Source: Planctomycetaceae bacterium (GTDB taxonomy: Bacteria; Planctomycetota; Planctomycetia; Pirellulales; UBA1268). From it: DNA of 64,000 nucleotides. The notes under the pieces are model-generated. The model saw only the letters and a program-made list of their open reading frames with translations, did not search any database and was not told where the DNA came from. Positions 1-64,000 of this stretch are shown here, in pieces. Every line of letters starts with the position of its first letter. Position 1 is the first letter of the stretch. The DNA is taken from positions 861 through 64,860 of the forward strand of contig JBJTQP010000092.1 in assembly GCA_046075685.1 (NCBI GenBank), written 5' to 3'. A program made the position numbers and the translations under genes.

Positions 1-147
1 TTCACGAACGCCCTGCCCAAGACCCGCAGCGGCAAGATCATGCGGCGGCTGCTCCGCGACATCGCCGCCGGCAAGGAGACGGTGGGCGACACCACGACGC
101 TCGAGGACTATTCGGTGCTCGCCAAGCTCCGCGGCGACCAGGAGTGA
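1..147 (+). CDS. acs: Acetyl-CoA synthetase (AMP-forming), C-terminal fragment; the 5' part lies outside the window
   Basis: Frame +1 is open from the window edge. The translation [48 protein letters not shown] carries the conserved [11 protein letters not shown] tail of acetyl-CoA synthetases. The TGA stop is at 145-147. Confidence 0.8.
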
Positions 148-214
148 GCGAGAGCCCGGGGCACGAAGGCAGCGAGGGCCTGCCCGTGCCCGTGGCTTCT
201 ATACTCGGTGCCGC

Positions 215-2749
215 ATGTCGGCCGATCCCCCTCCGCCCCGCGTCGCCCCCGAACTCCTCGCCCCCGCGGGTGATTGGGACTGCGTCCGCGCGGCGATCGA
301 GAACGGCGCCGACGCCGTCTACTTCGGTCTCGAGACCGGATTCAACGCCCGGGCGCGGGCGACGAACTTCACGCTGGACGATCTGCCGCGGCTGGTGACG
401 CTGCTGCACCGGCATGGCGTCCGGGGCTATGCCACTCTCAACACGCTCGTCTTTACCGCCGAACTCACGGCGTTCGGCCGGGTCGTCGAGGCGGTGGCGG
501 ACGCGGGAGTTGATGCGGTGCTCGTCCAGGATGTCGGGGCGGCCACGCTGATTCGCGAACTGCGGCCCGGGCTGCCCTTGCACGCCTCGACCCAGATGAC
601 GCTCACCAGCGCGGAGACGATCGACCTCGCGGAGCGGCTCGGCATGCAGCGGGTGGTGGTGGCCCGGGAACTCTCGATCGAGGAGATCGCCGCGATCCGC
701 CGCCTCACCACGATGCCGCTCGAGGTGTTCGTGCACGGCGCCCTGTGCGTGGCGTACTCGGGCCAGTGCCTGACGAGCGAATCGCTCGGTGGTCGCAGCG
801 CCAATCGCGGGCAGTGCGCGCAGGCGTGTCGCCTGCCGTACGAACTCGTCTGCGACGGCCGCGACGTCGACCTCGGCGACCAGAAGTACCTGCTCTCGCC
901 GCAGGATCTGGCCGCCTACGCGCTCGCCCCCGAACTGCTCGCCGCCGGCGTGGCGGCCTTCAAGATCGAGGGGCGGCTCAAGACGCCCGACTACGTCGCC
1001 GCCATCACCCGCCACTACCGGCAGGCGATCGATGCGGCGGTGGCCGGCCGGCCGATCGCGTTCACGCCCCGCGAGGTGGAGGCGATCGAGCTGACCTTCT
1101 CGCGGGGCCTCTCGCCCGGCTGGCTCCAGGGCTGCGACCACAAGATGCTGGTGCCGGCCACCTCGAGCGCGAAACGGGGCGTGCGGCTCGGCACCGTCGT
1201 CGACGTCCGTCGCGAGCGGGTGTCGGTGGAGCTCGTCGGCAGCGTGAAGCGCGGCGACGGCGTGGCGATCGACTGCGGGGCCACCAGTGACGAGGCGATC
1301 GGCGGCCGCGTGTACGAGGTGTTCCAGGCAGGTCGCTCGCTCGTCGAGCCGGTCGCCGAGGGCAGGGTTGATCTAGCCTTCGCCCACGGCGTGATCGAGC
1401 CCGCCCGGGTCAGGCCCGGGCAGGCGGTCTGGAAGACGGACGATCCGGAGGTCACGGCGCGGATTCGCAGGACTTACGCCGGCCGGGAGGTCGTCCGGCA
1501 GCAGCCGGTCGATCTGCGGGTGCGGGCCGCCGTGGGCGAGCCGTTGCGGGTGACGGCCCGGACGAGGCTGGGAGCGACCTGCGACGTCGTGTCGGCCGAG
1601 CCGGCCCGGGCGGCGACGCGGCATCCGCTCACCGCCGACGTGCTTCGTGAGCAGCTCGGCCGCCTGGGGGGCACGCCGTTTGCGCTCCGTGACCTCGACG
1701 TCGAGATCGTCGGGGCGCCGATGCTTCCCTTCAGCATGCTCGGCGGCCTGCGGCGGGATCTCGTGGCCGCCCTCGAGCGGGCGACGAGCCGGCCGGCTGC
1801 GGCCGTGGCGGAGAGCCCGCGGCTCCATGGCCCGCAGTCCGCGGCCGGCAGGTCGCCGGAACGAGCCGAGGAGGCGGTCGAGGCCGGCCTGCCATTGCTT
1901 CACGTGCTCGTGCGATCGCCCGCTCAGCTGCGCCGCGTGCTCGAGTGTGGCGAGCGGCGGATCCATGCCGAGTTCGCCGACATCCGCCAGTACCGCGAGG
2001 CGGTGGATCGCTGCCGGGCCAGCGGAGCGCGAATCCATCTGGCCACGCCGCGGATCCAGAAGCCCGACGAGATGGGCGTGTTTCGGGCGTTGGCCAGGCA
2101 CGAACCCGACGGCGTGCTCGTGCGGAACTGGGCGGGCCTGCGGTTCTTCCGCGCGGCGGGCATCGCCGTGGTGGGCGACTTCTCGCTCAACATCGCCAAC
2201 GAGCGGTCGGCGGAGTTCTTCGTCGATGCGGGCTGCGACCGCGTGACCGCCTCCTACGACTGCAATCGCGAGCAGCTGCTCGCCCTGGTGGACGCCGCAC
2301 CGGCCGATCGGCTGGAGGTGGTGATCCACCAGCGGATGCCGATGTTCCACATGGAGCACTGCGTGTTCTGCGCTGTGCTCTCGCCGGGAACGAACAAGAC
2401 CAACTGCGGCCGCCCCTGCGACGATCGCGAGGTGAAGCTTCGCGACCGGCTCGGCGTCGAGCATCCGCTCACGGCCGACGTCGGCTGCCGCAACACGCTC
2501 TTCAACGCCACGGCGCAGAGCGGTGCCGAAGTCGTGCCCGCGCTGCTCGCAAGGGGCGTGCGGCACCTGCGGGTCGAACTGCTCGACGAGGATGACGCGG
2601 CGATCGCCACGGTGCTCGCCGCCTACCGGGCCCTGCTGGCGGGGCGAACGAGCGGCCGCGAGGTCTGGACCCAGCTCCGGGCGGCGAACCGCGTCGGCGT
2701 CACCCGCGGGACGCTCGAAGAGAAGCGAAACCCGCTCGCCATTCTCTGA
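215..2749 (+). CDS. Peptidase U32 family protein (collagenase-like, long form with C-terminal extension)
   Basis: 844-aa ORF. The N-terminus (PELLAPAGDWDCVRAAIENGADAVYFG, ARELS, VFVHGALCVAYSGQCL, FKIEGR) is typical of the U32 family. High GC3 supports this frame over the antisense ORFs. Confidence 0.85.
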   Translation: MSADPPPPRVAPELLAPAGDWDCVRAAIENGADAVYFGLETGFNARARATNFTLDDLPRLVTLLHRHGVRGYATLNTLVFTAELTAFGRVVEAVADAGVDAVLVQDVGAATLIRELRPGLPLHASTQMTLTSAETIDLAERLGMQRVVVARELSIEEIAAIRRLTTMPLEVFVHGALCVAYSGQCLTSESLGGRSANRGQCAQACRLPYELVCDGRDVDLGDQKYLLSPQDLAAYALAPELLAAGVAAFKIEGRLKTPDYVAAITRHYRQAIDAAVAGRPIAFTPREVEAIELTFSRGLSPGWLQGCDHKMLVPATSSAKRGVRLGTVVDVRRERVSVELVGSVKRGDGVAIDCGATSDEAIGGRVYEVFQAGRSLVEPVAEGRVDLAFAHGVIEPARVRPGQAVWKTDDPEVTARIRRTYAGREVVRQQPVDLRVRAAVGEPLRVTARTRLGATCDVVSAEPARAATRHPLTADVLREQLGRLGGTPFALRDLDVEIVGAPMLPFSMLGGLRRDLVAALERATSRPAAAVAESPRLHGPQSAAGRSPERAEEAVEAGLPLLHVLVRSPAQLRRVLECGERRIHAEFADIRQYREAVDRCRASGARIHLATPRIQKPDEMGVFRALARHEPDGVLVRNWAGLRFFRAAGIAVVGDFSLNIANERSAEFFVDAGCDRVTASYDCNREQLLALVDAAPADRLEVVIHQRMPMFHMEHCVFCAVLSPGTNKTNCGRPCDDREVKLRDRLGVEHPLTADVGCRNTLFNATAQSGAEVVPALLARGVRHLRVELLDEDDAAIATVLAAYRALLAGRTSGREVWTQLRAANRVGVTRGTLEEKRNPLAIL

Positions 2750-2757
2750 GAAACGAG

Positions 2758-2790
2758 CCGGCCCGGATCGGCGGTGCCGATCCGGGCCGG
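2758..2790. terminator. Perfect 14-bp GC-rich hairpin between convergent genes (candidate bidirectional terminator)
   Basis: CCGGCCCGGATCGG (2758-2771), loop CGGTG, CCGATCCGGGCCGG (2777-2790). It lies 9 nt after the U32 stop and 31 nt after the stop of the minus-strand gene ending at 2821. There is no clear T-tract. Confidence 0.5.
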
Positions 2791-2820
2791 TGAACGCGTT
2801 TCAGAATGAACCGCCCGAGC

Positions 2821-3957
2821 TCACTTCGAGAGCTTGGTGAGGGTCTCGACCATCGGCGTGACCACGGGGCCGAGCAGACCCTTGACACCCGGGATCGCCA
2901 TCACGGTGTCGATCACCTTCGACAGCAGGCCGAGGTTCTTGCCCACGAACTCAGCGAAGGCGGGCTTCTCCTCAGCCGGCAGCCGGCCGACCTCGTCCTC
3001 GAGCGACGTCAGCATCGGGGCGAGCTTCTCGAGCTCCGGCACCGCCAGGCGGGCGGTATCCTCGCTCGTGACGCCCTCGAGCACGCTCGTCAGTCCACCG
3101 AAGAGTTCCGTGGCGTTCTTGCCCACCCGGACCGCTTCCAGGAACTTGGGGTCGATCGAGAGCGAATCGATCACCGTGTCGGTGATGGTGCTGCCCTGCC
3201 GCTCGATCACCTCGGTGACTTCCTCGGTCACCGGGCCCACCCTGCGGGTGCCTTCAACGACCACCGCCTCGCCGGCCTTTTTGGCCTGGTTCTGGCTCCA
3301 GAGGTACCAGCCCAGACCGAGGGCTCCGAGGGCCAGCAGCGGCAGCAGCCAGCCGGGGAGGCCGCCCTGCTGCGGCTGGTGCGAGTGGCTGCCGTGACGG
3401 GCCGGCTCACTGGGACGGCCACCGCCCGTGCCACCGAAGTCGGCCAGCGAGAGGCCAGCGGGCAGGGCGCCGCGGATGTTGCCGGCCTGCTCGGAAAACA
3501 GCCGGGCGACGCCGGCGGCGTCGGGCTTGCCGGTGAACTGCTTGGCCACCATGCCCAGCACGATCGGCGCGAGCGAGGTGACGAGGGTCTTCATGATGCC
3601 CGGCTGCAGGCCGGCGAACGAGGCCAGCGTGCCGACCAGGCTCGACATCATGTTGCCGCCGCCGAGGAGCGACGTCAGCAGGTTGCCGCCGAGGCTCCCG
3701 AGGCCCGAGGCCTGGCTGCCGCCCAGCAGGCCGGCGAGGTTGCCGAGCATGCCGAGATCGAGGCCGCCCATCGCCTTCGCGAGCTGATCGGCGCCGCTGT
3801 TGGTCTGCGCCATCTTCCCGAACACGTTGAGCAGCGCCGGAACGGCCGCGCTGGTGGCGGTCTTGGTCTGCGACTCACTCGCTCCGATCAGGCCGCCGAG
3901 CTTGCTCAGCACGTCGGGCTTCATCAGCTGGCCGGCAATCAGGTCCGCAATATTCAT
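2821..3957 (-). CDS. DUF937-like protein with a central transmembrane helix
   Basis: 378-aa ORF. The N-terminus MNIADLIAGQLMKPDVLSKLGGLIGASESQTKTATSAAVPALL plus G/L-rich repeats resembles DUF937 (YidB-like) proteins. A hydrophobic segment WLLPLLALGALGLGWYLW is present. GGAG lies 7 nt upstream of the ATG. The antisense 408-aa ORF is Arg/His-rich junk. Confidence 0.6.
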   Translation of the reverse strand: MNIADLIAGQLMKPDVLSKLGGLIGASESQTKTATSAAVPALLNVFGKMAQTNSGADQLAKAMGGLDLGMLGNLAGLLGGSQASGLGSLGGNLLTSLLGGGNMMSSLVGTLASFAGLQPGIMKTLVTSLAPIVLGMVAKQFTGKPDAAGVARLFSEQAGNIRGALPAGLSLADFGGTGGGRPSEPARHGSHSHQPQQGGLPGWLLPLLALGALGLGWYLWSQNQAKKAGEAVVVEGTRRVGPVTEEVTEVIERQGSTITDTVIDSLSIDPKFLEAVRVGKNATELFGGLTSVLEGVTSEDTARLAVPELEKLAPMLTSLEDEVGRLPAEEKPAFAEFVGKNLGLLSKVIDTVMAIPGVKGLLGPVVTPMVETLTKLSK

Positions 3958-4191
3958 CGATTCACTCCAGAAGAAAGGAAACGGAAAAATCCATGGTCGG
4001 GGTCCCGCCTTCCGTGGCGAACCGATGACTGACCGGCACGCGCTGCGAGCCTCCAGTCAACGCTCACACGTTGTAGTGACGGCCCGGGCCGTCCGCAAAC
4101 CTGCGGAATAATCGCCATTTCCGGCACCGTTCGCCATCCGGCTCGGGAGCTCGAAGACGCCCTGCCTCCAGGTCCGTGATCCGGTGTGCCC

Positions 4192-4213
4192 AGACCCGGT
4201 GCCCACCGGGTCT
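4192..4213 (-). terminator. Hairpin just downstream of the ABC exporter stop (weak terminator candidate)
   Basis: AGACCCGGTG / CACCGGGTCT inverted repeat separated by 2 nt, 13 nt beyond the stop at 4226-4228. There is no T-tract. Confidence 0.3.
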
Positions 4214-4225
4214 CAGGCAGCAGCC

Positions 4226-7123
4226 TCACCAGTAGACATACTGCAAAAATCGCTCCCGGTCGGGTGCCGGCAGGTCGTCGACCTTCGGCACCACCCAGCG
4301 GTTCTCGTCGGTGTCGATCAGCATCCGGCCGCCGGTCCCGAAGTCGAACGCCTGTCCCTGCGTCCAGCGGGCCGTGAACTGTCGGCGGCCGATGTCCGTG
4401 TCGACGTCGAAATCGAGGTAGCCGTGGACGAGGCGGACGTCGTGCACCCGCCGGATCTCGCGGACCAGTGCGCGTCGTGCCGCGGCGGCGCGGAGCACAG
4501 CGCGGTCGGCGTCGGGCCAGTCGGCGAGGCGACGGATCATGCCGAGCTCCACCTCGTCGCCGTGCTCGTCCCAGCCGCGGATCGAGAGGTACTCCTCCGG
4601 ATGCGTCGCCGGAAACGCGCGGACGACGAAGATGGCCGTCGCCGCCTTGCCTGCGGGCTGCAGTTCGATGCGGTCGTGCGCGCCGAAGGCGAAGCGGCAC
4701 GTCCCGGGATCGAGCCACTCGATGCCCGCCGGCACCACGGTGGCAGCCGCAGGCTCCGGCTCCGCGGCAGCGGCTTCCTCGGCAAGCAGCGTGTCGACGG
4801 TGGGCCGCTTCGTGACCTGTGTCTGGATTCGCACGAGGCGGGCGTAGACCCCGTCGGCGGCGAGCAGTTCGGCGTGGCTGCCCTGCTCCACCAGTCGGCC
4901 GCGGTCGAAGGCGAGGATCCGGTCGGCATTGCGGAGCGTGGAGAGCCGGTGGGCGATGGCGATCGTCGTGCGGCCCCGGACGAGCACCGCCAGGGCCTCC
5001 TGGATCGCCTTCTCCGCCTCCGCGTCGATGTTGCTCGTGGCCTCGTCGAGCACCAGCACCCGGGGGTCGTAGAGGAGCGTGCGGGCGATCGACAGCCGCT
5101 GCTTCTCGCCGCCCGACAGCCCGGCGCCGTGCTCGCCGAGGAGCGTCTCGTAGGCCAGCGGCTGCCGACAGAGAAAGTCGTGCGCGCCGGCGGCCTTGGC
5201 GGCGGCGAGCCCCTCCTCGATCGTGGCCTGGGGCCGCCCGTAGGAGAGGTTTTTCCAGATCGTGCCGCGAAACAGGAACGAGTCCTGAAACACGATCCCC
5301 AGCCGCTCGCGGAGGTCGTGCGACGAGAGCCGGCGGATGTCGTGGCCGTCGACGGTGATCGAGCCCTCCTGCACGTCATGAAAGCGGGCCAGCAGGCTGA
5401 CGAGCGTGCTCTTGCCGGAGCCTGACCGGCCCACGATGCCGACCATCTCGCCGGCCGCCACGTCGAAGGAGACGTCGTGCAGCACCGGCTGGTTGCGGTC
5501 GTAGCCGAAGGTGACGTTGGCGAAGCGGATCGCGCCGCGGACATCCTGCCAGGGCTCGGGATGCGCCGGATCGGTGACCATCGCCGGCGTGTCGAGCAGC
5601 TCCAGCACCCGCTTGCTGCCGGACAGGAAGCTCGTCAGCCACGTGGTGAAGTTCGAGAGCGCCCCGAGGGGGGCGTAGAACATGGCGAGGTAGGCGAGGA
5701 AGGCGATCAGCTGGCCGAGGGTCATGCTGCCGCCGATCACGTCGCGGCCCCCGACGTACCAGACGATCAGGCCGCCGAGGCTGAAGACGATCTGCATCGA
5801 GGCCGCGTAGGTGGTGTTGGTGTGCTCCACCCACTGCCGCCAGCGACGGAGGTGATCGCTGGCGGCGTGAAAGCGGTCGAGCTCGCGGGACTCCTGGGCG
5901 AAGGCCTTGACCACGCGAATCCCGGAGAGCATGCCCGAGAGCGTGGTCATCTGCTTGCTGGCGGCGTCCCAGAGCCGGTAGTGCCGCGGGTAGACGTGCC
6001 TCCAGAAGATCCACGATCCGAGGATCACCAGCGGCACCGGGATGAGCGTGAAGGCGGCGAGCTTGGGGTTGATCCAGACGAGCATCGCCCCCACGCCCAC
6101 GAGCTGCACGATCTGGAGCAGGAAGCCCCCCGTGATCTGATGCATGAGCCCGTGCAGCACCTCGCTGTCGTGGGCCACACGGCTGATCATCGACCCCACC
6201 TGGTGGCGATCGTAGTAGGCCACGGAGAGGCCCTGGAGCTTGCGGACCATCTCCTCGCGGAGCGTGGACGTGATCCCGGAGCCGATCGCCGTGGTCAGCC
6301 GGCCCTTGATCACGCCGACGACGGCCAGGAGCACGCGGGAGAAGGCGAGTGCCAGCACCACGACGAGCAGGGCCGTCTTGAAGTCGGGCAGTCCGCCGGC
6401 CGTCTCGCCGGCCCGTGCCGAGAGGATGTCGTCGACCATGAACTGCTGAAGCTTGGGCGGCACGAGTTCCGCCACCACGCCCACGAACGTGAGCAGGCAG
6501 AGGATGATCGAGCCGCGGGCGTAGGGTGCCAGCAGCGTGCCCACGCGGCGGAGAATCTGCCCCTTCTGCAGGCAGCGGGGGCAGGCGTCGTCGGCGGCTT
6601 GCAGCCGCAGGCCGCACGAGCCGCAGGCCGGCGGGTCGAGCCGCTCATCGAGGCCTTCGAGTTGCCATGCCTCCCCGGCGGCCCGCCGCTCGCGGGATCG
6701 CTCCAGCGCCCGCGACACCTTGTGGAATCGCGTCGCCCGCGTGTTGGAGTAGCGGAGCAGGTCGATCCAGCCGCCCCCGGTCCGCACCTGGAGCGCACCG
6801 CCGCCCACGCCGGCGCACGTGCGGACCCGCTCGATGTCGGGCCAGGCCACGGCCCGCAGCGTGCGGCCGCCGTCGGTGACCGTGACGTGGTCGGCCGTGA
6901 CCACCAGCCACTCTGCCCCCGGATCGCCCGACAGGGCGACATCGGTGTCGATCGCCAGCAGGATGGGGCGATGGTTGAGCCCGGCGGCATCGAGGCGGTG
7001 GTGGACGTGGCCGGGGAGGGCGGCCGGTGGCCAGCCGTCGGCCGCCGTCGTATGCTCCTGCGAATCGGCGGTCGTGGTGATCGCGGTGTCCTTCGGGTCG
7101 GATTCGAGGAGGGTTTCGTCCAT
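4226..7123 (-). CDS. ABC exporter (fused TMD + NBD) with an N-terminal beta-rich domain, a zinc ribbon and a C-terminal DUF1854-like domain
   Basis: 965-aa ORF. Walker A GRSGSGKST, signature LSGGEKQR and Walker B LVLDEATS are present. Six hydrophobic helices precede the NBD. CGSC-x10-CPRC lies at about aa 168-185. The C-terminal ~190 aa (IEWLDPGTCRF...RFLQYVYW) resemble DUF1854. Confidence 0.9.
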   Translation of the reverse strand: MDETLLESDPKDTAITTTADSQEHTTAADGWPPAALPGHVHHRLDAAGLNHRPILLAIDTDVALSGDPGAEWLVVTADHVTVTDGGRTLRAVAWPDIERVRTCAGVGGGALQVRTGGGWIDLLRYSNTRATRFHKVSRALERSRERRAAGEAWQLEGLDERLDPPACGSCGLRLQAADDACPRCLQKGQILRRVGTLLAPYARGSIILCLLTFVGVVAELVPPKLQQFMVDDILSARAGETAGGLPDFKTALLVVVLALAFSRVLLAVVGVIKGRLTTAIGSGITSTLREEMVRKLQGLSVAYYDRHQVGSMISRVAHDSEVLHGLMHQITGGFLLQIVQLVGVGAMLVWINPKLAAFTLIPVPLVILGSWIFWRHVYPRHYRLWDAASKQMTTLSGMLSGIRVVKAFAQESRELDRFHAASDHLRRWRQWVEHTNTTYAASMQIVFSLGGLIVWYVGGRDVIGGSMTLGQLIAFLAYLAMFYAPLGALSNFTTWLTSFLSGSKRVLELLDTPAMVTDPAHPEPWQDVRGAIRFANVTFGYDRNQPVLHDVSFDVAAGEMVGIVGRSGSGKSTLVSLLARFHDVQEGSITVDGHDIRRLSSHDLRERLGIVFQDSFLFRGTIWKNLSYGRPQATIEEGLAAAKAAGAHDFLCRQPLAYETLLGEHGAGLSGGEKQRLSIARTLLYDPRVLVLDEATSNIDAEAEKAIQEALAVLVRGRTTIAIAHRLSTLRNADRILAFDRGRLVEQGSHAELLAADGVYARLVRIQTQVTKRPTVDTLLAEEAAAAEPEPAAATVVPAGIEWLDPGTCRFAFGAHDRIELQPAGKAATAIFVVRAFPATHPEEYLSIRGWDEHGDEVELGMIRRLADWPDADRAVLRAAAARRALVREIRRVHDVRLVHGYLDFDVDTDIGRRQFTARWTQGQAFDFGTGGRMLIDTDENRWVVPKVDDLPAPDRERFLQYVYW

Positions 7124-7136
7124 GCTCTACGAGCGT

Positions 7137-7778
7137 ATGCCACGGGCGGTTCGCCCGGCCACGTGGTGGGCCGCGATGGTGGTGCTGGTCGCGTCGTTCC
7201 CGGCGTCCCTGGCGGCTGCGGAGGAGGGTTTTACGAGCCTCTTCGACGGGATGACGCTCGGCGGCTGGCAGTCGAACGAGAGCCACGGCAGCTGGACGGT
7301 GCAGGACGGGGCGATTGTCTGCCACGGGCCCCGCAGCCACCTGTTCTACGTGGGGGCCGACCCGGCCAAGCCCGAGCAGTTCAAGAACTTCCACCTCAAG
7401 GCGGAGGTGCTCACGAAGCCGGTCGCCAACTCCGGCCTGTTCATCCACACGGCCTTCCAGCCGGAGGGCTGGCCCGCCCAGGGGTACGAGGTGCAGGTCA
7501 ACAACTCCCAGCAGGATCCGGTTCGCACGGGCAGCCTCTATAACGTGGTGAAGAACTTCACGCCTCCGGCCAAGGACGACACCTGGTTCACGCTGGAGGT
7601 GGTGGTGCAGGGCAAGGCCGTCGTGGTCGTGGTGGACGGCCGCAGGCTGTTCGAGTTTGTGGAGCCGGACGGAGTGGTCGGGACGCGGAGGCTGTCGCAG
7701 GGCACCTTCGCCCTGCAGGCTCATGACCCGGGCAGCGAGGTCCACTACCGCAACATCCGCGTGAAGCGGCTGCCCTAG
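7137..7778 (+). CDS. DUF1080 (3-keto-disaccharide hydrolase-type) domain protein, secreted
   Basis: Signal-like N-terminus [30 protein letters not shown], followed by [15 protein letters not shown]...WTVQDGAI...ANSGLFI...GYEVQV...[22 protein letters not shown], which is typical of DUF1080. An alternative ATG at 7122 would overlap the divergent ABC start. Confidence 0.8.
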
Positions 7779-7930
7779 CCGCCCACCGTCGGCTCCCGAG
7801 CCGCCAGCCCCTGGGGGCCGGCCGCGGTCCCGGGCTGCAGGATTTTCCCCGGCGTGCCGATAATGACGGTGGTGCGGGCTGCACCGGCATCGGGCCGGAG
7901 GCTGCCCGCGACGCGCCTCGGGAGGGATCC

Positions 7931-8893
7931 ATGGTCACCGCCAAGCTGCCGTCCGGCGTTCGCACCGACATCACGCAGTGCATCGGCCGCACGCCGCTGG
8001 TGCTGCTCCGCCGGGTGACCGAGGGCTGCGCCGCGACGGTCGCCGGCAAGATCGAGAACATGAATCCCCTGTGGAGCGTGAAGGATCGGATCGCCTGCGC
8101 GATGATCGATGCCGCTGAACGCGACGGCAGGATCTGCCCCGACACGGTGATCATCGAGCCGACCAGTGGAAACACCGGCATCGGCCTGGCCTACGTGTGC
8201 GCGGCCCGCGGCTATCGGCTCCGCGTGACGATGCCGGAGAGCATGAGCCTGGAGCGGCGGCGGATGCTCAAGGCGCTCGGCGCCGAACTCGTGCTCACGC
8301 CGGCGGCCGAGGGGATGCCCGGGGCGGTGCGGCACGCCGAGGAGATCAGCGGCTCGAGTTCGCAGTTCTTCATGCCGCAGCAGTTCAAGAATCCCGCCAA
8401 TCCGGATGTGCATCGGCGGACGACGGCCGAGGAGATCTGGGCCGACACCGACGGCCAGGTCGACATCGTCGTCTGCGGGGTGGGCACGGGCGGCACGATC
8501 ACCGGTGTGGGCGAGGCGCTGAAGCGGAAGAATCCCGGCGTGAAGGTGGTGGCCGTCGAGCCGGCCAACAGCCCCGTGATCACGCAGAAGCTGTCGGGCC
8601 AGCCGATCAAGCCCGGCCGTCACACGATCCAGGGCATCGGTGCCGGCTTCATCCCCGACATCCTCAATCTCGACGTCATCGACGAGGTGGTGAAGGTCGA
8701 CGACGAGGATGCGATGGAGACCGCGCGGCAGCTCGCCAAGCGGGAGGGTCTGATGTGCGGCATCAGCTGCGGGGCCGCCGCCTGGGGCGCGTTGCAGGTG
8801 GCCCGCCGGTCCGAGCACGCCGGCAAGCTCGTGGTCGTGGTGCTCCCCGACCTCGGCGAACGCTACCTCTCCACGCGGCTGTTTCCCGAGTGA
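7931..8893 (+). CDS. cysK: Cysteine synthase A (O-acetylserine sulfhydrylase)
   Basis: 320-aa ORF with [21 protein letters not shown] (PLP lysine motif), [12 protein letters not shown] and [17 protein letters not shown] lies upstream of the ATG. Confidence 0.92.
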
Positions 8894-8918
8894 TCATCCG
8901 TGCGGCCGCCGCCGCGGG

Positions 8919-9713
8919 TCAGCGGCGGCGCTGGGCAAACAGCCAGTCGAGCACGGCGGGGTTGCGGTAGGCGGGCGTCCACGAGTCGTGGCCCACGCCC
9001 GGCAGTTCCGAGAAGACAGGCCGCCCGCCCGCCGCCGAAAGTGCGGCCATCATCCGCCGCGAGCCCTCCACCGGCACCACGGGGTCGTCGGCGCCGTGGA
9101 AGCACCAGATCGAAAGCGCTGCCAGCCGGGCTGCCGTCGCCTCGTCGCCGCCGCCGCAGATCGGCAGCACGGCCGCGAACCGCTCCGGATGGCGGGCGGC
9201 AAGATCCCAGCTGCCGTAGCCGCCCATCGACAGGCCCGTAAGGTAGATCCGGTCGGGGTCGACGGGCTCGGTGGCCAGCACCTCGTCGAGGGCGGCGACG
9301 GCGGCCGCCAGGTCGGCGGTCGGGGCGGGCGGCAGCGGTGCGGCGCGTTTCGTCTCCCAGTCGAGCATCGACCAGGCGTGGTCGGGACGGCACTGGGGCG
9401 CGACGAGGAAGCAGGGATGCCGCCGGCGGTTCTCCGGCTCCGCCATCCACCGCGGCAGAAACTTCAGCTGGGCCGCGTTGTCGGTACCCCGCTCGCCGGC
9501 CCCGTGCAGGAACAGCACGACGGGATGGCGGGCTCCGGGTTCGAGGGGTGCCGGCCGCAGCACGCGAAAGGGAAACTCCACCCTGGCATCGCCGTCCGCG
9601 ACGCGCACCGTCCGCGACTCGAAGCCCTCGGGCTCCTCGGCGACGAGGTGCGACACGGCCGGCATCAGGGCGGCTCCCGTGATCAGGGCGACGACGACGG
9701 CCTGCCGGGGCAT
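8919..9713 (-). CDS. Secreted alpha/beta hydrolase (esterase/peptidase-like)
   Basis: 264 aa with a signal-like N-terminus. LFLHGAGERG is present, along with the nucleophile elbow GLSMGG and FHGADDPVVP. The start lies 1 nt from the stop of the upstream J-domain gene. Confidence 0.8.
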   Translation of the reverse strand: MPRQAVVVALITGAALMPAVSHLVAEEPEGFESRTVRVADGDARVEFPFRVLRPAPLEPGARHPVVLFLHGAGERGTDNAAQLKFLPRWMAEPENRRRHPCFLVAPQCRPDHAWSMLDWETKRAAPLPPAPTADLAAAVAALDEVLATEPVDPDRIYLTGLSMGGYGSWDLAARHPERFAAVLPICGGGDEATAARLAALSIWCFHGADDPVVPVEGSRRMMAALSAAGGRPVFSELPGVGHDSWTPAYRNPAVLDWLFAQRRR

Positions 9714-9714
9714 C

Positions 9715-10413
9715 TCACCCCTCCCCGGCCGAGTCGCCGAGGACGAGGTTCACCCGGCGTGGCATCGTCATCCGCGCAAACATGCCGAGCGCTCCCTTCG
9801 GCAGGCCGAGAAACTCGAGCTTTTCAAACCAGCCCGGGATCTCGGCGGCGAGCTTGCCCACCTGGGTGCCCCGCAGGTCGAGGTGCCGCAGGCTTTTGAG
9901 GTCCTTGAACTGCAGCAGGCCCTCGTCGCTGAGCGAGCCGCCGGCGAGATCGAGCACCGCCAGATCCTTGAGCGAGTCGGCGCGGAAACCGAGCAGCACG
10001 GCGAACACGTCGTCGGCGCGGCCGTTCGCGAGCCTCACCGCCACGAGCTTGTCGGCGACGTGGCCGAAATCCTCGCCGAACGACCGCCGCAGCCAGTCGG
10101 TTTCTTCCATCTCGATGCTGCCGCCCCGTTCGATCGTCTCGGTCGCCACCTCCTGCTGCTGCGCATAGGCCTCGATCTTCGACGCCAGCCACTCCAGCTT
10201 GCTGGCCTTGAACTTCACGTACTCCGTGGCGTCGTCGAAGGCCTTCTGGAGACGGATGAACTCCTGCGGATCGCCGCCCCGATCGGGATGGGCCTTCATC
10301 GCCTTGGCCATGAACGCCTGCTTGACGTCTTCGACGGTCAGCGGGGGCCTGAGCCCGAGGATTGCGAGGCACTCGGGCGTCTGGAGGTCGGCGGACGAGG
10401 AGGCATGCGTCAT
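9715..10413 (-). CDS. J-domain (DnaJ-like, HPD motif) protein with C-terminal leucine-rich repeats
   Basis: ATG at 10413 lies within the longer 584-aa ORF. LAILGLRPPLTVEDVKQAFMAKAMKAHPDRGGD forms the J domain. The C-terminus has LKDLAVLDLAGGSLSDEGLLQFKDLKSLRHLDLRGTQV, an LRR pattern. The part of the ORF upstream of this ATG is low-complexity Ser/Arg junk that overlaps the opposite-strand PPIase. Confidence 0.75.
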   Translation of the reverse strand: MTHASSSADLQTPECLAILGLRPPLTVEDVKQAFMAKAMKAHPDRGGDPQEFIRLQKAFDDATEYVKFKASKLEWLASKIEAYAQQQEVATETIERGGSIEMEETDWLRRSFGEDFGHVADKLVAVRLANGRADDVFAVLLGFRADSLKDLAVLDLAGGSLSDEGLLQFKDLKSLRHLDLRGTQVGKLAAEIPGWFEKLEFLGLPKGALGMFARMTMPRRVNLVLGDSAGEG

Positions 10414-10576
10414 GTGGGGGCTCTGGGGAAAAGACCTGGGCAGACTACGCCACCGCGGCGGTGCCGTCCACGCTCGGCTTGCAACGCTCGGGTTGCCCGG
10501 GGCGGGCGAATCGCCTATCTCCCCAGCGCCGCCGCGAGGGCGATTCGGCCCGAGCGCGGCATCACGGAGGGCAGCC

Positions 10577-12523
10577 ATGGGCGTCGATGCAACGAGGTGG
10601 GGCTGGGTTCGGGAGGTTGCCGCGGCGGCGGTCATCGTGGCGGTCGGCATCGGCTGGCGGGCGCTGACGGGCACGCTGGAGGCGGATGCGAAGCCGCCCC
10701 AGGCGGTGGAGCCGCCGCCACCCGGGGCCAAGCCGGTGGCGATCGTCAACGGTGTCGAGATCACGTCCGACGATCTTGCCGCGGAGTGCCTCGCCCGCCA
10801 CGGAACCTCGGTGCTCGAGACGCTCGTCAACCGTCGGATCATCGAACAGGCCTGCCAGCGGGCGGGCATCACGATCTCGCCGCAGGACGTCTCCGCCGAG
10901 ATCGACGGCCTGGCGCGGCGGTTCAAGGTGCCGCGCGACAAGTGGCTGGAGATGATCCAGCAGGAGCGGGGGATCATGCCGCAGCAGTATGCCGACGACA
11001 TCGTCTGGCCGATGCTCGCGCTCCGCAGCCTCGCCCGCGGCGCCTCCGAGCCGACGGACGACGAACTGCGGCAGGCCTTCGAGAATCGGTTCGGCCCGGC
11101 CGTCAAGGCGCGGATCATCGTCAGCCGCACGCGGCCGGATGCGGAGGCCGTGCGGAAGCAGGCCCTCGCCGCGCCGGACGAGTTCGGCGCGCTCGCCCGC
11201 CAGCACTCCGTCGACGTCGGCAGCGCCAGTGCCAACGGCTGGGTGCATCCGATCCGCATGCACTCGGGAGACCCCGGGTTCGACCGCGTGGCCCTCGGAC
11301 TCGAGGAGGGGGCGATCTCGGACGTGGTGCAGGTCGCCGACCAGTTCATCGTGATCAAGTGCGAAGGCCGCCTGCCGGGGTCGGGGGCGAAGCCGGAGGA
11401 GGTGCGGCCACATCTCGCCGAGGAACTGCGGGAGCGGAAGAGCCGCCAGGTGTCGAGCGAAGTCTTCAAGAAGCTTCAGGACGCGACCGCCGTGGAGAAC
11501 GTGATGAACGATCCGGCCAAGGCAGCGGCACGGCCGGGCGTGGCGACGCTGGTCAACGGGCAGCCGGTATCGATCGAAGACGTGAAGGCGGCCTGCCTCG
11601 CCCGGCATGGCCGCGACGTGGTCGAGGTGCTGGTGACCCGCAGGATCGTGGAGCAGGCCCTCGCGAAGCAGCAGCAGGCCGTTTCGCAGGCCGATCTCGA
11701 CGCCGAGATCGCCCGGGCCGCGGCCCAGATGGGCTTCACCCGGGCCGACGGCTCCCCCGACACCGGCGCCTGGCTCGACCGCGTGACCCGCGAGGAGAAG
11801 GTGCCGCTGCGGCACTATCTCGAGGACGTCGTCTGGCCGACGGTGGCGCTCAAGAAGCTCGTGGGCAGCGTGCCGGTCTCGCAGGAGGATCTCGACAAGG
11901 CCTTCGCGGCCACGTTCGGGCCGCGGGCACGATGCCGGATCATCGTGCTCGACAACCAGAGGCGGGCCCAGGAGGTCTGGCAGATGGCCCGGCAGAACCC
12001 CACCGCCGAGCACATCGGTGCCCTGGCGGAGACCTACTCGGCCGATCCGACCACCCGCTCGCTGCGGGGCGAGGTGCCGTCGATCCAGCGCTGGGGAGGC
12101 CAGCCGACACTGGAGCGCGAGGCCTTCGCGCTCAAGCCGGGCGAGCTCTCGGGGGTCGTCCAGGTGGCCGACCGGTTCATGGTGATCTTCTGCGAGGGCT
12201 TCACGGAGCCGGCGAAGGTGACGTTCCAGGATGTGCGGAACGAGCTCTTCGACGACATCTTCGAGAAGAAGCAGCGGATCGAGATGGCGAGGCACTTCAC
12301 CCATCTCCGGGAGTCGGCCTCGATCGACAACTTCCTCGCCGGCACCAGCCAGTCGCCCACGCAGCCCGGCCGTGGCCGCCGGCCCGACGCCGACATGCCC
12401 GCCACGACCCTCTCGCGGGCCGAGGCGGCCGACCTCGCCCGGCCCCGAGCCGGCAGCGTCAAGGCCGCGGCAGACGGGGTGGTGCCCGCCGCCCACCAGG
12501 CGCCCGCGGTGTCGTCACCCTGA
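10577..12523 (+). CDS. Peptidyl-prolyl cis-trans isomerase, SurA/PrsA-like, with two parvulin modules
   Basis: ATG at 10577 is preceded by GGAGG, and an N-terminal TM anchor follows. Two SurA-N-like plus parvulin units are present (ARIIVSR...VVQVADQFIVIKCEGR and CRIIVLD...VVQVADRFMVIFCEG). Confidence 0.8.
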   Translation: MGVDATRWGWVREVAAAAVIVAVGIGWRALTGTLEADAKPPQAVEPPPPGAKPVAIVNGVEITSDDLAAECLARHGTSVLETLVNRRIIEQACQRAGITISPQDVSAEIDGLARRFKVPRDKWLEMIQQERGIMPQQYADDIVWPMLALRSLARGASEPTDDELRQAFENRFGPAVKARIIVSRTRPDAEAVRKQALAAPDEFGALARQHSVDVGSASANGWVHPIRMHSGDPGFDRVALGLEEGAISDVVQVADQFIVIKCEGRLPGSGAKPEEVRPHLAEELRERKSRQVSSEVFKKLQDATAVENVMNDPAKAAARPGVATLVNGQPVSIEDVKAACLARHGRDVVEVLVTRRIVEQALAKQQQAVSQADLDAEIARAAAQMGFTRADGSPDTGAWLDRVTREEKVPLRHYLEDVVWPTVALKKLVGSVPVSQEDLDKAFAATFGPRARCRIIVLDNQRRAQEVWQMARQNPTAEHIGALAETYSADPTTRSLRGEVPSIQRWGGQPTLEREAFALKPGELSGVVQVADRFMVIFCEGFTEPAKVTFQDVRNELFDDIFEKKQRIEMARHFTHLRESASIDNFLAGTSQSPTQPGRGRRPDADMPATTLSRAEAADLARPRAGSVKAAADGVVPAAHQAPAVSSP

Positions 12524-12532
12524 GGTGGGCCG

Positions 12533-14500
12533 CTACGGCGCCGGCATTTCCCAGGCCGTCTGCAGCGCGATGCCGGCGTCGTCGCTGCGGAGCGTGGTGG
12601 CCCCGATCCCGAACATCCCCTCCATCTCGTCGTCGCCCGGCAGCAGCTTCTGCGCTGCGGCGAGCATGTCGCGGTACGGCTCGGACACGTCCTCCGGCCC
12701 GAGCGACTTCAGCATCTCGCGGAGGATGCCCAGCGTGCCGCCGGTGCGGGAGCTGTCGCTGAGGCCGACCATCCGCGCGGGTTCCATGGGCAGGAGTTCG
12801 CCGGCGCGTCCGGGCACGTTGCTGTCTCGGAATGACGAGTCGCCCGCCGGCGGATTGCGAATCGCCGCGAGTGTCTTTTCGAGGGAGTCGGCACCGACGC
12901 CCACGACGAGGTGGTCCTGGCCGAGGAACACGGCCGGGCCGTCGGGAAGGCGGACACCGCGAAAGCCCTGCTCCTCCTGGAGTTCGCCTCCGGCCGCGGC
13001 GGCGAGCCGCTGGAGGATCCGGCCGAAGGGGCCCTCGTCGGCGACCCGCCAGACCACCGCCATGGCGTCGGCGAACTGCCGCGGGGCCGCACCGCCCTCC
13101 GCGTTGCGGGCCCGCCGGGCGGCCGCGACCGCCTCGGCGACCCGGGGAGGGTAGTTGACCAGCCAGTGCCGGCTGCCGAGCGACGAAAGCAGCGTCGGCA
13201 GATTCACGCCCAGCCAACCCTGGGCCTGCATCTCCACCGCGGTGAACAGGTTGGCCGATTCGGGGCCGCCCTCCGCCACCACGAACTCCTTGACCGTCTC
13301 GTAGGCCCGGCCGAGATCGAGCGACACCTGGGTGAAGTCGACGGCGTCCCGGGTCACGAACGGGGGCACGTCCGAGCCGTCACACGGCTGGTCGAGAATC
13401 CGCATCAGCGCGGTCCGCGGAGCGGGCAGCGAGACGAACAGTCCGCTGCGCAACCGGTCCTCGTCGAGCGCCTGCCGCCAGGCGATCGGGCCGAGGTCGC
13501 CGACGCCGACGGCGGCCATGCGCCGCCGCGTCTCTTCGTCGGCGAGCGTCCGCATGAGCACCCGGGGATCGACCACCACGTCGAGCAGCGGGACTCCCGC
13601 CGGAAGCGTCGCCGCCATCCCCGGCGCGGCCAGGGCGTCGGCCAGCGGCGCCGCATCGGCCGCGGCGTGCGCCGCGAGGAACCGCTCGAAGATATCCCGG
13701 GCGATGTCCCCGCCGCTCTCCGCGTCGAAGTCGCGGTCACCGGCCGCAGGCTTGGCGGTGCCGGCCCCTGCGGGGAGCGTCTGGCCGACGAGCAGCCGGC
13801 CGCCCAGCCGGGCGAGGAAGGCGTGCACGTGCCCCGTCTTCACGAGCTTCGCCTCGCGAACCCGTCGCTGGAGCTCCGCAAGGCGTCGTTCCACGGCCTC
13901 CTCGTCGGTGCCGTCACCGGTGATCTGGCTTGCCGGGTCGATGCCCATCACCGGCTCCACCATCCACAGCACCTCGTGCCCGGCAAGGTCGAGGTCGATC
14001 CGCCGCGTGGTGCCGGTCTCGTCGTCGGCGATGTCCTCGTCGAGCTTCCGCCGAGTGGCCTCGACCATGCGGAGAGCGGCCTCCTCGCCCGGCTCCAGCC
14101 AGGCGAGCCCTGTCACCAGCGGCGGCAGGCCGCCCTCGCGAGTCCGGATCACGGAGCCGAGTCCCATGTCGCCGCGGAAGGCCGCGGTGAGATCTGCGGT
14201 GCTCAGCCCATACTTCGCGAGCGACGTCTCGAGATCCTCGTCGTCGGGCGTGCCGTCCGCCCGGGCCGCGTCGAGCGCGAGCTTCCAGATCCCCTCGAGC
14301 CTGCGTTCGGAGAGGGCCACCGCCCCGAACTTCGTCCGCGTTCGCAGGGCTTCGAGGAACCCGGCGGGCTGCGGCATCCGCAGCATGAACGCGGTGTCTT
14401 CGGGGAGGCACTCCCAGCTCGGACGTGGATCGGCCGCCGGGCCCACCGCCGCGATGCCGACCAGGCACAGAGATGCCGCGAGACGAACCACACACCGCAT
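12533..14500 (-). CDS. Hypothetical secreted protein (no confidently recognised domain)
   Basis: 655-aa ORF with signal peptide MRCVVRLAASLCLVGIAAVGPAA. High GC3 in this frame. It is the last gene of a co-directional cluster. Confidence 0.65.
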   Translation of the reverse strand: MRCVVRLAASLCLVGIAAVGPAADPRPSWECLPEDTAFMLRMPQPAGFLEALRTRTKFGAVALSERRLEGIWKLALDAARADGTPDDEDLETSLAKYGLSTADLTAAFRGDMGLGSVIRTREGGLPPLVTGLAWLEPGEEAALRMVEATRRKLDEDIADDETGTTRRIDLDLAGHEVLWMVEPVMGIDPASQITGDGTDEEAVERRLAELQRRVREAKLVKTGHVHAFLARLGGRLLVGQTLPAGAGTAKPAAGDRDFDAESGGDIARDIFERFLAAHAAADAAPLADALAAPGMAATLPAGVPLLDVVVDPRVLMRTLADEETRRRMAAVGVGDLGPIAWRQALDEDRLRSGLFVSLPAPRTALMRILDQPCDGSDVPPFVTRDAVDFTQVSLDLGRAYETVKEFVVAEGGPESANLFTAVEMQAQGWLGVNLPTLLSSLGSRHWLVNYPPRVAEAVAAARRARNAEGGAAPRQFADAMAVVWRVADEGPFGRILQRLAAAAGGELQEEQGFRGVRLPDGPAVFLGQDHLVVGVGADSLEKTLAAIRNPPAGDSSFRDSNVPGRAGELLPMEPARMVGLSDSSRTGGTLGILREMLKSLGPEDVSEPYRDMLAAAQKLLPGDDEMEGMFGIGATTLRSDDAGIALQTAWEMPAP

Positions 14501-14532
14501 GGCCGAATCCTTTCGCGCTGGAGGCGGTCGAA

Positions 14533-15500
<968 letters not shown>

Positions 15501-15504
<4 letters not shown>

Positions 15505-17771
15505 GGCCGAGCCTCGGTGCGGTGTTCAGGCTGCTCGTGCCCGGCGGCCGGATCATCAGCCGAGAGGTAGATCACCAGTCGATCCTGGCTGATCATCGCC
15601 AGATCGCGGCGGCCGTCGCCGTCGGCGTCGAGGCCAGCCAGCCGCCGCGGCTCGGGAACCATGTCCTTCGACTCGCCCCCGTCGTAGGGGTATTTGCGGT
15701 CCTCGAACACCTTCCAGGTCACCGATCGCTGCAGGCCCTCCGACCGGCGCAGCAGCGCCGTGAGCTGGTGCTTGCGGTCGTCACAGAGGGCGACGTCGTC
15801 GGTGTGGTCGCCGTCGATGTCGGTGGCGAGCACGCGGTGGATGGTCGATTCGCTGACCCCGCTGCGGCGGCCCACCCGGCCGTCGATGCTCTCCAGCAGC
15901 TTCAGCTCCCAGGGCCGGCCCCGTGAGAGCCTGACCACGCGGTCCTGGTCCACGAGCAGCAGTCCGAGCACGGGATCCCACCGCAGGTTCGTGCCGGCGG
16001 GCGGCTTGACGCTCGCTGCCACCCGCATGACGCCGGCCTCGTCGGCCGCGAGCCGATGGAGGAACCCGCCCCCCTGCTCCAGCGCCCAGGCCTCGCCGGC
16101 CGTGCCCGTTGCGGCAGGAAGCGGCAGATACGCCGCGATCTTCTGGCCTTCGGTGAGCATCACCTGGTCGACGGGGTGCAGGTCGTCACCGAGCCACTGC
16201 AGCACGCCGTCGGTGAGCCGTGCCCGCCGGAGCACGCCGTTCACGTCGAGCAGCAGGTATTCCGACAGGTCGACCTTGGCGAGCAGCGCCGGCGTCTTCA
16301 CGTCGGGCTTGCCGTCCACCAGCGTGACGAATCGGCCCGCCGTCGCGTAGGCGTCCTGCACGAGCAGCGTGTCGCCCCCGAGCCAGACCACCTGCTCGAC
16401 CTTGGGGCCGAGCCCGGCATAGCGGGTCGCCGTGGGCTCCGGCTGATCGGCGGGCCAGACGAACAGATCGAGGTCGGAGCCCACCCGCTGGGCCCACCAC
16501 ACGGTGCTGCCCACCGAGTCGAGGGCCACGATCTTGCGATCCTTGCCCTCGCGTTCCCAGGGTTGCGGGTAGGTGAGGCGGCCGTTCTCCCAGCGGCAGC
16601 GGTGCAGGTCGGACGCATCCTTGGCCCACACGAGCAGGGTGCCGGCCGCGCCGGCCGGCGCGGCCAGGGCCTTGATGCCACCAATCGACGGGAACGATTC
16701 CTCGGCCAGCCAGCCTTCGGGGCCGAGACGGTGCATCCGCAGCCTGGGCTGCGCCGTGTCGACCGCGACGATCGCGGGCACGGCCGCGGCCGATTCGCCC
16801 ACCATCATGCCGCACCAGCCGTGGCGGGCCGCACCCGCCAGCGGGAGCGCGTCGTGCCGGCCGACGTCGGTCGGTTCGCCAGCGGCCAGCTGGTAGCGTC
16901 GGAGGACGCCCTTGTCCGACCCGCCCAGCAGATACACGTCGGCCGCACCCGAGGGGTGGCCGCCGACCTGCAGCCCTTCGATCGGCTGGTCGTGCAGGGT
17001 CTGCGCCGGCAGCAGGCGACCGTCACCGTCGCAGGGATACCAGCGGACCACCTGGCGGGCCACGCTCGACCATTCCACGAGATCCCGGTCGCCGTCCCCG
17101 TCGAGGTCGGCGAGCTGCCAATCGATGCGGCTGCGGGTCTCCCGGGGCGGCAGCCAGACGGCGCGGCTGCCGCGGACCAGCGGCACCTGCTGGATGCCCT
17201 GCTCGCAGCTCACCAAGAGCTCATGGCCCCCGCCCGGCAGGTCGCGGACGAGGAGGCAGCCCGACTTGCCGGCGGGCGTGCCGGCGAGCAGGTTCCAGTC
17301 TCCGGCCTTCTTCCACGCGGCCTTCGCATCGATCGCGGCCCCGGCCGCCTGGGCGTAGATCGACACGCGATTGGAGGGCGTGCTGAGCACGAGCAGCTCC
17401 GGCCGGCCGTCCCCGTCGACGTCGTGGGCGACGGCGTCGACCGGCATCTCGTCGATGGGGACTTCCCCATGCGCCCAGTCGGGCGCGAGCGGAAGCTCGT
17501 TGGGACGGTCGGCATCCCGGGCGTCGTCGCGGCGACGGTCGCCGGGTGGCAGCCAGCGGTAGACGTCGAGCCGCGCCTGACGCGGGTTGACCACCACCAC
17601 GTCGTCGCGGCCGTCATGGCCGAGGTCGGCCACGAGCAACCGCTCGGCGCGGCCGTCGAGCGGGATCACCCGCATCCCCTGCCAGCCCTCGAAGGGATGC
17701 GGTTCGGCGGAGGCGAGCAGGGCGGGAAGCGCGGCGAGGATCGCGGCGGCACGGAGCGTCGAGCCAGTCAT
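15501..17771 (-). CDS. FG-GAP/VCBS repeat protein, secreted
   Basis: 756 aa with a signal peptide. It has repeated Ca-binding-type motifs DLGHDGRDDVVV, DVDGDGRPELLV, ADLDGDGDRDLV, TDIDGDHTDDVAL and LDADGDGRRDLAM. Confidence 0.8.
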
Positions 17772-17823
17772 GCCGCCAAGGATACTCCCGTGGAGGATCG
17801 CCCGCCACGAATGCCGGACCGCG

Positions 17824-19305
17824 TCACTCGAGTTCGGGCAGCATCTGCTCCGTGAGCGCCGCCTCGCGGAGCTTTTCCAGCGCCTTGGCCTCGATCTGGC
17901 GCACCCGCTCCTTCGTCACGCCGAGCGCGGAGCCGACCTCCTTGAGCGTCTGCGGCTCGCGGTCGTGGTCGAGGCCGTACCGGCGGATGATGATCGTCTG
18001 CTCCCGGGGCTCGAGGCGGTCGAGGAACTTCCCCACCTGGGCGAGCCGGTCGCTGGCCGCGAGCCGCTCCTGCAGCTCATCGGAGCGGCGGTCGGCGGCC
18101 GACTGGAGAAGCTCCATGTCGGCGGCCCGGAAGCGGTCGCGGTGCTTGTGCTCGTCGGGGATCGACCGGGCGAAGTTCTTCATGATCGCCCACGACGCAT
18201 AGGTGCTGAACTTGTTGCCGCGGGCGTAGTCGAACTTCTCCACCGCGCGGATCAGCGACATGTTGCCGTCGCTGACGAGGTCGAAGAAGCTGTCGCCGGG
18301 CGACACCCGTCGCTTGGCGATCGACACCACGAGCCGCAGGTTGGCGCGGACGATCCGGTTCTTGATCTCCACGATCTCCTCGGCGAGCCGCTCGACCTGG
18401 TCGAGCAGCCGCGAACTCGGCCGCTCGGGGTCGATCTGCTCCCGCAGCTGCACCGCCTTGTACTTCAGGTAGTTGAACTTCCGGAACAGCCAGACCTCCT
18501 GCTCGCGGGTGAGCAGGGGCACCTCGTAGAGGCTGGCGAGGTAGGCGGGCAGGCCGTTGGGCCGCCGCACACGCTTCGCGTCGGTGACGCCCGGGAACGG
18601 CTGGTCGACCACCTTCTCGGCGCTTGCCCGGGCGAAGAGCGCGTTGGGAATGAAGTCGAGAGGCAGCTGCATCACGTGCTCCGCCCGCTGTGCGAGGATC
18701 ACGCGGTAGATGCTCGCCTTGGAGCGGTGGTAGCGGCGGGCGATCGACTCGACCGGCTCGCCGGCGAGGTGGTGCTGGTAGATGCGGGCCCGGCTCTCCG
18801 GCCGCAGGTGGCCGTCGGCCGCCGGAAAGACCGCCGTGTCGGGGTGCTCCTGGTCGTATCGCTTGAGCGTGTAGCGGATCGTCTCCACGCTGCGGCCGAG
18901 CCGGTCGGCGATGCGGCGGTGGACGTCGGCGGGGCAGGCGCCCGCGATTGCGAGCCGCCGCGCCCAGGAGACGATCTTCTCGTGCTCGTCGTCGCTCAGC
19001 TGGCTGAATCGTCCGCCGCGCTCGATCCGCAGCGGGTTGTCGCGGACGAATCGTTCCACGGCGCTGGCCAGGAAGCCCACGCGGCGTCGGCCGTCGACCG
19101 TGTACCGCTGGGCGACCAGACCATGATCCCGCCACCGGGAAATCGTCTTCGTGGAGACGTTGAAGCGGCGGGCAAGATCCTCGATCGAGAGCACCTGCTC
19201 CCCGGGCGGAACGTCGCCACGCGGGCCGAGATCCTCCGCAGGCCGATCGGCACGGCCGTCGTCGAACATTCTCACCAAACCATCACCGGCAGCACTGGAA
19301 CGCAT
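17824..19305 (-). CDS. Sigma-70 family RNA polymerase sigma factor with an N-terminal HTH-containing extension
   Basis: Region 2 (RANLRLVVSIAKRR...DLVSDGNMSLIRAVEKFDYARGNKFSTYASWAI) and region 4 (LKEVGSALGVTKERVRQIEAKALEKLR) are present. The N-terminal ~190 aa include LSIEDLARRFNVSTKTISRWRDHGLV, an HTH. The start is uncertain: ATG at 19305 or 19269, and the ORF stays open up to 19800. Confidence 0.85.
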   Translation of the reverse strand: MRSSAAGDGLVRMFDDGRADRPAEDLGPRGDVPPGEQVLSIEDLARRFNVSTKTISRWRDHGLVAQRYTVDGRRRVGFLASAVERFVRDNPLRIERGGRFSQLSDDEHEKIVSWARRLAIAGACPADVHRRIADRLGRSVETIRYTLKRYDQEHPDTAVFPAADGHLRPESRARIYQHHLAGEPVESIARRYHRSKASIYRVILAQRAEHVMQLPLDFIPNALFARASAEKVVDQPFPGVTDAKRVRRPNGLPAYLASLYEVPLLTREQEVWLFRKFNYLKYKAVQLREQIDPERPSSRLLDQVERLAEEIVEIKNRIVRANLRLVVSIAKRRVSPGDSFFDLVSDGNMSLIRAVEKFDYARGNKFSTYASWAIMKNFARSIPDEHKHRDRFRAADMELLQSAADRRSDELQERLAASDRLAQVGKFLDRLEPREQTIIIRRYGLDHDREPQTLKEVGSALGVTKERVRQIEAKALEKLREAALTEQMLPELE

Positions 19306-19880
19306 GACGTTTCTCCCGCTGGCGACCGTGCCAGCCGTTGTCGCCGGCACTGAGAACGGGCCGGGCATGCTGCCCGAACCGACCGCCGCGGCCGACGAAT
19401 GACTGTGGAAACCACGTCCCATGTGCCAGGCGACCATCCGTGGACGCCGATCCTGCTGAAAGGACGTGCCTGTTATACGAGCCGTCCGGTGAAGCGGTTC
19501 GTGGACAACTGGGATTCTTGAGCTTTTTTCAATTGACACCCGCGGCCTTCGCGGCTCGCGAGTGACGCAAGTCTCAATCGGGCAATGGTTTGCGACCGAT
19601 TTCGCCGCTGAGTCGATTCTCGTTTTCTGGCCGCGGCACTGGTTTTGGGCCTGCAAAACATGTGCTGGAAGGTCGCCGGACACTCGTGCAAAGCGCCTCC
19701 GGCGCGGTGACTGGCGGACTCTGGCGGGCTTCCGATCGGCAGTGACGAAATCTTTGCCGTCGACGGACGAAGGAACCACCGGGGTCCGCGGACTGATCAC
19801 GCGGGGTGGATGACCGTTCTGGGGCGTGCCGGAGGTTCCCGATGCGTTGCGAGTGGCCGTGGGTCCGAAGAACGCCGGGG

Positions 19881-21464
19881 ATGCGCGGCTTCGTCGTCGG
19901 GGCCTTGGTGGCCGGCGTGGTCGGCATGATGACTGCCGGTGGGGTCACCCTGCTGGCAGAGGAGACGGCCACCGACGTGACGCTCGATGCCGCCGCGGGC
20001 GACGAAGAGGCTTCCAGCCGCGACACGCAACCCGGCGCCGAGTCCGACCTCGCCGAGGAGGCGGAACCCGTCGCCGAGCCTGATGAGGGCCCTGCGACCG
20101 AGAGCACGGTCGCGGCACCGTCGGAACCTGCTGCAGGTCGATCCCGACGCGTCCGCCTGAAGCTCGACGTCATCGGTGAGATCTTCGCCCCGGCGGGGCG
20201 CGACGTGCCTCCGGTGCGGCGCCCCATCACCGTGGACGCGAGGTTCGACTTCGTCGAATCGTCGGTCGGCGCATCCGAGGCCGCCACGCGCCGCTACCGC
20301 GACGCCTCTGCCGACATCCGGGTGGATGACGCGCTGAGCAGGCTGCGACTGCCGGCGGAGGCCCGCGAGGTTCGTGTCATGGTCGTGGGGGCGACGCCGA
20401 TGCCCTACCTCGCAGCCGGGTTTTTGTCGCGCGACGAGTTTGACCTGCTCGAGACGCCGTTCGATCCGCTGCTGCTCGACCGCATCCTGCCCGACGATCC
20501 CGCCATTCCTGCTGACGGCACCTGGTCGATCGCCCCCGACACGGTCGCCGGACTCCTGGCGATCGACACCGTAGAATCCGGAGGCCTCGAGGCGCGGCTG
20601 CGGGAGGTGGTCGACGGTCTGGCCACCGTGTCGATTTCAGGAATCGTCGACGGTGCCGCCAACGGCGTGCCGACGCACGTCACCGTCGAGGGGTCCCTGG
20701 TGGCGGCGGCGAGCGAGACGGCGGCGGGCATGCGACTCGACCGCGGTGTGACGAGCCTGGCGATGACCATGCGGGAACGCCGCGAGGCCAGTCACGTCGC
20801 CCCCGGCTTCGACGTGGAGGCGAAACTCGCTGCTGCCGTCGCGCCGATCGAGCCGGAAGCGTTGGCGGCCAACGCCGATGCCGGAGGCCTTGCCGCGGAG
20901 AGCCGTCCGGGCGGCGTGGGCCGGCCGGGTTTTGTCTGGCAGCATGACGCGGCCGGACGGTACGACCTGGTGCACGATTCCCGCTGGCGGGTGATCGAGG
21001 ATGGTCCGGATGGTCTCGTGATGCGGCTGCTCGATCGCGGAGCCCTCGTCGCGCAGTGCGCGATCGTCGCCCTGCCCCGCGGGCCGGCGCAGTCGCCGGC
21101 CACGATCGCCGAGGTGGAGCGTGACCTCGAGCGGTCATTGGCGGGGCAGTTCGCCAGGTTCGAGCACTCCTCGGAGGCGGTCCGCAGCGACGGCACCCGC
21201 CTGGTGCGGGTGGTGGCCGGCGGCAGCGTGGACGGCCGGCCCTTTCGCTGGGCCCACCACGTGCTGACCAACGCCGCCGGTCAGCGGCTGGCGGCCACCT
21301 TCACGGTGGAGGAGGCGATGCAGAAGCGATTCGGGGAGACGGACCGGGACCTCGTGGACGGCCTCATGCTGCCCCCGCCGGCTGCAGGAGCGGAAACGGC
21401 CTCGTCTGCCGGGGGTGACGGCGACCGCGAGGCACGGCTGCCGCGGGAATCCCGGACGCCTTGA
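19881..21464 (+). CDS. Hypothetical membrane-anchored/secreted protein with an acidic N-terminal linker
   Basis: The ORF runs 19806-21464. The ATG at 19881 gives [26 protein letters not shown], a signal/anchor sequence. No domain was recognised. Confidence 0.6.
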
Positions 21465-21633
21465 CGCTGCCCCGATTCAGGGCGACACTCCTTCGGCTGC
21501 GGTAATGCCCTTCCGCCCGCGTCGGGGCGCGGCTGCAGCACGAGTTCGACAGGAGATCCGCCGGCCCGGGGTGCGAGCAGCACGACGTCCTTCCGGCAGG
21601 CGATCATCCGATCCGCGGCCGGAGGCGTCAGTC

Positions 21634-22134
21634 ATCGAGAAGCAGCATCGCATCAACGAGCAGATCCGGATCAGTCCGATCCGGGTCATCTCCGCCGACG
21701 GCGGGCAACTCGGAATCATCCCCACCGAGGAGGCGATGAGCCTCGCTCGAGAGGCCGGGCTTGATCTGGTGGAGGTGGCGCCCAACGAGAAGCCGCCCGT
21801 CTGCCGGATCATGGACTTCGGCAAGTTCAAGTACCAGCAGAAGAAGAAGCACCACAAGACGCACGTTCATCACGCGAAGATCAAGGAGATCCGCCTTCGT
21901 CCCAAGACGGGCGAGCACGACATCGAGTTCAAGGTCAACCAGGCGAAGGGCTTCCTGCTGCACAAGGACAAGGTGATCGTCTCGGTGGTGTTCCGCGGCC
22001 GCGAACTCGCCCACATCGACGAGGGGCAGCGGGTCATGAAGCAGATCGTGGAGCAACTCGAACCCGTCAGCAAAGTCGAGGCGCCGCCGCAGCAGATGGG
22101 CCGTCGTCTCGTCTGCACGCTCGCCCCGAAGTGA
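21634..22134 (+). CDS. infC: Translation initiation factor IF-3; start codon uncertain, probably non-AUG
   Basis: [68 protein letters not shown] is a classic IF-3 sequence. There is no ATG, GTG or TTG in frame near the conserved N-terminus. An in-frame ATC at 21634 lies 8 nt after GGAGG (21621-21625). The only ATGs (21415, 21505) add 43-73 Arg-rich residues, and the 21415 ATG would also overlap the previous gene. Confidence 0.85.
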
Positions 22135-22189
22135 TCAGCCCCCCACTCACGCACAGACCAACCCGGACACCAGCACGAGGAGACACGCG

Positions 22190-22393
22190 ATGCCGAAGCA
22201 GAAGACCCACAAGGGCGTGAAAAAGCGTTTCCGGATCACCGCCACCGGCAAGGTGAAGCACCGCCGCGCGGGCACGAGCCACCTGCAGGTGCGTCTCACC
22301 GCCAAGCGGAAGCGGAAGCTCCGCGGCACCGGCGTGCTCGCCGAAAGCGACGTGCACCGCATCCACGACGCGCTCGGCAAGTACAGCTACTGA
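22190..22393 (+). CDS. rpmI: 50S ribosomal protein L35
   Basis: MPKQKTHKGVKKRFRITATGKVKHRRAGTSHL..., 67 aa, in the canonical position after infC. Confidence 0.95.
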   Translation: MPKQKTHKGVKKRFRITATGKVKHRRAGTSHLQVRLTAKRKRKLRGTGVLAESDVHRIHDALGKYSY

Positions 22394-22415
22394 ATTCACG
22401 CTCGCACTGCCATCC

Positions 22416-22585
22416 TGGCCAGTGCGAGCTGATGTTTGCTCGCCCTCCAGGCTCGCGGTTTCGCGCCCGGTGCCAGTCCTCTCCTCCGCTTTGGCCAGTG
22501 CGAGCTGATGTGCGCTCGCCCTCCAGGCTCGCGGGTTCAGACCGGGGTCCGGCCCATACTCCTCCGTGGCCAGTGCAGGCTGCGG
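22416..22585 (+). repeat. Tandem 75/76-nt repeat (about 2.3 copies) with internal hairpins, in the rpmI-rplT spacer
   Basis: Copies start at 22416, 22492 and 22567, each beginning TGGCCAGTGC. The first 43 nt of copies 1 and 2 differ at only 2 positions. Each copy carries GCGAGC-N8-GCTCGC plus a second GCTCGC and CCTCC tracts. Confidence 0.75.
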
Positions 22586-22674
22586 TCCGGCGGTCGGGGG
22601 CACGCGCATGAGCCCGGCGCGTTTTGTGCCCCGCAGTGGCCGCAAGGTTCCGTCCGGGTGGTGAACTCACAAAA

Positions 22675-22720
22675 CCCGCCGGCGAAGAGCATGCCACCGC
22701 CGCCGGGCCGCTTTTCCGTT
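22675..22720 (+). terminator. Candidate intrinsic terminator inside the rpmI-rplT spacer
   Basis: CCCGCCGGCG (22675-22684) pairs with CGCCGCCGGG (22698-22707) with 1 mismatch and a 13-nt loop, followed by CCGCTTTTCCGTTTG. Confidence 0.3.
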
Positions 22721-22885
22721 TGATCCGCGAGTCCGCGACAGACCTGCTCGCGGCCCACCGTCCGAATCCCGAGCCGAAAACCCGCTTTCCCACCCAGCGC
22801 CCTTGCATTTCCGCCGATTCACGCCAGATTTTAGGGTTCCCCAGTCCGGGCCCCAGCGGCCCCCAGCCGAGCCAGGTTTCGAGCC

Positions 22886-23263
22886 ATGCGTACCAAGAGC
22901 GTCGTTCCGCGTCTGCGTGCCAAGAAGCGTCTCTTCAAGCGGGTCAAGGGTTCCGTCGGCGGTCGCCGCCGCCTGCTTCGCACCGCCAAGGAGGCGATCA
23001 TCCGCGCCGGCGTCTATGCACGTCGGGATCGGCGGCGCAAGAAGCGCGACTTCCGTCGGCTGTGGATCGTGCGGCTCAACGCCGCCTGCCGCGAGCGGGG
23101 CTTCCGTTACAGCCAGTTGATTGCCGGGCTCGAGAAGATCGGCTGCGAACTCGATCGCCGGACGCTCGCCGAGATGGCGGTGCTCGATCCCAGCGGATTC
23201 GACGTCGTGGCCGCCGAGGTCCGCAAGGCACTCGGCCTGCCGGAGCCGGCCGCGGTCGCGTGA
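22886..23263 (+). CDS. rplT: 50S ribosomal protein L20
   Basis: MRTKSVVPRLRAKKRLFKRVKGSVGGRRRLLRTAKEAIIRAGVYARRDRRRKKRDFRRLWIVRLNAA, 125 aa. Confidence 0.95.
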   Translation: MRTKSVVPRLRAKKRLFKRVKGSVGGRRRLLRTAKEAIIRAGVYARRDRRRKKRDFRRLWIVRLNAACRERGFRYSQLIAGLEKIGCELDRRTLAEMAVLDPSGFDVVAAEVRKALGLPEPAAVA

Positions 23264-23267
23264 CCCC

Positions 23268-24287
23268 GTGACAGGCGTGCCGCTCGACACGTTCCGCGCC
23301 GAACTGGAGCGGCTGCGGGCCGACGCTGATGCCGCGCTCGGGGCGGCGGTCGACGCTGTGGCGCTGGAGTCGTGCCGGATCGAGTTTCTCGGCGCCAAGA
23401 GCGGCCGCCTCAAGGCGATCCAGAAGTCGCTGGGCGGGCTCGCGCCGGCCGACAAGCCGGCGGGTGGCAAGCAGTTCAACGACACGAAGAACGCGATCAC
23501 CGCATCCTTCGAGGCCGCCCAGGCGCGCGTGGCGACAGGCGGTCTCGGATCAGCGGCCTCGGCGATCGACGTCACGCTTCCGGGTGACGAAATCCGCCTG
23601 GGCCATCGGCATCCGATCACGCGGACGATCCGTCGCGTCCAGGAGATCATGGGCCGGCTGGGCTTCGAGAGCGTTGATGGTCCCGAGATCGAGGACCAGT
23701 GGCACAACTTCGAGGCCCTGGCGATCCCGGCGGAGCACCCCGCCCGTGACCCGCTCGACAATTTCTACCTCGCGGTCGCCCGCGGTGCCGATCCGCTGCT
23801 CCTGCGGTCGCAGACCAGCACGGTGCAGATCCGCGTCATGGAGAGCCGCGAGCCGCCGCTGCGGATCGTGTCGCTGGGCCGCGTGTACCGCCCGGATACG
23901 GCCGACGCCACCCACTACCCGATGTTTCACCAGGTGGAGGGCCTGCTCGTCGAACCCGGCATCACGATGGCCCACCTCAAGAGCGTGCTGCGGATGTTCG
24001 CCTCCAGCTTCCTGGGCGGAGATGTGAAGGTGCGGTTTCGGCCGTCGTTCTTCCCGTTCACCGAGCCGAGCGTCGAGGTCGACATGGAGTGGGGCGGCCG
24101 CTGGGTCGAGATGGGCGGAGCCGGCATGGTGGATCCCGCCGTGCTGCAGGCGGTGGGCTACGACCCCGATACGGTCACCGGGTTCGCCTTCGGCCTGGGG
24201 GTGGAGCGGATCGCCGCACGCCGCCATGGGGTCGCCGACATCCGCGACTTCTACCGCAACGACGTCAGGTTCCTGAGGCAGTTCTGA
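23268..24287 (+). CDS. pheS: Phenylalanine--tRNA ligase alpha subunit
   Basis: A GTG start at 23268 gives 339 aa. HPITRTIRRVQEIMGRLGF, FEALAIPAEHPARD, LLRSQTSTVQIR, YRPDTADATHYPMFHQVEGL and FFPFTEPS are present. The ATG at 23121 lies inside rplT in another frame. Confidence 0.9.
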   Translation: MTGVPLDTFRAELERLRADADAALGAAVDAVALESCRIEFLGAKSGRLKAIQKSLGGLAPADKPAGGKQFNDTKNAITASFEAAQARVATGGLGSAASAIDVTLPGDEIRLGHRHPITRTIRRVQEIMGRLGFESVDGPEIEDQWHNFEALAIPAEHPARDPLDNFYLAVARGADPLLLRSQTSTVQIRVMESREPPLRIVSLGRVYRPDTADATHYPMFHQVEGLLVEPGITMAHLKSVLRMFASSFLGGDVKVRFRPSFFPFTEPSVEVDMEWGGRWVEMGGAGMVDPAVLQAVGYDPDTVTGFAFGLGVERIAARRHGVADIRDFYRNDVRFLRQF

Positions 24288-24291
24288 CGCC

Positions 24292-26352
24292 ATGATCATC
24301 TCCACGAACTGGCTGGCCGACTACGTGCAGGTGCCGGGCGCCATCGACGACATGGTCGAGCGGTTGCTGATGGCGGGGCTGAACCACGAGTCGACGACGA
24401 CCGTGGGCGGCGATACGGCGGTCGAGCTCGAGGTCACGAGCAACCGCCCCGACTGCCTCGGGCACATCGGCGTGGCCCGCGAGGTGGCGGCGCTCTTCGG
24501 CCGGCCGCTTCACGTGCCCGATCCGCGGCCGCTCGAGGGCGACGGTGCGGCGGCGGAGAGCGTCGCCGTGGAAATCCGGGCCCCCGACATCTGCCCCGCC
24601 TACACCGCCCGTGTGATCCGCGGCGTGACGGTGGGGCCGAGCCCGGCGTGGCTGGTGGACCGCCTGGCCACGGTGGGCGTGGCGAGCGTCAACAACGTCG
24701 TCGACGTCACCAACTACGTGATGCTCGAGTGCGGTCAGCCGCTGCACGCGTTCGACCTGGCGAAGATCCGCGGCGGACGGGTGATCGTGCGACGGGCTCT
24801 CGCCGGCGAGCCCTTCGTCGCGATCAACCACAAGACGTACACGCTCGACGAGCGGATGTGCGTGATCGCCGATGCGGAGCGGCCGGTGGCCCTGGCCGGC
24901 GTGATGGGGGGCGCCGACACGGAGATCTCCGCCACCACCGTCGACGTGCTGCTGGAGTCGGCCCAGTTCGCCCCGCTGCCCGTGCGGGCGGCTGCCCGGG
25001 GGCTCGTGCTCGCGAGCGGATCGTCGTATCGCTTCGAGCGGGGGCCCGATCCCGCGATGGTGGACTGGGCGAGCCGGCGGGCGGCGGCGCTCGTGCTGGA
25101 GATCGCCGGGGGCAGGCTGGAACGCGGGGCGGTGGTGGCGGGCGAACTGGCCTGCGCGCCTGCCATCGTGGGGCTGGCCGCCGAGCGGGTCGGGGAAGTG
25201 CTGGGCGTCGAGATCGCGGATGCCCGTCAGCGGCAGATCCTCACCGCGCTGGGGTTCGTCCAGGAGCGGGGCGGTGCGGCTCATGACCACCGCTGGCGGT
25301 CGCCCACGTGGCGGCGGGACTGCTGGCGGGAAATCGACCTCGTCGAGGAGATCGCCCGCATCGAAGGCTACGGGCACGTTCCGGAAGATGCCGTGATCGC
25401 CGCGCGGCCGATCGAACTCTCCGACCGCGAGCGGACGATCCGCCGTGCGGAGGAGGTGCTCGTCGGTGCCGGCCTCTGCGAGGCGCTGACGCGGAGCGTG
25501 GTCGCGGAAGGCACCGCCGCTGTGGAGAGCCCCTGGGGCGACGCGGCGCCGCTGGCGATTTCGCCGCCGCTGGTCCGTGGGGCGGATCGGCTGCGCCGCA
25601 GCCTCGTGCCGAGCCTGCTGGAGGCGCGGGGCGGAAACGTTGCGGTGGGCGTCGACGACGCCGACCTGTTCGAGATCGCCCGGGCCTACCTCGCGCGTCC
25701 GGCGGGCCGCGAGTCGGCCGCCGGCCCCGTCGAGGAGCCGCTGCTCGCGGGCCTGGTGATCGGGGGCGAGTTTGCCCGGGCCAAGGGCGTGTGCGACGCC
25801 GTGCTCGCCGCGATCGGCTGCGCGGTGCGCGATACCCGGCTCGAGTATCGGCCGATCGCGCTGGCGGCCTTCTCCCCTGGCCGCGTGGCGGAGGTGGTGC
25901 TGCATCGGCCGGGCCATGCCGCCGAGCGGGTGGCCATCGTCGGCGAGGTCGCGGCTGCGACCGCAGCGGGATTCGGGCTCTCGGGTGCCGTGTCGGCCGC
26001 CGAGATCCGGCTCGACCGGCTGACGTGGGCGGCATCCCTCGAGGCACCGCTCGTGAGGCCGAGCGAGTATCCGGCTGTTCAGCGTGACGTGAACCTCGTG
26101 GTCGATGAGGCGGTTGCCTGGGGCGGAGTGGCGGCGGCGATTCGTGCGGCCGGCGGCGACGTCCTCGAAGGCTGCCGGCTCGTGCAGGTCTGGCGCGACG
26201 GCGAGCGGCTCGGCGCCGGCCGCAAGAGCTTCGTCGTGGCGCTGGCATTCCGCAAAGCCACGGGCACGCTGTCGGGCGACGAGTCGTCGCGACTCGTGGA
26301 TGCGATCGTGGCCGAATGCGGCCGCCGCACGGGAGCGGCGCTTCGCAGCTGA
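24292..26352 (+). CDS. pheT: Phenylalanine--tRNA ligase beta subunit (short form, 686 aa)
   Basis: MIISTNWLADYV...LEVTSNRPDCLGHIGVAREVAA...B3/4 and B5 regions, and a C-terminal FDX-ACB-like end (YPAVQRDVNLVV...SFVVALAFR). It starts 4 nt after pheS. Confidence 0.9.
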   Translation: MIISTNWLADYVQVPGAIDDMVERLLMAGLNHESTTTVGGDTAVELEVTSNRPDCLGHIGVAREVAALFGRPLHVPDPRPLEGDGAAAESVAVEIRAPDICPAYTARVIRGVTVGPSPAWLVDRLATVGVASVNNVVDVTNYVMLECGQPLHAFDLAKIRGGRVIVRRALAGEPFVAINHKTYTLDERMCVIADAERPVALAGVMGGADTEISATTVDVLLESAQFAPLPVRAAARGLVLASGSSYRFERGPDPAMVDWASRRAAALVLEIAGGRLERGAVVAGELACAPAIVGLAAERVGEVLGVEIADARQRQILTALGFVQERGGAAHDHRWRSPTWRRDCWREIDLVEEIARIEGYGHVPEDAVIAARPIELSDRERTIRRAEEVLVGAGLCEALTRSVVAEGTAAVESPWGDAAPLAISPPLVRGADRLRRSLVPSLLEARGGNVAVGVDDADLFEIARAYLARPAGRESAAGPVEEPLLAGLVIGGEFARAKGVCDAVLAAIGCAVRDTRLEYRPIALAAFSPGRVAEVVLHRPGHAAERVAIVGEVAAATAAGFGLSGAVSAAEIRLDRLTWAASLEAPLVRPSEYPAVQRDVNLVVDEAVAWGGVAAAIRAAGGDVLEGCRLVQVWRDGERLGAGRKSFVVALAFRKATGTLSGDESSRLVDAIVAECGRRTGAALRS

Positions 26353-26363
26353 AGGAGCGAACC

Positions 26364-28997
26364 ATGTCGCTGCTTGTGGCCGGCCTGGTGGCGGCGGTGA
26401 CCTCCGCGACAGTCATTGAGCCTCCGGTGGAGACGATTCCCGGGATCGTCATTCACCATGTGCCGGCCGCAACGAAAACGTTCGTGGGCTCCCCGAGCCT
26501 TGCGATCATGCCCGACGGCACGTACGTTGCGAGCCACGACCTGTTCGGGCCAGGAAGCAGCGAGTGGACGTCGGCTGTGACCGAGGTGTTCCGTAGCCGG
26601 GATCGCGGAGCAACGTGGTCACCTGTCGCGCGCGTGCAGCCGGCCTTCTGGTCCGGGTTGTTCGTGCACGGGGGAAGCCTCTACCTGATGGGCACCACGC
26701 ACCACCATGGCCGGATCGTGATCCGCCGGAGCGACGACGGGGGCGCGACCTGGACCACGCCTGATTCGGAGACGACCGGTCTGCTCACCGAGGACGGTGC
26801 GTACCACACTGCTCCCATGCCGGTTCTCGTGCATGGCGGTCGCGTCTGGCGGGCGTTCGAGGATGCCGGTGGAGGTACGGAGTGGGGAAAGCGCTATCGG
26901 GCCATGATGTTGTCGGCCGCGGACGACGCCGACCTGCTTGACCGCCGCAACTGGACGTTTTCCAACACCCTGGCGCGAGATCCGAACTGGCTCAAGGGCC
27001 GCTTCAACGGCTGGCTCGAGGGCAACGCGGTGGTCGGCGGCGACGGCCGCGTGTTCGACATGCTCCGCGTCGATGCGCCGGGAACGGAGCAGGCGGCGCT
27101 CGTGGAGGTGTCGGCGGACGGCCGCCGGGTGGAGTTCGATCCCGAGCGTGGATTCGTGGAGTTTCCCGGTGGGGCAAAGAAGTTCGCAGTCCGCCGCGAT
27201 CCGCGGTCAAAGACGAAGGACGAGCCGCCGGTATGGTGGACGCTCGCGTCGGTGGTCGCTCCGGTCGACGCCGGCCGCATGCCCCCTGGGGCGATCCGCA
27301 ACACGCTTGCCCTGATGCGGTCGGACGATCTGCGGCACTGGGAGATGCGATCGATCGTGCTGCACCATCCCGACGTGACCAGGCATGGCTTCCAGTACGT
27401 CGACTGGTTGTTCGACGGGGATGACCTCGTGGCCGTCAGCCGCACGGCGCACGATGACGCCAAGGGGGGCGCCCCGCGGGCGCACGACGCCAACTATCTG
27501 ACCTTTCATCGGTTCGCTGACTTTCGTGATCGGGTGCTCGCTGATTCCGTCGTCGACCCGGCGACCCTCGGCTGGCCGGCCGCCGGCAGCACGAAGGGGG
27601 CAGCGGCTGCGACGGCCGCTCCACGATCGCCCAACGTGGTCGTGATCGTGGCCGACGACCTCGGCTGGCGGGACCTCGGCTGCACCGGCAGCCCCTGGCA
27701 CAGCACACCCCGGATCGACGGCCTCCGTGCGGCCGGGATGCTCTTCACCGAAGCGCACGCCGCGGCGCCGATCTGCTCGGCGTCGCGTGCCGCGCTGCTC
27801 ACGGGCCTGGCGCCCGCGCGGCTTCACTACGAGTTCGTGCCCAAGTGGCAGCCGGGCCGGCAGGTGGGTGATCACGTGCTCCGCACGCCCGACTACCCGC
27901 TGGAGATGCCGGCTGCGACGCCGACAGTGGCGACGGCGCTGGCGGCCGCCGGCTACCACACGGCCTTCGTCGGCAAGTGGCACCTGAACCGCCACCACGG
28001 CCGCTACCTCGGCTGGCTGCCGGGCCATGGGCCGGAATCGTTTGGTTTCGCGTCCACCGCCGACGATGCCGTGCCCGGCGGGATCGTGCCGCGGGCAGTG
28101 CGCATGCTCGCAGAGGCCCCGGGCGATCGGCCCTTCCTGCTCTGGGTGTCGCACACGCTGGTCCACGACCCGTTCACGAAGGGAAGCGAACCACGGGTGG
28201 CCCACCATCGGGCCCGTTTCGCTGCGGAGGGCGTCGTCCGGGGGCTCGATGAGCGGGCCCATTTCGCCGCAATGGTCGAGTCGCTCGACGATGACGTCGG
28301 CCGCCTGCTCGACGCCCTCGAACGACACGGCATGGCCGATCACACGATCGTCGTATTCACCAGCGACAACGGGGGCCATCCCGCCGTCTCGACCCGGGCG
28401 CCCCTGCGGGGCTCGAAGTGGAACCTCTACCAGGGAGGCGTCCGTGTGCCGCTGATCATTCGCTGGCCGGGCGCGGCGGCGGAGGGGACCGCGTCGGCCG
28501 TGCCGGTGATCGGCACCGATCTCGCGGCGACGATTCTCGAGGCCTGCGGCGTGGAATCGCTTCCACGCACCGACGGTCGCAGCCTCGTGCCGCTGCTGGC
28601 GGGAGATCCGGCGAGGCCCTGGGATGAGCGGCCGCTTGTCTGGCACTACCCGTTCTACTCGCCTGAGACCAACTTCACCGCGGCCCTGCCGACGATCGGC
28701 GTGGACGACGGCGGCCTGCAGCAGGTGAGGCCGCACGCGGCCATCCGTGTGGGAAGCAGCAAGCTCATCCACTGGTTCGAGGACGGCAGCCGCGAGTTGT
28801 ACGACCTCGTCACCGACCCGTCAGAGGCCGAGGACCGCGCGGCGGATCAGCCCGCGCAGGCGGCGGTGCTCGAAGATCGGCTCCTGGCGACACTCCGCGA
28901 CTGGGAGGCACGGCTGCCGGCGATCAGGGTTCCGGGGGACGCGCCGCTCTGGTCAACGCCGAATGCCGCCGATACTCCCGCGGCGACCTCCCCATGA
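26364..28997 (+). CDS. Fusion protein: N-terminal BNR/Asp-box sialidase-like beta-propeller plus C-terminal S1 sulfatase
   Basis: AAGGAG lies upstream of the ATG at 26364, and a signal-like N-terminus follows. Asp-boxes SRDRGATW and SDDGGATW are present, then VVIVADDLGWRDLGCTG...PICSASRAALLTG (Cys-type sulfatase motif, C-x-A-x-R variant), GKWHLN and TSDNGG. Confidence 0.85.
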   Translation: MSLLVAGLVAAVTSATVIEPPVETIPGIVIHHVPAATKTFVGSPSLAIMPDGTYVASHDLFGPGSSEWTSAVTEVFRSRDRGATWSPVARVQPAFWSGLFVHGGSLYLMGTTHHHGRIVIRRSDDGGATWTTPDSETTGLLTEDGAYHTAPMPVLVHGGRVWRAFEDAGGGTEWGKRYRAMMLSAADDADLLDRRNWTFSNTLARDPNWLKGRFNGWLEGNAVVGGDGRVFDMLRVDAPGTEQAALVEVSADGRRVEFDPERGFVEFPGGAKKFAVRRDPRSKTKDEPPVWWTLASVVAPVDAGRMPPGAIRNTLALMRSDDLRHWEMRSIVLHHPDVTRHGFQYVDWLFDGDDLVAVSRTAHDDAKGGAPRAHDANYLTFHRFADFRDRVLADSVVDPATLGWPAAGSTKGAAAATAAPRSPNVVVIVADDLGWRDLGCTGSPWHSTPRIDGLRAAGMLFTEAHAAAPICSASRAALLTGLAPARLHYEFVPKWQPGRQVGDHVLRTPDYPLEMPAATPTVATALAAAGYHTAFVGKWHLNRHHGRYLGWLPGHGPESFGFASTADDAVPGGIVPRAVRMLAEAPGDRPFLLWVSHTLVHDPFTKGSEPRVAHHRARFAAEGVVRGLDERAHFAAMVESLDDDVGRLLDALERHGMADHTIVVFTSDNGGHPAVSTRAPLRGSKWNLYQGGVRVPLIIRWPGAAAEGTASAVPVIGTDLAATILEACGVESLPRTDGRSLVPLLAGDPARPWDERPLVWHYPFYSPETNFTAALPTIGVDDGGLQQVRPHAAIRVGSSKLIHWFEDGSRELYDLVTDPSEAEDRAADQPAQAAVLEDRLLATLRDWEARLPAIRVPGDAPLWSTPNAADTPAATSP

Positions 28998-29895
28998 GTT
29001 GCTTGAACCGCCGCGAGAAGTAGAACTCGCTCTCGAAGCCGAGCTGGCGGGCGATCGTGCGGCAGGTGTCGTCGCCCTGCTCGAGCATCACGCAGGCCTG
29101 CTCGATGAGCCGTCGTGCACGGTACTGCGCCGGGGTGATGCCTGTGAGCCGCTTGAACTTCTTGCGAAACGCCTGTTCGCCGAGGTCGAAATCGGCGGCC
29201 ACCTACGAGAAATTCGACTCCCGGCCGATCGCAAGCGAGTCGAGGCGGGCCTCGACGGCCTCCAGCCAGCGGGCCGCAGACTTGTCGGCCGAAGGCTGCC
29301 AGTCGATGATCATGCGGGCGATCAGCTCGATCAGTCTGCCCGTGTCGCAAAGCGTGGGCATGCCGTGGGCCCGCGACACGGAGCCCACGAGTTCGTTGAA
29401 CCGCGACAGCCAGTAGCCGACTGGCTGCAGATGCCGGACCGGTACATCGGGATCGAGCAAACCCGGGCCCCGCCAGGCGTCGAATGCGGGGCCGGCGAAC
29501 TCGACGTTGACCTCATCCCAGCGGTCGTCGCCATCCGGACCGTAGGCGTGCGGGATGCCGGGGAACAGGCAGATCACGTCACCGGGCTGCATCGGCTGGC
29601 TGCCGGCTGGCGAATAGTAGGTGCCGGAACCGTGGTGAACGTAGACGAGCGCGTACCAGTCGAGGGTACGGCGAAATCGGGGGTCCTGCTCCAGCCGCGG
29701 TCGCATGCCCCAGCTGTCGGCGATCCGGCTGGAGCGAATCAAACAGCCCGGGCCGGGTGCGAGCGGGGAGTCGAAGAGAAGCCAATACCGGCGGATGCTT
29801 GACCGGCCGCCGACGACAGCCCGTTGCTCCTCCTCGGGCGGGTGGCCGGCGAACGAGCGTCCTCCCCGCGAACCGGCATCATGCGTTGGAACCAT
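28924..29895 (-). pseudogene. AraC/XylS family regulator (cupin sensor + HTH) interrupted by one in-frame TAG at 29203-29205
   Basis: The N-terminal 230 codons (29206-29895) encode a cupin-type domain (YALVYVHHGSGTYY...GDVICLFPGIPHAYG). They are followed in the same frame by TAG and then GTG GCC... encoding AADFDLGEQAFRKKFKRLTGITPAQYRARRLIEQACVMLE...IARQLGFESEFYFSRRFKQLMGRSPREYRR, a double AraC HTH. Confidence 0.7.
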
Positions 29896-30072
29896 GCGAG
29901 GCTTTTTCCCACCCGTGTCGTTACCATCGAAGACAAGATTCTGCCACATCATCGACAGTGAGGCGAAAACGTGGGGACACGTCGGTCTGCAAGGGACATG
30001 GTGTGTCCGGGTCGGATGCGTTCCGCAGATGCCCGGGGGAGCGGCAAGGTGAGACTGTCGGCACCTGTATCC

Positions 30073-31554
30073 ATGTGCCCGCCCGGCCTGATCGCCGCGG
30101 CCGTGCTCCTTCTTGGGGCGATCGAGCCGGCCTCCACCGCCGAGCCCGAGCGGCGGGTGCCGCTCAGCGTGCTGTTCATCGCGGCCGACGACCTGCGGAA
30201 CGACCTCGGCTGCTACGGCAATCCGATCGTCCGCACGCCCCACATCGACTGTCTCGCAGCCCGCGGCACGGTGTTCGAAGCGGCCTACTGCCAGCAGGCG
30301 GTCTGCAATCCGTCGCGGGCGTCACTGCTCACCGGCCGCCGACCCGACACGCTGCGGATCTGGGACCTTCCGACGCACTTCCGCTCCCACCACCCGAGGA
30401 TCGTCACGCTGCCGCAGCACTTCATGCGTCACGGATACCACGCCGAGGATGTCGGGAAGATCTTCCACAACTGGAAGCAGTCGATCGAGGGCGATCCCGA
30501 GTCGTGGAGCGTTCCGGCAGTGATGCACTTCGGGAATCACGGGGCGGATCAGCCCCAGATGGCCGGCCCGCTGCCGCCGGACCTGGTGAAGACGCCACGG
30601 TGCGAGATGCGCGACGTGCCCGACGAGGCCTATCTCGACGGGCGGATAGCGGCCCGGGCTGTCGAGAGTCTCCGCGAGTCGGCACGCCGTGAGTCGCCCT
30701 TTTTTCTGGCCGTCGGTTTCTGGAAGCCGCACGCACCGTTCAACGCTCCGAAGCGGTACTGGGATCTCTACGACCCTGCCACGATCCCGGAGCCGCGGCA
30801 TCCGGAGTGGCCGCGGGGTGCACCGCGGATCGCCTGGCATGACAGCCAGGAGATCCTGCGCGAGGCCGCGAGCGGGCTCACGCGGGAGCAGGCCCGCACC
30901 ATCCGGCACGGCTATCTGGCGGCCGTGAGCTACCTCGACGCCCAGGTGGGCCGCGTACTTGACGAACTCGAGCGGCTGGGGCTGGCCGAGCGGACGATCG
31001 TGGTGCTCTGGTCCGATCACGGCTACCACCTCGGCGAGCAGTCGCTCTGGGCGAAAACCTCGAACTTCGAACTCGACGCCCGCGTTCCGCTGGTGATCGC
31101 AGCCCCCACGGTGGCCGCTGCGGGCCAGCGGGTGGCGACGCCTGTGGAACTGCTTGATCTCTACCCGACGCTCGTGGACCTGGCCGGCCTGCCGGTGCCG
31201 CCGGGTCTCGAGGGGCGGAGCCTCGTGCCGCTGCTCCTCGACCCTGATGCGCCCTTCAAGCCGGCGGCGCTCTCGCAGCATCCGCGGCCGTCGTACATCG
31301 ACCGGGCACCCGGAGGCGTGCCGACCGCGATGGGCTACTCGGTTCGCAGCTGCACGCACCGTTACACCGAGTGGCGCGACTGGAAGACCGGTGAGACGAC
31401 GGCCCGCGAGCTCTACGACCACGTCGCCGATCCGGACGAGAGCGTGAACCGGGCCGCCGATCCGGAGCAGCGGGACGTCGTCACCCGGCACGCTTCGCTC
31501 CTCGAGGCCTTTCAGCCTCTCGTGAAGCCCGGCTGGACGCCCGCGATGCCATGA
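30073..31554 (+). CDS. Sulfatase (S1 family, iduronate-2-sulfatase-like), secreted
   Basis: The ATG at 30073 gives signal peptide MCPPGLIAAAVLLLGAIEPASTA. LFIAADDLRNDLGCYGN...AVCNPSRASLLTG (CxPxR), SDHGYHLGE and WAKTSNFE are present. The ORF is open from 29971. Confidence 0.88.
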   Translation: MCPPGLIAAAVLLLGAIEPASTAEPERRVPLSVLFIAADDLRNDLGCYGNPIVRTPHIDCLAARGTVFEAAYCQQAVCNPSRASLLTGRRPDTLRIWDLPTHFRSHHPRIVTLPQHFMRHGYHAEDVGKIFHNWKQSIEGDPESWSVPAVMHFGNHGADQPQMAGPLPPDLVKTPRCEMRDVPDEAYLDGRIAARAVESLRESARRESPFFLAVGFWKPHAPFNAPKRYWDLYDPATIPEPRHPEWPRGAPRIAWHDSQEILREAASGLTREQARTIRHGYLAAVSYLDAQVGRVLDELERLGLAERTIVVLWSDHGYHLGEQSLWAKTSNFELDARVPLVIAAPTVAAAGQRVATPVELLDLYPTLVDLAGLPVPPGLEGRSLVPLLLDPDAPFKPAALSQHPRPSYIDRAPGGVPTAMGYSVRSCTHRYTEWRDWKTGETTARELYDHVADPDESVNRAADPEQRDVVTRHASLLEAFQPLVKPGWTPAMP

Positions 31555-31664
31555 AGAAACGTGGGTACCAGGTGCCGCGGGCGTGTATCACGGTGGTCGC
31601 CTGCCTCGACGTCGCCGTTCGCCTGTATAACGCTGCCGCCGCGCCCCCGACTCCCGTCACGCCC

Positions 31665-32984
31665 ATGCCTGAGCCGCGCCAGCTCACTTCCGCCCCGCAC
31701 GGTCACGTGCTCACCAACTGCGGCGTGTGGACGCCCGACTCCCGTTGGATCGTCTACGACGTCCGCTCGGCGGCGGATGGCTCCATGTTCGACGGCACGC
31801 GGATCGAACGGGTCGAGGTGGCGACGGGCCGGGTCGAGGTGCTCTACGAGTCGCGCGAGAACGCCTGCTGCGGCGTCGTCACGGCGAGCCCGGTGGACGA
31901 TCGCGTGGCCTTCATCCTCGGTCCCGAGCGGCCCACCGCCGATTGGTCGTACGGGGCGGCCCGGCGGCAGGGCGTCGTTGTCCGCGCGTCGCGGCCGGGC
32001 GTCGCGGAGCCCCTGGACGCCCGGGACCTCGTGCCGCCGTTCACGCCCGGGGCCCTGCGTGGCGGCACGCACGTGCATGTGTTCTCGCCCGACGCAGCGG
32101 CCGTGAGCTTCACCTACGAGGATGCCGTGCTCGAGGCGGCCGCGGCCGCCGGCACCGCCGCGGAGAAGAGCCTGCGGGGCGTGGGCGTGAGTGTCTGCGG
32201 TCGGCCGGTCAGCGTACCGGCGCGGCATCCCCGCAACCACGACGGCTCCGCGTTCACCGTGCTTGTGACGCGGCTCGCCGACGCGCCGCGGCCCGGCAGC
32301 GACGAGATCTCGCGGGCCTTCGAGGAGGCATGGATCGGCACCTCGGGCTACGTGCGGGCCGACGGCCGGCGGCAGCGGCGGGCGCTGGCGTTCCAGGGGC
32401 AGGTGGTGTCGGCCGCGGGTGACCCGGTCAGCGAGGTGTTCGTCATCGACCTTCCCGACGACCTCGGTGATCTCACCGTGGCGGCAGCCGCCACGCTTGC
32501 GGGCACGGCGACGACACGACCTGCGCCGCCCGGGGGGGTCGATCAGCGGCGGCTGACCTTCACGACGGAGCGTCGCCATCCCGGTCTTCAGGGCCCGCGG
32601 CACTGGCTGCGGTCGAGCCCCGACGGCGCCCGGATCGCGTTCCTGATGAAGGACGACGCCGGCATCGTGCAGCTGTTCACGGTCGCACCCACCGGCGGTG
32701 TCCCGGTCCAGATGACGCATGATCCGCATGGCGTCGCAAGCGCCTTTACATGGAGCCCCGAAGGTCGCCGGATCGCCTGTGTGATCGATGGCAGTATCTG
32801 CCTCGTCGATGCCGCCGGCGGCGTGGTGACCCGCCTGACGGAACCGCGTCGCGACGCTCCCGGACCCCGGCCCGAAGCCTGTGTCTTCTCCCCGGACGGC
32901 CGCCGGATCGCCTGGGCGATGCCCGTCGCCATGGCCGACGGTCAGCGCTGGAACCAGGTGTTTACAGTCGACGTGACGGACTGA
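31665..32984 (+). CDS. DUF3748 (E. coli YidR-like) beta-propeller protein
   Basis: MPEPRQLTSAPHGHVLTNCGVWTPDSRWIVYDVRS...RIERVEVATGRVEVLYES...LRGGTHVHVFSPD...PGSDEISRAFEEAWIG...RRLTFT...GPRHWLRSSPDGARIAFLMKDDAGIVQLF closely tracks the YidR sequence as I remember it. An alternative ATG at 31551 overlaps the sulfatase stop. Confidence 0.8.
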   Translation: MPEPRQLTSAPHGHVLTNCGVWTPDSRWIVYDVRSAADGSMFDGTRIERVEVATGRVEVLYESRENACCGVVTASPVDDRVAFILGPERPTADWSYGAARRQGVVVRASRPGVAEPLDARDLVPPFTPGALRGGTHVHVFSPDAAAVSFTYEDAVLEAAAAAGTAAEKSLRGVGVSVCGRPVSVPARHPRNHDGSAFTVLVTRLADAPRPGSDEISRAFEEAWIGTSGYVRADGRRQRRALAFQGQVVSAAGDPVSEVFVIDLPDDLGDLTVAAAATLAGTATTRPAPPGGVDQRRLTFTTERRHPGLQGPRHWLRSSPDGARIAFLMKDDAGIVQLFTVAPTGGVPVQMTHDPHGVASAFTWSPEGRRIACVIDGSICLVDAAGGVVTRLTEPRRDAPGPRPEACVFSPDGRRIAWAMPVAMADGQRWNQVFTVDVTD

Positions 32985-35900
32985 TGCGGCGTCGCAGCCT
33001 GGAGACGAGGCGTCCGCAGAAGGTGGCGACGGTCAGGAGCGCGAGCGTGGCACCGGCGGCGGGCTCGGGCACGGGCGCCGGCGGCGGGGCCTGTCCGCTC
33101 TTGGAGTCAGCGTAGCCGCCCGAATCAAACATGGCGGCGCCGGCGAAGGTGGCGGCGTCGAGGATGTCGACGAGGCCGTCGGCGTTGAAGTCTCCCTGCC
33201 ACCAGGCGGCGTCACGTCCCGCGTCGAACAGGCCGGCTCCGAGGAAACTGGCGGCATCGAGCACGTCGACGAACCCGTCGAGGGTGCAGTCGCCGATCGC
33301 CGCGTATCCCACGGTGAACGATCCGTCGTCACGCGGCACCCAGCCTACGGCCCTCGGCAGGCCGCCGGCGACCTCGGTCGCCACGGTCGTGGAAACGATG
33401 CCCCTGCCGCCGTTCCAGCCACCAGCGTTGAAACCGTCCATGAGCGCGGAACGAAGATCCGACTCGGCCATGCCGCCTGCGGCGATCGTCACCCGCCCCC
33501 TGCCCACATCGAGCAGACCAGACGAGGCGGAAAGCGACAGTCCCTTGAACACGGCTTCGAGCGGAACGTCGGCGGGCAGCGTCACTCGACCGCCGGCGAT
33601 CGTCACGCTGTCGCTCGCGGCCAGAGCCTCCGGGTGGGTGATCCGGAGCGTGCCGCCCGTCAACTGGGCCGGACCCGTGAACGTGTTGGCCGCGTCGAGC
33701 GTCCACGTTCCGGCGCCCGACTTCACGAGGCTCACGGTCGCCACGCCGTCCGAGATCGGGCCGCGGACCACGTTGCCGACGCCGCTTCCGGAGAGTTCGA
33801 GCGTCTTGGGAACCGCGATCCCGGTGGCGGAGACCGCACCGAGCGTGATGGTGGCGGTGGTGGGCTGAAGCCTGGTGATCGCGCTTACGACCCCCGCGCC
33901 GAGGTCGAGCGATGGGATGTCGAGAGCGGCGCCGTCGTCGGACACAGACGAAGCCGCCCGCACCGTCAGCGTTCCGCCGCTCAGCCTTGTGCCGGGAGCC
34001 AGGCGGTGAGTCAGGCCCGGGCCGATGGTTCCCCATGGGCGACCGATGGCGAGCGTGCTCGCGAAGCCGTTGTTGCCACGAACCAGGGGCCCTGGGCCAC
34101 CGCCGGCGGTGGCCAGTTCGACCGTGGTGGCGGTTATTCCATCGAGTACGAGAACCCCTCCTGATACAGGGTCGCCGAGCGCCTCTGGATTGGCCAGCAC
34201 GAGACCGCCTCCGTTGGTGACCGTCACACCCCCCGTGAACGTGTTGGTGGCGGCGAGCACGAGCTGTCGCCCGGCGGCCGTCACGCTTCCGCTGCCGGAC
34301 AGCACTCCGGTGAGCGTCTGAGGCATTGACGCCTGATGCAGAAACCGGCTGCCGGCTGCCAGCGAGATGGTTCCGGCGAACGCGCCTCCGGCGCCCAACG
34401 CCCCGGAACCGGAGATCATGAGGGTTCCCGCGGAGACGGCGACGGTGCCGCCGAACTCGCCAGTGCCGGAGACCACGAGCGTGCCTCCGCCGTCCTTCAG
34501 CACCCGACCATCGCCCGCCAGCCCACCACTCAGCGTGATGGTGTCGGCATGGTCGAACGCCAGAGTGCCGCGGATCACGAACCCGGTGCTCGGCACCACG
34601 ACCCCGCTGCCGCCGCTGCCGAACCGCAGGCACCCTGCGGCCACTGTGGTGCGGCCGGTGTACCCGTTTTGACCGTTGATCACCAGGGTCGCCGTGCCGG
34701 CCTTCGTGAGCCCGCTCGCTCCGCTGGCATGGTTGAAGATGCCATGGCTGAGCACCACGTCGGCCGTCACCGTGTTCACCACGAGTTCACGGGAACTTCC
34801 CACCAGCAGGTCGAGTCGGGACCCGCCTCCCAGCGTCAGCCCCCCCGCTCCCGTGGTCATGATGCCGTTGGCCGTGAGCGTGCTGCCGGCGGCGACGGCC
34901 TGCTGCACGGCCCCGCCGCCGCTGTAGTCGATCGTGTTCACGATCCGATCACCGGCCGCTGCGGCGAACGTGCCGGACGACGCGATGTCGTAGCTGCTCG
35001 TCGCAGTGTCGCCGGCGGCGATGCCGCCGAAGGCCGTCATGCCGTTGACGACGGTTCCGGCCGTGAAGGCCGTAATGGTACCGCCGCTGAGGGTGGCGTA
35101 GCGGGTGCCCGTGCCCGAGCCCGTGAACGCCCAGGCGCCGAGGATCCCGCTGCTCATGGTGGCGGATGTCGTGATCGGTCCGGTGCGGTTGACGAAACGA
35201 ACGACACCCCCCGGTTCGCGGAGCAGCGGCCCGAGGCCCAGCGTTCCCGTGCCGACTGTATTGGACACGGCGGCGTCACCCGCGGTGATCGCGAGGCCGT
35301 CGAACGACTGGGATCCAGCAATCTTCGCGAGGGCGAACGTGCCGCCCACCAGCGTGACGCGGCCCGCCGCGCTCATGCTGCCCGCCAACTGCAAGGTGCC
35401 AAGCTCAACGCGGAGTCCACCCGTGAAGCTGCTGGTGCCCGCGAGCGTCGTCGTGCCATTGCCCCGCTTGGTGATCCCGCCGCTACCGCTGATGGTGCCG
35501 GCATAGGTGACGCCGCCGCCCGGCTCGAACACGAGCATGGCCTGGTTGACGATCGGGCCGGCGAGGCTGCCGGCCGTTCCGCCCGCGCCCAGCCGCAACA
35601 CGCCGCCCGCCACCGTGGTGGTGCCGGTGAACGGGCTGGAGCCCGACAGGGTGAACGTTCCGGAGCCCTCCTTCACGAGGCCACCGCTGCCACTGATCGA
35701 GCCGGCGAACTCGGTGCTGCGGCCGACGGCTCCGATGCGAAGGGTCTGGCCGCCGATGTCGAGGCTGCGTGTGCCGAGGATCCCGGCCAGCGAGACCGCC
35801 TGCCCCGCAGTGCCGAGGGCCAGCGTGCCGTTGTCGCCGGCAGCGAACTCGAGGGTCGTCGTGGCGAGACTGGTGGAGCCTCCGAGCCGGAGCACTCCGG

Positions 35901-38826
35901 CGGCAATCCGCACGGTGCCGTCAAGCGCGTTGGACGAGGCAAGGGTGAGCGTGCCACTGCCGAGTTTCACGAGCGATCCGCCGGCACTGACCAGCGGCGA
36001 GGTGAAGGTGACGCTGCGGCCTGCGGTATCGATGCGAAACTCCTGGCCGGCCTCCTGGGAGAACCGCGGCGAATAGTCGGCCGTGGTGGCGTCCGAATAC
36101 TGCAACCCTCCACCTGCGAAGGTGATTGTTCCTGCTGTGCCGAGCGCCTGCGGTGAACCGGCCTGCAGCAGGCCGCCGGCAAGGCGAACGCCTCCTGCGA
36201 ACACGTTGGTTCCGGCCAGCGTCACCACGTCATTCCCGAGTTTCACCAACGGCGCAGATGCAAGATCGGCCTTCACGATCAGGGTGCCGTCGCCACCCCC
36301 GAACCGGTAGCCCGTCGATCCCGGCAGGAGCGTTCCACCGAGCACCGCCGTACCGCTGCCGGCGACGGTCAGGCCGGGCGCGCTCCGGAGGTCGAGCGGT
36401 GCCTGCAGCGAGCCGGAGATCACGATCGCGCCGGATGATGCGGCATCGATCCTGCCGGAAGCCAGCCAGGCGGGCAGCGGGGTGTCGGCCGGAGCTGCGA
36501 GCGCCGCCCCGGATGCGATCCGGATCGTCACGGTCTCCGGCAGGGATGACGTTCCGCTGAGCCGCAGCATGCCTTGCTCGATGGCCACGGTGCCGGAGAA
36601 CGAATTGCTGCCACCGAGGGTGAGGGTTCCCGAGCCGGTCTTCACGACACCGCCCGCTCCGGTCAGATCGCCGGTGTACGTGGTGGATCGGCCGTTGCCG
36701 CCGACGCGGAGCGTGGCGGCGCCCAGTGTCAGGCCGCGACTACCGGCCAGCCCGCCGAGCGATACCGTACGGGCCGATCCCGTTGCGAACGTGACGCCGC
36801 CGGCGTCGGCGGCCTGCAGATCGAGCGTCGATCCCGCGAGGCTCGCTGTGCCGGTGATACACAGCGTGCCCGCCACGACCCTCGTGTCGCCGCTGAAGGT
36901 GTTGTCGCCGGCCAGCGTCCACACGCCAGAGCCCGTCTTCACGAGGCCGCCGCCGCCCACGTACGACTTGGCCAGCGTGCCGGAGCCCGTGGTCGCGTGG
37001 AGCGTGAGCGCGCCACCTGCCGACGTGATCCGGGCCGCCGCGGCGGATTCCAGCAACGCCACGTTCACGCCTGGCTGCAGGTCCAGCAGGGCGCCGCCAC
37101 CGCCGATCGTGAATCCGCGGGAGGTCGATTCGGACGCGGCCAGCCGCAACGTGCCACCGTCGAGCGTGACCCGGTCGGACGTCGCCGGGAGGTTGCCGAG
37201 GGAACCGGTGGGGAGTTCCGAGAAGCTCGCGGCCAGAAGCGTGCCCGACGAGACCACCACGGCCGACCCCGGCGTTATGGCGGTCGCGTACAATCGACCG
37301 TTCACCGACAGCATGCCACCGGAGACCATCGTCGGTCCCGCGTAGCCGCCGGCCGTCGTTGAGACCACGAGCAGGCCGCCGCCCGTCTTGGCGAGCGAGC
37401 CCGAGCCGGAGCCGGTGACAAGGGGGCCCGTGAGCGTCGTCGTGCCGGCCACCGCGAACGTCGCCGTGCCCGACAGTGTGGTGGTGCCGGTGATGCGGAG
37501 GCCCCCCGGAGCTTCGAGCGTGCCCCCGGCCAACTCGAGCGGATCATCGAGCGTGAAGATGCCCGCCACCGGCTCGATGGCCAAGGTGCCGGCGGGACCG
37601 ACCCGCATGCCGCCCGCGCCGGTCACCAGCGCACCCCCGGCGAGGCGGAGCGTGCCTCCGGCGACGTCGATGATCCCGTCGTTGGTGATGCGAGTGCCGT
37701 CGAAGGAGATCCGGTTGGTGCCCGTCTTGCGGAGCACGGCGTCCGGCTCGACCCGCACCCACGTGCCTGCACCTGAAAGCCCCCAGTTCATGCCGCCGGT
37801 GAGGCTGCTGGTGTTGGCGAGCGCTGCGACATACTTCACGATGCCGGTTGCGGTACCGGTCATCGTCAGCGTGCCGCCGGTCAGATAGGCGACGTATTCG
37901 CCGAGATCCTGTCCGCCCACGTTCGCGGTGCTGCCGCTGGTCACCGCTCCCACGTACCGGTAGGCCATTGGCGTCGGCAGGGGGGGAGATCCCGCGTACA
38001 GCGGCGAATCGCTGAACCAGTTGTACCAGGCGTAGGCGGGCACGTAGCTCCGGGAGTCCAGCCTCGGGACCACGTTGTCGAGGAACAACTTGTTGGCATC
38101 GATGACCTGCTGGTCCGTGTAGGCGCCGCCCCAGTCATGGATCGCGAACTCCGTGGGCATCACCCCCCTGCCGTACGTGGTGCGGAAGTAATCGACGCTG
38201 CCAATGAACCAGTTCGCCGCCTCGGTCGGATTGGAGGGGCTCGACGAACCGTACCAGTGGAAGGCGATTGCATCGACGCGGAGGTTGGGGTTGTACCCGG
38301 CACTGGCCACGTTGGTGCGGCGATCCTCGAGCTGCGTCATGAAGTCGGCCAGCCAGGCGCGCCCCGTCGAGTTGTCGGAGATGGCGGGGCCCGCGAGTTT
38401 GACCGACGTACCCGCGAAGGCGTCGCAGATCCGTGACCAAGAGTCGAGTGCGGTGGTCACACTCATGTTGGCCTGATCGGGGCGATCGGGCTCGTTGAAG
38501 CCCAGCACCCACTCGACCCCGGGCCGGTGTCTCACGCTCGCGATCGTGGCGTCGCTGGGCGAGCTCCAGAACATCGGGTAGTGCTTCGCACCGAAGGCGC
38601 CGGGTGACGCGCTGCCCGTGCCCCAGGTGTAGTACCAGCCTGCACCCACCGCCTGGAGGTTGGTGTAATTGGCGCGGACGTCGCCAAATCCCCGCCTGGG
38701 GTTGATGATCTGGGCCGGGGCGACAGCTGCCGAAGTGGCTGCGGCGAGCACGACGAGCACGCGGGCCACCATGTGATCTGCGACGCGGCGGCGGTTCGTC
38801 GTGGTGGACGCTCCGGGGCTGGTCAT
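32962..38826 (-). CDS. Giant cell-surface protein: signal peptide, glycoside-hydrolase catalytic-core-like domain, ~1500 aa of autotransporter-associated beta-strand (PATR) repeats, dockerin-like motifs, PEP-CTERM anchor
   Basis: The start is ATG 38826 (1954 aa) or ATG 38772. The N-terminus has GFGDVRANYTNLQAVGAGWYYTWG...WVLGFNEPD...AFHWYG (GH_cc-like). Dozens of G-T-L/S-G repeats follow (GTLTLGGSNSFSGTVAIEQGMLRL type). DGFVDVLD and DFNADGLVDILD are present. The C-terminus is PAPVPEPAAGATLALLTVATFCGRLVSRLRRR. Confidence 0.85.
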   Translation of the reverse strand: MTSPGASTTTNRRRVADHMVARVLVVLAAATSAAVAPAQIINPRRGFGDVRANYTNLQAVGAGWYYTWGTGSASPGAFGAKHYPMFWSSPSDATIASVRHRPGVEWVLGFNEPDRPDQANMSVTTALDSWSRICDAFAGTSVKLAGPAISDNSTGRAWLADFMTQLEDRRTNVASAGYNPNLRVDAIAFHWYGSSSPSNPTEAANWFIGSVDYFRTTYGRGVMPTEFAIHDWGGAYTDQQVIDANKLFLDNVVPRLDSRSYVPAYAWYNWFSDSPLYAGSPPLPTPMAYRYVGAVTSGSTANVGGQDLGEYVAYLTGGTLTMTGTATGIVKYVAALANTSSLTGGMNWGLSGAGTWVRVEPDAVLRKTGTNRISFDGTRITNDGIIDVAGGTLRLAGGALVTGAGGMRVGPAGTLAIEPVAGIFTLDDPLELAGGTLEAPGGLRITGTTTLSGTATFAVAGTTTLTGPLVTGSGSGSLAKTGGGLLVVSTTAGGYAGPTMVSGGMLSVNGRLYATAITPGSAVVVSSGTLLAASFSELPTGSLGNLPATSDRVTLDGGTLRLAASESTSRGFTIGGGGALLDLQPGVNVALLESAAAARITSAGGALTLHATTGSGTLAKSYVGGGGLVKTGSGVWTLAGDNTFSGDTRVVAGTLCITGTASLAGSTLDLQAADAGGVTFATGSARTVSLGGLAGSRGLTLGAATLRVGGNGRSTTYTGDLTGAGGVVKTGSGTLTLGGSNSFSGTVAIEQGMLRLSGTSSLPETVTIRIASGAALAAPADTPLPAWLASGRIDAASSGAIVISGSLQAPLDLRSAPGLTVAGSGTAVLGGTLLPGSTGYRFGGGDGTLIVKADLASAPLVKLGNDVVTLAGTNVFAGGVRLAGGLLQAGSPQALGTAGTITFAGGGLQYSDATTADYSPRFSQEAGQEFRIDTAGRSVTFTSPLVSAGGSLVKLGSGTLTLASSNALDGTVRIAAGVLRLGGSTSLATTTLEFAAGDNGTLALGTAGQAVSLAGILGTRSLDIGGQTLRIGAVGRSTEFAGSISGSGGLVKEGSGTFTLSGSSPFTGTTTVAGGVLRLGAGGTAGSLAGPIVNQAMLVFEPGGGVTYAGTISGSGGITKRGNGTTTLAGTSSFTGGLRVELGTLQLAGSMSAAGRVTLVGGTFALAKIAGSQSFDGLAITAGDAAVSNTVGTGTLGLGPLLREPGGVVRFVNRTGPITTSATMSSGILGAWAFTGSGTGTRYATLSGGTITAFTAGTVVNGMTAFGGIAAGDTATSSYDIASSGTFAAAAGDRIVNTIDYSGGGAVQQAVAAGSTLTANGIMTTGAGGLTLGGGSRLDLLVGSSRELVVNTVTADVVLSHGIFNHASGASGLTKAGTATLVINGQNGYTGRTTVAAGCLRFGSGGSGVVVPSTGFVIRGTLAFDHADTITLSGGLAGDGRVLKDGGGTLVVSGTGEFGGTVAVSAGTLMISGSGALGAGGAFAGTISLAAGSRFLHQASMPQTLTGVLSGSGSVTAAGRQLVLAATNTFTGGVTVTNGGGLVLANPEALGDPVSGGVLVLDGITATTVELATAGGGPGPLVRGNNGFASTLAIGRPWGTIGPGLTHRLAPGTRLSGGTLTVRAASSVSDDGAALDIPSLDLGAGVVSAITRLQPTTATITLGAVSATGIAVPKTLELSGSGVGNVVRGPISDGVATVSLVKSGAGTWTLDAANTFTGPAQLTGGTLRITHPEALAASDSVTIAGGRVTLPADVPLEAVFKGLSLSASSGLLDVGRGRVTIAAGGMAESDLRSALMDGFNAGGWNGGRGIVSTTVATEVAGGLPRAVGWVPRDDGSFTVGYAAIGDCTLDGFVDVLDAASFLGAGLFDAGRDAAWWQGDFNADGLVDILDAATFAGAAMFDSGGYADSKSGQAPPPAPVPEPAAGATLALLTVATFCGRLVSRLRRRISPSRRL

Positions 38827-38933
38827 GATGCGGCCGTGCATGGCCGCCGGCGGCGCGAAAAGCGGGTCCGCGTGGTGCCGGCAGCGGGAACCATGAGTTG
38901 TAGCATCCGCTGCACGGCAGATCGGTCGTTTGG

Positions 38934-39851
38934 TCAGCAAATCAGGTCGCGGCGGGACTGCGGGCCGTGGCCCGGCGGCTTGCGGCCGATCCACCGCGGG
39001 TCGGCCGGTTCGGCAGCCGGCTGGTAGCGGGTGTCGGTCGACAGCCGCAGCCGCGCGGTGGTGTTGTCGAGTGAGGCGTGCAGGGTGTGGATGCCGAACA
39101 CCAGCACGTCCCCGGGTCGGTAGGTCTGGGCGGTGAGCCAAGGCAGGCCGAGTTTCCGGCGGAGGGTGGCCGGATCGTTCGCGAGCTTGCCGTCGCCCAC
39201 GGGACCCACCCAGCCGTGCACGTCCTGCGGCATGCGGGGGGGCAGATTCGTGCAGACGGTGTCGACGTCGGCGTCAAAATACGGGCGCAGCCGCTCGAGG
39301 CGGTGTGAGCCGGGCATGATGATCAGGCCGCCGATCTGGAGCGGAATCTCCATCAGCGGCGTCCAGGCGGTGTAAAGCCGCGATGTGCCCCGATTCATGT
39401 AGACGGAATCGGCGTGGGGCGCCGTGCCGGGCCCGCAGGGCATGACCCGCATCCACGTGAAGTCGAAGTGCCGCACCGCACCCCCGAGCAGCCGCTCGAA
39501 GGTGGCGATCATGGATCCGGCGTACAGCAGTCGCTGGAGCGGCTCGTTGTCCGTCGCGAGGTCGTGAAACGATCGCCGTGGCCACGGTACGCGGGCGATG
39601 CCGTCCGCCGCGGCTGCTCCCTCGCGGAGCATCCCCAGGGAGTCGAGCTGCTCCAGCAGTCGCCGCCGGGCCGCCTCCACGAGATCAGGATCGAGGCAGT
39701 CACGCAGGAACACATATCCGTCAGCGCTCAGTCGATCCGCCGCGTCGGTGCCGCGATCGATCCGGGTCTCGTGAAGCCAGCCGAATGCATCGGCGGACAC
39801 GTCGAGCCGTCGGCCGCAACTCATCAGTGCCGGAACCGTACCGCCCGCCAT
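38934..39851 (-). CDS. Phytanoyl-CoA dioxygenase (PhyH) family Fe(II)/2-oxoglutarate oxygenase
   Basis: The ATG at 39851 is preceded by GAGGA. APHADSVYMNRGTSRLYTAWTPLMEIP...GGLIIMPGSHRL...GDVLVFGIHTLHASLDN matches the PhyH pattern, including the H-x-D ... H facial triad context. Confidence 0.8.
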   Translation of the reverse strand: MAGGTVPALMSCGRRLDVSADAFGWLHETRIDRGTDAADRLSADGYVFLRDCLDPDLVEAARRRLLEQLDSLGMLREGAAAADGIARVPWPRRSFHDLATDNEPLQRLLYAGSMIATFERLLGGAVRHFDFTWMRVMPCGPGTAPHADSVYMNRGTSRLYTAWTPLMEIPLQIGGLIIMPGSHRLERLRPYFDADVDTVCTNLPPRMPQDVHGWVGPVGDGKLANDPATLRRKLGLPWLTAQTYRPGDVLVFGIHTLHASLDNTTARLRLSTDTRYQPAAEPADPRWIGRKPPGHGPQSRRDLIC

Positions 39852-39992
39852 TGTCCGGTCCTCCGCAGACTGCCGCCCCGCAGCGAGTGCCGCGGCACTC
39901 GGCGGCCGACCGCGGATGACCATCGAGTATGCACCTGGTCGTGGCGGCGGGCAATTTGTCTTTTCGGGTCAAGGCATGCACGTTCTCGTGAT

Positions 39993-40141
39993 CCCGCGAG
40001 CATCGAGCTGACGAGGCCATGGATGGCTCGTCAGCGGTCAGCGGTCGGCGTGATGGCGACCGCAGCGAGGGGGGTGAACCTTTGGCTTCACCCCGCGAGC
40101 ATCGAGCTGACGAGGCCATGGATGGCTCGTCAGCGGTCAGC
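39993..40141. repeat. Two identical 50-bp direct repeats (39993-40042, 40092-40141), each a 13-bp bulged palindrome, flanking a third hairpin (40071-40094)
   Basis: CCCGCGAGCATCGAGCTGACGAGGCCATGGATGGCTCGTCAGCGGTCAGC occurs twice, 99 bp apart. The inner stem is GCTGACGAGGCCAT/ATGGCTCGTCAGC. Between the copies lies GGGGTGAA-N8-TTCACCCC. Copy 2 contains the last codons and stop of the DUF11 gene. Confidence 0.85.
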
Positions 40142-42688
40142 ATAGACCCGCGTCGTCTCTTCCTTCGTGATGGGCGATGATTGGTCGGCGCTCGTGAGCT
40201 GCACCTGGATCCGTTGGTCGCCGGCGGCCCGGCCAGCGGCGCGGATGCGAAACACCGCCTCCTCCGCCGGCGCGAGCTTGGCGAGCGGCTCGAAGGCCAC
40301 CGTCGCCCGATCCACCCGGTGGCCACCCGGCCCGTGGGCCTCGAGCGGCTCGATGTCGCCGAGCAGCGTGGCCGCCAGCCTCACGCCGGTGGCGGGCTTC
40401 GTGCCCTGATTGACCACGCGGACCACGTATTCCGTGACGCCGCCGACCTCGATCGGATCCTCGCTGTCGAGCACCTCGAAGGACACGGCGGCGAGCCCTT
40501 CCACATCACAGGCGTGCGCGGTCTGGGCCGAGAGGCCGTCGGCGCTGCGGGCGGCGGCCATGATCCGCTGGGGGCCGAGCTCGACGGGCATCACCACCAC
40601 CTGCACCGTACCGGTCTCGCCGGCGGGCAGTTCCTCGAGGTTCCAGAGCACTTTGTGCGTGCGGTCGTCGTGCCAGCCGGCATTGTTGGCCTTCACGAAC
40701 TTCATGCCCGGCGGCAGCTGGGCGGCGAGTTCCAGGGCCCGTGCCGGAGCCGTGCCCGCATTGGTCATCGCGATCGTGCAGGTCGCAGGCCGTTGCAGGA
40801 ATCGTCGCAGCGGCATGTCGATGGCGATCTCGAGCGTGGGTGCCGTGACTTGGATCGGCACCTGCCGGACGACCTCGACGCCCCCGTCAGCCCGGGCCGC
40901 CAGTCGCGCCGCGTGGAGGCCCGGCCCCCGCGTGCCGAGCACGAGGTCGATCGTGCGAGACTCGCCGGGCCGGAGCTGGCCGACATCGAACTCGAGTTCC
41001 CGGCCCGAGCGATGGGAGACGTTCTCGGGCAGGAAGCCCTCCAGCACCACGCCGGTCGCCACGCCCGTGCCGGGGTTGGTGATCGTGATCGTGACCTGGA
41101 GGTCGCGGCCAATGAGCACCGGCTCCGGAGACGCGCATTCGATCGCCAGGTCGGGTTTCGTGGCCTTGGAGCGGATCGAGGCGTCGGTGCGGAAGCTCAC
41201 GCTGGCGACACTGCCGATTTCACCCTCCACCTGCGGCATCACCTCCATCGTGACCACGGTCTGGCCTCCGGGGGGCAGCGTGCCGAGCAGCCAGGCGAGG
41301 CCGCCGTCGGCCGCCTCGGGTGTCTGGGGCACGGGGCTTGCCGGCGGCGTGGTGGCGACGAGCGCCGTGCCCTGCGGCACCGCATCGCGGAGGATCACGT
41401 CGTGGGCGGTGGCACTGCCGACGTTGCGAACGACGATCTCGTAGCGGGCCGGCTTGCCGACCGAGACTTCGCGGGGTCCGCGCTTCTCCACCGAGACCTG
41501 CGGCGTCTGGATGCCTTCGAGCTGCATCGGACCCGGTCGGCCGACCCCGGCGACGGGTGGCTGCCGGGGGGGCGGGCCTGCCGGGCGTTCGGGATCGGCC
41601 GCGGCCAGCCCATCGCTCATGACGGGCGGCGCGGCGGCGAAGGGCGATGCATCGGCGGCGGACGAAGACGGCGCTGCCACCGGCACGGGAAACGACGAGG
41701 CATCACTCGAGCCTGCCGCGCGGAGGTCTTTGGCGGCCGGCGGCGAGGTCGGAGGTGAAGATGGCGTACGAGACGTCGCGGGCATCGTCGCTGGAGGCGG
41801 CACGAACATCGAGGGCTGGGCCGCGGGCACGGGCGGTGCGGGCGGGGCACCTGGAAACGCCGGCGGCGCTGCGCCGAACGCCACCGCCGCCGGTGGCTCG
41901 GACGGCACCGCGTCGGGAACGGGTACCGGAACAGGCTCAGGGGCGGCGAGGTCGCCCGCGTCCTCCGGAAGCGGATTCGCCGGAGACTGCCCCGGTTGGT
42001 GCGACACCCCGGGCTCCTCCTGCGGGGTTGGTCTCCGGGCCTCATGCTCCGGGGTTTCGGCAGAGGCCGGTGAAGGCTCAACGCGGGGTGATGTCGGGGC
42101 CGCATCAGTGGACGTGGCGGCAGGATCGAGCGGGTCTTCACGGGTGGCCGGCACGACGCCGTCACTTCCCGGCTCGAGGTCGGCGGGCGTGAAGCGCGAG
42201 AACCGTGGAACCGCCGCGGCGTCTGCGGCAGCGGGGAGCACGGTGTCGGGCATGTCGAGGGACGCAGGCTTCACGGGATACCGCGAGCCAGTTGCCCCCG
42301 TGTCGGTCTCGTGGGCCGCCGGGCGACTCCCCCAGCGATCCGGCCGCGTGGCGGATGCGGCTGGCACCGCGTCATCGATCGGTGGCAGCAGGTCGGGCTC
42401 GCGGTGGGTGGCACCGCTGGTGTGATCAAGCATGCGGGGATGGTCGGCCGTGGCCTGCATACCATCGTCGGGAGCGAGCGCGGCAGAGGCACCTTCGTCG
42501 CTGGTGGGCCGTGTTCCGCGCCCGATCCCCAGGGCCCAGACCAGGCCGAAGCCCGCCGCGGCGCAGACGCAGGCTCCGATGACGGCCGACATGTTCGATT
42601 GCCGGGGCGGCACGACGAGCGACTGGCGTGAGGGCCGGGAAGCGGCATCCCCGGCGTCGGCCGCCGGCGTGGATTCAGGAGTGGGCAT
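40130..42688 (-). CDS. DUF11 (conserved repeat domain) surface protein with a Pro/Ala-rich N-terminal region and TM anchor
   Basis: 852 aa with TM segment MSAVIGACVCAAAGFGLVWALGIG and a long P/A-rich linker. Several Ig-like repeats follow, of the type V..EKRGPREVSVGKPARYEIVVRNVGSATAHDVILRDAVPQG and ITITNPGTGVATGVVLEGFLPENV. Confidence 0.75.
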   Translation of the reverse strand: MPTPESTPAADAGDAASRPSRQSLVVPPRQSNMSAVIGACVCAAAGFGLVWALGIGRGTRPTSDEGASAALAPDDGMQATADHPRMLDHTSGATHREPDLLPPIDDAVPAASATRPDRWGSRPAAHETDTGATGSRYPVKPASLDMPDTVLPAAADAAAVPRFSRFTPADLEPGSDGVVPATREDPLDPAATSTDAAPTSPRVEPSPASAETPEHEARRPTPQEEPGVSHQPGQSPANPLPEDAGDLAAPEPVPVPVPDAVPSEPPAAVAFGAAPPAFPGAPPAPPVPAAQPSMFVPPPATMPATSRTPSSPPTSPPAAKDLRAAGSSDASSFPVPVAAPSSSAADASPFAAAPPVMSDGLAAADPERPAGPPPRQPPVAGVGRPGPMQLEGIQTPQVSVEKRGPREVSVGKPARYEIVVRNVGSATAHDVILRDAVPQGTALVATTPPASPVPQTPEAADGGLAWLLGTLPPGGQTVVTMEVMPQVEGEIGSVASVSFRTDASIRSKATKPDLAIECASPEPVLIGRDLQVTITITNPGTGVATGVVLEGFLPENVSHRSGRELEFDVGQLRPGESRTIDLVLGTRGPGLHAARLAARADGGVEVVRQVPIQVTAPTLEIAIDMPLRRFLQRPATCTIAMTNAGTAPARALELAAQLPPGMKFVKANNAGWHDDRTHKVLWNLEELPAGETGTVQVVVMPVELGPQRIMAAARSADGLSAQTAHACDVEGLAAVSFEVLDSEDPIEVGGVTEYVVRVVNQGTKPATGVRLAATLLGDIEPLEAHGPGGHRVDRATVAFEPLAKLAPAEEAVFRIRAAGRAAGDQRIQVQLTSADQSSPITKEETTRVYADR

Positions 42689-42816
42689 GCAACGTCCCTC
42701 GGAGCCTGGTCACGAGCGGCACCCCGCCGCACCGTGGCCCGGGGGGGAAGTAGCAGAGCCCGTGGCTGCGGAGAAGGCCATTCGCCCGTGGAGGACGTTG
42801 GGGCTGGCGAGGAGAC

Positions 42817-43713
42817 TCAGGTGGCTGCGAGAACCTGGTGAAGATGGAAGTGAAACTTCCCCAGGGCGCCGCCGTAGTGTCCCGCCGAGATGGCCGGCAC
42901 GTCGTCGCCGCAGGCGGCCCGGATGCCGGCGGCCATGGCGGCGGTCACCGCCTTCTCGGTCGTGCCGTCGATGACGATTTCGAGACATGCCGCAGCGTCC
43001 GGATGCAGGCCTGTCGCCGGCTCGCGGCCCACGAGGCCGGGGCAGAAGGCCTCGTTGGTCGAGGCCCGCAGGGATTCGTAGACCGAGCCCACCTTGCTGC
43101 CTGACCGCACGACGCCTCCCGGAAAGGGGGCGATCGTGCCGGGGATCGGCTTGATCGCCGCCACGGCCCGCCGGGCGGCCGTCAGGGCGGCCGCCAGTGA
43201 CCGGCCCTGGACGATGAAGTTGCCGCCGCCGATCCCCTTGGCCACGCCGGCCGTCTCCTCGATCAGGAACTCGCCGTCCATCACCGGCACCCGCCAGTAG
43301 CGGCGGCCGTCGAGCACCTTGGTCTTTTCGCGGCCGTCGCCGAAAAACCGCACGTGGCCGCCGAGCGGCACCCGCTCGTCGCCGCCAGGCAGGCCATCGA
43401 AGACTGCCGTGGTCGGGCAGGTCAGCAGGCACTGCGCCGCCCGGTTGGCCACGGCCCGGGCGACGGCGTCCGTGGAAAATGCGAACAGCAGAACGGACGC
43501 CCCGGGCCTGCCGTCGGGAGAGTCCGCGGCGGCGATCAGGTGCTCGACGCCCACCTCGGCATCGCAGCCGATCACGCTCGTGCCGTAGCCGCAGGTGGCC
43601 CGGATGGCGGCTTCGAGCCAGTGGTCGTCGTGCGCCGTCACGACGAGCCGCGCGTACCGCAGCCGAAACGCCTCGGCGAAGGTGTCGACCACGAGCGTGG
43701 AGCCGATCAGCAC
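42817..43713 (-). CDS. ftr: Formylmethanofuran--tetrahydromethanopterin N-formyltransferase (Ftr/FhcD-like)
   Basis: A GTG start at 43713, preceded by GGAGA, gives 298 aa. VVDTFAEAFRLRYARLVVTAHDDHWLEAAIRATCGYGTSVIGCDAEVG...GGGNFIVQG...FPGGVVRSGSKVGS tracks Ftr. The longer 479-aa ORF prefix is Ser/Arg junk. Confidence 0.85.
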   Translation of the reverse strand: MLIGSTLVVDTFAEAFRLRYARLVVTAHDDHWLEAAIRATCGYGTSVIGCDAEVGVEHLIAAADSPDGRPGASVLLFAFSTDAVARAVANRAAQCLLTCPTTAVFDGLPGGDERVPLGGHVRFFGDGREKTKVLDGRRYWRVPVMDGEFLIEETAGVAKGIGGGNFIVQGRSLAAALTAARRAVAAIKPIPGTIAPFPGGVVRSGSKVGSVYESLRASTNEAFCPGLVGREPATGLHPDAAACLEIVIDGTTEKAVTAAMAAGIRAACGDDVPAISAGHYGGALGKFHFHLHQVLAAT

Positions 43714-43852
43714 GCGGGTGTCTCCGGGCGACGCGGGAAGGATGATCGGGTGAGAGCCGGCTGGAACCGGGTTTTCCACGCCAAGGCGATCGCGTATCTT
43801 ACGGTTTCCCGCCTCGCACCTGGGCTGCGGCGGGATTCGCCGCTCGGGAAGG

Positions 43853-46168
43853 ATGTGGCCGATGCTGTCGCTGCTGATGTGGGTGCTGCCCTGCCGGGTT
43901 CGGCGGCCGTGGTTCGCGGGCAGGGCCGTGCTGGCCTCGGTCGGGGTGCTCATCGGTGCCGCCCCGTTGCGGGCCGACGATTCAGCGGCGGTAGAGCGGC
44001 TCGGGGTGGCGGTGATCCCACAGGACGCGGCATTCGTGTCGTCATCGCTGCGGCTGCGGGAGCAGTACGAAGCGGTCGTCGGCAGCAACGCCTTCACGTC
44101 GATCCTCGCGCTGCCGGCAGTGCGCCGGGCCCTCGACTCGCTCGAGGAGCAGCGGTTCACGCCCGGCAGCGCGCTCTCCACGTTCGACACCTTCATGCAG
44201 ATGCCCGAGAACGCCGACGCGGCGGAGCTGCTTGCCGACATGGTGGCGACCGACACGTTCGTCTACGGCGAGCCCTCGTGCGTCTCGTTCTGGAAGCTGG
44301 TCCGCAAGCTCGCCGAGGCGCAGCAGCGGGCGGGCGTCGCCCCGGCCGCCGCCGAGTCTGACATCGTGGTGGAGAGCATCGAGGACGACGACCCTCCGGC
44401 CGCGGACGAGATGGTCGGGGCGGCCGATGCATCGCTCCAGGCGCGGGCGCTGATCGCCACGCTGGCCGACAACCTCGACCTCATCGTGGTGCCGGACGTG
44501 GTCTGGGGTTTCACGACCACGAAGCGGGATCTGGCCGATGATCAGATCCGGAGGATCGAATCGCTCGTCGGGTCGATGCTGCAGGCCGCCCCGGACCTCG
44601 CGCGCAGCGTGGCCCGACGGAAGACGGCCGGCGGGGAGATGCTCACGCTGACGCTCGACGGGGAGAGCATTCCCTGGGCTGAACTGGAGCGGGAGACGGT
44701 GAACCTCACCGGCGACGCCGCCGCGGCGGCGAAGGTCTTCGGGCGGCTCAAGACGCTCGACCTGGTGGTCGCGATCGGCGTGGTGGGCGACCGGATGATC
44801 GTCTCGCTCGGCGATTCCGCCGACCATCTCGACAAACTGGCGACCCCGGAGAGCGGCCGCCGCGGGCTGCTCTCACTGCCGGCCTTCGCGCCGCTGCTGG
44901 CGGACGCCGGCAGACGGCTCACGGGCATCGCCTACATGAGCGAGCAGCTCTGCGACGCAGCTGGTTCGTCACGGTCCGACCTGGACGCGATGCTCGGCGT
45001 CATCGATCAACTTGACGAGACGACAGGCCTGACGGCGGAGGCCCGCAGCGATGTGCGGGGCCTGGCGGAGAAGGCGGTCGAGGAGTGGGCGAAGCGGCTG
45101 CCCGAGGCGGGGCCATGGATGTCGTACGCCTTCATGACCGACGATGGCTACGAGGGCTATTCGTGGAACTGGGCGCGGAACCAGCCCTTCGACGGGTCCC
45201 GGCGGCTCGACCTCCTCGAGCATGCTGGCGGCGCGCCGCTGGCGGTCGCCGTCTCGCGGATCAAGGACGACCCGGCCGGCTTCGACGCGATGGTGGAACT
45301 CGTGCAGGCCGCGTGGGGAATCGTGGGTCGGCACGCGGGAGCGGCGCTGGACGACGGGCAGCGGCAGGCGTTCGACACGTTCGGCGGGATGGGGAGCCGG
45401 CTGGCGACCATCGTGCGGGACAAGCTCGGGCGGTCGCTTGCCGACGGGCAACTGGGGTTCGTGCTCGACGCGAAGGGCAAGTCGCGGAAGCTGCAGGGCG
45501 ACCTGCCGCCGTCGGCCGATCCGCTGCCGCTCGTGGAGCCGGCCCTGGTGCTGTCGATCGCCGACCCGAAGCTGTTCCGCGAGGGCCTCAGCGACGTCTT
45601 CGCGCTCGGCGACGAGTTCACCGCCGCCCTGAAGCGGCTCGAACCGGGCTCCGTGCCGGAGGGGTATCGGATTCCCGAGCCGGAGAAGTCGAAGACCGAT
45701 GAGGGCTCCGTCTGGTCATGGAAGCTCGTGAACAGCCGGCTCGACGATCAGGTCCGCCCGGCGATCGGCGTGGGCGAGCGGACTGCGGTGCTGTCGCTGG
45801 CTCCGAAACAGGCCGGCCGGCTGTTGGCGGAGAGCCGGTTGGAGACGGGCAGCCAAATGGCCAGGTTCGACGAGCCGCTGGCGGCGGCGGCGGCCTGCGA
45901 CTTCGCGGGTGTGGTGGACGCCATCGAGCCGTGGATCGTCTACGTCACACGGTATGGCTGCGTGCAGGAACGCGAGGGCGTCGTCGATCCGGACGCGGAA
46001 CTGTCGGCCGCCGATGAGACCCCGCAGGCCAAGGAGGTGCTCGAGCACGTGCACGTGGTGCTCGCGGCACTGAAGTCGCTGCGGGCCGGCGTGTCCGAGA
46101 CCACCACGCGGGACGACGCCCTGGTCACCCACTGGCGGAACGTGATCCGCGACATTCCGGCGAAATGA
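43853..46168 (+). CDS. Hypothetical secreted protein (no recognised domain)
   Basis: 771-aa ORF with a signal-like N-terminus ...AVLASVGVLIGAAPLRADD. High GC3 in this frame. It is divergent from ftr. Confidence 0.65.
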   Translation: MWPMLSLLMWVLPCRVRRPWFAGRAVLASVGVLIGAAPLRADDSAAVERLGVAVIPQDAAFVSSSLRLREQYEAVVGSNAFTSILALPAVRRALDSLEEQRFTPGSALSTFDTFMQMPENADAAELLADMVATDTFVYGEPSCVSFWKLVRKLAEAQQRAGVAPAAAESDIVVESIEDDDPPAADEMVGAADASLQARALIATLADNLDLIVVPDVVWGFTTTKRDLADDQIRRIESLVGSMLQAAPDLARSVARRKTAGGEMLTLTLDGESIPWAELERETVNLTGDAAAAAKVFGRLKTLDLVVAIGVVGDRMIVSLGDSADHLDKLATPESGRRGLLSLPAFAPLLADAGRRLTGIAYMSEQLCDAAGSSRSDLDAMLGVIDQLDETTGLTAEARSDVRGLAEKAVEEWAKRLPEAGPWMSYAFMTDDGYEGYSWNWARNQPFDGSRRLDLLEHAGGAPLAVAVSRIKDDPAGFDAMVELVQAAWGIVGRHAGAALDDGQRQAFDTFGGMGSRLATIVRDKLGRSLADGQLGFVLDAKGKSRKLQGDLPPSADPLPLVEPALVLSIADPKLFREGLSDVFALGDEFTAALKRLEPGSVPEGYRIPEPEKSKTDEGSVWSWKLVNSRLDDQVRPAIGVGERTAVLSLAPKQAGRLLAESRLETGSQMARFDEPLAAAAACDFAGVVDAIEPWIVYVTRYGCVQEREGVVDPDAELSAADETPQAKEVLEHVHVVLAALKSLRAGVSETTTRDDALVTHWRNVIRDIPAK

Positions 46169-47270
46169 CCGGCCGTCCGCGGATGGTTCCGCGGATGAGC
46201 ACGTCTCCCCCCGGGAAGGACACGTCCTCCACCTGCAGCCGTGCCGGCTCGGTGAGCCCGTCCTCGCGTGCCGTCCCGCCTCCGAGAATCCTCGGGGCGA
46301 CGAAGACCCAGGCTTCGTCGACGAGATCCGCGGCGAACAGGCCGCCGAGCACGCTCGGGCCGCCCTCCACGAGCAGGTTCGTGAGCCGTCGCCGGCCGAG
46401 TTCTTGAAGCAGGTCTGCGGTGCGGTCGACCGCACCACAGGCCTGCCCGACCCAGACGTCGCAGCCGGCCGATTTCAGCGCGGCGACGCGTTCGGGCGGC
46501 GCTTCCGGGCCCGCTGCCACGAGCACCGGCACCTCCCGCGCGGTGCGGACGAGACGCGCAGCGAGGGGAAGCCGGGCCCTCGAGTCGAGCACGATCCGCA
46601 GCGGCTGCCTGGGACCTGCGGTCGCGGCCCCGGATGGACGTGCGGTGAGCAGCGGATCGTCGGTGAGGGCGGTGCCGATGCCGACGGCGATCGCGTCGAC
46701 CCTCGTCCGCAGATCGTGGACCAGCTCGCGAGACGGATGCGACGAGATCCAGCGATCCTGGCCGGCGGGGGCCGCGAAGCGGCCGTCGAGACTGATCGCC
46801 CACTTGGCGATCACCCAGGGCCGGCCCTGGGTGATCAGCGTGCGAAATGCCGCGGTGAGCCGCTCGGCTTCCGCCGCCAGCAGCCCGGTCTCGACCGCGA
46901 TGCCGGCTGCGCGAAGCGCCGCCACTCCGCGGCCCGCGACTTCGTGATACGGATCACCTGCCGCGATCACCACCCGGGTGATGCCGGCCGCCTGGATCGC
47001 CGCGGTGCACGGCGGCGTCTTGCCGTGATGGCAGCAGGGCTCGAGGGTCACGACGAGCGTCGCGCCCCGGGCACGATCACCGGCGGCCAGCAGGGCCGCG
47101 ACCTCCGCGTGCGGCCCGCCGAACCGCTCGTGCCAGCCCTCGCCGACGATCACGCCGTCGGCCACGACCACGGCTCCGACCTGCGGATTGGGCTCGACGA
47201 ATCCGCGGCCGCGGGCCGCGAGCTCGAGGGCCCGTCGCATCGCCGCCTCGTCGCTGGGCGTCAGCGCCAT
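46125..47270 (-). CDS. ribD: Bifunctional riboflavin biosynthesis protein RibD (deaminase/reductase)
   Basis: MRRALELAARGRGFVEPNPQVGAVVV...GWHERFGGPHAEVAAL...TLEPCCHHGKTPPC is the deaminase zinc motif. The C-terminus has a reductase domain. Confidence 0.92.
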   Translation of the reverse strand: MALTPSDEAAMRRALELAARGRGFVEPNPQVGAVVVADGVIVGEGWHERFGGPHAEVAALLAAGDRARGATLVVTLEPCCHHGKTPPCTAAIQAAGITRVVIAAGDPYHEVAGRGVAALRAAGIAVETGLLAAEAERLTAAFRTLITQGRPWVIAKWAISLDGRFAAPAGQDRWISSHPSRELVHDLRTRVDAIAVGIGTALTDDPLLTARPSGAATAGPRQPLRIVLDSRARLPLAARLVRTAREVPVLVAAGPEAPPERVAALKSAGCDVWVGQACGAVDRTADLLQELGRRRLTNLLVEGGPSVLGGLFAADLVDEAWVFVAPRILGGGTAREDGLTEPARLQVEDVSFPGGDVLIRGTIRGRPVISPECRGSRSASG

Positions 47271-47276
47271 GGCCGG

Positions 47277-49466
47277 TCAGTTCGGCGTCCAGATGACCTT
47301 CTTCTCTCCGGCCGGGGCGGCGGCCGATTCGCCGCCCGGCGTCCAGAGCTTGCCCGGAGCGGCGGCGCCCGTGGAAGCCGCGGGAATCCCGCCGCCGGCT
47401 GCCGGCATGCCCGGCCCGCTTCCCGCCGCGCGGCCTGCAAGCGCTGCCAGGTCGATGCCCGCCTCCATCAGCACCTCCGCGAAGGCCTGGATCACCCGCT
47501 GGTCGCGGCCATGCTCCCGGCGGACGCGTTCCAAGAGCCGGACGACGTCGGCCTCGTCCCCGCGCTGCAGCCGCACCCGGAGTTCGGCCACGTCGAGCAT
47601 GCCGTCGCTCGCCTTGAGCGCCTTCGCGAGGCCGCGGAGCTCGGCGATGAGTTCGAGCTTTCGGACACTCGACTCCGCGCGCTCTTCGAGCACGCCGAGG
47701 GCTTCCCAGCGGTCGGCCGGCGTGGCGTCGGGGCGGGCGGCGAGCGCCTCGGCCGCGAGCCCGGCCGCCCGTTCGAACCCCGCATCCTGGGCGGTGACCA
47801 GCACGCCGCGGAGGTCGTCGATCGCGAGCTTCGCCATGTCGAGCCGATGCCACCGCAGCGGCGGCACGCCGTCGTCGAATGGCGCGTGCGATTCGAGCGC
47901 CGGCGGTGCCGGGAGCCCGAGCCGTTCCCGGATCAGCGTCCACGCGGCCGACGTGTCGGGCTGCCGCGCCGTCGCCTCGCCCTCGCTCACCAGCGCCTCC
48001 ACGCGAACCCGTGCGCGAGGATCGCGAAGGGCATCGCGGGGCGTCATGCCCAGCAGTTCGGGAAGGGGCGTCTCGGGCCAGAGCGTCACGAACCGGTCGC
48101 GGGCCGCCTGCCGCTGCTCCTCGAGGAGCCGATCGACCGCCGACGGCTGGCCGGCGGCGGCCGGCACGGGAGCGGGTGGCTGCATGCGAAACTGTGCCGA
48201 CGTCAACCATGTGGTCGGGGTGACCGCCGGCAGCGAGTCGCTCGTCGTCTCGGTGCCGAACGTGCAGCCAAGGGCGGATTCGACGGCCGGCCGGGCCTGC
48301 TCGATGTCCGGGGCAAAGCCCTGGAGCACCACCTCGGGCGCGCGGTCGGTCTGACGACCGAACACCAGGAGCGTGGCGAGGAGCCGTGGCGGCGTGGCGT
48401 CGTCGTACACCCGCCATGCGGACCGCGGCGGCGCGGCGTTTCGCGCCACCCACTGGCCCCGGTCGAAGGCCGCCTGGTCGAAGCGACCGGCGTGCCGCAG
48501 CGCGTCTTCGAGCAGGTCGATCGCCGCGGAGCCCTCCTCTCCCGGCGGCACCTGCAGCGGAGCGCTGCGGCTGGAGAAGCGGATCACGGGCGAGCGATCC
48601 GGGTCGGCCTCGGTCTCGAGGGCGATCGCCCGGCCCATGGCCTCGACGGCGTCGTCGGCCGGGGTACCCGGCAGGCGGGCCACCGCAGCCCACGCCTCGG
48701 CGGCTTCGACCGGCCGGGCGAGCATCTCGCCGAGGACCGCGATGTTGGTGAACACCGCCCGCGACTCACCGGCCACGCCCGTGAGGCTGCGGAACAGCGT
48801 CAGCGCCTTGGCGAGCCGCCAGTGACGGGCGTGCTCCAGGGCTGCGTCGAAGTCGGGCCGCCACGACGCATCCTCCGCCGCGGGCTCGAGCCGCACACGG
48901 GTTCGCAGGGCGGCCGGCACGCCGGACGAGCCGACGATGGTCGCGAGCAGCCTCCGCTCCTCGTCGGTGCCCAGGCCCGCGTCACCGAGCCACTCGACGA
49001 TTCCCTGCGCGAATCCGACGTGCCCCAACTGGGCGGCGGCCTGCACGAGCGTGGCCGCGATCCGCACCAGTTCCGCCGACGCCTCACCTCCAGCCGCCGC
49101 GGCCGCGGCACGGGCCTTGTCGAACGCGGCGGCGGCCTCCTGCACCCTGCCGGCGAGCACGTCGGTGATGGCGGCATGGCCGAGCGCCAGCGGATTCTCG
49201 GGAAACGCGTCGAGAAACGCCCGGCTGCTGGCGGCCGCCTCGGCGTACCGCTTCGTGGAAAGTTCGAGCTTCGTTCGCGTCGCCATCAGGCAGGCCCTGC
49301 CCGGGTGCCGCTCCTCGAGCCGCTTCAACTGGTCCAGTGCGGCCGAGACCTGGTCGCCCTCGATCAGCGTGTCGAGCTGCTCGAGATCGCCCACCAGGTC
49401 GGCGCAGCAAAACTTGATCTTCTTGCCCGTGCCGCCGGGGCAGGGGGCGTAGGTGTCGATCGCCAT
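47277..49466 (-). CDS. SEC-C-like metal-binding motif / TPR-like helical repeat protein
   Basis: ATG at 49466 gives 729 aa. The N-terminus MAIDTYAPCPGGTGKKIKFCC resembles the SEC-C motif CPCGSGKKYKKCC. The rest is Ala-rich and helical. The stop lies 6 nt before the ribD start. Confidence 0.65.
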   Translation of the reverse strand: MAIDTYAPCPGGTGKKIKFCCADLVGDLEQLDTLIEGDQVSAALDQLKRLEERHPGRACLMATRTKLELSTKRYAEAAASSRAFLDAFPENPLALGHAAITDVLAGRVQEAAAAFDKARAAAAAAGGEASAELVRIAATLVQAAAQLGHVGFAQGIVEWLGDAGLGTDEERRLLATIVGSSGVPAALRTRVRLEPAAEDASWRPDFDAALEHARHWRLAKALTLFRSLTGVAGESRAVFTNIAVLGEMLARPVEAAEAWAAVARLPGTPADDAVEAMGRAIALETEADPDRSPVIRFSSRSAPLQVPPGEEGSAAIDLLEDALRHAGRFDQAAFDRGQWVARNAAPPRSAWRVYDDATPPRLLATLLVFGRQTDRAPEVVLQGFAPDIEQARPAVESALGCTFGTETTSDSLPAVTPTTWLTSAQFRMQPPAPVPAAAGQPSAVDRLLEEQRQAARDRFVTLWPETPLPELLGMTPRDALRDPRARVRVEALVSEGEATARQPDTSAAWTLIRERLGLPAPPALESHAPFDDGVPPLRWHRLDMAKLAIDDLRGVLVTAQDAGFERAAGLAAEALAARPDATPADRWEALGVLEERAESSVRKLELIAELRGLAKALKASDGMLDVAELRVRLQRGDEADVVRLLERVRREHGRDQRVIQAFAEVLMEAGIDLAALAGRAAGSGPGMPAAGGGIPAASTGAAAPGKLWTPGGESAAAPAGEKKVIWTPN

Positions 49467-49579
49467 GCTGGCAGTGGCTCCACGAGTCCGCGGATGAAAG
49501 GCACGTCGAACGTGGTCGAATGTACCAGAGGCGCGCGCGGGCGGAAGCCGCGGGGCCGGTTGCCCCGCGCGGAGGTGGG

Positions 49580-51034
49580 ATGCATACTTTGCCAAGCAGG
49601 CGCACGGTTGGCGGCCGGTTGTGCCCGAGGCTCGGTGTCGTGCAGCAGCCCCGCATCATCATCGTCGATTCCGCCGGCGCCGCGGCCCTGCCCTACGCGC
49701 GGCTCGTGGCCCGCCTGCAGCCGCTCGAGGTCCGCGTCGAGACGTCGCTCGACGCCGCGCTCGGGACGCTCGGCCGCGACTCGTGGGATCTCGGCGTGGT
49801 GACGGCCCGCGCGGGCCCGACGGCCGACGTGCTCCACGCGGCCGTGCGGAAGGGCGACCCGCAGCTGCCGATGGTGGTGATCGACCCGAAGCCGAGCGTC
49901 GATACCGCCCGCGCCTGCCTGCAGGGGGGCGCCGGCGACTACCTCGACATCGCCCGGGTGGAGACCGACCTCGAGGACGCGCTCGAGCGGCTGCTGCTGT
50001 CGTCGCGGCGGCGGGCCCAGGAGGAGGTGCTCCGCCGCGCGGTCGAGCGGCCGTATTCGTTCGCCGAGTTTCTCGGCGAGAGCCAGGCCATGCGGCAGGT
50101 CTACTCGGTGATCGACCGGGTGGCCACCAGTTCGGTCGACGTGCTCACGACGGGCGAGACGGGAACCGGCAAGGAGCTCGTGGCCCGGGCGATCCACTCG
50201 CGGAGCCGGCGTGCCGAGGGGCCGTTCGTGCCCGTCGACTGCGGGGCCATCCCCGACGCGCTCATCGAGAGCGAGCTCTTCGGGCACGAGCGGGGAGCCT
50301 TCACCGGCGCCGACGCCCGCCGGATGGGGCTCGTCGAGTTCGCCGACGGCGGCACTCTGTTTCTCGACGAGGTCGGCGAATTGCCGCTGCCGCTGCAGGC
50401 GAAGCTGCTGCGGGTGCTGCAGGAGCGGCGGGTTCGTCGCGTGGGCGCGCGGCAGGAGAATCCCGTCGACGTCCGCGTGGTCGCCGCGACGTCCCGCGAC
50501 ATCGATCAGATGGTGCAGCGGGGTGAGTTTCGCCGCGATCTCTTCTATCGGATCAACGTGGTCCGGATCGACCTGCCGCCGCTCCGCACGCGGGGCGACG
50601 ACATCGGCCTCCTCGCCGAGCACTTCGCCAACCGGGCGGCGGCCGAGATGGGGCGGACCGTCGGCGGGCTCTCGACCGACGTCTACCAGGTGCTCAAGGG
50701 CTACCACTGGCCGGGCAACGTCCGCGAACTGCAGAACGTGGTGCGGCGGGCGATCGCCATGACCCGGTCGCCGACGGCGGGGATCGACGATCTGCCCGAC
50801 GAGGTGGTTTCGGCCGCGGGTCGGGCCGTGGGCGCTGAAGCGGGGGCGGTCGGTTTCTTCGCGCAGCGGGCGGAGCACGTGGCCCGGTTTGAGAAGCAGT
50901 TTCTGACCGACCTGCTCGCCCGCCACCTCGGCGACGTGTCGGCCGCCGCCCGCGAGGCGCGGCTGCCCCGGGGCACGCTCTACCGGCTGATGAAGGGGCA
51001 CGGCCTCGACGGCGGGCAGTTTCGCAAGCCGTAG
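49580..51034 (+). CDS. Sigma-54-dependent transcriptional activator (NtrC/Fis family) with a degenerate receiver domain
   Basis: GGAGG lies upstream of the ATG at 49580. AAA+ motifs TGETGTGKE, ESELFGHERGAFTGA (GAFTGA) and LFLDEV are present, with a C-terminal Fis HTH AAREARLPRGTLYRLMKGHGL. The N-terminal REC-like region lacks the canonical acidic pocket and phospho-Asp. Confidence 0.88.
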   Translation: MHTLPSRRTVGGRLCPRLGVVQQPRIIIVDSAGAAALPYARLVARLQPLEVRVETSLDAALGTLGRDSWDLGVVTARAGPTADVLHAAVRKGDPQLPMVVIDPKPSVDTARACLQGGAGDYLDIARVETDLEDALERLLLSSRRRAQEEVLRRAVERPYSFAEFLGESQAMRQVYSVIDRVATSSVDVLTTGETGTGKELVARAIHSRSRRAEGPFVPVDCGAIPDALIESELFGHERGAFTGADARRMGLVEFADGGTLFLDEVGELPLPLQAKLLRVLQERRVRRVGARQENPVDVRVVAATSRDIDQMVQRGEFRRDLFYRINVVRIDLPPLRTRGDDIGLLAEHFANRAAAEMGRTVGGLSTDVYQVLKGYHWPGNVRELQNVVRRAIAMTRSPTAGIDDLPDEVVSAAGRAVGAEAGAVGFFAQRAEHVARFEKQFLTDLLARHLGDVSAAAREARLPRGTLYRLMKGHGLDGGQFRKP

Positions 51035-51093
51035 CCGGCGGTGACGACGGGCTCGCTGACCGCGGGGGGGCGAAGCCGCGAGCCGGCCGGAGA

Positions 51094-52509
51094 TCATCCC
51101 TTGCGGCCGCGGTCCCACGTGCGGCCCGCCTTGTACCGGGTGGCCCGCTCCACGAGTTCCTCGTTTTTCGTGGTCCGCAGCACCTTGTCGAGGGCCGCGG
51201 TGAACTCCTGCTTGTGCGCATCGCGGAGTTTCTGGTGGTGGGCCAGCTCGACGATGCTGGCGCAGGCCGGCTCCGCGAGCGCGGGATCGTCGAGGAAGGG
51301 CACCACGAACCGAAACGTCTCGATCGTGCGGATGGCGTTGGCCCGCTCCAGCACCCGGGCCTTGTCCGCCGTCCGCTGGCAGAGGCCCATCGTCCGCTTG
51401 AGGAGTTCGAGCTTCTCGCCGTCGTTGAGCTTGTTGTCGGGCAGCGGCGCGATGCGGATCAGCGTGCCGAGCAGAAGGTCCCTCTCCTCGGGGTTGTTCG
51501 TCGTGCCGACGAGATCGAGGAGGCGATCCTTCACGGTGGCGTCGGGCCACTTCGACAGGGCGTCGAGCCCGCGCGGCCGCTGAGCCGGATCGGCGAGCAT
51601 CGCCTCGACGATCGCCATCACCTGCGGACCGCCGACGCGGGCGAGCGCGGGGAGCAGCGTGGCCCGGGCCGCCTCGTCGGCCGCCTCGTAACCCGCCACG
51701 GCCGCGGTGGTGGCCCGCGTGGCGTCCAATCCAGTCGTGCAGGCGGCCGCGATGGCCAGTTCGGCGGCCTTGCGGTCGTCGCCCGTCGCCATCAAAAGCG
51801 AGTTCATCATCGCCGGGATCTCCGCCGCGCCGCCGAACCGCGCGAGCGCCTTCATGGCCGCCCGCCTCACCGCCGCGTCGTCGTCCACTGCGGCGGCGGC
51901 GAGCAGCGGCAGCGACTGCCGATCCCGCCGCTCGGCAAGAATGTCGATCACAGCCGGACGGGCGGCGACAGGCGCCTGCGCCGCCGCGGTGCGGATGGCC
52001 TCGGCTGCCGCCGGACCGGCGATCTCCATGAGCCCGCGGCTGGCCGCATCGCGCTGCGGCCCGTCGGCCGCCAGCGCCGCGACCAGGCTGGCGACATCCG
52101 CCGGCCCGCCGAGCCGGCCGAGCACGGCGAGGGCCGCGGCCCGGACGCGAGGCTCCCGAGTTGCCGCGAGCACCCTGCTCGCCGCGGGCACGGCCTCGGC
52201 ATCGCCCCTGTCGGCCAGCGCGAGCAGAACAGCCGCCTGCAGGTCCGACGCGAGCGTCGGCAGTCGCTCGGCGATGAGCCGCGTGAACCATGCACCGTCG
52301 AGGCCGTGGCGGATCCTGTCGAGCGCGACACGCTGCAGGTCGACGTCGCCGGACGACAGCAACGTGAGCACCTCGTCGCCCGCCTGTCGAGCGGTGGCCG
52401 AGGGTGTCTCGGCGGCCTGGAGACGAACCGCAACGGCAAGGAGCAGCAGGCATGCCGCTACGGCGATGGCATCCGGGCGGCGGCGCAGACGGATTCGGGG
52501 CGACGTCAT
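51094..52509 (-). CDS. HEAT-repeat protein, secreted
   Basis: The ATG at 52509 gives signal peptide MTSPRIRLRRRPDAIAVAACLLLLAVAVRLQA. Repeated ...VRAAALAVLGRLGGP..., ...VRRAAMKALARFGG... HEAT/PBS-lyase-type repeats are present. Confidence 0.7.
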   Translation of the reverse strand: MTSPRIRLRRRPDAIAVAACLLLLAVAVRLQAAETPSATARQAGDEVLTLLSSGDVDLQRVALDRIRHGLDGAWFTRLIAERLPTLASDLQAAVLLALADRGDAEAVPAASRVLAATREPRVRAAALAVLGRLGGPADVASLVAALAADGPQRDAASRGLMEIAGPAAAEAIRTAAAQAPVAARPAVIDILAERRDRQSLPLLAAAAVDDDAAVRRAAMKALARFGGAAEIPAMMNSLLMATGDDRKAAELAIAAACTTGLDATRATTAAVAGYEAADEAARATLLPALARVGGPQVMAIVEAMLADPAQRPRGLDALSKWPDATVKDRLLDLVGTTNNPEERDLLLGTLIRIAPLPDNKLNDGEKLELLKRTMGLCQRTADKARVLERANAIRTIETFRFVVPFLDDPALAEPACASIVELAHHQKLRDAHKQEFTAALDKVLRTTKNEELVERATRYKAGRTWDRGRKG

Positions 52510-52553
52510 GGCGATGGCTCTGGGGGGACGTTGGGGATCGTGCGGGCGGGCGG

Positions 52554-53300
52554 TCAGGATGCGACGGTGTCGTCGAGGCAGGCGAGCAGGCCGCTTCGCG
52601 CCGCCACCCGCACGGCCCGCTGCCGGTGCGTGCGCGGCACGTCTCCGACCTGCGTGGCGATCGCTGCATAGATCGGCTTGGCGGCCGTCCTTTCGCCGGC
52701 CGCCAGAAACGCGTCGGCGCACGCCAGGCGGGCATCGACGACGGCTTCGGTGGCGGGGCCCGGCGTCGGCTTCGCGGCCGCCAGCGCCGCCGCGGCCTCC
52801 GGCGTGGCGATGCGGCCGAGGGCAGCCGCGGCAGCGGCCGCCACTCCCGGTCCGCCTGCCAGCAGCGGCGCGAGCGTGGCCACGCTCGCCGCGTCGCGGC
52901 GGTTGGCGAGCGACGACAGCATGCCGATCACGAGGTCGCCGCGAACCGTGCCCACCGCCTCCCGCAGGGCGTCGGCCGCCTCCACCGCCGGGATGCGCTC
53001 CAGCGCGTAGCGGGCCATGTGCGAGTCGGCCGGATCGGCAAGCAGTGGGGCGAGAACCGGCACCGCTGCCGCCGTGCCGATCAGGGCAAGCCTGCGGCAG
53101 GCGTATTCCTTCGCCGCTCGCGAGGCACTGCCACCGACCACATCCAGGAGCCGCCGTTCGATCGCGGCGGTCAGGGCTGCGTCGCCGTGACGCTCCACGA
53201 TGGCGGCATCGATCTTCGCCAACGCTGCGGCGTCACCGCCCCAGTCGAAGGCCACGAGCGCCTGGAACTCGTCGTCGAGCGGTACTCGGTCGAAGGCCAT
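52554..53300 (-). CDS. HEAT-repeat protein
   Basis: AAGGAG lies upstream of the ATG at 53300; 248 aa. It is Ala/Leu-rich with repeats of the type ACRRLALIGTAAAVPVLAPLLADP... and AAAALGRIATPEAAAAL. The start lies 13 nt downstream of the oxidoreductase stop. Confidence 0.65.
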   Translation of the reverse strand: MAFDRVPLDDEFQALVAFDWGGDAAALAKIDAAIVERHGDAALTAAIERRLLDVVGGSASRAAKEYACRRLALIGTAAAVPVLAPLLADPADSHMARYALERIPAVEAADALREAVGTVRGDLVIGMLSSLANRRDAASVATLAPLLAGGPGVAAAAAAALGRIATPEAAAALAAAKPTPGPATEAVVDARLACADAFLAAGERTAAKPIYAAIATQVGDVPRTHRQRAVRVAARSGLLACLDDTVAS

Positions 53301-53313
53301 GGGCAATGCTCCT

Positions 53314-54594
53314 TCAGAGGGTCCAGGGTTCGCGGCGAGCGCGATCGAGCAGGCGGTTTGCCTCCTCGTCGGCCACGAACCGCTGTGCGCCACGATCCCA
53401 CTCGAGCGACCGCTCGAGTCGTCGGGCCAGGCCGATCAGGTGCGGGGCCGTCATCGTGTTGATCGCCGGCTCGAGGTCGCGGAAGGGCCGTTGCCGCGTC
53501 TTCACGCACTCGATGAAGTCGCCATAGATGCCGCCGCTGCCCCGGTAGGCCGGCACGGCCCGTGGCGGCACGGGCGAACCATCGCCACGGATCGTGATCC
53601 CCCGGGCATGCGTGAGCGCCGCCGTGGCGGTCTGGGGCCGCAGCTGCTTGGGGCGATTGCAATGGAGTTCGACGCCGTTCGGGTAGACCAGCGTGGCGTA
53701 CGGAGCGGGCGTGCCGGCGGCCGAGTCGGTCTGCCAGAGCACCTTCGTCGGCTGCAGGTCGAGGAGCCCGGCCGCGAAGATCGCGCCGCCGAAGTTGTGG
53801 GCTCCCCAGTCGGTCAGGCTGCCGCCGGAGTAGTCGATGTACGACCGCCAGCTGTTGCCCGCAGTCCCGAAGTTGCCGTCGCAGCGGCCGGGGTTGTAGG
53901 GCTCCCAGGGAGCGGGGCCGAGCCAGAGGTCCCACTCGATGTCGGGCGGTGCGGCGACGGCGGGCAGGTAGCAGGGCATCGACGAGACGCCGGCGTCGAT
54001 GTCGATGGAGCCGATCCGCCCGAGTTCGCCGGCCCAGGCCGGATCGACGATCTCGCGGTAGTCCTCCAGCACCCGTTGGCTGCCGCCTGAGACGACACGT
54101 CCGTAGCGACGGGCGGCCTGGATCATCAGCGGACCCTCGCGGAGCGTGAGCGTCTCCGGCTTCTGCAGGTAGACGTCCTTGCCGGCACGGCAGGCGGCGA
54201 TCAGCATCAGCGCGTGCCAGTGGTCGGGCGTGGCGATGTGGACGGCGTCGATGTCGTCGCGGTCGAGCACCTCCCGGAAATCCACGTGGGCGGTGCAGTC
54301 GCGGGAGTCGGAGGCCTCGTGCACGCGGGCCTGGGCATCTTCGCGCCACTTCCTGCGAACGTCGCAGACGGCCACGTACTGCACGTCGGGCCGGCCGAGG
54401 AAGGCCCGTTGGTCGAGCGACCCCATGTTGCCCAGGCCGATGCCCCCCATCACGATCCGGTCGCTCGCCGGCGGCGTGGTGGCGTCGCCGAGTGCCTTCG
54501 ACGTGATCACGTAGGGGGCGGCACAGGTCGCGGCCGCGGCGCAGGCCGATGCCGTGAGAAACTCGCGCCGCGTGGCTGAAGCCTGCGGGGCCAT
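53314..54594 (-). CDS. Gfo/Idh/MocA family oxidoreductase with Tat signal
   Basis: MAPQASATRREFLTASACAAAATCAAP is a twin-arginine signal. GGIGLGNMG forms the Rossmann motif, and VAVCDV and IATPDHWHALMLIAACRAGKDVYLQKP are present. Confidence 0.88.
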   Translation of the reverse strand: MAPQASATRREFLTASACAAAATCAAPYVITSKALGDATTPPASDRIVMGGIGLGNMGSLDQRAFLGRPDVQYVAVCDVRRKWREDAQARVHEASDSRDCTAHVDFREVLDRDDIDAVHIATPDHWHALMLIAACRAGKDVYLQKPETLTLREGPLMIQAARRYGRVVSGGSQRVLEDYREIVDPAWAGELGRIGSIDIDAGVSSMPCYLPAVAAPPDIEWDLWLGPAPWEPYNPGRCDGNFGTAGNSWRSYIDYSGGSLTDWGAHNFGGAIFAAGLLDLQPTKVLWQTDSAAGTPAPYATLVYPNGVELHCNRPKQLRPQTATAALTHARGITIRGDGSPVPPRAVPAYRGSGGIYGDFIECVKTRQRPFRDLEPAINTMTAPHLIGLARRLERSLEWDRGAQRFVADEEANRLLDRARREPWTL

Positions 54595-54691
54595 GATTGC
54601 ACTCCTCGAGTCACGTACGAGCATCCGGCTGAGGATCGTATCGCGTGGCCTGTCAGCCCACAATCGTCCGGAAGGGTGAATCCCGCCGGTT

Positions 54692-56698
54692 TCACGATGC
54701 GTCGAGCGGCCGGATCCAGACGTTTCGATACCGCACCGGGCTGCCGTGATCCTGGAGGAACAGCGGCCCCTCGCCGGTGGCCTTGAGCCGCTTCTCGATC
54801 GCCCGCAGGTGGTCGGTGACGCCGTGCCGATACGGGACGTAGGGCGACCTCGGCTCGGTGAACTCGATGCCGTCCTGGACCAGCCGGCCGTTGAGCCAGG
54901 CCGTGATCCTTCCGGGCTTCGTGATCCGGCCGTCCGGGCCGCGGCGCGGCGCGATGAACCGGACGTCGTACACCTGCCACTCGCCCGCCGGCCGCGCGGC
55001 GTTCACCAGCGGCTTGCCGAAGCGATAGAGCGCACCCTCGTCCTGGTCGGTTGGCGGCTCGACGCCGAAGGAGTCGAAGATCTGCATCTCGTAGTGCCCG
55101 TGGATGTAGAGGCCGCTGTTGCCCTGCGCCCGGGGCGTGGTCACGAACTCCGCGTGGATGTCGGCGTCGCGGAACACCGGGATCGAGACGGCGTGGTTGG
55201 CGTGCCCCTTCGACGTCCGCATGACGAGCGTGCCGTCCTCGACCTGCCAGTCGAGCGGTCCACCTGCCATGTTCGTGAACTGCGGGCCGCCCGGCTCGGT
55301 GCCGTCGCCGAAGAGGACGATCGCATGCGCAGGCGGCGGCACGGGAAGCGGTTCCTGCACCGGGCGGAAGGCCGCGTCGGCGCCGGCCCGCGGTGCGGGG
55401 GCGGCGGCCCGCAGCCTGCGGTCGGCAAGGTCGGCGAACCGCAGCCAATCCTCCTCCAGCAGGTCGTGCTTGCCGCTGCGGACGTGGTAGCCGATCGTCT
55501 TCCCGATGGGAGTGTCGACGGGCGGCCAGTCGGCCGTGCCGAGCCCCTCGAGCCCGAAGAGTGCCCAGACCGGCTCCGCGGCGACCGCTGCCAGGAACTC
55601 GCCCCGCGGGTCGGCCCAGCGGTCGTCGACGGCGCTGGCCACGTAGAGCGGCCGGGGCGCGGCCATCGCCAGCGTCACGTGGGCGTCGACGGGCAGGTCG
55701 GTCTCACGGTCGGCGTACGTGCGAAACGCCGGGCAGAACCAGTGCGGAAACCGCCTCGTGATCGCCTCCACGGTCTCGCCGTAGTTCCGCCGCTCGAGCG
55801 CCGCCCCGCCGCAGCCCGATTCGTTGGAGATCACCATGGCGAACCGCTCGTCGCAGGCGCCGGCCCAGACGGCCGCCTTGCCGTTCCGGGAGTGGCCCAC
55901 GACGATCACCTTCGTGGCGTCGACCTCGGGCAGCGTGACGAGCCAGTCGAGGATCCGCGAGAGCTGCCAGGCCCAGGTACCGATTGCGCCGGGCTCGTCG
56001 GGAGGCAGGTCGCCCTCGACCGGGCGGCCGAGCGCGGCCAGCACGCTCGCCGCGCGGCCGTCGGCGCGGTCGGGAAACACGTCGCCGTAGCAGGCGGTGG
56101 CCACACCGTAGCCGCGGCCGAGGAGCTGCTCCACCGGCCAGCGGCGGGAATGCGCCGCCCGCGAGGCCTCGGTCGCCTGGTGGTCGACGATGCCGTTCTT
56201 CGGGTCGTCGGGCAGCCAGGCCGCGCAGAGGCGGATGCCCGGGTCGGGATGCTCCGCCTGGTTCCCCTTGAAGTTGAGGTGCAGGAAGACGGGCACGGGC
56301 TGCTCAGCCTGCGGCAGGTAGAGGAGCACGTCGGTCGTGGATGCATTCGGGGCATCGCCCAGCCGCAACCGCGCCTGGAGCCGGGTGGCCTTGGTCCCAT
56401 CGGCGAGCGCGGCCTCCGCGCGAGCGACGTCACCTGCGACGCTCACGGGCACCGCCGGCAGGCGGCGGCCGTAGACGTGCTGCTCCAGCAGCGCGAACTG
56501 GTGCGGCCGCGACCTCGTCCGCCACTCCTCCGGGTTCGTCGCGGGCCGGCCGTCGGGGCCGGCGAGCACGTCAGGAAGCGTGTAGGGGCGAACCGCCCCC
56601 TCGTCGTAGTTCGCCTGCTCGGCGGCTTCGGGCGCGTCGCCAGCCATCGCGATCAATCCCCAGAGCAGCGCGGCCGCGTACCGTCGTCGACCGGTCAT
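54692..56698 (-). CDS. Fusion: CE15 glucuronoyl esterase-like domain + C-terminal DUF1080 domain
   Basis: ATG at 56698 with a signal peptide. VVGHSRNGKAAVWAGACDERFAMVISNESGCGGAA matches the CE15 G-x-S-R-x-G-K motif. The C-terminal ~210 aa (LDWQVEDGTLVM...NSGLYIHGHYEMQIFDS...LFLQDHGSPVRYRNVWIRPL) form a DUF1080 domain. Confidence 0.85.
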   Translation of the reverse strand: MTGRRRYAAALLWGLIAMAGDAPEAAEQANYDEGAVRPYTLPDVLAGPDGRPATNPEEWRTRSRPHQFALLEQHVYGRRLPAVPVSVAGDVARAEAALADGTKATRLQARLRLGDAPNASTTDVLLYLPQAEQPVPVFLHLNFKGNQAEHPDPGIRLCAAWLPDDPKNGIVDHQATEASRAAHSRRWPVEQLLGRGYGVATACYGDVFPDRADGRAASVLAALGRPVEGDLPPDEPGAIGTWAWQLSRILDWLVTLPEVDATKVIVVGHSRNGKAAVWAGACDERFAMVISNESGCGGAALERRNYGETVEAITRRFPHWFCPAFRTYADRETDLPVDAHVTLAMAAPRPLYVASAVDDRWADPRGEFLAAVAAEPVWALFGLEGLGTADWPPVDTPIGKTIGYHVRSGKHDLLEEDWLRFADLADRRLRAAAPAPRAGADAAFRPVQEPLPVPPPAHAIVLFGDGTEPGGPQFTNMAGGPLDWQVEDGTLVMRTSKGHANHAVSIPVFRDADIHAEFVTTPRAQGNSGLYIHGHYEMQIFDSFGVEPPTDQDEGALYRFGKPLVNAARPAGEWQVYDVRFIAPRRGPDGRITKPGRITAWLNGRLVQDGIEFTEPRSPYVPYRHGVTDHLRAIEKRLKATGEGPLFLQDHGSPVRYRNVWIRPLDAS

Positions 56699-56834
56699 GA
56701 TGCCTCCCCGCCGTGCCTCGGCCCGGCCCTCCCTGAGGAGATGCCTCTTGTCCTCCGCGCCGGCCTCGTGGCTCAGCACCACGCCCGCCGCGGGAGGTGA
56801 GCGTATCATCCTCCCGAAACAGGAGCGGGCGGCC

Positions 56835-58289
56835 ATGCCGGGATCGAGCACTCGACGGGCGTTCTGCCGACGGATGACGATCGCCGGCGCCACCGGGGCG
56901 GTCGCGCCGGCCTTCGGGGCGGTCGCCGCCGAGGGGCCGATCCGGCTGCGGGTGAAGGACGTTCGCACCGCGTTCCGCGACCACCGCTACCGCACGCCCT
57001 ACAAGTTCGGCGGCGTGCCGGTCGATCGCGTCACGCTCCTCGACGTGGCGATCGACGCCGAGACGCCGGCGGGCCGCCTCGTCACCGGCACGGCATCGAT
57101 GCCCCTGGGCAACGTGTGGGCCTTTCCCGCCCGCGACCTGCCCTACCAGGTGACGCTCGACGCGATGAAGTCCCTCGCAGCGGCGATCGCCGGCCGGGTG
57201 GCGGCCTGCACCGAGGCGGCCCATCCGCTCGAACTCTGGCACATGCTCGAACCAGAGTTCCTTGCGGCCGCCGGCGTCGAGGAGCGGCGGCTGGCGCTGC
57301 CGGTGCCGATCCCGAAACTCGCCACGCTGGTGGTGGCGAGCCCGTTCGATGCGGCCCTCCACGACGCCTGCGGCCGGTCGGTCGGGATGCCGAGCTTCCT
57401 GACCGTGGCCCCGGAGTTCGTGGGGCACGACCTGTCGCGGTATCTCGGTGCGGAGTTTCGGGGCGTGAGCCTCGCCGACGTGGTGCGGCCGCGGCCCGTC
57501 GACGCGGTGCCGCTGTTCCATTCCGTCGGCGGCAGCGATCCGCTCACCGTCGCCGAGGCCGACGCCGCCGACGTGCCCAGGGACGGCCTGCCGCGGACGC
57601 TCGCCGAGTGGATCGAGTTCAACGGCCTCTGGAACGTGAAGATCAAGCTCCAGGGGGAGTCGCTCGACTGGGATGTCGACCGCACGCTCGCCGTGGACAC
57701 GATCGCGCGGGCGACGCGGCCGGCCGCCAGTTGGCGATACTGCGTCGACTTCAACGAACGCTGCCCGAACGTGGAGTACGTGCTCGAGTACCTGCGGCGG
57801 GTGCGGGAGGGCTCGCCCGCGTGCCTCGAGAGCATCCTCTACGTGGAGCAGCCGACGGCCCGCGACCTCGCGGCCCCGCCGCGGAACGACATGCACGCCG
57901 CGGCGAAGCTGCGGCCGGTGGTCATCGACGAGTCCCTCACCGACCTGGAAACGCTGCTGCTCGCCCGCGACCTCGGCTACACGGGCGTGGCCCTCAAGGC
58001 CTGCAAGGGTCAGTCGCACTCGCTGCTGATGGCGGCGGCGGCACGGCGGCACGGGATGTTCGTCTGCGTCCAGGACCTCACCTGCCCCGGGGCGGCGCTG
58101 GTGCACTCGGCCGGGATCGCCGCCTGGGTTCCCGGCGTGGCTGGGATCGAGGCCAACGCCCGGCAATACGTGCCCGAGGCGAACCGCGGCTGGGAAGAGC
58201 GGCTCCCGGGGATCTTTCGGGTGAGTGATGGCACGCTGCATACCGCCGGCCTCGCCGACCGGCCCGGGCTCGGCGCGGGTGAGGGCTGA
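56835..58289 (+). CDS. Enolase-superfamily (mandelate racemase/muconate lactonizing enzyme-like) protein with Tat-like signal
   Basis: AGGAG lies upstream of the ATG at 56835. The N-terminus MPGSSTRRAFCRRMTIAGATGAVAPAFGAVAA is Tat-like. VKIKL (KxK), VDFNE, YVEQP and VVIDES match the metal-ligand/acid-base pattern of the superfamily. Confidence 0.75.
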   Translation: MPGSSTRRAFCRRMTIAGATGAVAPAFGAVAAEGPIRLRVKDVRTAFRDHRYRTPYKFGGVPVDRVTLLDVAIDAETPAGRLVTGTASMPLGNVWAFPARDLPYQVTLDAMKSLAAAIAGRVAACTEAAHPLELWHMLEPEFLAAAGVEERRLALPVPIPKLATLVVASPFDAALHDACGRSVGMPSFLTVAPEFVGHDLSRYLGAEFRGVSLADVVRPRPVDAVPLFHSVGGSDPLTVAEADAADVPRDGLPRTLAEWIEFNGLWNVKIKLQGESLDWDVDRTLAVDTIARATRPAASWRYCVDFNERCPNVEYVLEYLRRVREGSPACLESILYVEQPTARDLAAPPRNDMHAAAKLRPVVIDESLTDLETLLLARDLGYTGVALKACKGQSHSLLMAAAARRHGMFVCVQDLTCPGAALVHSAGIAAWVPGVAGIEANARQYVPEANRGWEERLPGIFRVSDGTLHTAGLADRPGLGAGEG

Positions 58290-58384
58290 CGGCGGAGCGG
58301 CGTGGGGCGCTGGTCGGCGGGTTCAGACCCCGCAGACATGTCGCGCGGCTGCGACGAATGCCGGGGCGATTCACATTCGCGTGA

Positions 58385-58888
<504 letters not shown>

Positions 58889-58899
58889 GGCCGCGGGCT

Positions 58900-58931
58900 G
58901 CTGCCGGGGCCGGCCTGACGGCCCCGGCAGC
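58900..58931. terminator. Perfect 12-bp GC hairpin between convergent glnB and the dipeptidase gene
   Basis: GCTGCCGGGGCC (58900-58911), loop of 8 nt, GGCCCCGGCAGC (58920-58931). Confidence 0.5.
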
Positions 58932-58968
58932 GCCGCGCCGGATCGACCTCACCGCTGCGTGCCGTCGC

Positions 58969-60192
58969 TCACCGCCGCCCCGCCTCCCGCAGCACCCGCA
59001 GCACGTTGCCGCTCATGATCCTGGCGATCTGCTCCGGCGCGTAGCCGCGGTTGAGCAGTTCCTGCGTGATGGCCGGATAGGCTGCGACGTCCTCGAGCTG
59101 CCGGGGCAGAAGCCCGACGCCGTCGAAGTCGGAGCCGATGCCCACGTGGTCGATGCCGGCGATCTTCACGACATGGTCGATGTGGTCGACCACGTCGTGC
59201 ACCGATCCGCGATCGATCGGATGCTCCGCCTCCCAGCGCTTCTTGGCCGCCTTGTAGTCGGCCTCCTGGGGGTGCTCCCGGTGGAGCCGGCGGTTGACCG
59301 CGAACATGTCGGCCCGCCGGCGTGCCGATTCGGGGTGCACGAAGCCCGAATAAAAGGTCACCATCACGACCCCGCCGTTGGCGGCCGTCAGCCTCAGCAC
59401 GTCGTCGGGGACGTTGCGGGGATGATCCGCGATCGCCCGGGCGGAGGAGTGGGAGAAGATCACCGGGGCCGACGTCACCCGGAGAGCGTGTCGCATCGTC
59501 TCCGGTGAGACGTGCGACAGGTCGACCAGCATGCCGAGGCGGTTCATCTCGCGAACCACCTCCTCCCCGAAGGGCGTGAGCCCGCCGTGACGGGGTTCGT
59601 CCGTGGCGGCGTCAGCCCAGCCCACGGTGTCGGCGTGCGTCAGCGTCATGTAGCGGGCGCCCAACTCGTGGAGTCGTCGCAGGTTTGCCAGCGAGTCCTC
59701 GATGCAGTGCCCTCCCTCGACTCCGATCAGCGATGCGATCCGGCCGGCCGCCCGGCAGCGATCCACGTCGTCGGCCGTGAGGGCGATCTCGAACGAGTCC
59801 GGATGCCGGCGGACGATCTCGCGGACGAGGGCGATCTGCTCGATCGTGGTCTGCAGGGCCGTACCCTGCCGCGCGGTGTCTGCGGGCACGAAGACCGACC
59901 AGAACTGGGCGCCGACGTTGCCCCGCCGCAGCCGCGGAATGTCGGTGTCGTAGGCCGGCACGCCGGCGGCGAGATCGATGCCGTCGAGCGAACCGCCCGC
60001 CGCCGTGCGGATCTTCCACGGCAGGTCGTTGTGACCATCGAACACGAAGGTTTCGCGATGCACCCGCAGCGCCTCGTCGCTGACGACCACCGCCTGCCGC
60101 TGCTCCGCAGCCGCCATGGTCGCAGCCGTGATGAGCAGAACGGCAGCCTGCGGCACCCAGGGAGGCGGCGGGCGGGAGCGAGCAGGCGACAT
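58969..60192 (-). CDS. Membrane (renal-type) dipeptidase, peptidase M19 family, secreted
   Basis: 407 aa with a signal peptide. [40 protein letters not shown] and IFSHSSARA are present. Confidence 0.9.
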
Positions 60193-60214
60193 GCTACGAA
60201 CGTTTCCCCGGGGA

Positions 60215-61138
60215 TCACGGATGTGCGGGCCCGCGCGGGCCCAGCATCAGGCGGGCGAGCGACACGGCTGCAACCGTCACGATACCGCAGGCCAGGCCCG
60301 CCAGGGCATCCGTCGCCATGGACAGGAGCCCCGCCCAGTGCGCCGTCCGCGCCGCGTCACCGACAACCCGCACTGCCAGATCGAGAAGGTGATGATGCAG
60401 ACTCGGAATGCCATGGGCGAGGATGCCGCCCCCGACGAGAAACATGGCCGCCGTGCCGGCGATCGACAGGCCGCGCATCAGCCACGGCGTTGCCGCCACG
60501 ATCACCCTGCCGATCGAGGCGAGCGGCTCCGGCCGGACGGCCATGGCGAGCCCTGCGTCGTCGAGCCTCACGATCGTCGCCACGAGCCCGTAGACGCCGA
60601 GGGTCATGGCGGCCGCGACGACGATCATCACGCCCAGCTGCGTCGCCAGCGGCCTGCCCGCCACCACGCCGAGCGTGATCACGATGATCTCCGCCGAGAG
60701 GATGAAGTCGGTACGCACGGCACCGGCGATCCGGATCGCTTCGGCCGCCTCGGCGTCCACCGGTGCGGATGCCGGATGTCCCTGCGCATGCCCGGCGGCG
60801 GTTCCACGGCCTGACCGATGCAGGATCTTTTCCGCGCCCTCGAAGCAGAGGTATGCACCGCCGGCCATCAGCAGGGGCGTCACGGCCCATGGGGCCAGGC
60901 CGCTCACGATCAAGGCGGCCGGAATGAGCACGAGCTTGTTGATCGCGGAACCGACCGCCACTCGCCAGACGACGAGAAGTTCACGGGCAGGACTCACGCC
61001 CGAGACCTGCTTGGCGTTGAGAGCGAGATCATCCCCCACGACGCCGGCGGTCTTCCGGGCGGCGACCTTGGCCATTGTCGCCACGTCGTCGAGCACGCCG
61101 GCAATGTCGTCGATCAGGAGCAGCAGGCTCGATGGCAT
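60215..61138 (-). CDS. DUF808 family inner-membrane protein (YedI-like)
   Basis: [48 protein letters not shown] matches the YedI/DUF808 N-terminus. Several TM helices are present. Confidence 0.85.
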
Positions 61139-61162
61139 GCAGGATCGCCTCGTGACCAGGGC

Positions 61163-64000
61163 CTATCGCCGCCCCATGGCCGGCGGATGCCGAGGGGTCG
61201 TGCCGTCGTCGGCCACGACCTCCAGCTCACCGTTCATCGCCCGCCAGTGGCCCGGAAACGTGCACAGGAAAGGATACATGCCCGGCTCGGACGGCAGCCG
61301 GAAGGAGATCCGCTGGCGGTCGTTGGGGGGCACCACGTCGGTGTAGGCCACGACGTCGCCGCTCCGGGGGACGTACTGCCGCGCGACGCCGTCCGGATCG
61401 AGCACCAGCGCGTCGGCCGCCGTGCCAACCCGCTCGAGCGCGCCCGGTCGGACGAGCGCCCAGTTGTGGGGCACCGTGTCCGGATTGGTCAGCGTCACCG
61501 TCAACGCCTCCCCGGGGCGGGCGCGGAGCCGCCGCGGCGCGAACGACAGGTTTGGGCCCACCGCGATCTCGATCTCGCGGGCGTCGGTGAGGTGCTTCTC
61601 GAACGGGTTGCGTTCGCGGCGGGGCCCACGGGCCAGGTCGGCCGCGAGGGGATGCGGCGGCACAGGGCTTGTCCGCGGCGCGATGCCGTCGCCCACGAAT
61701 GACGAGTCGAGGCGGTTGGCTGTGAGGAACAGGTCGTGGATCGACCCTGCAGCCGTTTCCACGGCGAGGTGGATCTGGCTCACCGGCCGGATGTCGGGCA
61801 GCTCGAGAAACAGCCCGCGGCCGTCGGCGCTGGGCACGGCGGCGCGGATCGGAAGGTGGTCATGGCCCACCATGCCCTCGTAGCGCGGCGAATACTCCGC
61901 CGAGCCGTAGCCCTCGCTGTAGCGATAGTTCCAGGCCTGGGCGACGTGCCGGGCGGGATCGCCCGCCACCGTGGGATCGAGCGGCTCCGCGAACCGCACG
62001 AGCACCCCGTTGTCGTGGACATGGAAGCCGATCGGCAGCTGCACGCCGCCGCCGTCGGCGCGGCCGGTGAACCGCACCCGCTGCAGGCAGCCGAGGTCGG
62101 GCGTGTAGGTGCCCCAGCCCGTCATCCCGCAGAGGTAGATCCCGCCGTCGACCGGCTGAAACCGCGCCCGGTGCACGCCCGAGCGAAACTCGACCGGCAG
62201 CGGCACCGCGGCTCCCTGCACTGCGTCCCCGACCCGATCGCGGAGGATCACCATCGCCGTGCCGGCCCCAAACGACGTGTGGAGCAGCGATCCGCCGAGC
62301 GGCCCCGGGGCGCCAGCGGGGATCCACGCCTGGCCGCCGGAGGAGTTGTCGAGGCCGCGGGGAAGGTAGAGCAGCGGCGGCTCGACTCCGCGGTGGGGAT
62401 CGGGGCCTCCGGACCCGAAGTGGGGAGGCGACGACGCGTCGGGCCGCACCGCGACGATCATGCTCGCAGGCACCCAGTCGCCTTCGCTCGACGGAGCGGT
62501 GATGGTGCCGTCGGGAAGGATGCCGACGCCATCGGGGTTGCGCAGGCCCGTGGCGAGCACCTCGTGGCTGCCGCCGTCGGCCGCGATCCGCAGCAGGCCC
62601 TCCACGCTCGACACCGTCACGAATCTCCCGGCTGCGTCGCGGGCCAGCCCGCAGACGTAGTCGTGGCCGCCGGACGAGCAGCGGTAGGATCGACAGAAGC
62701 ACTCGTACCAATCGGTTTCGCCGTCACCATCGCGGTCGATGAGCCGCGTGATCTGGTCGCGGCCCAGCACGTGCGGCACGCCCTCGACCACGACCAGGCC
62801 GAGCGGCTGGTGCAGCCCGGCGGCGATCCGCCGCCAGCGGACCTCTGCCAGCGTGTCGTCGATGCCGTCGATCCGCCAGACGTCGCCATGCATCGTGCAG
62901 ACGACCAGGCCGCCGTCGGGCAGCACATCGAGGTCGCCGCAGTAGAAGGCGGCATTCCAGGGATTCTTCTCTGGCAGGGCGAGTGTGTCGACGGCCCAGG
63001 GGCGGCCGTCGCCGCGGCGGCCCCGGGTGACGAGCACGTCGGGCCACTGCGGGCCGCCGCCATCGAGCATGGCCGCGTGCGGGTGGCCGTCCACCGGCGC
63101 CGCCACGCGGACAAACCGTCCGTCGACGGCGGTGCCGACGTCGAGCCAGCGGGTGCCGTTCACCGAATAGATGAATCCGACCCGCGTGCCATGACGGCAG
63201 AAGCCCTCGTAGCGGGTCGCGCCCGCCGGCGTCTTCATCTCGGGCAGCGGCAGCTGTTTGCCTTCGGGCTGAAGACCGTCCAGGAATCCATGACGCTTGT
63301 CTGAGAACCGGACGAAGCCACCCGACCACGCGATCGGCCAGGTGAGGGTGTCGGGGTCGAAGCAGGCCGCGAGTCCGGCATCGAGCCGGACGCAGACCGC
63401 GCGGGGCACGGTGATGCCGAAGCCGCGAAACACGCCCGCCTGCAGTGAGCCCGGCCGCACCTCGTTCCAGCGATTGCTCCGCCACTCGTCCTCCCACTGG
63501 TTGCCCCAGTGGCCCAGCGTGCCGCCGTCGAGGCCGGGATACGCGGGCAGGAGCCTCGGTCGCGGGCAGAGATCCCGGACGTGTCGCGCCTCCTTGGCGT
63601 AGAAGTCGTAGACCCGATCGCGGTTGATCGGCTGCTGCCAGTCGGCGAAGGCCGCGGGGTCGAGCGGCCGCCGCGCAGGCGTGAAGGCCAGCGGAGCCGG
63701 CGGGTGGGATGCGGCGAGCAGGTCGGCGGCCGTCGCGGCCGACAGGTCCTCGTGCCTGCCGAGATCGGCGAGAAAGCGGACGAGGTCGGCCCTCTCGTCC
63801 TCGGTCAGCGTCGCGATCACCTCTGTCGGCATCGACGAGCCGCCGTCGGTGCGGGACTCGATCCGGCTGCAGGGGAGCGCTTCGACCTCCCCGGTCTGCG
63901 GATCGCGGAGCCGCAGCGTGCCCTCGTGCTCGGCGTCGACGACGCCGCGGCGGCTCGTGCCGTCGTCGAGGGACACGATCGTGAGCCGATGACGGTGATC
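61163..64000 (-). CDS. Large secreted dehydrogenase-like beta-propeller protein with a C-terminal azurin-like cupredoxin domain; the 5' end lies outside the window
   Basis: The frame is open to the window edge. The C-terminus has VTLTNPDTVPHNWAL...YPFLCTFPGHWRAMNGELEVV, which gives azurin ligand spacing H...C-x4-H-x3-M. The middle resembles glucose/sorbosone-dehydrogenase-type propellers common in PVC bacteria. Confidence 0.8.
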   Translation of the reverse strand, partial: DHRHRLTIVSLDDGTSRRGVVDAEHEGTLRLRDPQTGEVEALPCSRIESRTDGGSSMPTEVIATLTEDERADLVRFLADLGRHEDLSAATAADLLAASHPPAPLAFTPARRPLDPAAFADWQQPINRDRVYDFYAKEARHVRDLCPRPRLLPAYPGLDGGTLGHWGNQWEDEWRSNRWNEVRPGSLQAGVFRGFGITVPRAVCVRLDAGLAACFDPDTLTWPIAWSGGFVRFSDKRHGFLDGLQPEGKQLPLPEMKTPAGATRYEGFCRHGTRVGFIYSVNGTRWLDVGTAVDGRFVRVAAPVDGHPHAAMLDGGGPQWPDVLVTRGRRGDGRPWAVDTLALPEKNPWNAAFYCGDLDVLPDGGLVVCTMHGDVWRIDGIDDTLAEVRWRRIAAGLHQPLGLVVVEGVPHVLGRDQITRLIDRDGDGETDWYECFCRSYRCSSGGHDYVCGLARDAAGRFVTVSSVEGLLRIAADGGSHEVLATGLRNPDGVGILPDGTITAPSSEGDWVPASMIVAVRPDASSPPHFGSGGPDPHRGVEPPLLYLPRGLDNSSGGQAWIPAGAPGPLGGSLLHTSFGAGTAMVILRDRVGDAVQGAAVPLPVEFRSGVHRARFQPVDGGIYLCGMTGWGTYTPDLGCLQRVRFTGRADGGGVQLPIGFHVHDNGVLVRFAEPLDPTVAGDPARHVAQAWNYRYSEGYGSAEYSPRYEGMVGHDHLPIRAAVPSADGRGLFLELPDIRPVSQIHLAVETAAGSIHDLFLTANRLDSSFVGDGIAPRTSPVPPHPLAADLARGPRRERNPFEKHLTDAREIEIAVGPNLSFAPRRLRARPGEALTVTLTNPDTVPHNWALVRPGALERVGTAADALVLDPDGVARQYVPRSGDVVAYTDVVPPNDRQRISFRLPSEPGMYPFLCTFPGHWRAMNGELEVVADDGTTPRHPPAMGRR

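Follow-up and report, generated by a model that had tools for sequence, protein, structure and literature searches.

The gene examined in this work, which lies in a 64,000-nucleotide stretch of planctomycete DNA (hereafter the window), on balance probably encodes a homodimeric ABCB-type exporter which bears a PH-like/zinc-ribbon N-domain, has its obligate DUF1854 partner fused onto the same chain, and belongs to a widespread and distinct family. The protein is a further member of an already catalogued exporter-DUF1854 family, and the coordinates of its modules, together with those of two downstream features, are collected in Table 1.

Table 1. Features of the exporter gene and of its downstream region in the window
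Feature	Position	Strand	Basis or content
Complete CDS, 965 aa plus stop	4226..7123	minus	PH-like, zinc ribbon, transmembrane, nucleotide-binding, linker, DUF1854
Leader, aa 1-45, poorly conserved, probably disordered	6989..7123	minus	Homologue conservation
Predicted PH-like domain, aa ~52-148 (strands aa 56-126, capping helix aa 127-148)	6680..6970	minus	AlphaFold2 and Foldseek
Zinc-ribbon-type knuckle pair, aa 163-188, C167xxC170-x10-C181xxC184	6560..6637	minus	Regex and alignments
Six-helix transmembrane domain, ABCB-type (type IV), aa 204-490	5654..6514	minus	Pfam and hydropathy
Nucleotide-binding domain, aa 530-770	4814..5536	minus	Pfam ABC_tran and motifs
Ala/Glu/Pro-rich linker, aa 771-800, poorly conserved, gene-fusion seam	4724..4813	minus	Homologues and unfused relatives
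DUF1854 module, aa 801-965	4229..4723	minus	Pfam PF08909 and AlphaFold2
DUF937 protein, predicted membrane anchor, downstream on the same strand	2821..3957	minus	Pfam DUF937, E 6.4e-19
Terminator-like hairpin behind the DUF937 gene, with 13 GC pairs in its 15-bp stem	2758..2790	minus	Consensus pattern match only

The planctomycete gene comprises 965 codons from ATG to stop in an unbroken frame, as given by the ORF list and the translation, and the codon-position-3 GC of 0.93 over this ORF indicates that it is a real gene. The original prediction had placed it at 4226-7123, an extent which coincides exactly with the ORF, while the strand had to be corrected to minus (7123→4226); a plus-strand gene over the same positions was rejected, its translation being nonsense. 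The ATG at 7123 is supported as the probable start codon by homologues which keep the N-terminal pattern 'MDE..TAITTTA..QEHTA'. The leader has a mean identity of only 0.27, with 37% gaps, among 120 homologues, and is taken to be translated because short motifs are conserved in it (MDE.., TAITTTA and QEHTA) and because its codon-position-3 GC is 0.87. The whole protein is 100% identical to a cluster representative (P0001) from a Planctomycetaceae MAG, annotated by NCBI as 'DUF1854 domain-containing protein'.

As far as can be read from its sequence, the core is an ABCB/MsbA-like exporter half transporter with all ATPase motifs intact. The Pfam family ABC_membrane (PF00664) scored 139 bits over aa 206-486 (cut-off 28; E 3.1e-40), the hydropathy profile rose to six peaks within aa 204-490, and ABC_tran (PF00005) matched aa 548-697 with 116 bits (E 2.5e-33). 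The Walker A motif (GRSGSGKS, 565-572), the Q-loop (Q613), the signature (LSGGE at 669), the Walker B with its catalytic Glu (VLVLDE, 689-694) and the H-loop (IAHR, 723-726) are all present. The MsbA-type half transporter with six transmembrane helices which had been proposed from the letters alone is thus borne out, including each of the motifs quoted. The closest solved bacterial relatives of this core are Sav1866, TM287/288 and TmrAB, the match to Sav1866 (2hyd) reaching 340 bits. With MsbA, Sav1866 and TmrAB the protein shares a six-helix membrane domain followed by a C-terminal ATPase domain, the full set of catalytic motifs and an expected homodimeric state, whereas those exporters are devoid of both the N-extension of about 200 aa (PH-like domain plus zinc ribbon) and the C-extension of about 195 aa (linker plus DUF1854).

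The strong similarity of the core to MsbA-related proteins, MsbA, Sav1866 and TmrAB would suit a housekeeping flippase for lipids, glycolipids or amphiphiles, or an MsbA/Sav1866-type drug exporter, where the PH-like domain would sense inner-leaflet lipids and DUF1854 would autoinhibit or regulate the ATPase, neither of them recognising cargo. Many eukaryotic PH domains are lipid binders; moreover, the transmembrane domain is unusually conserved, with a mean identity of 88% among homologues which are 71-100% identical overall, and the gene occupies a single syntenic locus amid housekeeping genes across many Pirellulales. Nevertheless, the MsbA models all scored below their cut-offs (TIGR02203, 403.5 against 602 bits; NF008381, 331.5 against 867 bits), as did the MsbA_rel model (422 against 780 bits), and lipid A or LPS genes are not adjacent. 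Furthermore, the strictness with which N-domain and DUF1854 are paired in different phyla and the polymer-synthetase link of a sister family, both described below, point to a dedicated cargo. On these grounds a flippase or drug exporter of this kind is considered unlikely.

Regarding the N-terminal extension, the fold of the beta-rich region is predicted to be PH-like, a reading which draws on a predicted structure and on weak Foldseek E-values. The AlphaFold2 model of aa 40-200 (mcdc19c543918; pLDDT 89.7) consists of seven strands (model positions 17-20, 33-36, 40-45, 48-54, 60-66, 69-76 and 79-87) followed by a C-terminal helix (88-109). When this model was compared with the PDB by Foldseek, the top 50 matches were dominated by PH, PTB and FERM-F3 domains, to which all of the best ones belong, among them those of GRK2, p190RhoGEF, TAPP1 and TFIIH p62, with prob about 1.0, weak E-values of about 2e-3 and TMq of 0.40-0.46. 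The PH-type domain suggested for this segment by the original prediction thus fits the structural neighbours of a confidently modelled domain. At the sequence level, the 965-aa protein matched no Pfam bPH family, 3 of 30 relatives gave a weak match to bPH_3 (best E 3.4e-3), and a search of the N-region alone against PDB sequences returned chance-level matches only. The motifs TD, WL.xT, VGxGxLQ and RYSN, as well as F133, are kept in the PH-like domain across the family.

Just ahead of the pre-TM1 (elbow) helix (aa 187-198) lies the knuckle pair, C167-G-S-C170-x10-C181-P-R-C184 as found by regex, which had been announced as a CGSC-x10-CPRC zinc ribbon following the beta-rich segment. The motif is indeed present and its four Cys are invariant in the alignments of 20 diverse full-length relatives and of 30 N-domains, and in a third family alignment as well. 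Zinc-ribbon families of Pfam were matched by many of these relatives (DZR by 22 of 30 and Zn_Ribbon_1 by 11 of 30, best E 1.3e-5), the 965-aa protein itself reaching only E 0.056. From its cysteine pattern the knuckle would be expected to bind zinc.

The position of this extension recalls type I secretion, since HlyB and PCAT exporters, likewise of the ABCB type, carry ahead of TM1 an additional cytoplasmic domain, C39 or C39-like, which docks the cargo. The protein might accordingly be a type I secretion-like inner-membrane component for an unfolded protein or a leaderless peptide, with the PH-like domain in the role of C39 and the adjacent DUF937 protein as a candidate partner or cargo. TIGR01846 (type_I_sec_HlyB) was matched with 360.7 bits, a score well below its cut-off of 725.55. 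The C39 domain is papain-like, whereas the planctomycete N-domain is PH-like, is accompanied by a C-terminal module, and has no membrane-fusion or outer-membrane partner nearby. A second parallel, and a functional precedent for the favoured explanation too, is offered by enterocin DD14, for which the PH-domain proteins DdE and DdF are required for ABC export of the leaderless bacteriocin (PMC8657885). In both cases PH-fold modules would stand on the cytoplasmic side of an ABC transporter, peptide-exporting in the case of DD14; however, DdE and DdF are separate Firmicutes proteins and bPH_3 is weak and restricted to few of the relatives, so that the comparison is one of analogy and not of membership.

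The gene is surrounded by genes for the DUF937 protein, a 3-keto-disaccharide-hydrolase-domain protein, cysK and a double U32 peptidase; as had been noted from the letters, it stands alone, with no permease, membrane-fusion, TolC-like or other outer-membrane partner nearby. An HlyD-type membrane-fusion gene was found directly behind the ABC-DUF1854 pair in two distant relatives (L106 and L107), which fits export, but jackhmmer located such a gene in these two only among 117 loci. Concerning the DUF937 gene, the consensus scan found no terminator-like site between it and the ABC gene, the hairpin beyond it being the only strong terminator-like site downstream of the ABC gene, and the two genes are possibly co-transcribed. 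The same gene order is kept in L001 and L002 and in 23 close loci, and in zero mid or far loci; because it is limited to close relatives, the adjacency is likely mere synteny. More generally, no conserved neighbour was common to close, mid and far relatives, and the adjacency of the U32 gene likewise reflects synteny in close relatives. The missed HlyB cut-off and the narrow spread of both the DUF937 and the membrane-fusion neighbours make a type I secretion role very unlikely. A scan for sigma-70 promoters found nothing, as expected in this phylum, and a defence-system reading was rejected, since PADLOC gave generic ABC-ATPase similarity only.

At the opposite end of the protein, the resemblance of the C-terminal 190 or so residues to DUF1854 was confirmed by Pfam (PF08909, aa 831-955), which covered profile positions 4-123 of 130; its 67.2 bits lie above the gathering score of 26.8. 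The AlphaFold2 model of the tail (m7541cd1693d8; pLDDT 87.7, pTM 0.55) predicts a first half at aa ~810-884 and a second at aa ~887-962, both rich in beta strands and closed by a helix, and invariant columns were found at WLxP, ExG, D..NR and a C-terminal Y.YW. The modelled tail gave no convincing fold match in the PDB, and the tail alone gave chance-level matches only against PDB sequences. Queried with nothing but the tail, a word-indexed search for homologues recovered no stand-alone distant DUF1854 proteins; it returned mostly fragments of the same planctomycete proteins, and a few verrucomicrobial ones. In a profile-profile comparison the N-domain and DUF1854 were unrelated (probability 0.6%). 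In the flippase explanation DUF1854 would be comparable to the regulatory domains which MalK or MetN carry C-terminally. A mechanistic analogy of another kind is provided by Wzt, where a C-terminal beta-rich carbohydrate-binding domain on the exporter ATPase recognises a polymer of cytoplasmic origin. Both are beta-rich domains C-terminal to an exporter ATPase, whereas Wzt belongs to another ABC exporter class, works with a separate Wzm permease, and is likened to DUF1854 by analogy, without detected fold or sequence similarity.

The fusion seam itself is visible in the relatives. Mean identity falls to 0.48 over aa 771-825 among homologues, and at the point of the linker the stop of the ABC gene and the start of a separate DUF1854 gene overlap as ATGA or GTGA in L075, L079, L081, L083 and L098. 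The same fusion occurs in 61 of 80 related species loci, and in a further nine DUF1854 is a separate ORF just downstream (two of these being probable frameshifts), while the remaining 10 loci are cut off at the contig edge; the 80 include no counter-example. In the metagenome loci, every strong-N-domain ABC gene with enough downstream sequence had a DUF1854 ORF in its locus, adjoining it in all except L087, and a divergent ABC group with a degenerate N-domain had no DUF1854 within 10 kb. The PH-like/zinc-ribbon N-domain is, consequently, strictly paired with DUF1854. Clustering at 50% identity gives 309 clusters with this N-domain, which almost always stands N-terminally; the full-length proteins measure about 720-780 aa when unfused and 900-1005 aa when fused. 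More than 120 protein clusters carry the architecture, and a relative of the N-domain and transmembrane region together is present in no fewer than 581 species genomes. PLSDB plasmids were searched by tblastn with the tail and the N-region for an annotated proteobacterial example, and no match was obtained. The finding of a five-module arrangement is weakened by these figures, since the architecture is common and already known from Pfam curators, from NCBI annotation and from NCBIfam models for both halves of a sister family. According to Price et al. (bioRxiv 10.1101/072470), Pfam curators had already remarked on the fusion of both proteins in some genomes.

This sister family is the one labelled by NCBIfam as cyanophycin metabolism-associated. 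The best model for the core was NF052233, 'cyanophycin metabolism-associated ABC transporter' (CphA_assoc_ABC), with 534.4 bits, below its cut-off of 880, and about 110 bits above the next model, MsbA_rel. Its 766 positions align over aa 50-777, from model position 29, which indicates that the N-domain is shared as well. For the other half, NF052234, 'cyanophycin metabolism-associated DUF1854 family protein' (CphA_assoc_prot), matched aa 775-965 with 45.5 bits, below its cut-off of 150. In Acidovorax and Cupriavidus, DUF1854 was found to be cofit with the ABC transporter and with cphA/cphA', and polymer efflux was proposed (Price et al., bioRxiv 10.1101/072470); the recorded function, export of a CphA-made amino-acid polymer, is tentative and applies to the sister subfamily only. 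The gene might thus be the planctomycete orthologue of the cyanophycin metabolism-associated transporter, exporting a cyanophycin-like Asp/Arg polymer whose CphA-type synthetase would have its gene at another place in the genome, given that these two models head the NCBIfam matches of both halves and that N-domain, membrane domain, ATPase domain and DUF1854 partner are all shared. Nevertheless, the planctomycete form is one polypeptide, both halves score far under the curated equivalog cut-offs, and ten other diverse family members fail NF052233 as well, reaching at most 670 bits or falling below the reporting limit of E ≤ 1e-150. Nor was a cphA-like gene found: Pfam detected neither a Mur-ligase nor an ATP-grasp domain in the window's 10 largest ORFs or in 20 large neighbour ORFs of distant relatives' loci, and the Mur-ligase P-loop G[TS]NGK[TSG] was absent from ORFs of at least 200 aa in the 1.68 Mb of the window plus 117 related loci. 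With scores below cut-off and no cphA-like gene nearby, the cyanophycin-linked function cannot simply be transferred, and an orthologous cyanophycin exporter is regarded as distinctly improbable.

The favoured explanation, an exporter with an obligate and here fused DUF1854 partner, would work as follows. The protein would be one half of a homodimeric ATP-driven exporter of the type IV fold. In most phyla DUF1854 has a gene of its own, with a start overlapping the transporter stop codon, while in Pirellulales/Planctomycetia, and in the protein described, it is fused behind the ATPase domain through a low-complexity linker; since the fusion would fix a 1:1 stoichiometry, each dimer would hold two PH-zinc-ribbon and two DUF1854 modules under the membrane. 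Both cytoplasmic modules probably recruit and/or gate a cytoplasmically made cargo, presumably a peptide or polymer, and ATP hydrolysis would then drive this cargo across the inner membrane. A regulatory or lipid-sensing function of the modules is just as compatible with the data. In contrast to the proposal for the betaproteobacterial sister family, a neighbouring cyanophycin synthetase is unlikely to make the planctomycete cargo. It is more speculative, and rather doubtful, that the PH-zinc-ribbon and DUF1854 modules build a cytoplasmic receptor or cage, defining a distinct class of cargo-gated exporters in Planctomycetota and several other phyla, whose cargo would be a cytoplasmic polymer or peptide unrelated to cyanophycin, possibly tied to the unusual planctomycete envelope, the cphA-linked proteobacterial systems being one specialised branch.

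These results leave the established view of ABC exporters standing, and nothing in it is overturned. The sole functional lead for the family, which is widespread (as the 581 or more species genomes and 309 N-domain clusters indicate) and very strongly conserved in Pirellulales, is the cofitness with cyanophycin-synthetase-like genes in two betaproteobacteria, and the label 'cyanophycin metabolism-associated' should not pass to the planctomycete proteins. The strict pairing of the PH-like/zinc-ribbon domain with DUF1854 provides a concrete and testable picture, in which the exporter has two dedicated accessory modules on its cytoplasmic side, and structural work could conveniently take the natural planctomycete fusion as a single-chain target.

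The exporter gene is real. It is a single ORF of 965 codons, with a GC content of 0.93 at codon position 3 which is still 0.87 in the first 39, poorly conserved codons; read on the plus strand, the same interval gives a translation full of nonsense. The N-terminal string 'MDE…TAITTTA…QEHTA' is common to the homologues, which makes the ATG at 7123 credible as the start codon. All the motifs quoted in the original prediction of a five-module exporter were found and three Pfam domains scored above gathering; its dissection of the gene was correct. In its core the protein is a half transporter of the ordinary ABCB type, catalytically complete, which must dimerise, the closest solved structures being plant ABCB19, P-glycoprotein, Sav1866, TM287/288 and TmrAB, and each ABC chain carries two extra cytoplasmic modules.

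Features of the exporter, of the window and of related loci (L numbers)
Feature	Position	Strand	Remark
ABC exporter gene	4226-7123	minus	
Six hydrophobic spans	between aa 204 and 490		
ABC_membrane	aa 206-486		Pfam, above gathering score
ABC_tran	aa 548-697		Pfam, above gathering score
DUF1854	aa 831-955		Pfam, above gathering score
Cysteine knuckles	C167-x2-C170-x10-C181-x2-C184		motif match
Walker A	aa 565-572		motif match
Q-loop residue	Q613		motif match
Signature LSGGE	aa 669		motif match
Walker B and catalytic Glu	aa 689-694		motif match
H-loop	aa 723-726		motif match
DUF937 membrane protein gene, 378 aa	2821-3957	minus	downstream of exporter gene, same strand
Terminator-like hairpin	2758-2790	minus	15-bp stem, 13 GC pairs; between convergent DUF937 and U32 genes; pattern match
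Double U32 peptidase gene	215-2749	plus	convergent to DUF937 gene
3-keto-disaccharide-hydrolase-domain gene and cysK			divergent to exporter gene
Sigma-factor-like ORF, 706 aa	17824-19944	minus	
Large ORF	9271-12762	plus	failed third-codon-position GC filter
Large ORF	12533-14500	minus	failed third-codon-position GC filter
Large ORF	43754-46168	plus	
Large ORF	47277-49655	minus	
HlyD-family gene, L106	12635-14188	plus	directly after ABC-DUF1854 pair
HlyD-family gene, L107	5338-6774	plus	directly after ABC-DUF1854 pair
Second ABC exporter, L088, 898 aa	2967-5660	plus	

The N-terminal region had been read as a PH-type domain followed by a zinc ribbon, and this is supported as a confident prediction by the fold model, its structural matches, the zinc-ribbon family matches and the invariant cysteines. 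Residues 40-200 were aligned with 29 diverse relatives (27-61% identity) and the structure was then predicted (pLDDT 89.7). In the model, seven predicted beta strands (aa 56-126) and a long capping helix (aa 127-148) precede the cysteine knuckles, after which a helix (aa 187-198) would lead into TM1. The top Foldseek matches in the PDB were PH-superfold domains, including the PH domains of GRK2, p190RhoGEF, TAPP1 and TFIIH-p62 as well as PTB domains and FERM F3, with probability ~1.0, modest E-values (~2e-3) and TMq of 0.40-0.46, these values being partly due to the query also including the zinc ribbon and helix. The PH-like domain is not represented by a Pfam model, bPH_3 being touched weakly by only 3 of the 30 relatives, most of which matched zinc-ribbon families; the four knuckle cysteines were invariant in every alignment made.

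The C-terminal region, reached through an Ala/Glu/Pro-rich and poorly conserved linker after the ATPase domain, was confirmed by Pfam as DUF1854. Its model (pLDDT 87.7, pTM 0.55) has two predicted beta-rich halves, each with a helix at its end, for which Foldseek found no convincing fold neighbour in the PDB, and profile comparison showed the tail and the N-terminal domain to be unrelated.

At 100% identity, the protein matches one from a Planctomycetaceae MAG that NCBI names 'DUF1854 domain-containing protein', and its three Pfam domains recur in every one of the best 120 clusters (71-100% identity, 908-1037 aa). An exhaustive HMMER search with the N-terminal domain alone matched 309 clusters at 50% identity; in nearly all of them the domain comes first in the protein, the full-length matches being either ~720-780 or ~900-1005 aa long. 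When a single genome of each species was scanned, at least 581 relatives emerged; most of the best 80 were MAGs of Pirellulales and Planctomycetia, alongside Brocadiia, Dependentiae (Vermiphilus), Bdellovibrionales, Latescibacterota and Gemmatimonadota. When two local HMMs, one per module, were applied to these best 80 loci, the full fusion was present in 61, DUF1854 was a separate ORF immediately downstream in nine (two of which look like frameshifted fusions), and no locus was without DUF1854, ten being cut by contig ends. Metagenome loci seeded from unfused members followed the same rule. Moreover, a divergent group of 776-800-aa ABC proteins (L089-L091, L096, L097, L099-L102) has a degenerate N-terminal domain (~14-18 bits against its HMM) and no DUF1854 was found within 10 kb; possibly this lineage has lost the two canonical modules jointly. 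In these loci the canonical N-terminal domain and DUF1854 therefore travel together. Two long-read Pirellulales MAGs (L057, L073) have the transporter-DUF1854 gene split over two or three ORFs that lie in different frames, probably owing to assembly frameshifts and not to a true splitting of the gene. In L088 a second exporter, with a ~290-aa N-terminal extension unrecognised by the N-domain HMM, lies 4 kb upstream of an N-domain ABC-DUF1854 pair.

The fusion is located at a translational-coupling seam. In five unfused loci (L075, L079, L081, L083 and L098; four from the one-genome-per-species set and one metagenomic) the stop of the transporter overlaps the start of DUF1854 as ATGA or GTGA, a sequence signature that indicates translational coupling. 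At this point the alteration of one base would be enough to fuse the two genes.

As regards function, the best NCBIfam models were the "cyanophycin metabolism-associated" NF052233 for the core (534 bits, below the equivalog cut-off of 880) and NF052234 for the tail (45.5 bits, cut-off 150), and ten further proteins from across the N-domain family likewise failed the cut-offs. Positions 29-753 of NF052233 align to aa 50-777, so that the N-terminal domain is part of that model and common to both systems. No Mur-ligase or ATP-grasp domain was present in 30 large ORFs of the window and related loci, and ORFs of at least 200 aa in the 1.68 Mb of the window and 117 loci had no Mur-ligase P-loop motif, the scan being based on GTNGKT, a motif of Mur-type ligases. 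The sole report found on DUF1854, by Price et al. (bioRxiv 10.1101/072470), describes its cofitness with an ABC transporter and two cyanophycin-synthetase-like genes in Acidovorax and Cupriavidus and proposes efflux of a polymer. In the clade studied, no cphA was found within the window and 117 loci; fusions of DUF1854 and ABC protein had, according to Price et al., already been noticed by Pfam curators. Given the scores below cut-off and the missing cphA in these loci, the protein belongs to the broader family of DUF1854-associated exporters and not demonstrably to the cyanophycin-linked equivalog.

The DUF937 gene lies 268 bp downstream. In its product the DUF937 domain is at the N-terminus, there is a stretch rich in Gly, a single membrane helix is predicted at ~aa 200-222, and Pfam matches nothing in the C-terminal ~150 aa. 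With no terminator-like site found between the two genes and a strong hairpin after the second, which could act in both directions, pattern matching suggests that they may be co-transcribed. The 844-aa U32 protein, with two Peptidase_U32 domains on either side of DUF3656, resembles TrhP and UbiU. Gene order, U32 gene included, is the same in two close relatives (L001, L002), and the DUF937 adjacency occurs in 23 close relatives only. Clustering of all neighbouring ORFs over 84 loci limited each conserved neighbour to close relatives, none being common to the close, mid and far groups. Some branches may act as tripartite exporters that span the envelope, as hinted by an HlyD-family membrane-fusion gene, which follows the pair in two distant metagenome loci (L106, L107) and in none of the others among 117. 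In L106 a CBM9-domain protein comes next. Elsewhere in the window, an unusually long sigma-factor-like protein combines HTH_23, HTH_38 and HTH_28 with C-terminal sigma-70 regions 2 and 4, and four large ORFs (~650-1160 aa) matched nothing in Pfam or NCBIfam at the thresholds used; that at 9271-12762, which in another frame largely overlaps a SurA-like rotamase ORF (10169-12523), is probably spurious.

The PH-like/zinc-ribbon module would sit at the membrane-cytoplasm interface, beside the elbow helix, and DUF1854 would be a stoichiometric subunit docking on or near the ATPase domains, both together recruiting or gating cytoplasmic cargo. Such a role is plausible by analogy with three precedents: HlyB and PCAT exporters carry C39 or C39-like domains as cargo-recruiting modules, Wzt has a C-terminal polymer-binding domain, and ABC export of a leaderless bacteriocin requires PH-domain proteins (PMC8657885). 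Alternatively, the modules may have a purely regulatory or lipid-sensing function. The ABC-DUF1854 architecture is widely shared among Planctomycetota and has been catalogued before, which weakens the original prediction in part, and the cyanophycin label does not transfer to this protein. Besides this caution, the analysis adds the fold assignment of the N-terminal domain, the seam leading from coupling to fusion, and the strict co-occurrence of the PH-like/zinc-ribbon module with DUF1854, an obligatory pairing across phyla.

Follow-up and report, generated by a model that had tools for sequence, protein, structure and literature searches.

An apparently undescribed interspersed repeat in a probably ordinary composite intergenic region between rpmI and rplT of a Pirellulales bacterium

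Introduction

In Escherichia coli, translation of rplT, the gene of ribosomal protein L20, is coupled to that of rpmI, which encodes L35. At the locus considered here, situated in a 64,000-nt stretch of DNA that was analysed as a whole and is termed the window, the ORF list and Pfam reveal the order infC-rpmI-gap-rplT-pheS-pheT, and the host is a Pirellulales bacterium as judged from its L20 homologues. An earlier note, whose coordinates for the end of rpmI (22393), the start of rplT (22886) and the 492-nt spacer are all correct, had described the gap as a structured, repeat-bearing spacer that splits a normally contiguous gene pair, and had offered two readings of it, namely a relocated or novel L20 autoregulatory leader for rplT-pheST or an inserted repeat element.

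22190..22393, + strand: rpmI (L35), stop codon TGA at 22391-22393; assigned from the ORF list and from the Pfam domain Ribosomal_L35p on the identical gene of strain L001.
22886..23263, + strand: rplT (L20), whose stop overlaps the GTG (GTGA, 23260-23263) at the start of pheS.

The upstream infC-rpmI unit has rpmI as its final gene. In the ORF list of the window there is neither an ATG or GTG overlapping the rpmI stop nor a gap ORF joining rpmI to rplT, none of the five gap ORFs carries a Pfam domain, and a tRNA/tmRNA scan of the whole window was negative.

A promoter-like block ahead of rplT

Adjacency of rpmI and rplT is kept in the relatives L124 and L002, whose L20 proteins are 94% and 92% identical, respectively, and whose gaps comprise about 150 nt and are free of the repeat. 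In the more distantly related loci L003-L011 and L123, rplT-pheS-pheT sits behind unrelated genes. The premise of a normally contiguous pair thus fails in this clade, and to speak of a repeat that splits the pair is misleading because in this lineage rplT-pheST already appears to stand apart as a unit under a conserved promoter, and in many relatives it does not adjoin rpmI at all. Upstream of rplT, two features are of relevance:

22803..22831, + strand: promoter-like block of rplT, with a -35 element TTGCAT at 22803-22808, a spacing of 16-17 nt, a -10 element (C)AGATT at 22825-22831, and TAGGG thereafter.
22832..22885, + strand: inferred 5'UTR of rplT of about 50 nt, lacking a Shine-Dalgarno sequence, with a 10-nt tandem repeat (CGGCCCCCAG, 2.1 copies) and a fold not above chance (z = -0.12).

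The pattern TTGCA(T/A)-N16-17-nAnA(T/G)T is kept in all 12 related loci, whatever the upstream gene, at about 55 nt ahead of the rplT ATG in the window and at 50-130 nt across the 12 loci; the motif derived from it occurs only once on both strands of the 64 kb, against 0.04 occurrences expected. The stretch that follows the block measures 27-109 nt across loci and is not conserved in sequence. Because the promoter-like block is the only conserved part upstream of the gene, rplT-pheST looks like a transcription unit of its own in this Pirellulales clade, as far as can be read from sequence. With its conserved -35/-10 block and with rplT and pheS, which overlap or abut in the related loci, the arrangement resembles a stand-alone rplT-pheST operon under a sigma-70-type promoter, from which it differs in that the candidate -35 element reads TTGCAT instead of TTGACA (matching at 3 of 6 positions) and the presumed -10 element nAnA(T/G)T. 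A consensus promoter scan of 21300-23400 did not call the block, which is too weak when measured against the E. coli consensus.

The repeat array behind rpmI

The part of the gap next to rpmI is occupied by the following segments:

22394..22415, + strand: segment a, ATTCACGCTCGCACTGCCATCC, comprising the 3' stem arm GCTCGCACTG and the CATCC motif of the repeat unit; it starts 1 nt past the rpmI stop.
22396..22432, + strand: very stable hairpin with a perfect 10-bp core (22400-22409 / 22420-22429) and the loop region CCATCCTGGC.
22416..22456, + strand: repeat segment X1, consisting of TGGCCAGTGCGAGCTGATGTTT and the invariant 19-mer GCTCGCCCTCCAGGCTCGC at 22438-22456.
22457..22491, + strand: tail b1, 35 nt, containing CCTCTCCTCC.
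22492..22532, + strand: repeat segment X2, whose copy of the 19-mer spans 22514-22532; at this position L001 has one further complete 65-nt unit.
22533..22566, + strand: tail b2, a 34-nt homologue of b1 that contains CTCCTCC.
22567..22585, + strand: what is left of another X segment, a degenerate stub (TGGCCAGTGCAGGCTGCGG) recognized from the sequence and by repeat search.

A complete unit of about 65 nt is composed of the arm CAGTGCGAGC, 8 nt, the 19-mer, 8 nt and the arm GCTCGCACTG, followed by CATCCTGGC. The units are arranged head-to-tail, and the estimate of about 2.3 tandem copies in the earlier note holds for two copies at 76-nt spacing, which form a direct repeat of 83% identity (22416-22479 / 22492-22555), while the alleged copy at 22567 amounts to a stub of about 19 nt. 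For the repeat cores of 20 and 21 nt, the window contains exactly two occurrences each, as compared to 0.01-0.02 expected. The 76-nt repeat was picked up by a direct-repeat search and not by Tandem Repeats Finder since its score is too low for the latter. Further copies of the unit within the 64-kb window were sought by blastn-short, nhmmer and fuzzy 19-mer searches, all without success.

The 10-bp hairpin directly after the rpmI stop was correctly described, its two arms being exactly complementary. Flanked by ATTCAC and TGATG, the hairpin 22396-22432 has a predicted dG of -24.4 kcal/mol (z = -5.7) and none of 200 shuffles was as stable; the window holds no other short hairpin with a CATCC loop. 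The GCGAGC-N8-GCTCGC hairpin ascribed to each copy is present as well but folds no better than shuffles (z = -0.02). Likewise, the alternative pairings behind the proposal of mutually exclusive folds do exist, though they follow trivially from the fact that the arm CAGTGCGAGC is part of a repeated unit. Folding of the whole gap is unremarkable (z = -1.07), as is that of the repeat part alone (z = -0.37). The anti-Shine-Dalgarno-like CCUCC/CUCCUCC tracts, on the other hand, are real and above chance: CCTCC occurs four times in 22394-22580 against 0.33 expected, a 12-fold enrichment in which about two of the four tracts count as independent because the repeat is duplicated.

The long hairpin and its T-tract

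Past the array lies one further structure:

22582..22721, + strand: imperfect 130-nt hairpin (22582-22711) followed by TTTTCCGTTT; it may form the terminator or a 3'-end structure of infC-rpmI transcripts, and was obtained from inverted repeats and folding.

The hairpin, with a dG of -79.9 and a z of -2.8 (3 of 200 shuffles), ends right at TTTTCCGTTT, and its stem interior is branched or interrupted. The terminator-like stem with T-tract placed at 22675-22720 in the earlier note survives only in a modified form: the short stem at that place is no more stable than expected by chance (z = -0.12), whereas the longer hairpin does abut the T-tract. A consensus promoter/terminator scan of 21300-23400 did not call the hairpin, which is identical in L001 and absent from L002 and L124 and is thus species-specific.

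Copy-number variation and occurrence in other planctomycetes

Strain L001 (GCA_046095325.1) is about 99.8% identical to the window, with 5 SNPs in the 2.5 kb upstream. Its gap is 100% identical to that of the window save for a single 65-nt insertion, which corresponds to exactly one repeat unit and brings the number of full 19-mer units in L001 to three; segment a recurs once more in this strain, behind a 19-mer. The difference could reflect collapse of the repeat in one of two short-read assemblies instead of a true polymorphism. Between L032 and L042, which are orthologous loci, array copy number likewise differs. With regard to strain typing, the array represents a ready-made VNTR marker for this uncultured lineage.

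In other planctomycete genomes, 19-mers identical to this one occur in arrays placed 2-5 nt past the stop codons of genes for an MFS transporter (L032, L042), a SulP permease (L071) and MetRS (L074, where 3.5 units measure 99 nt each), so that the notion of an inserted repeat element finds support at the level of a family, an outcome that the earlier note itself had counted as speaking against its leader proposal. L032, L071 and L074 are three contigs of one planctomycete MAG, Loclat_bin-01959. In four independent planctomycete loci, the arrays begin 1-5 nt past the stop codon and point the same way as the upstream gene, and the planctomycete arrays have in common a (T/A)CACG motif and a hairpin whose loop is of the CCATCC type. 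In a genome scan with the 19-mer, most among the matches listed were coding or chance occurrences in high-GC genomes, and the window's own genome was not among them. A metagenome scan for the 19-mer followed by CACG gave 11 matches, none of them a planctomycete array, a search of viral contigs for the repeat gave none, and no occurrence of the 19-mer or its sub-strings was found in a literature search covering 8 million papers. Other interpretations were rejected: protein-level conservation of the 19-mer, as the reading frame differs between loci; an integron attC site, judged by eye, as RYYYAAC / GTTRRRY cores are lacking; and CRISPR, as the whole unit is repeated without spacers. The repeat is apparently an undescribed interspersed one.

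The 19-mer architecture beyond the planctomycetes

In Solirubrobacterales (Actinomycetota), the 19-mer, together with a stem that encloses it and a CATCC further downstream, constitutes a strongly covarying hairpin family, defined here by a covarying stem around GCTCGCCCTCCAGGCTCGC with CATCC(G/T)G within a few nt; in its alignment (A4), pairing holds for 94% of cells, and compensatory changes are seen at 10 of 13 pairs. The complete unit of L001 (2533-2604 in that sequence) likewise has a 10-bp enclosing stem and CATCC, a combination met at 6e-5 of control positions, while the two copies of the window are devoid of the enclosing stem. With the covariance model R1, true Solirubrobacterales members reach 68 bits, the L001 unit 32.4 bits over its full length and the window's copies 19.7-22.1 bits; likely coding 19-mer matches attain 29 bits, and because 32 versus 29 bits separates only weakly, the link between planctomycetes and Solirubrobacterales is not based on R1.

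It is conceivable, albeit with more doubt than confidence, that the unit belongs to an undescribed family of small structured elements in several phyla, being either a hairpin-targeting mobile element or a portable cassette for translational coupling or termination. If this were true, the 19-nt core and its architecture at gene boundaries in unrelated phyla would represent an uncatalogued mobile or portable structured element, absent from Rfam 15.

The proposed cross-phylum architecture consists of a locus-specific covarying stem around GCTCGCCCTCCAGGCTCGC, a core that forms a mini-hairpin showing CCUCCA or UGGAGG, and CATCC 15-25 nt downstream. Its proposed distribution encompasses Pirellulales and other Planctomycetota, Solirubrobacterales and a few Proteobacteria, and its proposed placement is at gene boundaries, that is after stops, over starts and at tRNA/tmRNA 3' ends, sometimes with duplicated flanks.

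Alternative explanations

One alternative regards the gap as a leader or attenuator of rplT-pheST that responds to L20 or another ribosomal protein by means of exclusive hairpins and a downstream terminator-like stem. The arm 22400-22409 can indeed pair with either 22420-22429 or 22496-22505, a hairpin with T-tract is present downstream, and the scaffolds of known L20 leaders differ between phyla (PMC7247131). However, cmscan against Rfam 15, the L20 leader included, gave no match in the window at gathering thresholds (RF00558 among the families without a match) and nothing relevant at E <= 10, where three chance-level matches in 21300-23400 comprised no ribosomal leader; in 12 related loci Rfam recognized only tRNA and tmRNA. 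The rRNA-mimic motif of L20 leaders, which according to PMC7247131 combines two G-C pairs with an AA dimer, is not identifiable in any conserved context, and no leader structure is conserved upstream of rplT across relatives, since the array is missing in L124 and L002, the closest relatives in which rpmI still adjoins rplT, and the 5'UTR is unconserved. Moreover, near-identical strains differ by a whole unit, the same repeat occurs behind non-ribosomal genes, and neither the GCGAGC/GCTCGC competitor nor the short terminator-like stem folds above chance level. Finally, because the conserved promoter sits downstream of all these structures, they would be absent from the rplT mRNA. An autoregulatory leader is thus not supported and must be considered very improbable. 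Another alternative assigns the array to the upstream transcript as a functional 3'-UTR element that stabilizes the 3' end of the infC-rpmI mRNA, tunes L35 by hindering terminating ribosomes, or yields a C-rich small RNA pairing with Shine-Dalgarno sequences. It draws on stable hairpins less than 15 nt from the stop, on four exposed anti-Shine-Dalgarno-like tracts, on the z-score of the first hairpin and on the placement of the four independent planctomycete arrays behind stops. REP hairpins of E. coli shield the 3' ends of mRNAs, and Liang, Rudd and Deutscher reportedly found in 2015 that a REP within about 15 nt of the stop lowers expression of the upstream gene. Yet four loci in the same orientation are weak statistics (about 1 in 8), and in the hypD-hypE gap of Solirubrobacterales the sense strand carries the opposite 19-mer strand (GGAGG), which argues against one conserved RNA function. 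In addition, any function of the array would be dispensable because copy number varies among strains and orthologous loci and near relatives have no array. A functional 3'-UTR element therefore appears unlikely on balance, though CCTCC enrichment, constant orientation and stop-codon proximity hint at a role at the RNA level and are not accounted for by a passive reading.

Two further alternatives concern the origin of the repeats. The unit may be, or descend from, a small mobile element of the non-autonomous kind, inserting by hairpins or gene ends and duplicating its flanks, so that arrays would arise by repeated insertion and not by slippage. This is consistent with 55-65-nt inserts that end in the 19-mer and are flanked by duplicated 22-26-nt tRNA/tmRNA 3' ends in L017 (tmRNA), L057 and L111 (tRNA), with an insert of about 190 nt between 45-nt direct repeats in L120, with flanking direct repeats in 7 of the 114 matches listed as compared to 0.4% in controls, with the recurrence behind a 19-mer of the L001 segment past the rpmI stop, ATT(T)CACGCTCGCACTGC, and with the same architecture in different phyla. 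On the contrary, no associated transposase or recombinase was found in a search that was not systematic, viral contigs are devoid of the repeat, terminal inverted repeats are lacking, as are the GTAG and CGTC tags by which the known REP super-families are marked (PMC3733652); furthermore, the difference between L001 and the window is equally explained by unequal recombination within an [a-X-b-X]x2 higher-order repeat. A mobile origin accordingly seems somewhat improbable. An assembly artefact is scarcely credible by comparison: both sequences stem from metagenome-type assemblies, which are prone to mishandle tandem repeats, and L002 contains a scaffolding artefact (an N-run plus duplicated flank) at the same locus, but two independent assemblies agree in unit sequence and differ by a whole unit only, the copies have diverged to 83% identity, and related arrays exist in several other genomes.

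Proposed organization of the gap

Probably, if not with certainty, what separates the two transcription units is a composite intergenic region made up of a decayed repeat array, a long hairpin and the rplT promoter, and not a regulatory leader. From 22394 to about 22585 it would comprise a tandem array, by now decayed, whose small hairpin repeat belongs to a low-copy interspersed family situated just behind the stops of unrelated genes in other planctomycetes. This array presumably gains and loses units via recombination or slippage between copies, the window being short of exactly one unit relative to the sister strain, and its likeliest effect at this locus is passive or mildly structural, in that the stable hairpin starting 3-6 nt past the L35 stop may shield the infC-rpmI mRNA at its 3' end. 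The hairpin and T-tract at 22582-22721 probably end this transcript. Subsequently, a sigma-70-type promoter at 22803-22831, conserved in all loci compared and putatively active, would drive rplT-pheS-pheT from a short, unconserved 5'UTR.

For annotation, this means that the long rpmI-rplT gap should not be taken for a ribosomal-protein leader. A conserved promoter appears to serve rplT-pheS-pheT directly in this Pirellulales clade, where these genes often lie apart from infC-rpmI; therefore, L20 would not be made via rpmI coupling of the E. coli type.

Relation to known systems

The L20 leaders used for comparison, namely the E. coli rpmI-leader pseudoknot, Bacillus RF00558 and a deltaproteobacterial candidate (PMC1865079, PMC3616713, PMC7247131), have the infC-rpmI-rplT neighbourhood and hairpins in common with the gap, while the array differs from them in lying upstream of the rplT promoter and not in a leader, in being unconserved and in matching no covariance model. 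REP sequences, 20-40-bp palindromes with a GTAG or CGTC tag that occur in high copy and were reported in Planctomycetes, resemble the array, together with BIMEs and REPINs, as GC-rich extragenic hairpins that are located just behind stops, are often clustered and have been proposed to protect mRNA 3' ends and to act in termination (PMC3733652). In contrast, the unit of the window measures about 65 nt, the hairpin 22396-22432 has no adjoining GTAG or CGTC, and the units are arranged head-to-tail instead of as inverted pairs and are confined to a single locus in 64 kb.

The BOX elements of Streptococcus pneumoniae have the modular structure boxA-boxB(n)-boxC. They share with the present array the character of a modular intergenic repeat with variable internal tandem modules and stable predicted hairpins, but they are unrelated in sequence and host, and their A/B/C modules have no evident counterpart here. 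Another related system is that of the mycobacterial MIRU-type variable-number tandem repeats, said to have been described by Supply et al. in 1997. MIRUs lack sequence similarity to the unit, a hairpin built around an invariant core of 19 nt, and contain small ORFs over the flanking stop and start codons, whereas none links rpmI to the array. MIRUs are dispersed over several loci; for the present repeat, related arrays lie on three contigs of one other planctomycete MAG, while the 64-kb window has a single locus. Nevertheless, both systems feature units of 40-100 nt that form short tandem arrays in gaps between co-directional genes, are found in one fixed orientation to transcription, and vary in copy number between strains.

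Gene order around the gap

The region between rpmI and rplT is an ordinary composite intergenic region holding an interspersed variable tandem repeat. L20 homologues place the host in the Pirellulales, Planctomycetota, and G+C content amounts to 71% in the window and 68% in the gap. The genes concerned are arranged as follows (window coordinates):

ends 22134, + strand: infC
22190-22393, + strand: rpmI
22394-22885, + strand: rpmI-rplT gap of 492 nt
22886-23263, + strand: rplT, followed by pheS and pheT, also on the + strand

The start codon of infC is probably a non-canonical ATC (21634), located 8 nt downstream of a GGAGG (both within 21621-21636), while the ORF finder prolongs the gene to an upstream GTG at 21415. 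IF3 autoregulation usually runs through an unusual start codon, and the putative ATC start fits this scheme. Farther downstream, the rplT stop overlaps a GTG within GTGA (23260-23263), and a 4-nt overlap of rplT and pheS also occurs in the relatives L003-L011, pointing to translational coupling between L20 and PheS.

Repeats and hairpins in the gap

The individual features that the earlier note had claimed for the gap are all present, though not all carry the structural weight assigned to them. The 10-bp hairpin behind the rpmI stop possesses exactly complementary arms (22400-22409 and 22420-22429) and, extended to 22396-22432, attains a dG of -24.4 (z = -5.7), with 0 of 200 shuffles being as stable. 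Likewise, the CCUCC-type tracts are borne out by four occurrences of CCTCC in 187 nt of the gap versus 0.33 expected. The supposed 2.3 tandem copies comprise two direct repeats at 76-nt spacing (22416-22479 and 22492-22555, 83% identity), the cores of which, 20 and 21 nt long, occur only at these two sites in 64 kb, while the third copy is reduced to a stub of about 19 nt. The GCGAGC-N8-GCTCGC hairpins exist as sequence but fold no better than shuffled sequence, and the same holds for the short terminator-like stem at 22675-22707; there, an imperfect 130-nt hairpin (22582-22711, z = -2.8) was found instead, the 3' end of which abuts TTTTCCGTTT. Neither the whole gap nor its repeat part exhibits unusual folding. 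Five ORFs within the gap yielded no Pfam match, and ARAGORN detected no tRNA in the window.

Elsewhere in the window, further strong palindromes or hairpins, perfect or near-perfect and with arms of 15-22 nt, are situated at 2758-2790, 46409-46446 and 46809-46836; they contain neither the CATCC loop nor the 19-mer that forms the invariant core of the gap repeat.

The repeat array varies between near-identical strains

The array is assembled from three building blocks:

segment a: ATT(T)CACGCTCGCACTGCCATCC
segment X: TGGCCAGTGCGAGCTGnnGTnn followed by the 19-mer GCTCGCCCTCCAGGCTCGC
segment b: a tail of 34-35 nt

L001 (contig JBJTJD010000121.1 of GCA_046095325.1) encodes an identical L20 protein, and its upstream 2.5 kb contain 5 SNPs relative to the window; L001 is thus a distinct strain of this species. 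Its gap is 100% identical to that of the window apart from 65 additional nucleotides inserted where the second repeat lies: L001 reads [a X b X][a X b X'], whereas the window reads a X b X b X' and lacks one X+a. Gain or loss of whole modules between near-identical strains would not be expected for a regulatory structure but would be expected where the copies of a tandem repeat slip or recombine unequally, with the caveat that the difference may reflect repeat collapse in one assembly.

A conserved promoter-like block upstream of rplT

The upstream region of rplT was compared among 13 related loci obtained via exact-protein look-up of L20 homologues. Only in the closest relatives, L124 (L20 94% identical) and L002 (92%), does rpmI directly precede rplT, and their gaps of about 150 nt are repeat-free. 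The apparent gap of 304 nt in L002 is due to a scaffolding artefact, namely an N-run inside the gap (2855-2953 of the ENA scaffold) with a flank of about 60 nt duplicated on either side. In L003-L011 (L20 84-90%) and L123, rplT-pheS-pheT resides behind unrelated genes, e.g. those for a CLIPPER-domain protein or a RibD-like C-terminus, or a divergent gene. Since a large same-strand CLIPPER-domain gene replaces rpmI in several relatives (L003, L004, L007 and L010), gene order near rplT has evidently been reshuffled repeatedly while the promoter block was kept.

This block, common to all loci compared, consists of TTGCA(T/A), 16-17 nt, nAnA(T/G)T and then (T/A)AGGGG, and is located 50-130 nt upstream of the rplT ATG. 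The corresponding regular expression finds a single match in the 64 kb, both strands included, at 22803-22831, versus 0.04 expected. The block fits a sigma-70-type promoter in its spacing as well as in the A and T that are conserved at -10 positions 2 and 6; a simple promoter scan did not call it. The predicted rplT 5'UTR spans 27-109 nt across loci, is unconserved in sequence and, in the window, folds no better than chance; a Shine-Dalgarno sequence before rplT is absent from 12 of 12 loci. Within this putative 5'UTR, a 10-nt tandem (CGGCCCCCAG, 2.1 copies) occupies 22847-22867, and the matching stretch differs in the close relative L125 (GGGCCCGTCGGGCCC). Because the promoter-like block is conserved whatever gene lies upstream, rplT-pheST appears to be an independent unit in this clade, and all repeats and hairpins of the gap lie upstream of the putative rplT promoter.

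Related arrays in other planctomycetes

Scanning the genome collection for the 19-mer returned at least 100 stretches, and most of the matches listed are coding or chance occurrences in high-G+C genomes. Four loci from other planctomycete MAGs stand apart among them:

L032 and L042: orthologous loci behind an MFS transporter
L071: array behind a SulP permease
L074: array of 3.5 units of 99 nt behind MetRS

These tandem arrays begin 2-5 nt past the stop codon and share the orientation of the upstream gene. Their units open with (T/A)CACG, followed by a hairpin with a CCATCC(N)TGG-like loop; the counterpart of this unit start in the window is CACGC-TCGCACTGCCATCCTGGCCAGTGCGA. L032, L071 and L074 each lie on a separate contig of the same MAG, and copy number is unequal between the orthologous L032 and L042. 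A metagenome scan revealed no additional planctomycete arrays.

Leader, passenger or 3'-UTR element

The earlier note had left the choice between an L20 autoregulatory leader or attenuator and an inserted repeat element. The former is not supported, given the absence of the array from L124 and L002, the strain-variable number of units and the position of the entire array upstream of the putative rplT promoter: the repeat is variable and unconserved, while the promoter-like block downstream is conserved. Moreover, Rfam 15 gave no match in the window at gathering thresholds and only three chance-level matches at E <= 10, without any ribosomal leader. Known L20 leaders are confined to Gammaproteobacteria and Firmicutes, plus one deltaproteobacterial candidate; their mimicry of the 23S site relies on an AA dimer and two G-C pairs (PMC7247131; PMC3616713; PMC1865079); the gap, in contrast, has no comparable conserved feature. 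Insertion of a repeat element is supported by the arrays behind unrelated genes in other planctomycete MAGs. Dispersal of the unit over unrelated sites, named in the note as evidence against a leader, thus holds at the family level only, as the 64-kb window contains no second locus.

Most simply, the array would be a passenger, neutral or slightly beneficial, comparable to MIRU, REP or BOX elements. A 3'-UTR role, for which the anti-Shine-Dalgarno-like tracts and the nearness to the stop codon speak, is a minority reading, as is a mobile origin. Transcription of infC-rpmI would end within the gap: the highly stable hairpin beginning 3-6 nt past the stop would shield the mRNA 3' end, and/or termination would take place at the 130-nt hairpin and T-tract, while rplT-pheS-pheT, with rplT and pheS overlapping, would be transcribed from its own promoter.

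A probable cross-phylum 19-mer hairpin family

An intriguing side observation concerns a wider family around the 19-mer, as about a quarter of the listed matches share a common non-coding architecture:

stem spanning the 19-mer: 28 of 114 matches listed, controls 7%
CATCC 17-23 nt downstream: 16 of 114 matches listed, controls 3.8%
flanking direct repeats: 7 of 114 matches listed, controls 0.4%

Alignment A4 of 11 loci from Solirubrobacterales and related Actinomycetota (L024, L031, L036, L043, L044, L056, L084, L091, L099, L107, L117) displays a two-helix stem that leads into the invariant 19-mer; 4-7 nt separate the 19-mer from the returning stem, behind which lies UCAUCCGGCUG. In this alignment, 94% of cells are paired, compensatory changes affect 10 of 13 pairs, and the covariation score is 0.64 versus 0.16 in shuffles (0/500); pairing breaks down once partners are slid. 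L028, a further locus of this group, also carries the hairpin. The complete unit of L001 that is missing from the window, CAGTGCGAGC-N8-19mer-N8-GCTCGCACTG-C-CATCCTGGC, follows the same plan; among control positions, a fraction of 6e-5 shows a surrounding stem of 10 bp or more together with CATCC 15-25 nt downstream. A covariance model built from Solirubrobacterales loci alone matched the L001 unit at full length with 32.4 bits (E about 3e-4); coding sequences that just contain the 19-mer reach about 29 bits, only a few bits less, and the window's two copies 19.7-22.1 bits. Kinship of the planctomycete unit with the Solirubrobacterales hairpins is likely, though not proven.

In L117 and L122, the hairpin lies between hypD and hypE, identified by conserved motifs in the flanking sequence rather than by a domain search, with its stem over the downstream start region. 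In Solirubrobacterales, the sense strand between hypD and hypE reads as the complementary strand of the 19-mer (GGAGG), whereas planctomycete loci present CCUCC on the sense strand, which argues against one conserved RNA function and leaves room for a DNA-level origin, mobile or recombinational. Conservation at the protein level is ruled out, since the reading frame of the 19-mer varies among loci. Viral contigs contained no 19-mer matches, no Rfam family matches the hairpin, and a literature search found no paper containing the sequence.

Inserts of 55-65 nt ending in the 19-mer occur in L017 (tmRNA), L057 and L111 (tRNA-Ala), between the complete tRNA or tmRNA 3' end, confirmed by Rfam, and a duplicate of its terminal 22-26 nt; they look like miniature insertions with target duplication. 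L120 harbours an insert of about 190 nt flanked by 45-nt direct repeats. In a Proteobacteria MAG (L054:7487-7564), 2.5 tandem 30-nt units, each with the 19-mer, directly follow the stop of a putative rpsI, recognized by its C-terminal sequence (...FQFSKR*), providing a second case, in another phylum, of the 19-mer right behind a putative ribosomal-protein gene.

Follow-up and report, generated by a model that had tools for sequence, protein, structure and literature searches.

A sialidase-fold propeller joined to an S1 sulfatase, with a proposed role in the degradation of sulfated glycans by Planctomycetota

Sulfated glycans are a major, slowly degraded pool of carbon, and Planctomycetota and Verrucomicrobiota are specialist consumers of it. 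The S1 sulfatases have long been recognised by the signature (C/S)-x-(P/A)-x-R, and the characterised enzymes of subfamily S1_16 act on Gal/GalNAc-4S or GalNAc-6S. The sialidases of family GH33 (clan GH-E), such as P. gingivalis PG_0352, R. gnavus NanH and Salmonella NanH, are six-bladed β-propellers with Asp-boxes, and the β-propellers known from lyases have seven or eight blades. In propellers, the active-site face is where strand 1 starts and strand 2 ends. A glycosidase-type module and an S1 sulfatase share one chain in P36 of Formosa agariphila (GH78/S1_25; PDB 6HR5), which belongs to the ulvan pathway and is encoded in a polysaccharide-utilisation cluster.

The DNA analysed here (the window) is a stretch of 64,000 nucleotides from a Planctomycetaceae contig. 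It encodes a protein in which, as an earlier note on this DNA had proposed, two modules lie on a single chain; Pfam, PDB sequence matches and the predicted fold all bear this out. Reading the sequence directly returned the open reading frame, both Asp-boxes, the CSASR peptide, the AAGGAG and the 11-nucleotide gap after pheT exactly as described there (Table 1). On balance, we slightly favour the reading that the fusion is an exported bifunctional glycan enzyme in a PUL-like cluster, combining exo-desulfation and exo-glycosidase activity in tandem on an anionic glycan.

Table 1. Features of the propeller-sulfatase locus, by position in the window
Feature	Position	Strand	Details and basis
pheT	24292..26352	+	Pfam B3_4, B5, tRNA_synthFbeta, FDX-ACB
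Shine-Dalgarno-like AAGGAG	26352..26357	+	6 nt 5' of ATG; sequence read directly
Propeller-sulfatase fusion gene	26364..28997	+	877 aa; NCBI MFM7205967.1
Probable Sec signal peptide MSLLVAGLVAAVTSA	26364..26408	+	Sequence read; orthologue N-termini alike
Six-bladed sialidase-fold β-propeller	26436..27578	+	aa ~25-405; AF2 and Foldseek
Asp-box 1, SRDRGATW	26595..26618	+	aa 78-85; columns S78, D80, G82, W85 ≥92% conserved
Asp-box 2, SDDGGATW	26730..26753	+	aa 123-130; columns S123, D125, G127, W130 ≥97% conserved
Candidate active-site stretch	27018..27443	+	Glu219, Asn221, Arg235, Lys273, Arg312, Gln344, Tyr345, Arg360
Ala/Gly-rich linker AAGSTKGAAAATAAPRS	27579..27629	+	aa 406-422; variable among orthologues
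S1 formylglycine-dependent sulfatase domain, S1_16-like	27630..28877	+	Pfam Sulfatase and SGSH_C; 9FO1 match
Formylglycine signature CSASR	27774..27788	+	aa 471-475 (Cys471, Arg475); aligns to C58/R62 of 9FO1
AraC-family regulator	28924..29952	-	Pfam AraC_binding, HTH_18/HTH_AraC
Second sulfatase, S1_7-like	30073..31554	+	Pfam; best PDB matches 6HHM, human iduronate-2-sulfatase
DUF3748 / PD40 β-propeller protein	31665..32984	+	Pfam
2059-aa protein: PF11790 glycosyl-hydrolase core, PATR repeats, PEP-CTERM-like tail	32962..39141	-	Pfam; tail from translation
PhyH-family Fe/2-oxoglutarate dioxygenase	38934..39923	-	One in Pirellulimonas nuda cluster too

The ribosome-binding site and the gene callers favour a start at the ATG at 26364, 11 nucleotides beyond the pheT stop codon TGA (26350-26352), whose last base is also the first base of the AAGGAG. 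An alternative in-frame ATG at 26316 would overlap pheT and give the signal peptide an n-region with Lys/Arg. From the favoured start the protein opens with MSLLVAGLVAAVTSA followed by TV, a hydrophobic, signal-like segment that is atypically short and has no basic n-region, and in the alignment the N-termini of orthologues are of the same type. Secretion, which the earlier note had stated outright, is on this evidence probable.

The earlier note had allowed that the junction might be an assembly chimera. It is not, because the identical 877-residue protein, with the same neighbours, recurs in two further independent Logan assemblies; the protein is also present in NCBI on a 78-kb MAG contig. 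Orthologues at 74-80% identity keep the architecture and the linker position, and the family-invariant residues of the propeller and the catalytic residues of the sulfatase are all intact. Some decay is seen within the cluster: the adjacent AraC gene, whose last 74 nucleotides (3' end) lie within the fusion gene, is interrupted at 29203-29205 by an in-frame TAG (also in L001 and L002), which replaces a Lys found in the intact, 72%-identical homologue of L009. Against the evidence from the assemblies and orthologues, the probability that the fusion is an artefact, whether a chimera or a frameshift joining two genes, or else a decaying pseudogene, is negligible.

Nor is the architecture unique, as dozens of such fusions exist. 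A sulfatase is carried by 61 of 352 retrieved propeller proteins, a sample enriched for sulfatase fusions because the full-length fusion query contributed to it. The propeller is N-terminal in 28 of the 61 and C-terminal in 33, at least two sulfatase subfamilies are involved, and unfused pairs of propeller and sulfatase genes are also found. Other fusion partners of the propeller are GH43, GH29 and DUF3748, and in some relatives it is fused to a DHDPS-type enzyme or encoded beside one.

By alignment, the C-terminal half is an intact, fully equipped S1 sulfatase. Pfam Sulfatase (PF00884) covers residues 423-730 (E 2e-46; 159.3 bits against a cut-off of 25) and SGSH_C residues 687-832 (63.4 bits). 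The half is tentatively placed in S1_16 on its best PDB matches, 9FO1 (AMOR_S1_16A; E 8e-74, 42.9% identity) and 6UST (1.4e-65); two further S1_16 members, 7OZA and 7OZ9, match at lower rank. The metal ligands, whose absence the earlier note had considered, are all present: D431, D432, D668 and N669 align to the Ca2+ ligands D18, D19, D263 and N264 of AMOR_S1_16A. The catalytic residues K538, H540, H601 and K685 align to K123, H125, H201 and K287, and W495 (equivalent to W79, the pocket-closing Trp) and H555 are conserved as well. The same note was right to recognise a Cys-type S1 sulfatase with a C-x-A-x-R motif, but CSASR, which is kept in orthologues P0122-P0124, lies within the accepted signature and is not an unusual variant. 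No FGE-domain gene was found within the window by tblastn, so the maturation of Cys471 must be encoded elsewhere.

As modelled, the N-terminal half has a sialidase fold, and it belongs to a large, uncharacterised family. The AF2 model has 24 strands (pLDDT 92.5, pTM 0.90), and its Foldseek matches are to GH93 and GH33 enzymes (TM 0.55-0.62, 11-17% identity; probability 1.0 to GH33), the closest solved structures being at most 17% identical. Two perfect S-x-D-x-G-x-T-W motifs far exceed what chance would give, and across 137 diverse homologues the columns of both are near-invariant. More than 3000 homologues were found, and the family comprises at least 1020 clusters at 50% identity (E≤1e-30), mostly from freshwater and soil Planctomycetota and Verrucomicrobiota. 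No account of the family or of its sulfatase fusions was found in the literature.

The fold and the Asp-boxes uphold the earlier term ‘sialidase-like’ for this module; a canonical GH33 assignment does not follow. The Pfam BNR_2 score is 25.2 bits, below the cut-off of 31.4, and no NCBIfam sialidase model exceeds its threshold. Profile alignment sets the FRIP motif opposite (Y/F)-x-G42-S43-P44, placing Gly42 at the arginine position (Gly in 126/137). The column of the GH33 ‘SAD’ acid/base Asp is occupied by E67, with Glu in only 26 of the 137 members and often a gap, and D59 (115/137) aligns to another GH33 Asp rather than to the acid/base one. Because the FRIP arginine is replaced by Gly, the acid/base column is unconserved and no sialidase model reaches threshold, the suggestion of a sulfated, possibly sialylated glycan as substrate is unsupported in its sialoglycan part. 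A genuine GH33-type exo-α-sialidase that works alongside the sulfatase, with sulfated sialoglycans or mucin-type molecules as substrates, would agree with the fold and the Asp-boxes, with the names ‘sialidase family protein’ and ‘exo-alpha-sialidase’ that NCBI gives to family members, and with the nan-like context of relatives (DHDPS/NanA-family enzyme, SSF transporter, SusC/D). This reading is nevertheless very unlikely given the sequence departures above, the habitats of the hosts and the cassettes themselves, in which the score of the DHDPS enzyme falls far short of the NanA cut-offs and no NanE, NanK or other amino-sugar step was seen.

A different set of residues marks the probable active site. 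E166, E219, N221, R235, K273, R312, Q344, Y345, R360, H374 and N377 are each kept in 129-136 of the 137 members, and all are present in the fusion; a propeller stripped of catalytic residues, as the earlier note had envisaged, is not what is seen, since near-invariance extends to Glu219, Arg235, Arg312, Tyr345 and Arg360, with spacing like that of GH33/GH181. The candidate residues from Glu219 to Arg360 (Table 1) are placed by the AF2 secondary structure at strand-1 starts or strand-2 ends of blades 4-6, and spacing and strand topology suggest that Glu219, Tyr345 and the arginines meet in one pocket. It is most likely that the propeller is a catalytic exo-glycosidase of a distinct, uncharacterised family with the sialidase fold. 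The Tyr345/Glu219 pair would provide the nucleophile system, and the -1 sugar would be held through its anionic group, a carboxylate or sulfate, by Arg235, Arg312 and Arg360. The last of these occupies what we take to be the position of a Glu in GH33 (Salmonella NanH), and may stand at the site of the Glu that buttresses the FRIP arginine, itself missing here.

The neighbourhoods of relatives bear on this assignment. Of 80 related loci, 21 have DUF3748 next to the propeller gene; within 8 kb, 19 have a sulfatase and 12 a DHDPS-family gene, and 35 show none of the partner genes. SSF transporters and AraC regulators also occur beside family members. DUF3748 is the most frequent neighbour of the family and is fused to the propeller in P0137. 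A nan-like minimal PUL in Olivibacter consists of an AraC gene next to SSF-DHDPS-SusC-SusD-propeller-DUF3748, and the P. nuda cluster contains the same components; the other BNR_2-annotated proteins of the latter (FGE-BNR_2, GH43/BNR_2) proved not to be of the propeller family. In such relatives, an SSF or MFS transporter would import the freed sugar, and the DHDPS/NanA-family enzyme and DUF3748 would process it. Hints to the substrate conflict, with a nan-like layout on one side and a fucose-isomerase-like gene and the GH29 and GH43 fusions on the other. One homologue has nearby a gene of the galactarate/altronate dehydratase family and one of the DHDPS family.

Attachment at either end to many catalytic domains is the behaviour of a promiscuous module, and the propeller might be a non-catalytic, lectin-like domain that brings the sulfatase (elsewhere GH43, GH29 and others) to an anionic glycan epitope. 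The loss of the FRIP arginine and of the canonical acid/base would fit such a role, and the conserved Arg and His could make an anionic-sugar site. We consider it unlikely, however, as most of the top-scoring homologues among the matches listed are stand-alone exported proteins of ~400 residues. The Olivibacter SusC/D locus has no other recognised glycoside-hydrolase or lyase domain (the function of DUF3748 is unknown), the pairing of propeller, transporter and DHDPS-type enzyme in operons implies release of a monosaccharide, and near-invariance of a Glu/Tyr pair spaced as in GH33 is what one typically finds in a catalytic site.

Catalysis need not be hydrolytic: a β-propeller oligo- or polysaccharide lyase, or an enzyme of some other non-hydrolytic transformation, could act on uronate-containing sulfated glycans after desulfation by S1_7/S1_16 enzymes, much as iduronate-2-sulfatase acts before iduronidase. 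Metal-independent lyases, too, work with Tyr, His, Lys, Asn and Arg, all of which are invariant here. A PL25 ulvan lyase is among the Foldseek matches (rank 42), and the sulfatase most commonly fused is S1_7-like, thus of the type to which iduronate-2-sulfatase belongs; the dehydratase-family and DHDPS-family genes close to one homologue would also suit a lyase. Yet the best fold matches are six-bladed GH93/GH33 hydrolases rather than lyase propellers, the Glu-Arg and Arg-Tyr spacings resemble those of GH33 and GH181, and the unsaturated-uronate genes KduI/KduD were not seen in the loci inspected. A non-hydrolase activity of this kind is accordingly judged improbable, and an exo-glycosidase remains the preferred assignment.

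On sequence evidence, the fusion gene belongs functionally with the downstream sulfatase/DUF3748/PATR-glycanase cluster and not with the pheST operon. In other genomes, the propeller is most often fused to homologues of the S1_7-like sulfatase, 50-73% identical to the copy in the window. The DUF3748 protein, of the family of E. coli YidR, is probably cytoplasmic, and a PDB sequence search with it gave just a weak PD40-repeat match and no functional lead. The 2059-residue PATR protein is a candidate surface endo-glycanase, and PATR proteins also flank the fusion gene in L003 and L004. The PUL-like cluster would thus comprise the propeller-S1_16 sulfatase, the AraC regulator, the S1_7-like sulfatase, DUF3748, the PATR-anchored glycanase and PhyH. 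Upstream, pheT is the last gene of an infC-rpmI-rplT-pheS-pheT block. Its adjacency, which the earlier note had called an odd transcriptional context, is real, but it adjoins the propeller gene in none of the 80 related loci, nor at the 76-77% orthologues, and close orthologues have other upstream genes. We therefore rejected the idea that joint transcription with pheT is a conserved mode of regulation; on this comparison the position of pheT is incidental and without general significance, and pheT stands outside the functional system.

In the preferred reading, the S1_16-type domain would remove a sulfate ester from a terminal sugar, and both domains would act successively on one non-reducing end of a sulfated, acidic glycan. 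A bolder proposal, which we hold only tentatively, is that the propeller founds a new glycoside-hydrolase family of the sialidase clan, in which the FRIP arginine was lost, Arg360 of blade 6 replaced the buttressing Glu and the anion-binding triad was rebuilt. From sulfated glycans it would free a terminal sugar that is anionic, whether a uronate, a sulfated 6-deoxyhexose or an ulosonic acid such as Kdo or Kdn, with S1_7/S1_16 sulfatases and DUF3748 as obligatory partners in a widespread PVC/Bacteroidota cassette. If the propeller family is catalytic, a new GH family would be defined and about 1000 clusters at 50% identity, now labelled ‘sialidase family protein’, ‘hypothetical’ or ‘sulfatase’, would gain a function; the repeated fusions with S1_7/S1_16 and DUF3748 would then point directly to a pathway in which desulfation precedes cleavage and in which DUF3748 has a part. 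Were it a binding module only, the propeller would still be a widespread targeting domain for sulfatases.

Compared with known systems, the propeller shares with GH33 its six blades, its Asp-boxes and the nan-like loci of its relatives. The E559-R575 and R637-Y677 spacings of the R. gnavus enzyme (16 and 40) are paralleled by 16 and 33 for E219-R235 and R312-Y345. Unlike GH33, the propeller lacks the FRIP arginine and a conserved acid/base Asp, falls under the BNR_2 threshold and has just two or three Asp-boxes. The inverting sialidase family GH181, itself distantly related to GH33, also diverges from the canonical triad, and E218/R234/R305/Q350/Q367 of Akkermansia Amuc_1547 parallel E219/R235/R312/Y345/R360 with almost equal numbers. 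In the GH181 signature the nucleophile Tyr gives way to an invariant His349-Gln350 and the third Arg to Gln367, whereas the propeller has Gln344-Tyr345 (Tyr in 135/137) and Arg360; no GH181 structure is among its top sequence or fold matches.

The best Foldseek match is to the exo-α-L-1,5-arabinanases of GH93 (3A71, 2W5N; E 1e-11), which are of similar size (~360 residues) and 12-14% identical, with a 3A71 profile match (E 0.004) confined to 45 residues. GH93 has two catalytic Glu, to which the two near-invariant ones of the propeller (E166, E219) may correspond. The arginines conserved in the propeller are absent from GH93, and the gene context here is one of sulfatases and a sugar-acid-type cassette, not arabinan.

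The sulfatase half resembles the S1_16 enzymes (9FO1, BT3057, BT3796, H. hathewayi 6UST) in its Ca2+ ligands, formylglycine Cys/Arg and Lys/His residues, and the exo-acting ones in its pocket-closing Trp and H555. It differs from 9FO1 in the S0 sugar-recognition residues E270, N369 and Q370, which are deleted or replaced by P767 and E768, and from all these sulfatases in carrying a 400-residue propeller. P36, which appears among the PDB matches of the fusion protein (6HR5, ‘Alpha-L-rhamnosidase/sulfatase (GH78)’), offers the same pairing of a glycosidase-type module with an S1 sulfatase. Unlike in P36, the sulfatase here is joined to a sialidase-fold propeller that is uncharacterised, and such fusions have arisen repeatedly, with the propeller at either end and with sulfatases of different subfamilies.

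The fusion of a sialidase-fold propeller with an S1 sulfatase is real, and the earlier note described it correctly: the 877-aa reading frame, both Asp-boxes (SRDRGATW, aa 78-85; SDDGGATW, aa 123-130), the CSASR peptide (aa 471-475), the AAGGAG and the 11-nt gap after pheT, as read from the sequence, are all present. Of the two possible in-frame starts, the one beyond the pheT stop is favoured by the ribosome-binding site and by independent gene calls. The exact protein is recorded at NCBI as MFM7205967.1, ‘MAG: sulfatase-like hydrolase/transferase [Planctomycetaceae bacterium]’. An assembly chimera had been entertained, and the fusion is not one, because two other assemblies (SRR29270179 and SRR29270180) carry an identical protein along with its flanking genes, and orthologues at 74-80% identity keep the propeller-linker-sulfatase order and the same CSASR. 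The N-terminus, here and in the orthologues, is a short hydrophobic signal-like segment, from which export is probable. The window is planctomycete-like, with a G+C content of 71%, PATR/PEP-CTERM proteins and many sulfatases; its FTR/FTR_C gene fits this taxonomy and a planctomycete C1-transfer pathway.

The C-terminal half matches Pfam Sulfatase (E 2e-46) and SGSH_C. The closest solved structure is AMOR_S1_16A (9FO1; E 8e-74, 42.9% identity over 408 columns), an exo-acting S1_16 enzyme that takes the 4-sulfate off the non-reducing-end galactose of kappa-carrageenan oligomers; 6UST, 7OZA and 7OZ9 are further strong S1_16 matches. Alignment to 9FO1 bears out the claim of a Cys-type S1 sulfatase: the Ca2+ ligands D431, D432, D668 and N669 are kept, as are Cys471/Arg475, K538/H540, H555, H601, K685 and the pocket-closing W495 of S1_16. 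The accepted formylglycine signature, (C/S)-x-(P/A)-x-R, includes C-x-A-x-R. The S0 sugar-recognition residues of 9FO1 differ, E270 being without an aligned counterpart and N369/Q370 being replaced by P767/E768, so that sugar specificity cannot be transferred from that enzyme.

The N-terminal half scores 25.2 bits against Pfam BNR_2, below the cut-off of 31.4, and matches none of the NCBIfam sialidase models. A confident AF2 model from an alignment of 44 homologues (pLDDT 92.5, pTM 0.90) has 24 strands in six four-stranded blades. At probability 1.0, Foldseek against the PDB returns GH93 exo-arabinanases and GH33 sialidases, with TM only 0.55-0.62 and 11-17% identity. The predicted fold is sialidase-like, with close relatives absent among solved structures. 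Homologues number more than 3000 in 90% clusters (at 50% identity, 1020 clusters at E<=1e-30 and 5012 at E<=1e-3) and come from Planctomycetota, Verrucomicrobiota, some Bacteroidota (Olivibacter, Chitinophaga) and Acidobacteriota, many of them from freshwater, soil or groundwater. Where they are named at all, it is as ‘hypothetical’ or ‘sialidase family protein’.

In profile alignments to GH33 structures, which reach blades 1-2 only, the FRIP Arg (the first of the sialidase Arg triad) lies opposite Gly42 of a G-S-P motif, a Gly in 126 of 137 diverse propeller representatives; the acid/base Asp position, ~25 residues further on, falls opposite E67 in a non-conserved column. The propeller is therefore not a canonical GH33, and for all its sialidase-like fold it is very unlikely to be a true sialidase. 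Residues of catalytic type are nevertheless present. They form a set of 16 (E166, E219, N221, R235, K273, D279, R312, N313, Q344, Y345, D354, R360, T361, H374, N377 and R383), each kept in 129-136 of the 137 representatives and all intact in the window protein. In the secondary structure of the AF2 model the majority, E166, E219, R235, K273, R312, Q344/Y345, R360 and H374/N377 among them, lie at inner-strand starts, second-strand ends or 2-3 loops of blades 3-6, positions that general propeller topology would place on the face bearing the active site in sialidases. The earlier note had named a propeller stripped of all sialidase catalytic residues, a binding module only, as what would refute it; with these residues conserved, a non-catalytic targeting role seems unlikely. 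The spacings E219-R235 (16), R312-Y345 (33) and Y345-R360 (15) suggest, as a hypothesis, retention of the Glu/Tyr pair and of two arginines of the GH33 site; Arg360, in the place of the Glu that in GH33 supports the FRIP Arg, might substitute for the lost arginine.

Propeller-sulfatase fusion is not rare. Among 352 retrieved propeller-containing proteins, a sample enriched for such fusions by the full-length query, 61 also carry a sulfatase, with the propeller N-terminal in 28 and C-terminal in 33. An S1_16-like partner occurs only in close orthologues; in most other fusions the sulfatase shares 50-73% identity with the second sulfatase of the window, which is S1_7-like by its best PDB matches, 6HHM (an ulvan xylose-2-sulfatase) and human iduronate-2-sulfatase. 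The cultured Pirellulimonas nuda has one such fusion, WP_197527051, annotated ‘choline-sulfatase’, and separate propeller and sulfatase gene pairs also occur. This recurrence reflects functional coupling. Other partners are GH43, GH29 fucosidase, beta-helix domains, other BNR propellers and DUF3748, the last fused directly to the propeller in the homologue P0137. Giant or double-propeller proteins (P0005, P0024, P0195 and one at 9596-15604 of locus L058) combine the propeller with canonical BNR_2 domains, FG-GAP repeats and a BT_1020-like (GH143-type) propeller segment.

Across 80 related GTDB loci, DUF3748 is adjacent in 21, a sulfatase lies within 8 kb in 19 (adjacent or fused in 9), and a DHDPS/NanA-family gene (12), an AraC regulator (6) or an SSF transporter (5) also recurs; 45 have one or more of sulfatase, DUF3748, DHDPS and SSF. 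pheT is found in none of the 80, and orthologues at 76-77% identity follow an ABC transporter or PATR gene, without pheT there. The 11-nt junction thus arose as an accident of gene order in this lineage, and the transcriptional context that had seemed odd is not meaningful. A promoter and terminator scan was uninformative; read-through from the pheST operon is possible.

The window contains P. nuda-type parts: propeller-S1_16, AraC, S1_7-like sulfatase, DUF3748, a PF11790/PATR protein and PhyH (see table). The P. nuda cluster itself comprises PhyH, DUF3748, GH16-PATR, SSF, DHDPS, propeller-sulfatase and a GH43, and a PATR protein also stands beside the fusion gene, both there (the GH16 protein) and in locus L003. 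Since S1_7-like homologues are the sulfatases most often fused to the propeller elsewhere, the window holds as separate genes what other genomes encode on one chain. The AraC homologue of locus L009 (72% identical) is unbroken, with Lys at the window's TAG, and both Logan assemblies share the TAG; the regulator may have lost its activity, with possible consequences for expression of the cluster. In the DUF3748 protein homology begins at ~residue 41, so a signal peptide is probably lacking.

Features of the window around and beyond the fusion gene
Feature	Position	Strand	Remarks
Alternative start, in-frame ATG	26316		overlaps pheT
pheT stop	26350-26352
AAGGAG	26352-26357
Favoured start, ATG	26364
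Propeller-sulfatase fusion	26364..28997	+	877 aa
AraC-family regulator	28924-29952	-	split by in-frame TAG at 29203-29205 inside first HTH (...ESNFS-stop-VAADFDLGEQAFRKKFKRLTG)
Second sulfatase, S1_7-like	30073-31554	+	overlaps first possible start of DUF3748 ORF (31551) by 4 nt
DUF3748/PD40 propeller protein (E. coli YidR family)	31551/31665-32984	+	most frequent neighbour of the propeller family
PATR protein, 2059 aa	32962-39141	-	N-terminal PF11790 glycosyl-hydrolase core, at least 6 PATR repeats, C-terminal PEP-CTERM-like tail (VPEP...hydrophobic...RLRRR)
PhyH-family Fe/2-oxoglutarate dioxygenase	38934-39923	-	recurs in P. nuda cluster (L004 2634-3542)
Formylmethanofuran-tetrahydromethanopterin formyltransferase (FTR/FTR_C; H4MPT)	42817-44256	-
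Fungal-type glucuronyl esterase (CE15-like) domain fused to 3-keto-disaccharide hydrolase domain	54692-56968	-

Two loci in relatives bear on the product. In the cultured Olivibacter sp. CPCC 100613 (L070 1604-12556) the whole locus is AraC followed by SSF-DHDPS-SusC-SusD-propeller-DUF3748, a minimal PUL with no further recognised glycoside-hydrolase or lyase domain. A planctomycete/verrucomicrobial-type operon (L020 7007-14903) encodes an Lnb_N protein, a fucose/arabinose-isomerase-like protein, the propeller, a DHDPS-family enzyme, DUF3748 and an MFS transporter, and the isomerase in it gives a hint of a product of the L-fucose or D-arabinose type, e.g. by aldol cleavage of Kdo. The DHDPS-family enzyme of this operon (11258-12160) matches PDB 4XKY, ‘dihydrodipicolinate synthase’, at E 5e-104, and NCBIfam dapA at 158 bits, below the cut-off of 206; 4XKY may thus be no true DapA but a member of this family of sugar-acid cassette enzymes.

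Most economically, the fusion can be read as a bifunctional enzyme for export that joins an S1_16-type exo-sulfatase to a sialidase-fold exo-glycosidase of a new family. On a sulfated anionic glycan both domains would work one after the other at the non-reducing end, and in relatives the released sugar would be imported and then processed by the DHDPS-type enzyme. A lyase role for the propeller is improbable. Hints at the substrate conflict: the nan-like layout suggests an ulosonic acid, the isomerase and the GH29 fusion a 6-deoxyhexose or D-arabinose, and analogy with S1_7 a uronate. The lasting interest lies in an uncharacterised propeller family in close partnership with sulfatases and DUF3748.

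Glycoside hydrolase-sulfatase fusions are already a known kind, exemplified by the GH78/S1_25 enzyme 6HR5, and the Olivibacter layout mirrors the sialic-acid loci of Bacteroidetes, which join NanOU, sialidase, NanA and a transporter. In the propeller, the Glu-Arg and Arg-Tyr spacings are paralleled by E559-R575 and R637-Y677 of the R. gnavus GH33 and by E231/R246/R309/Y342/E361 of Salmonella NanH; in GH181, E218/R234/R305/Q350/Q367 parallel the propeller's E219/R235/R312/Y345/R360.
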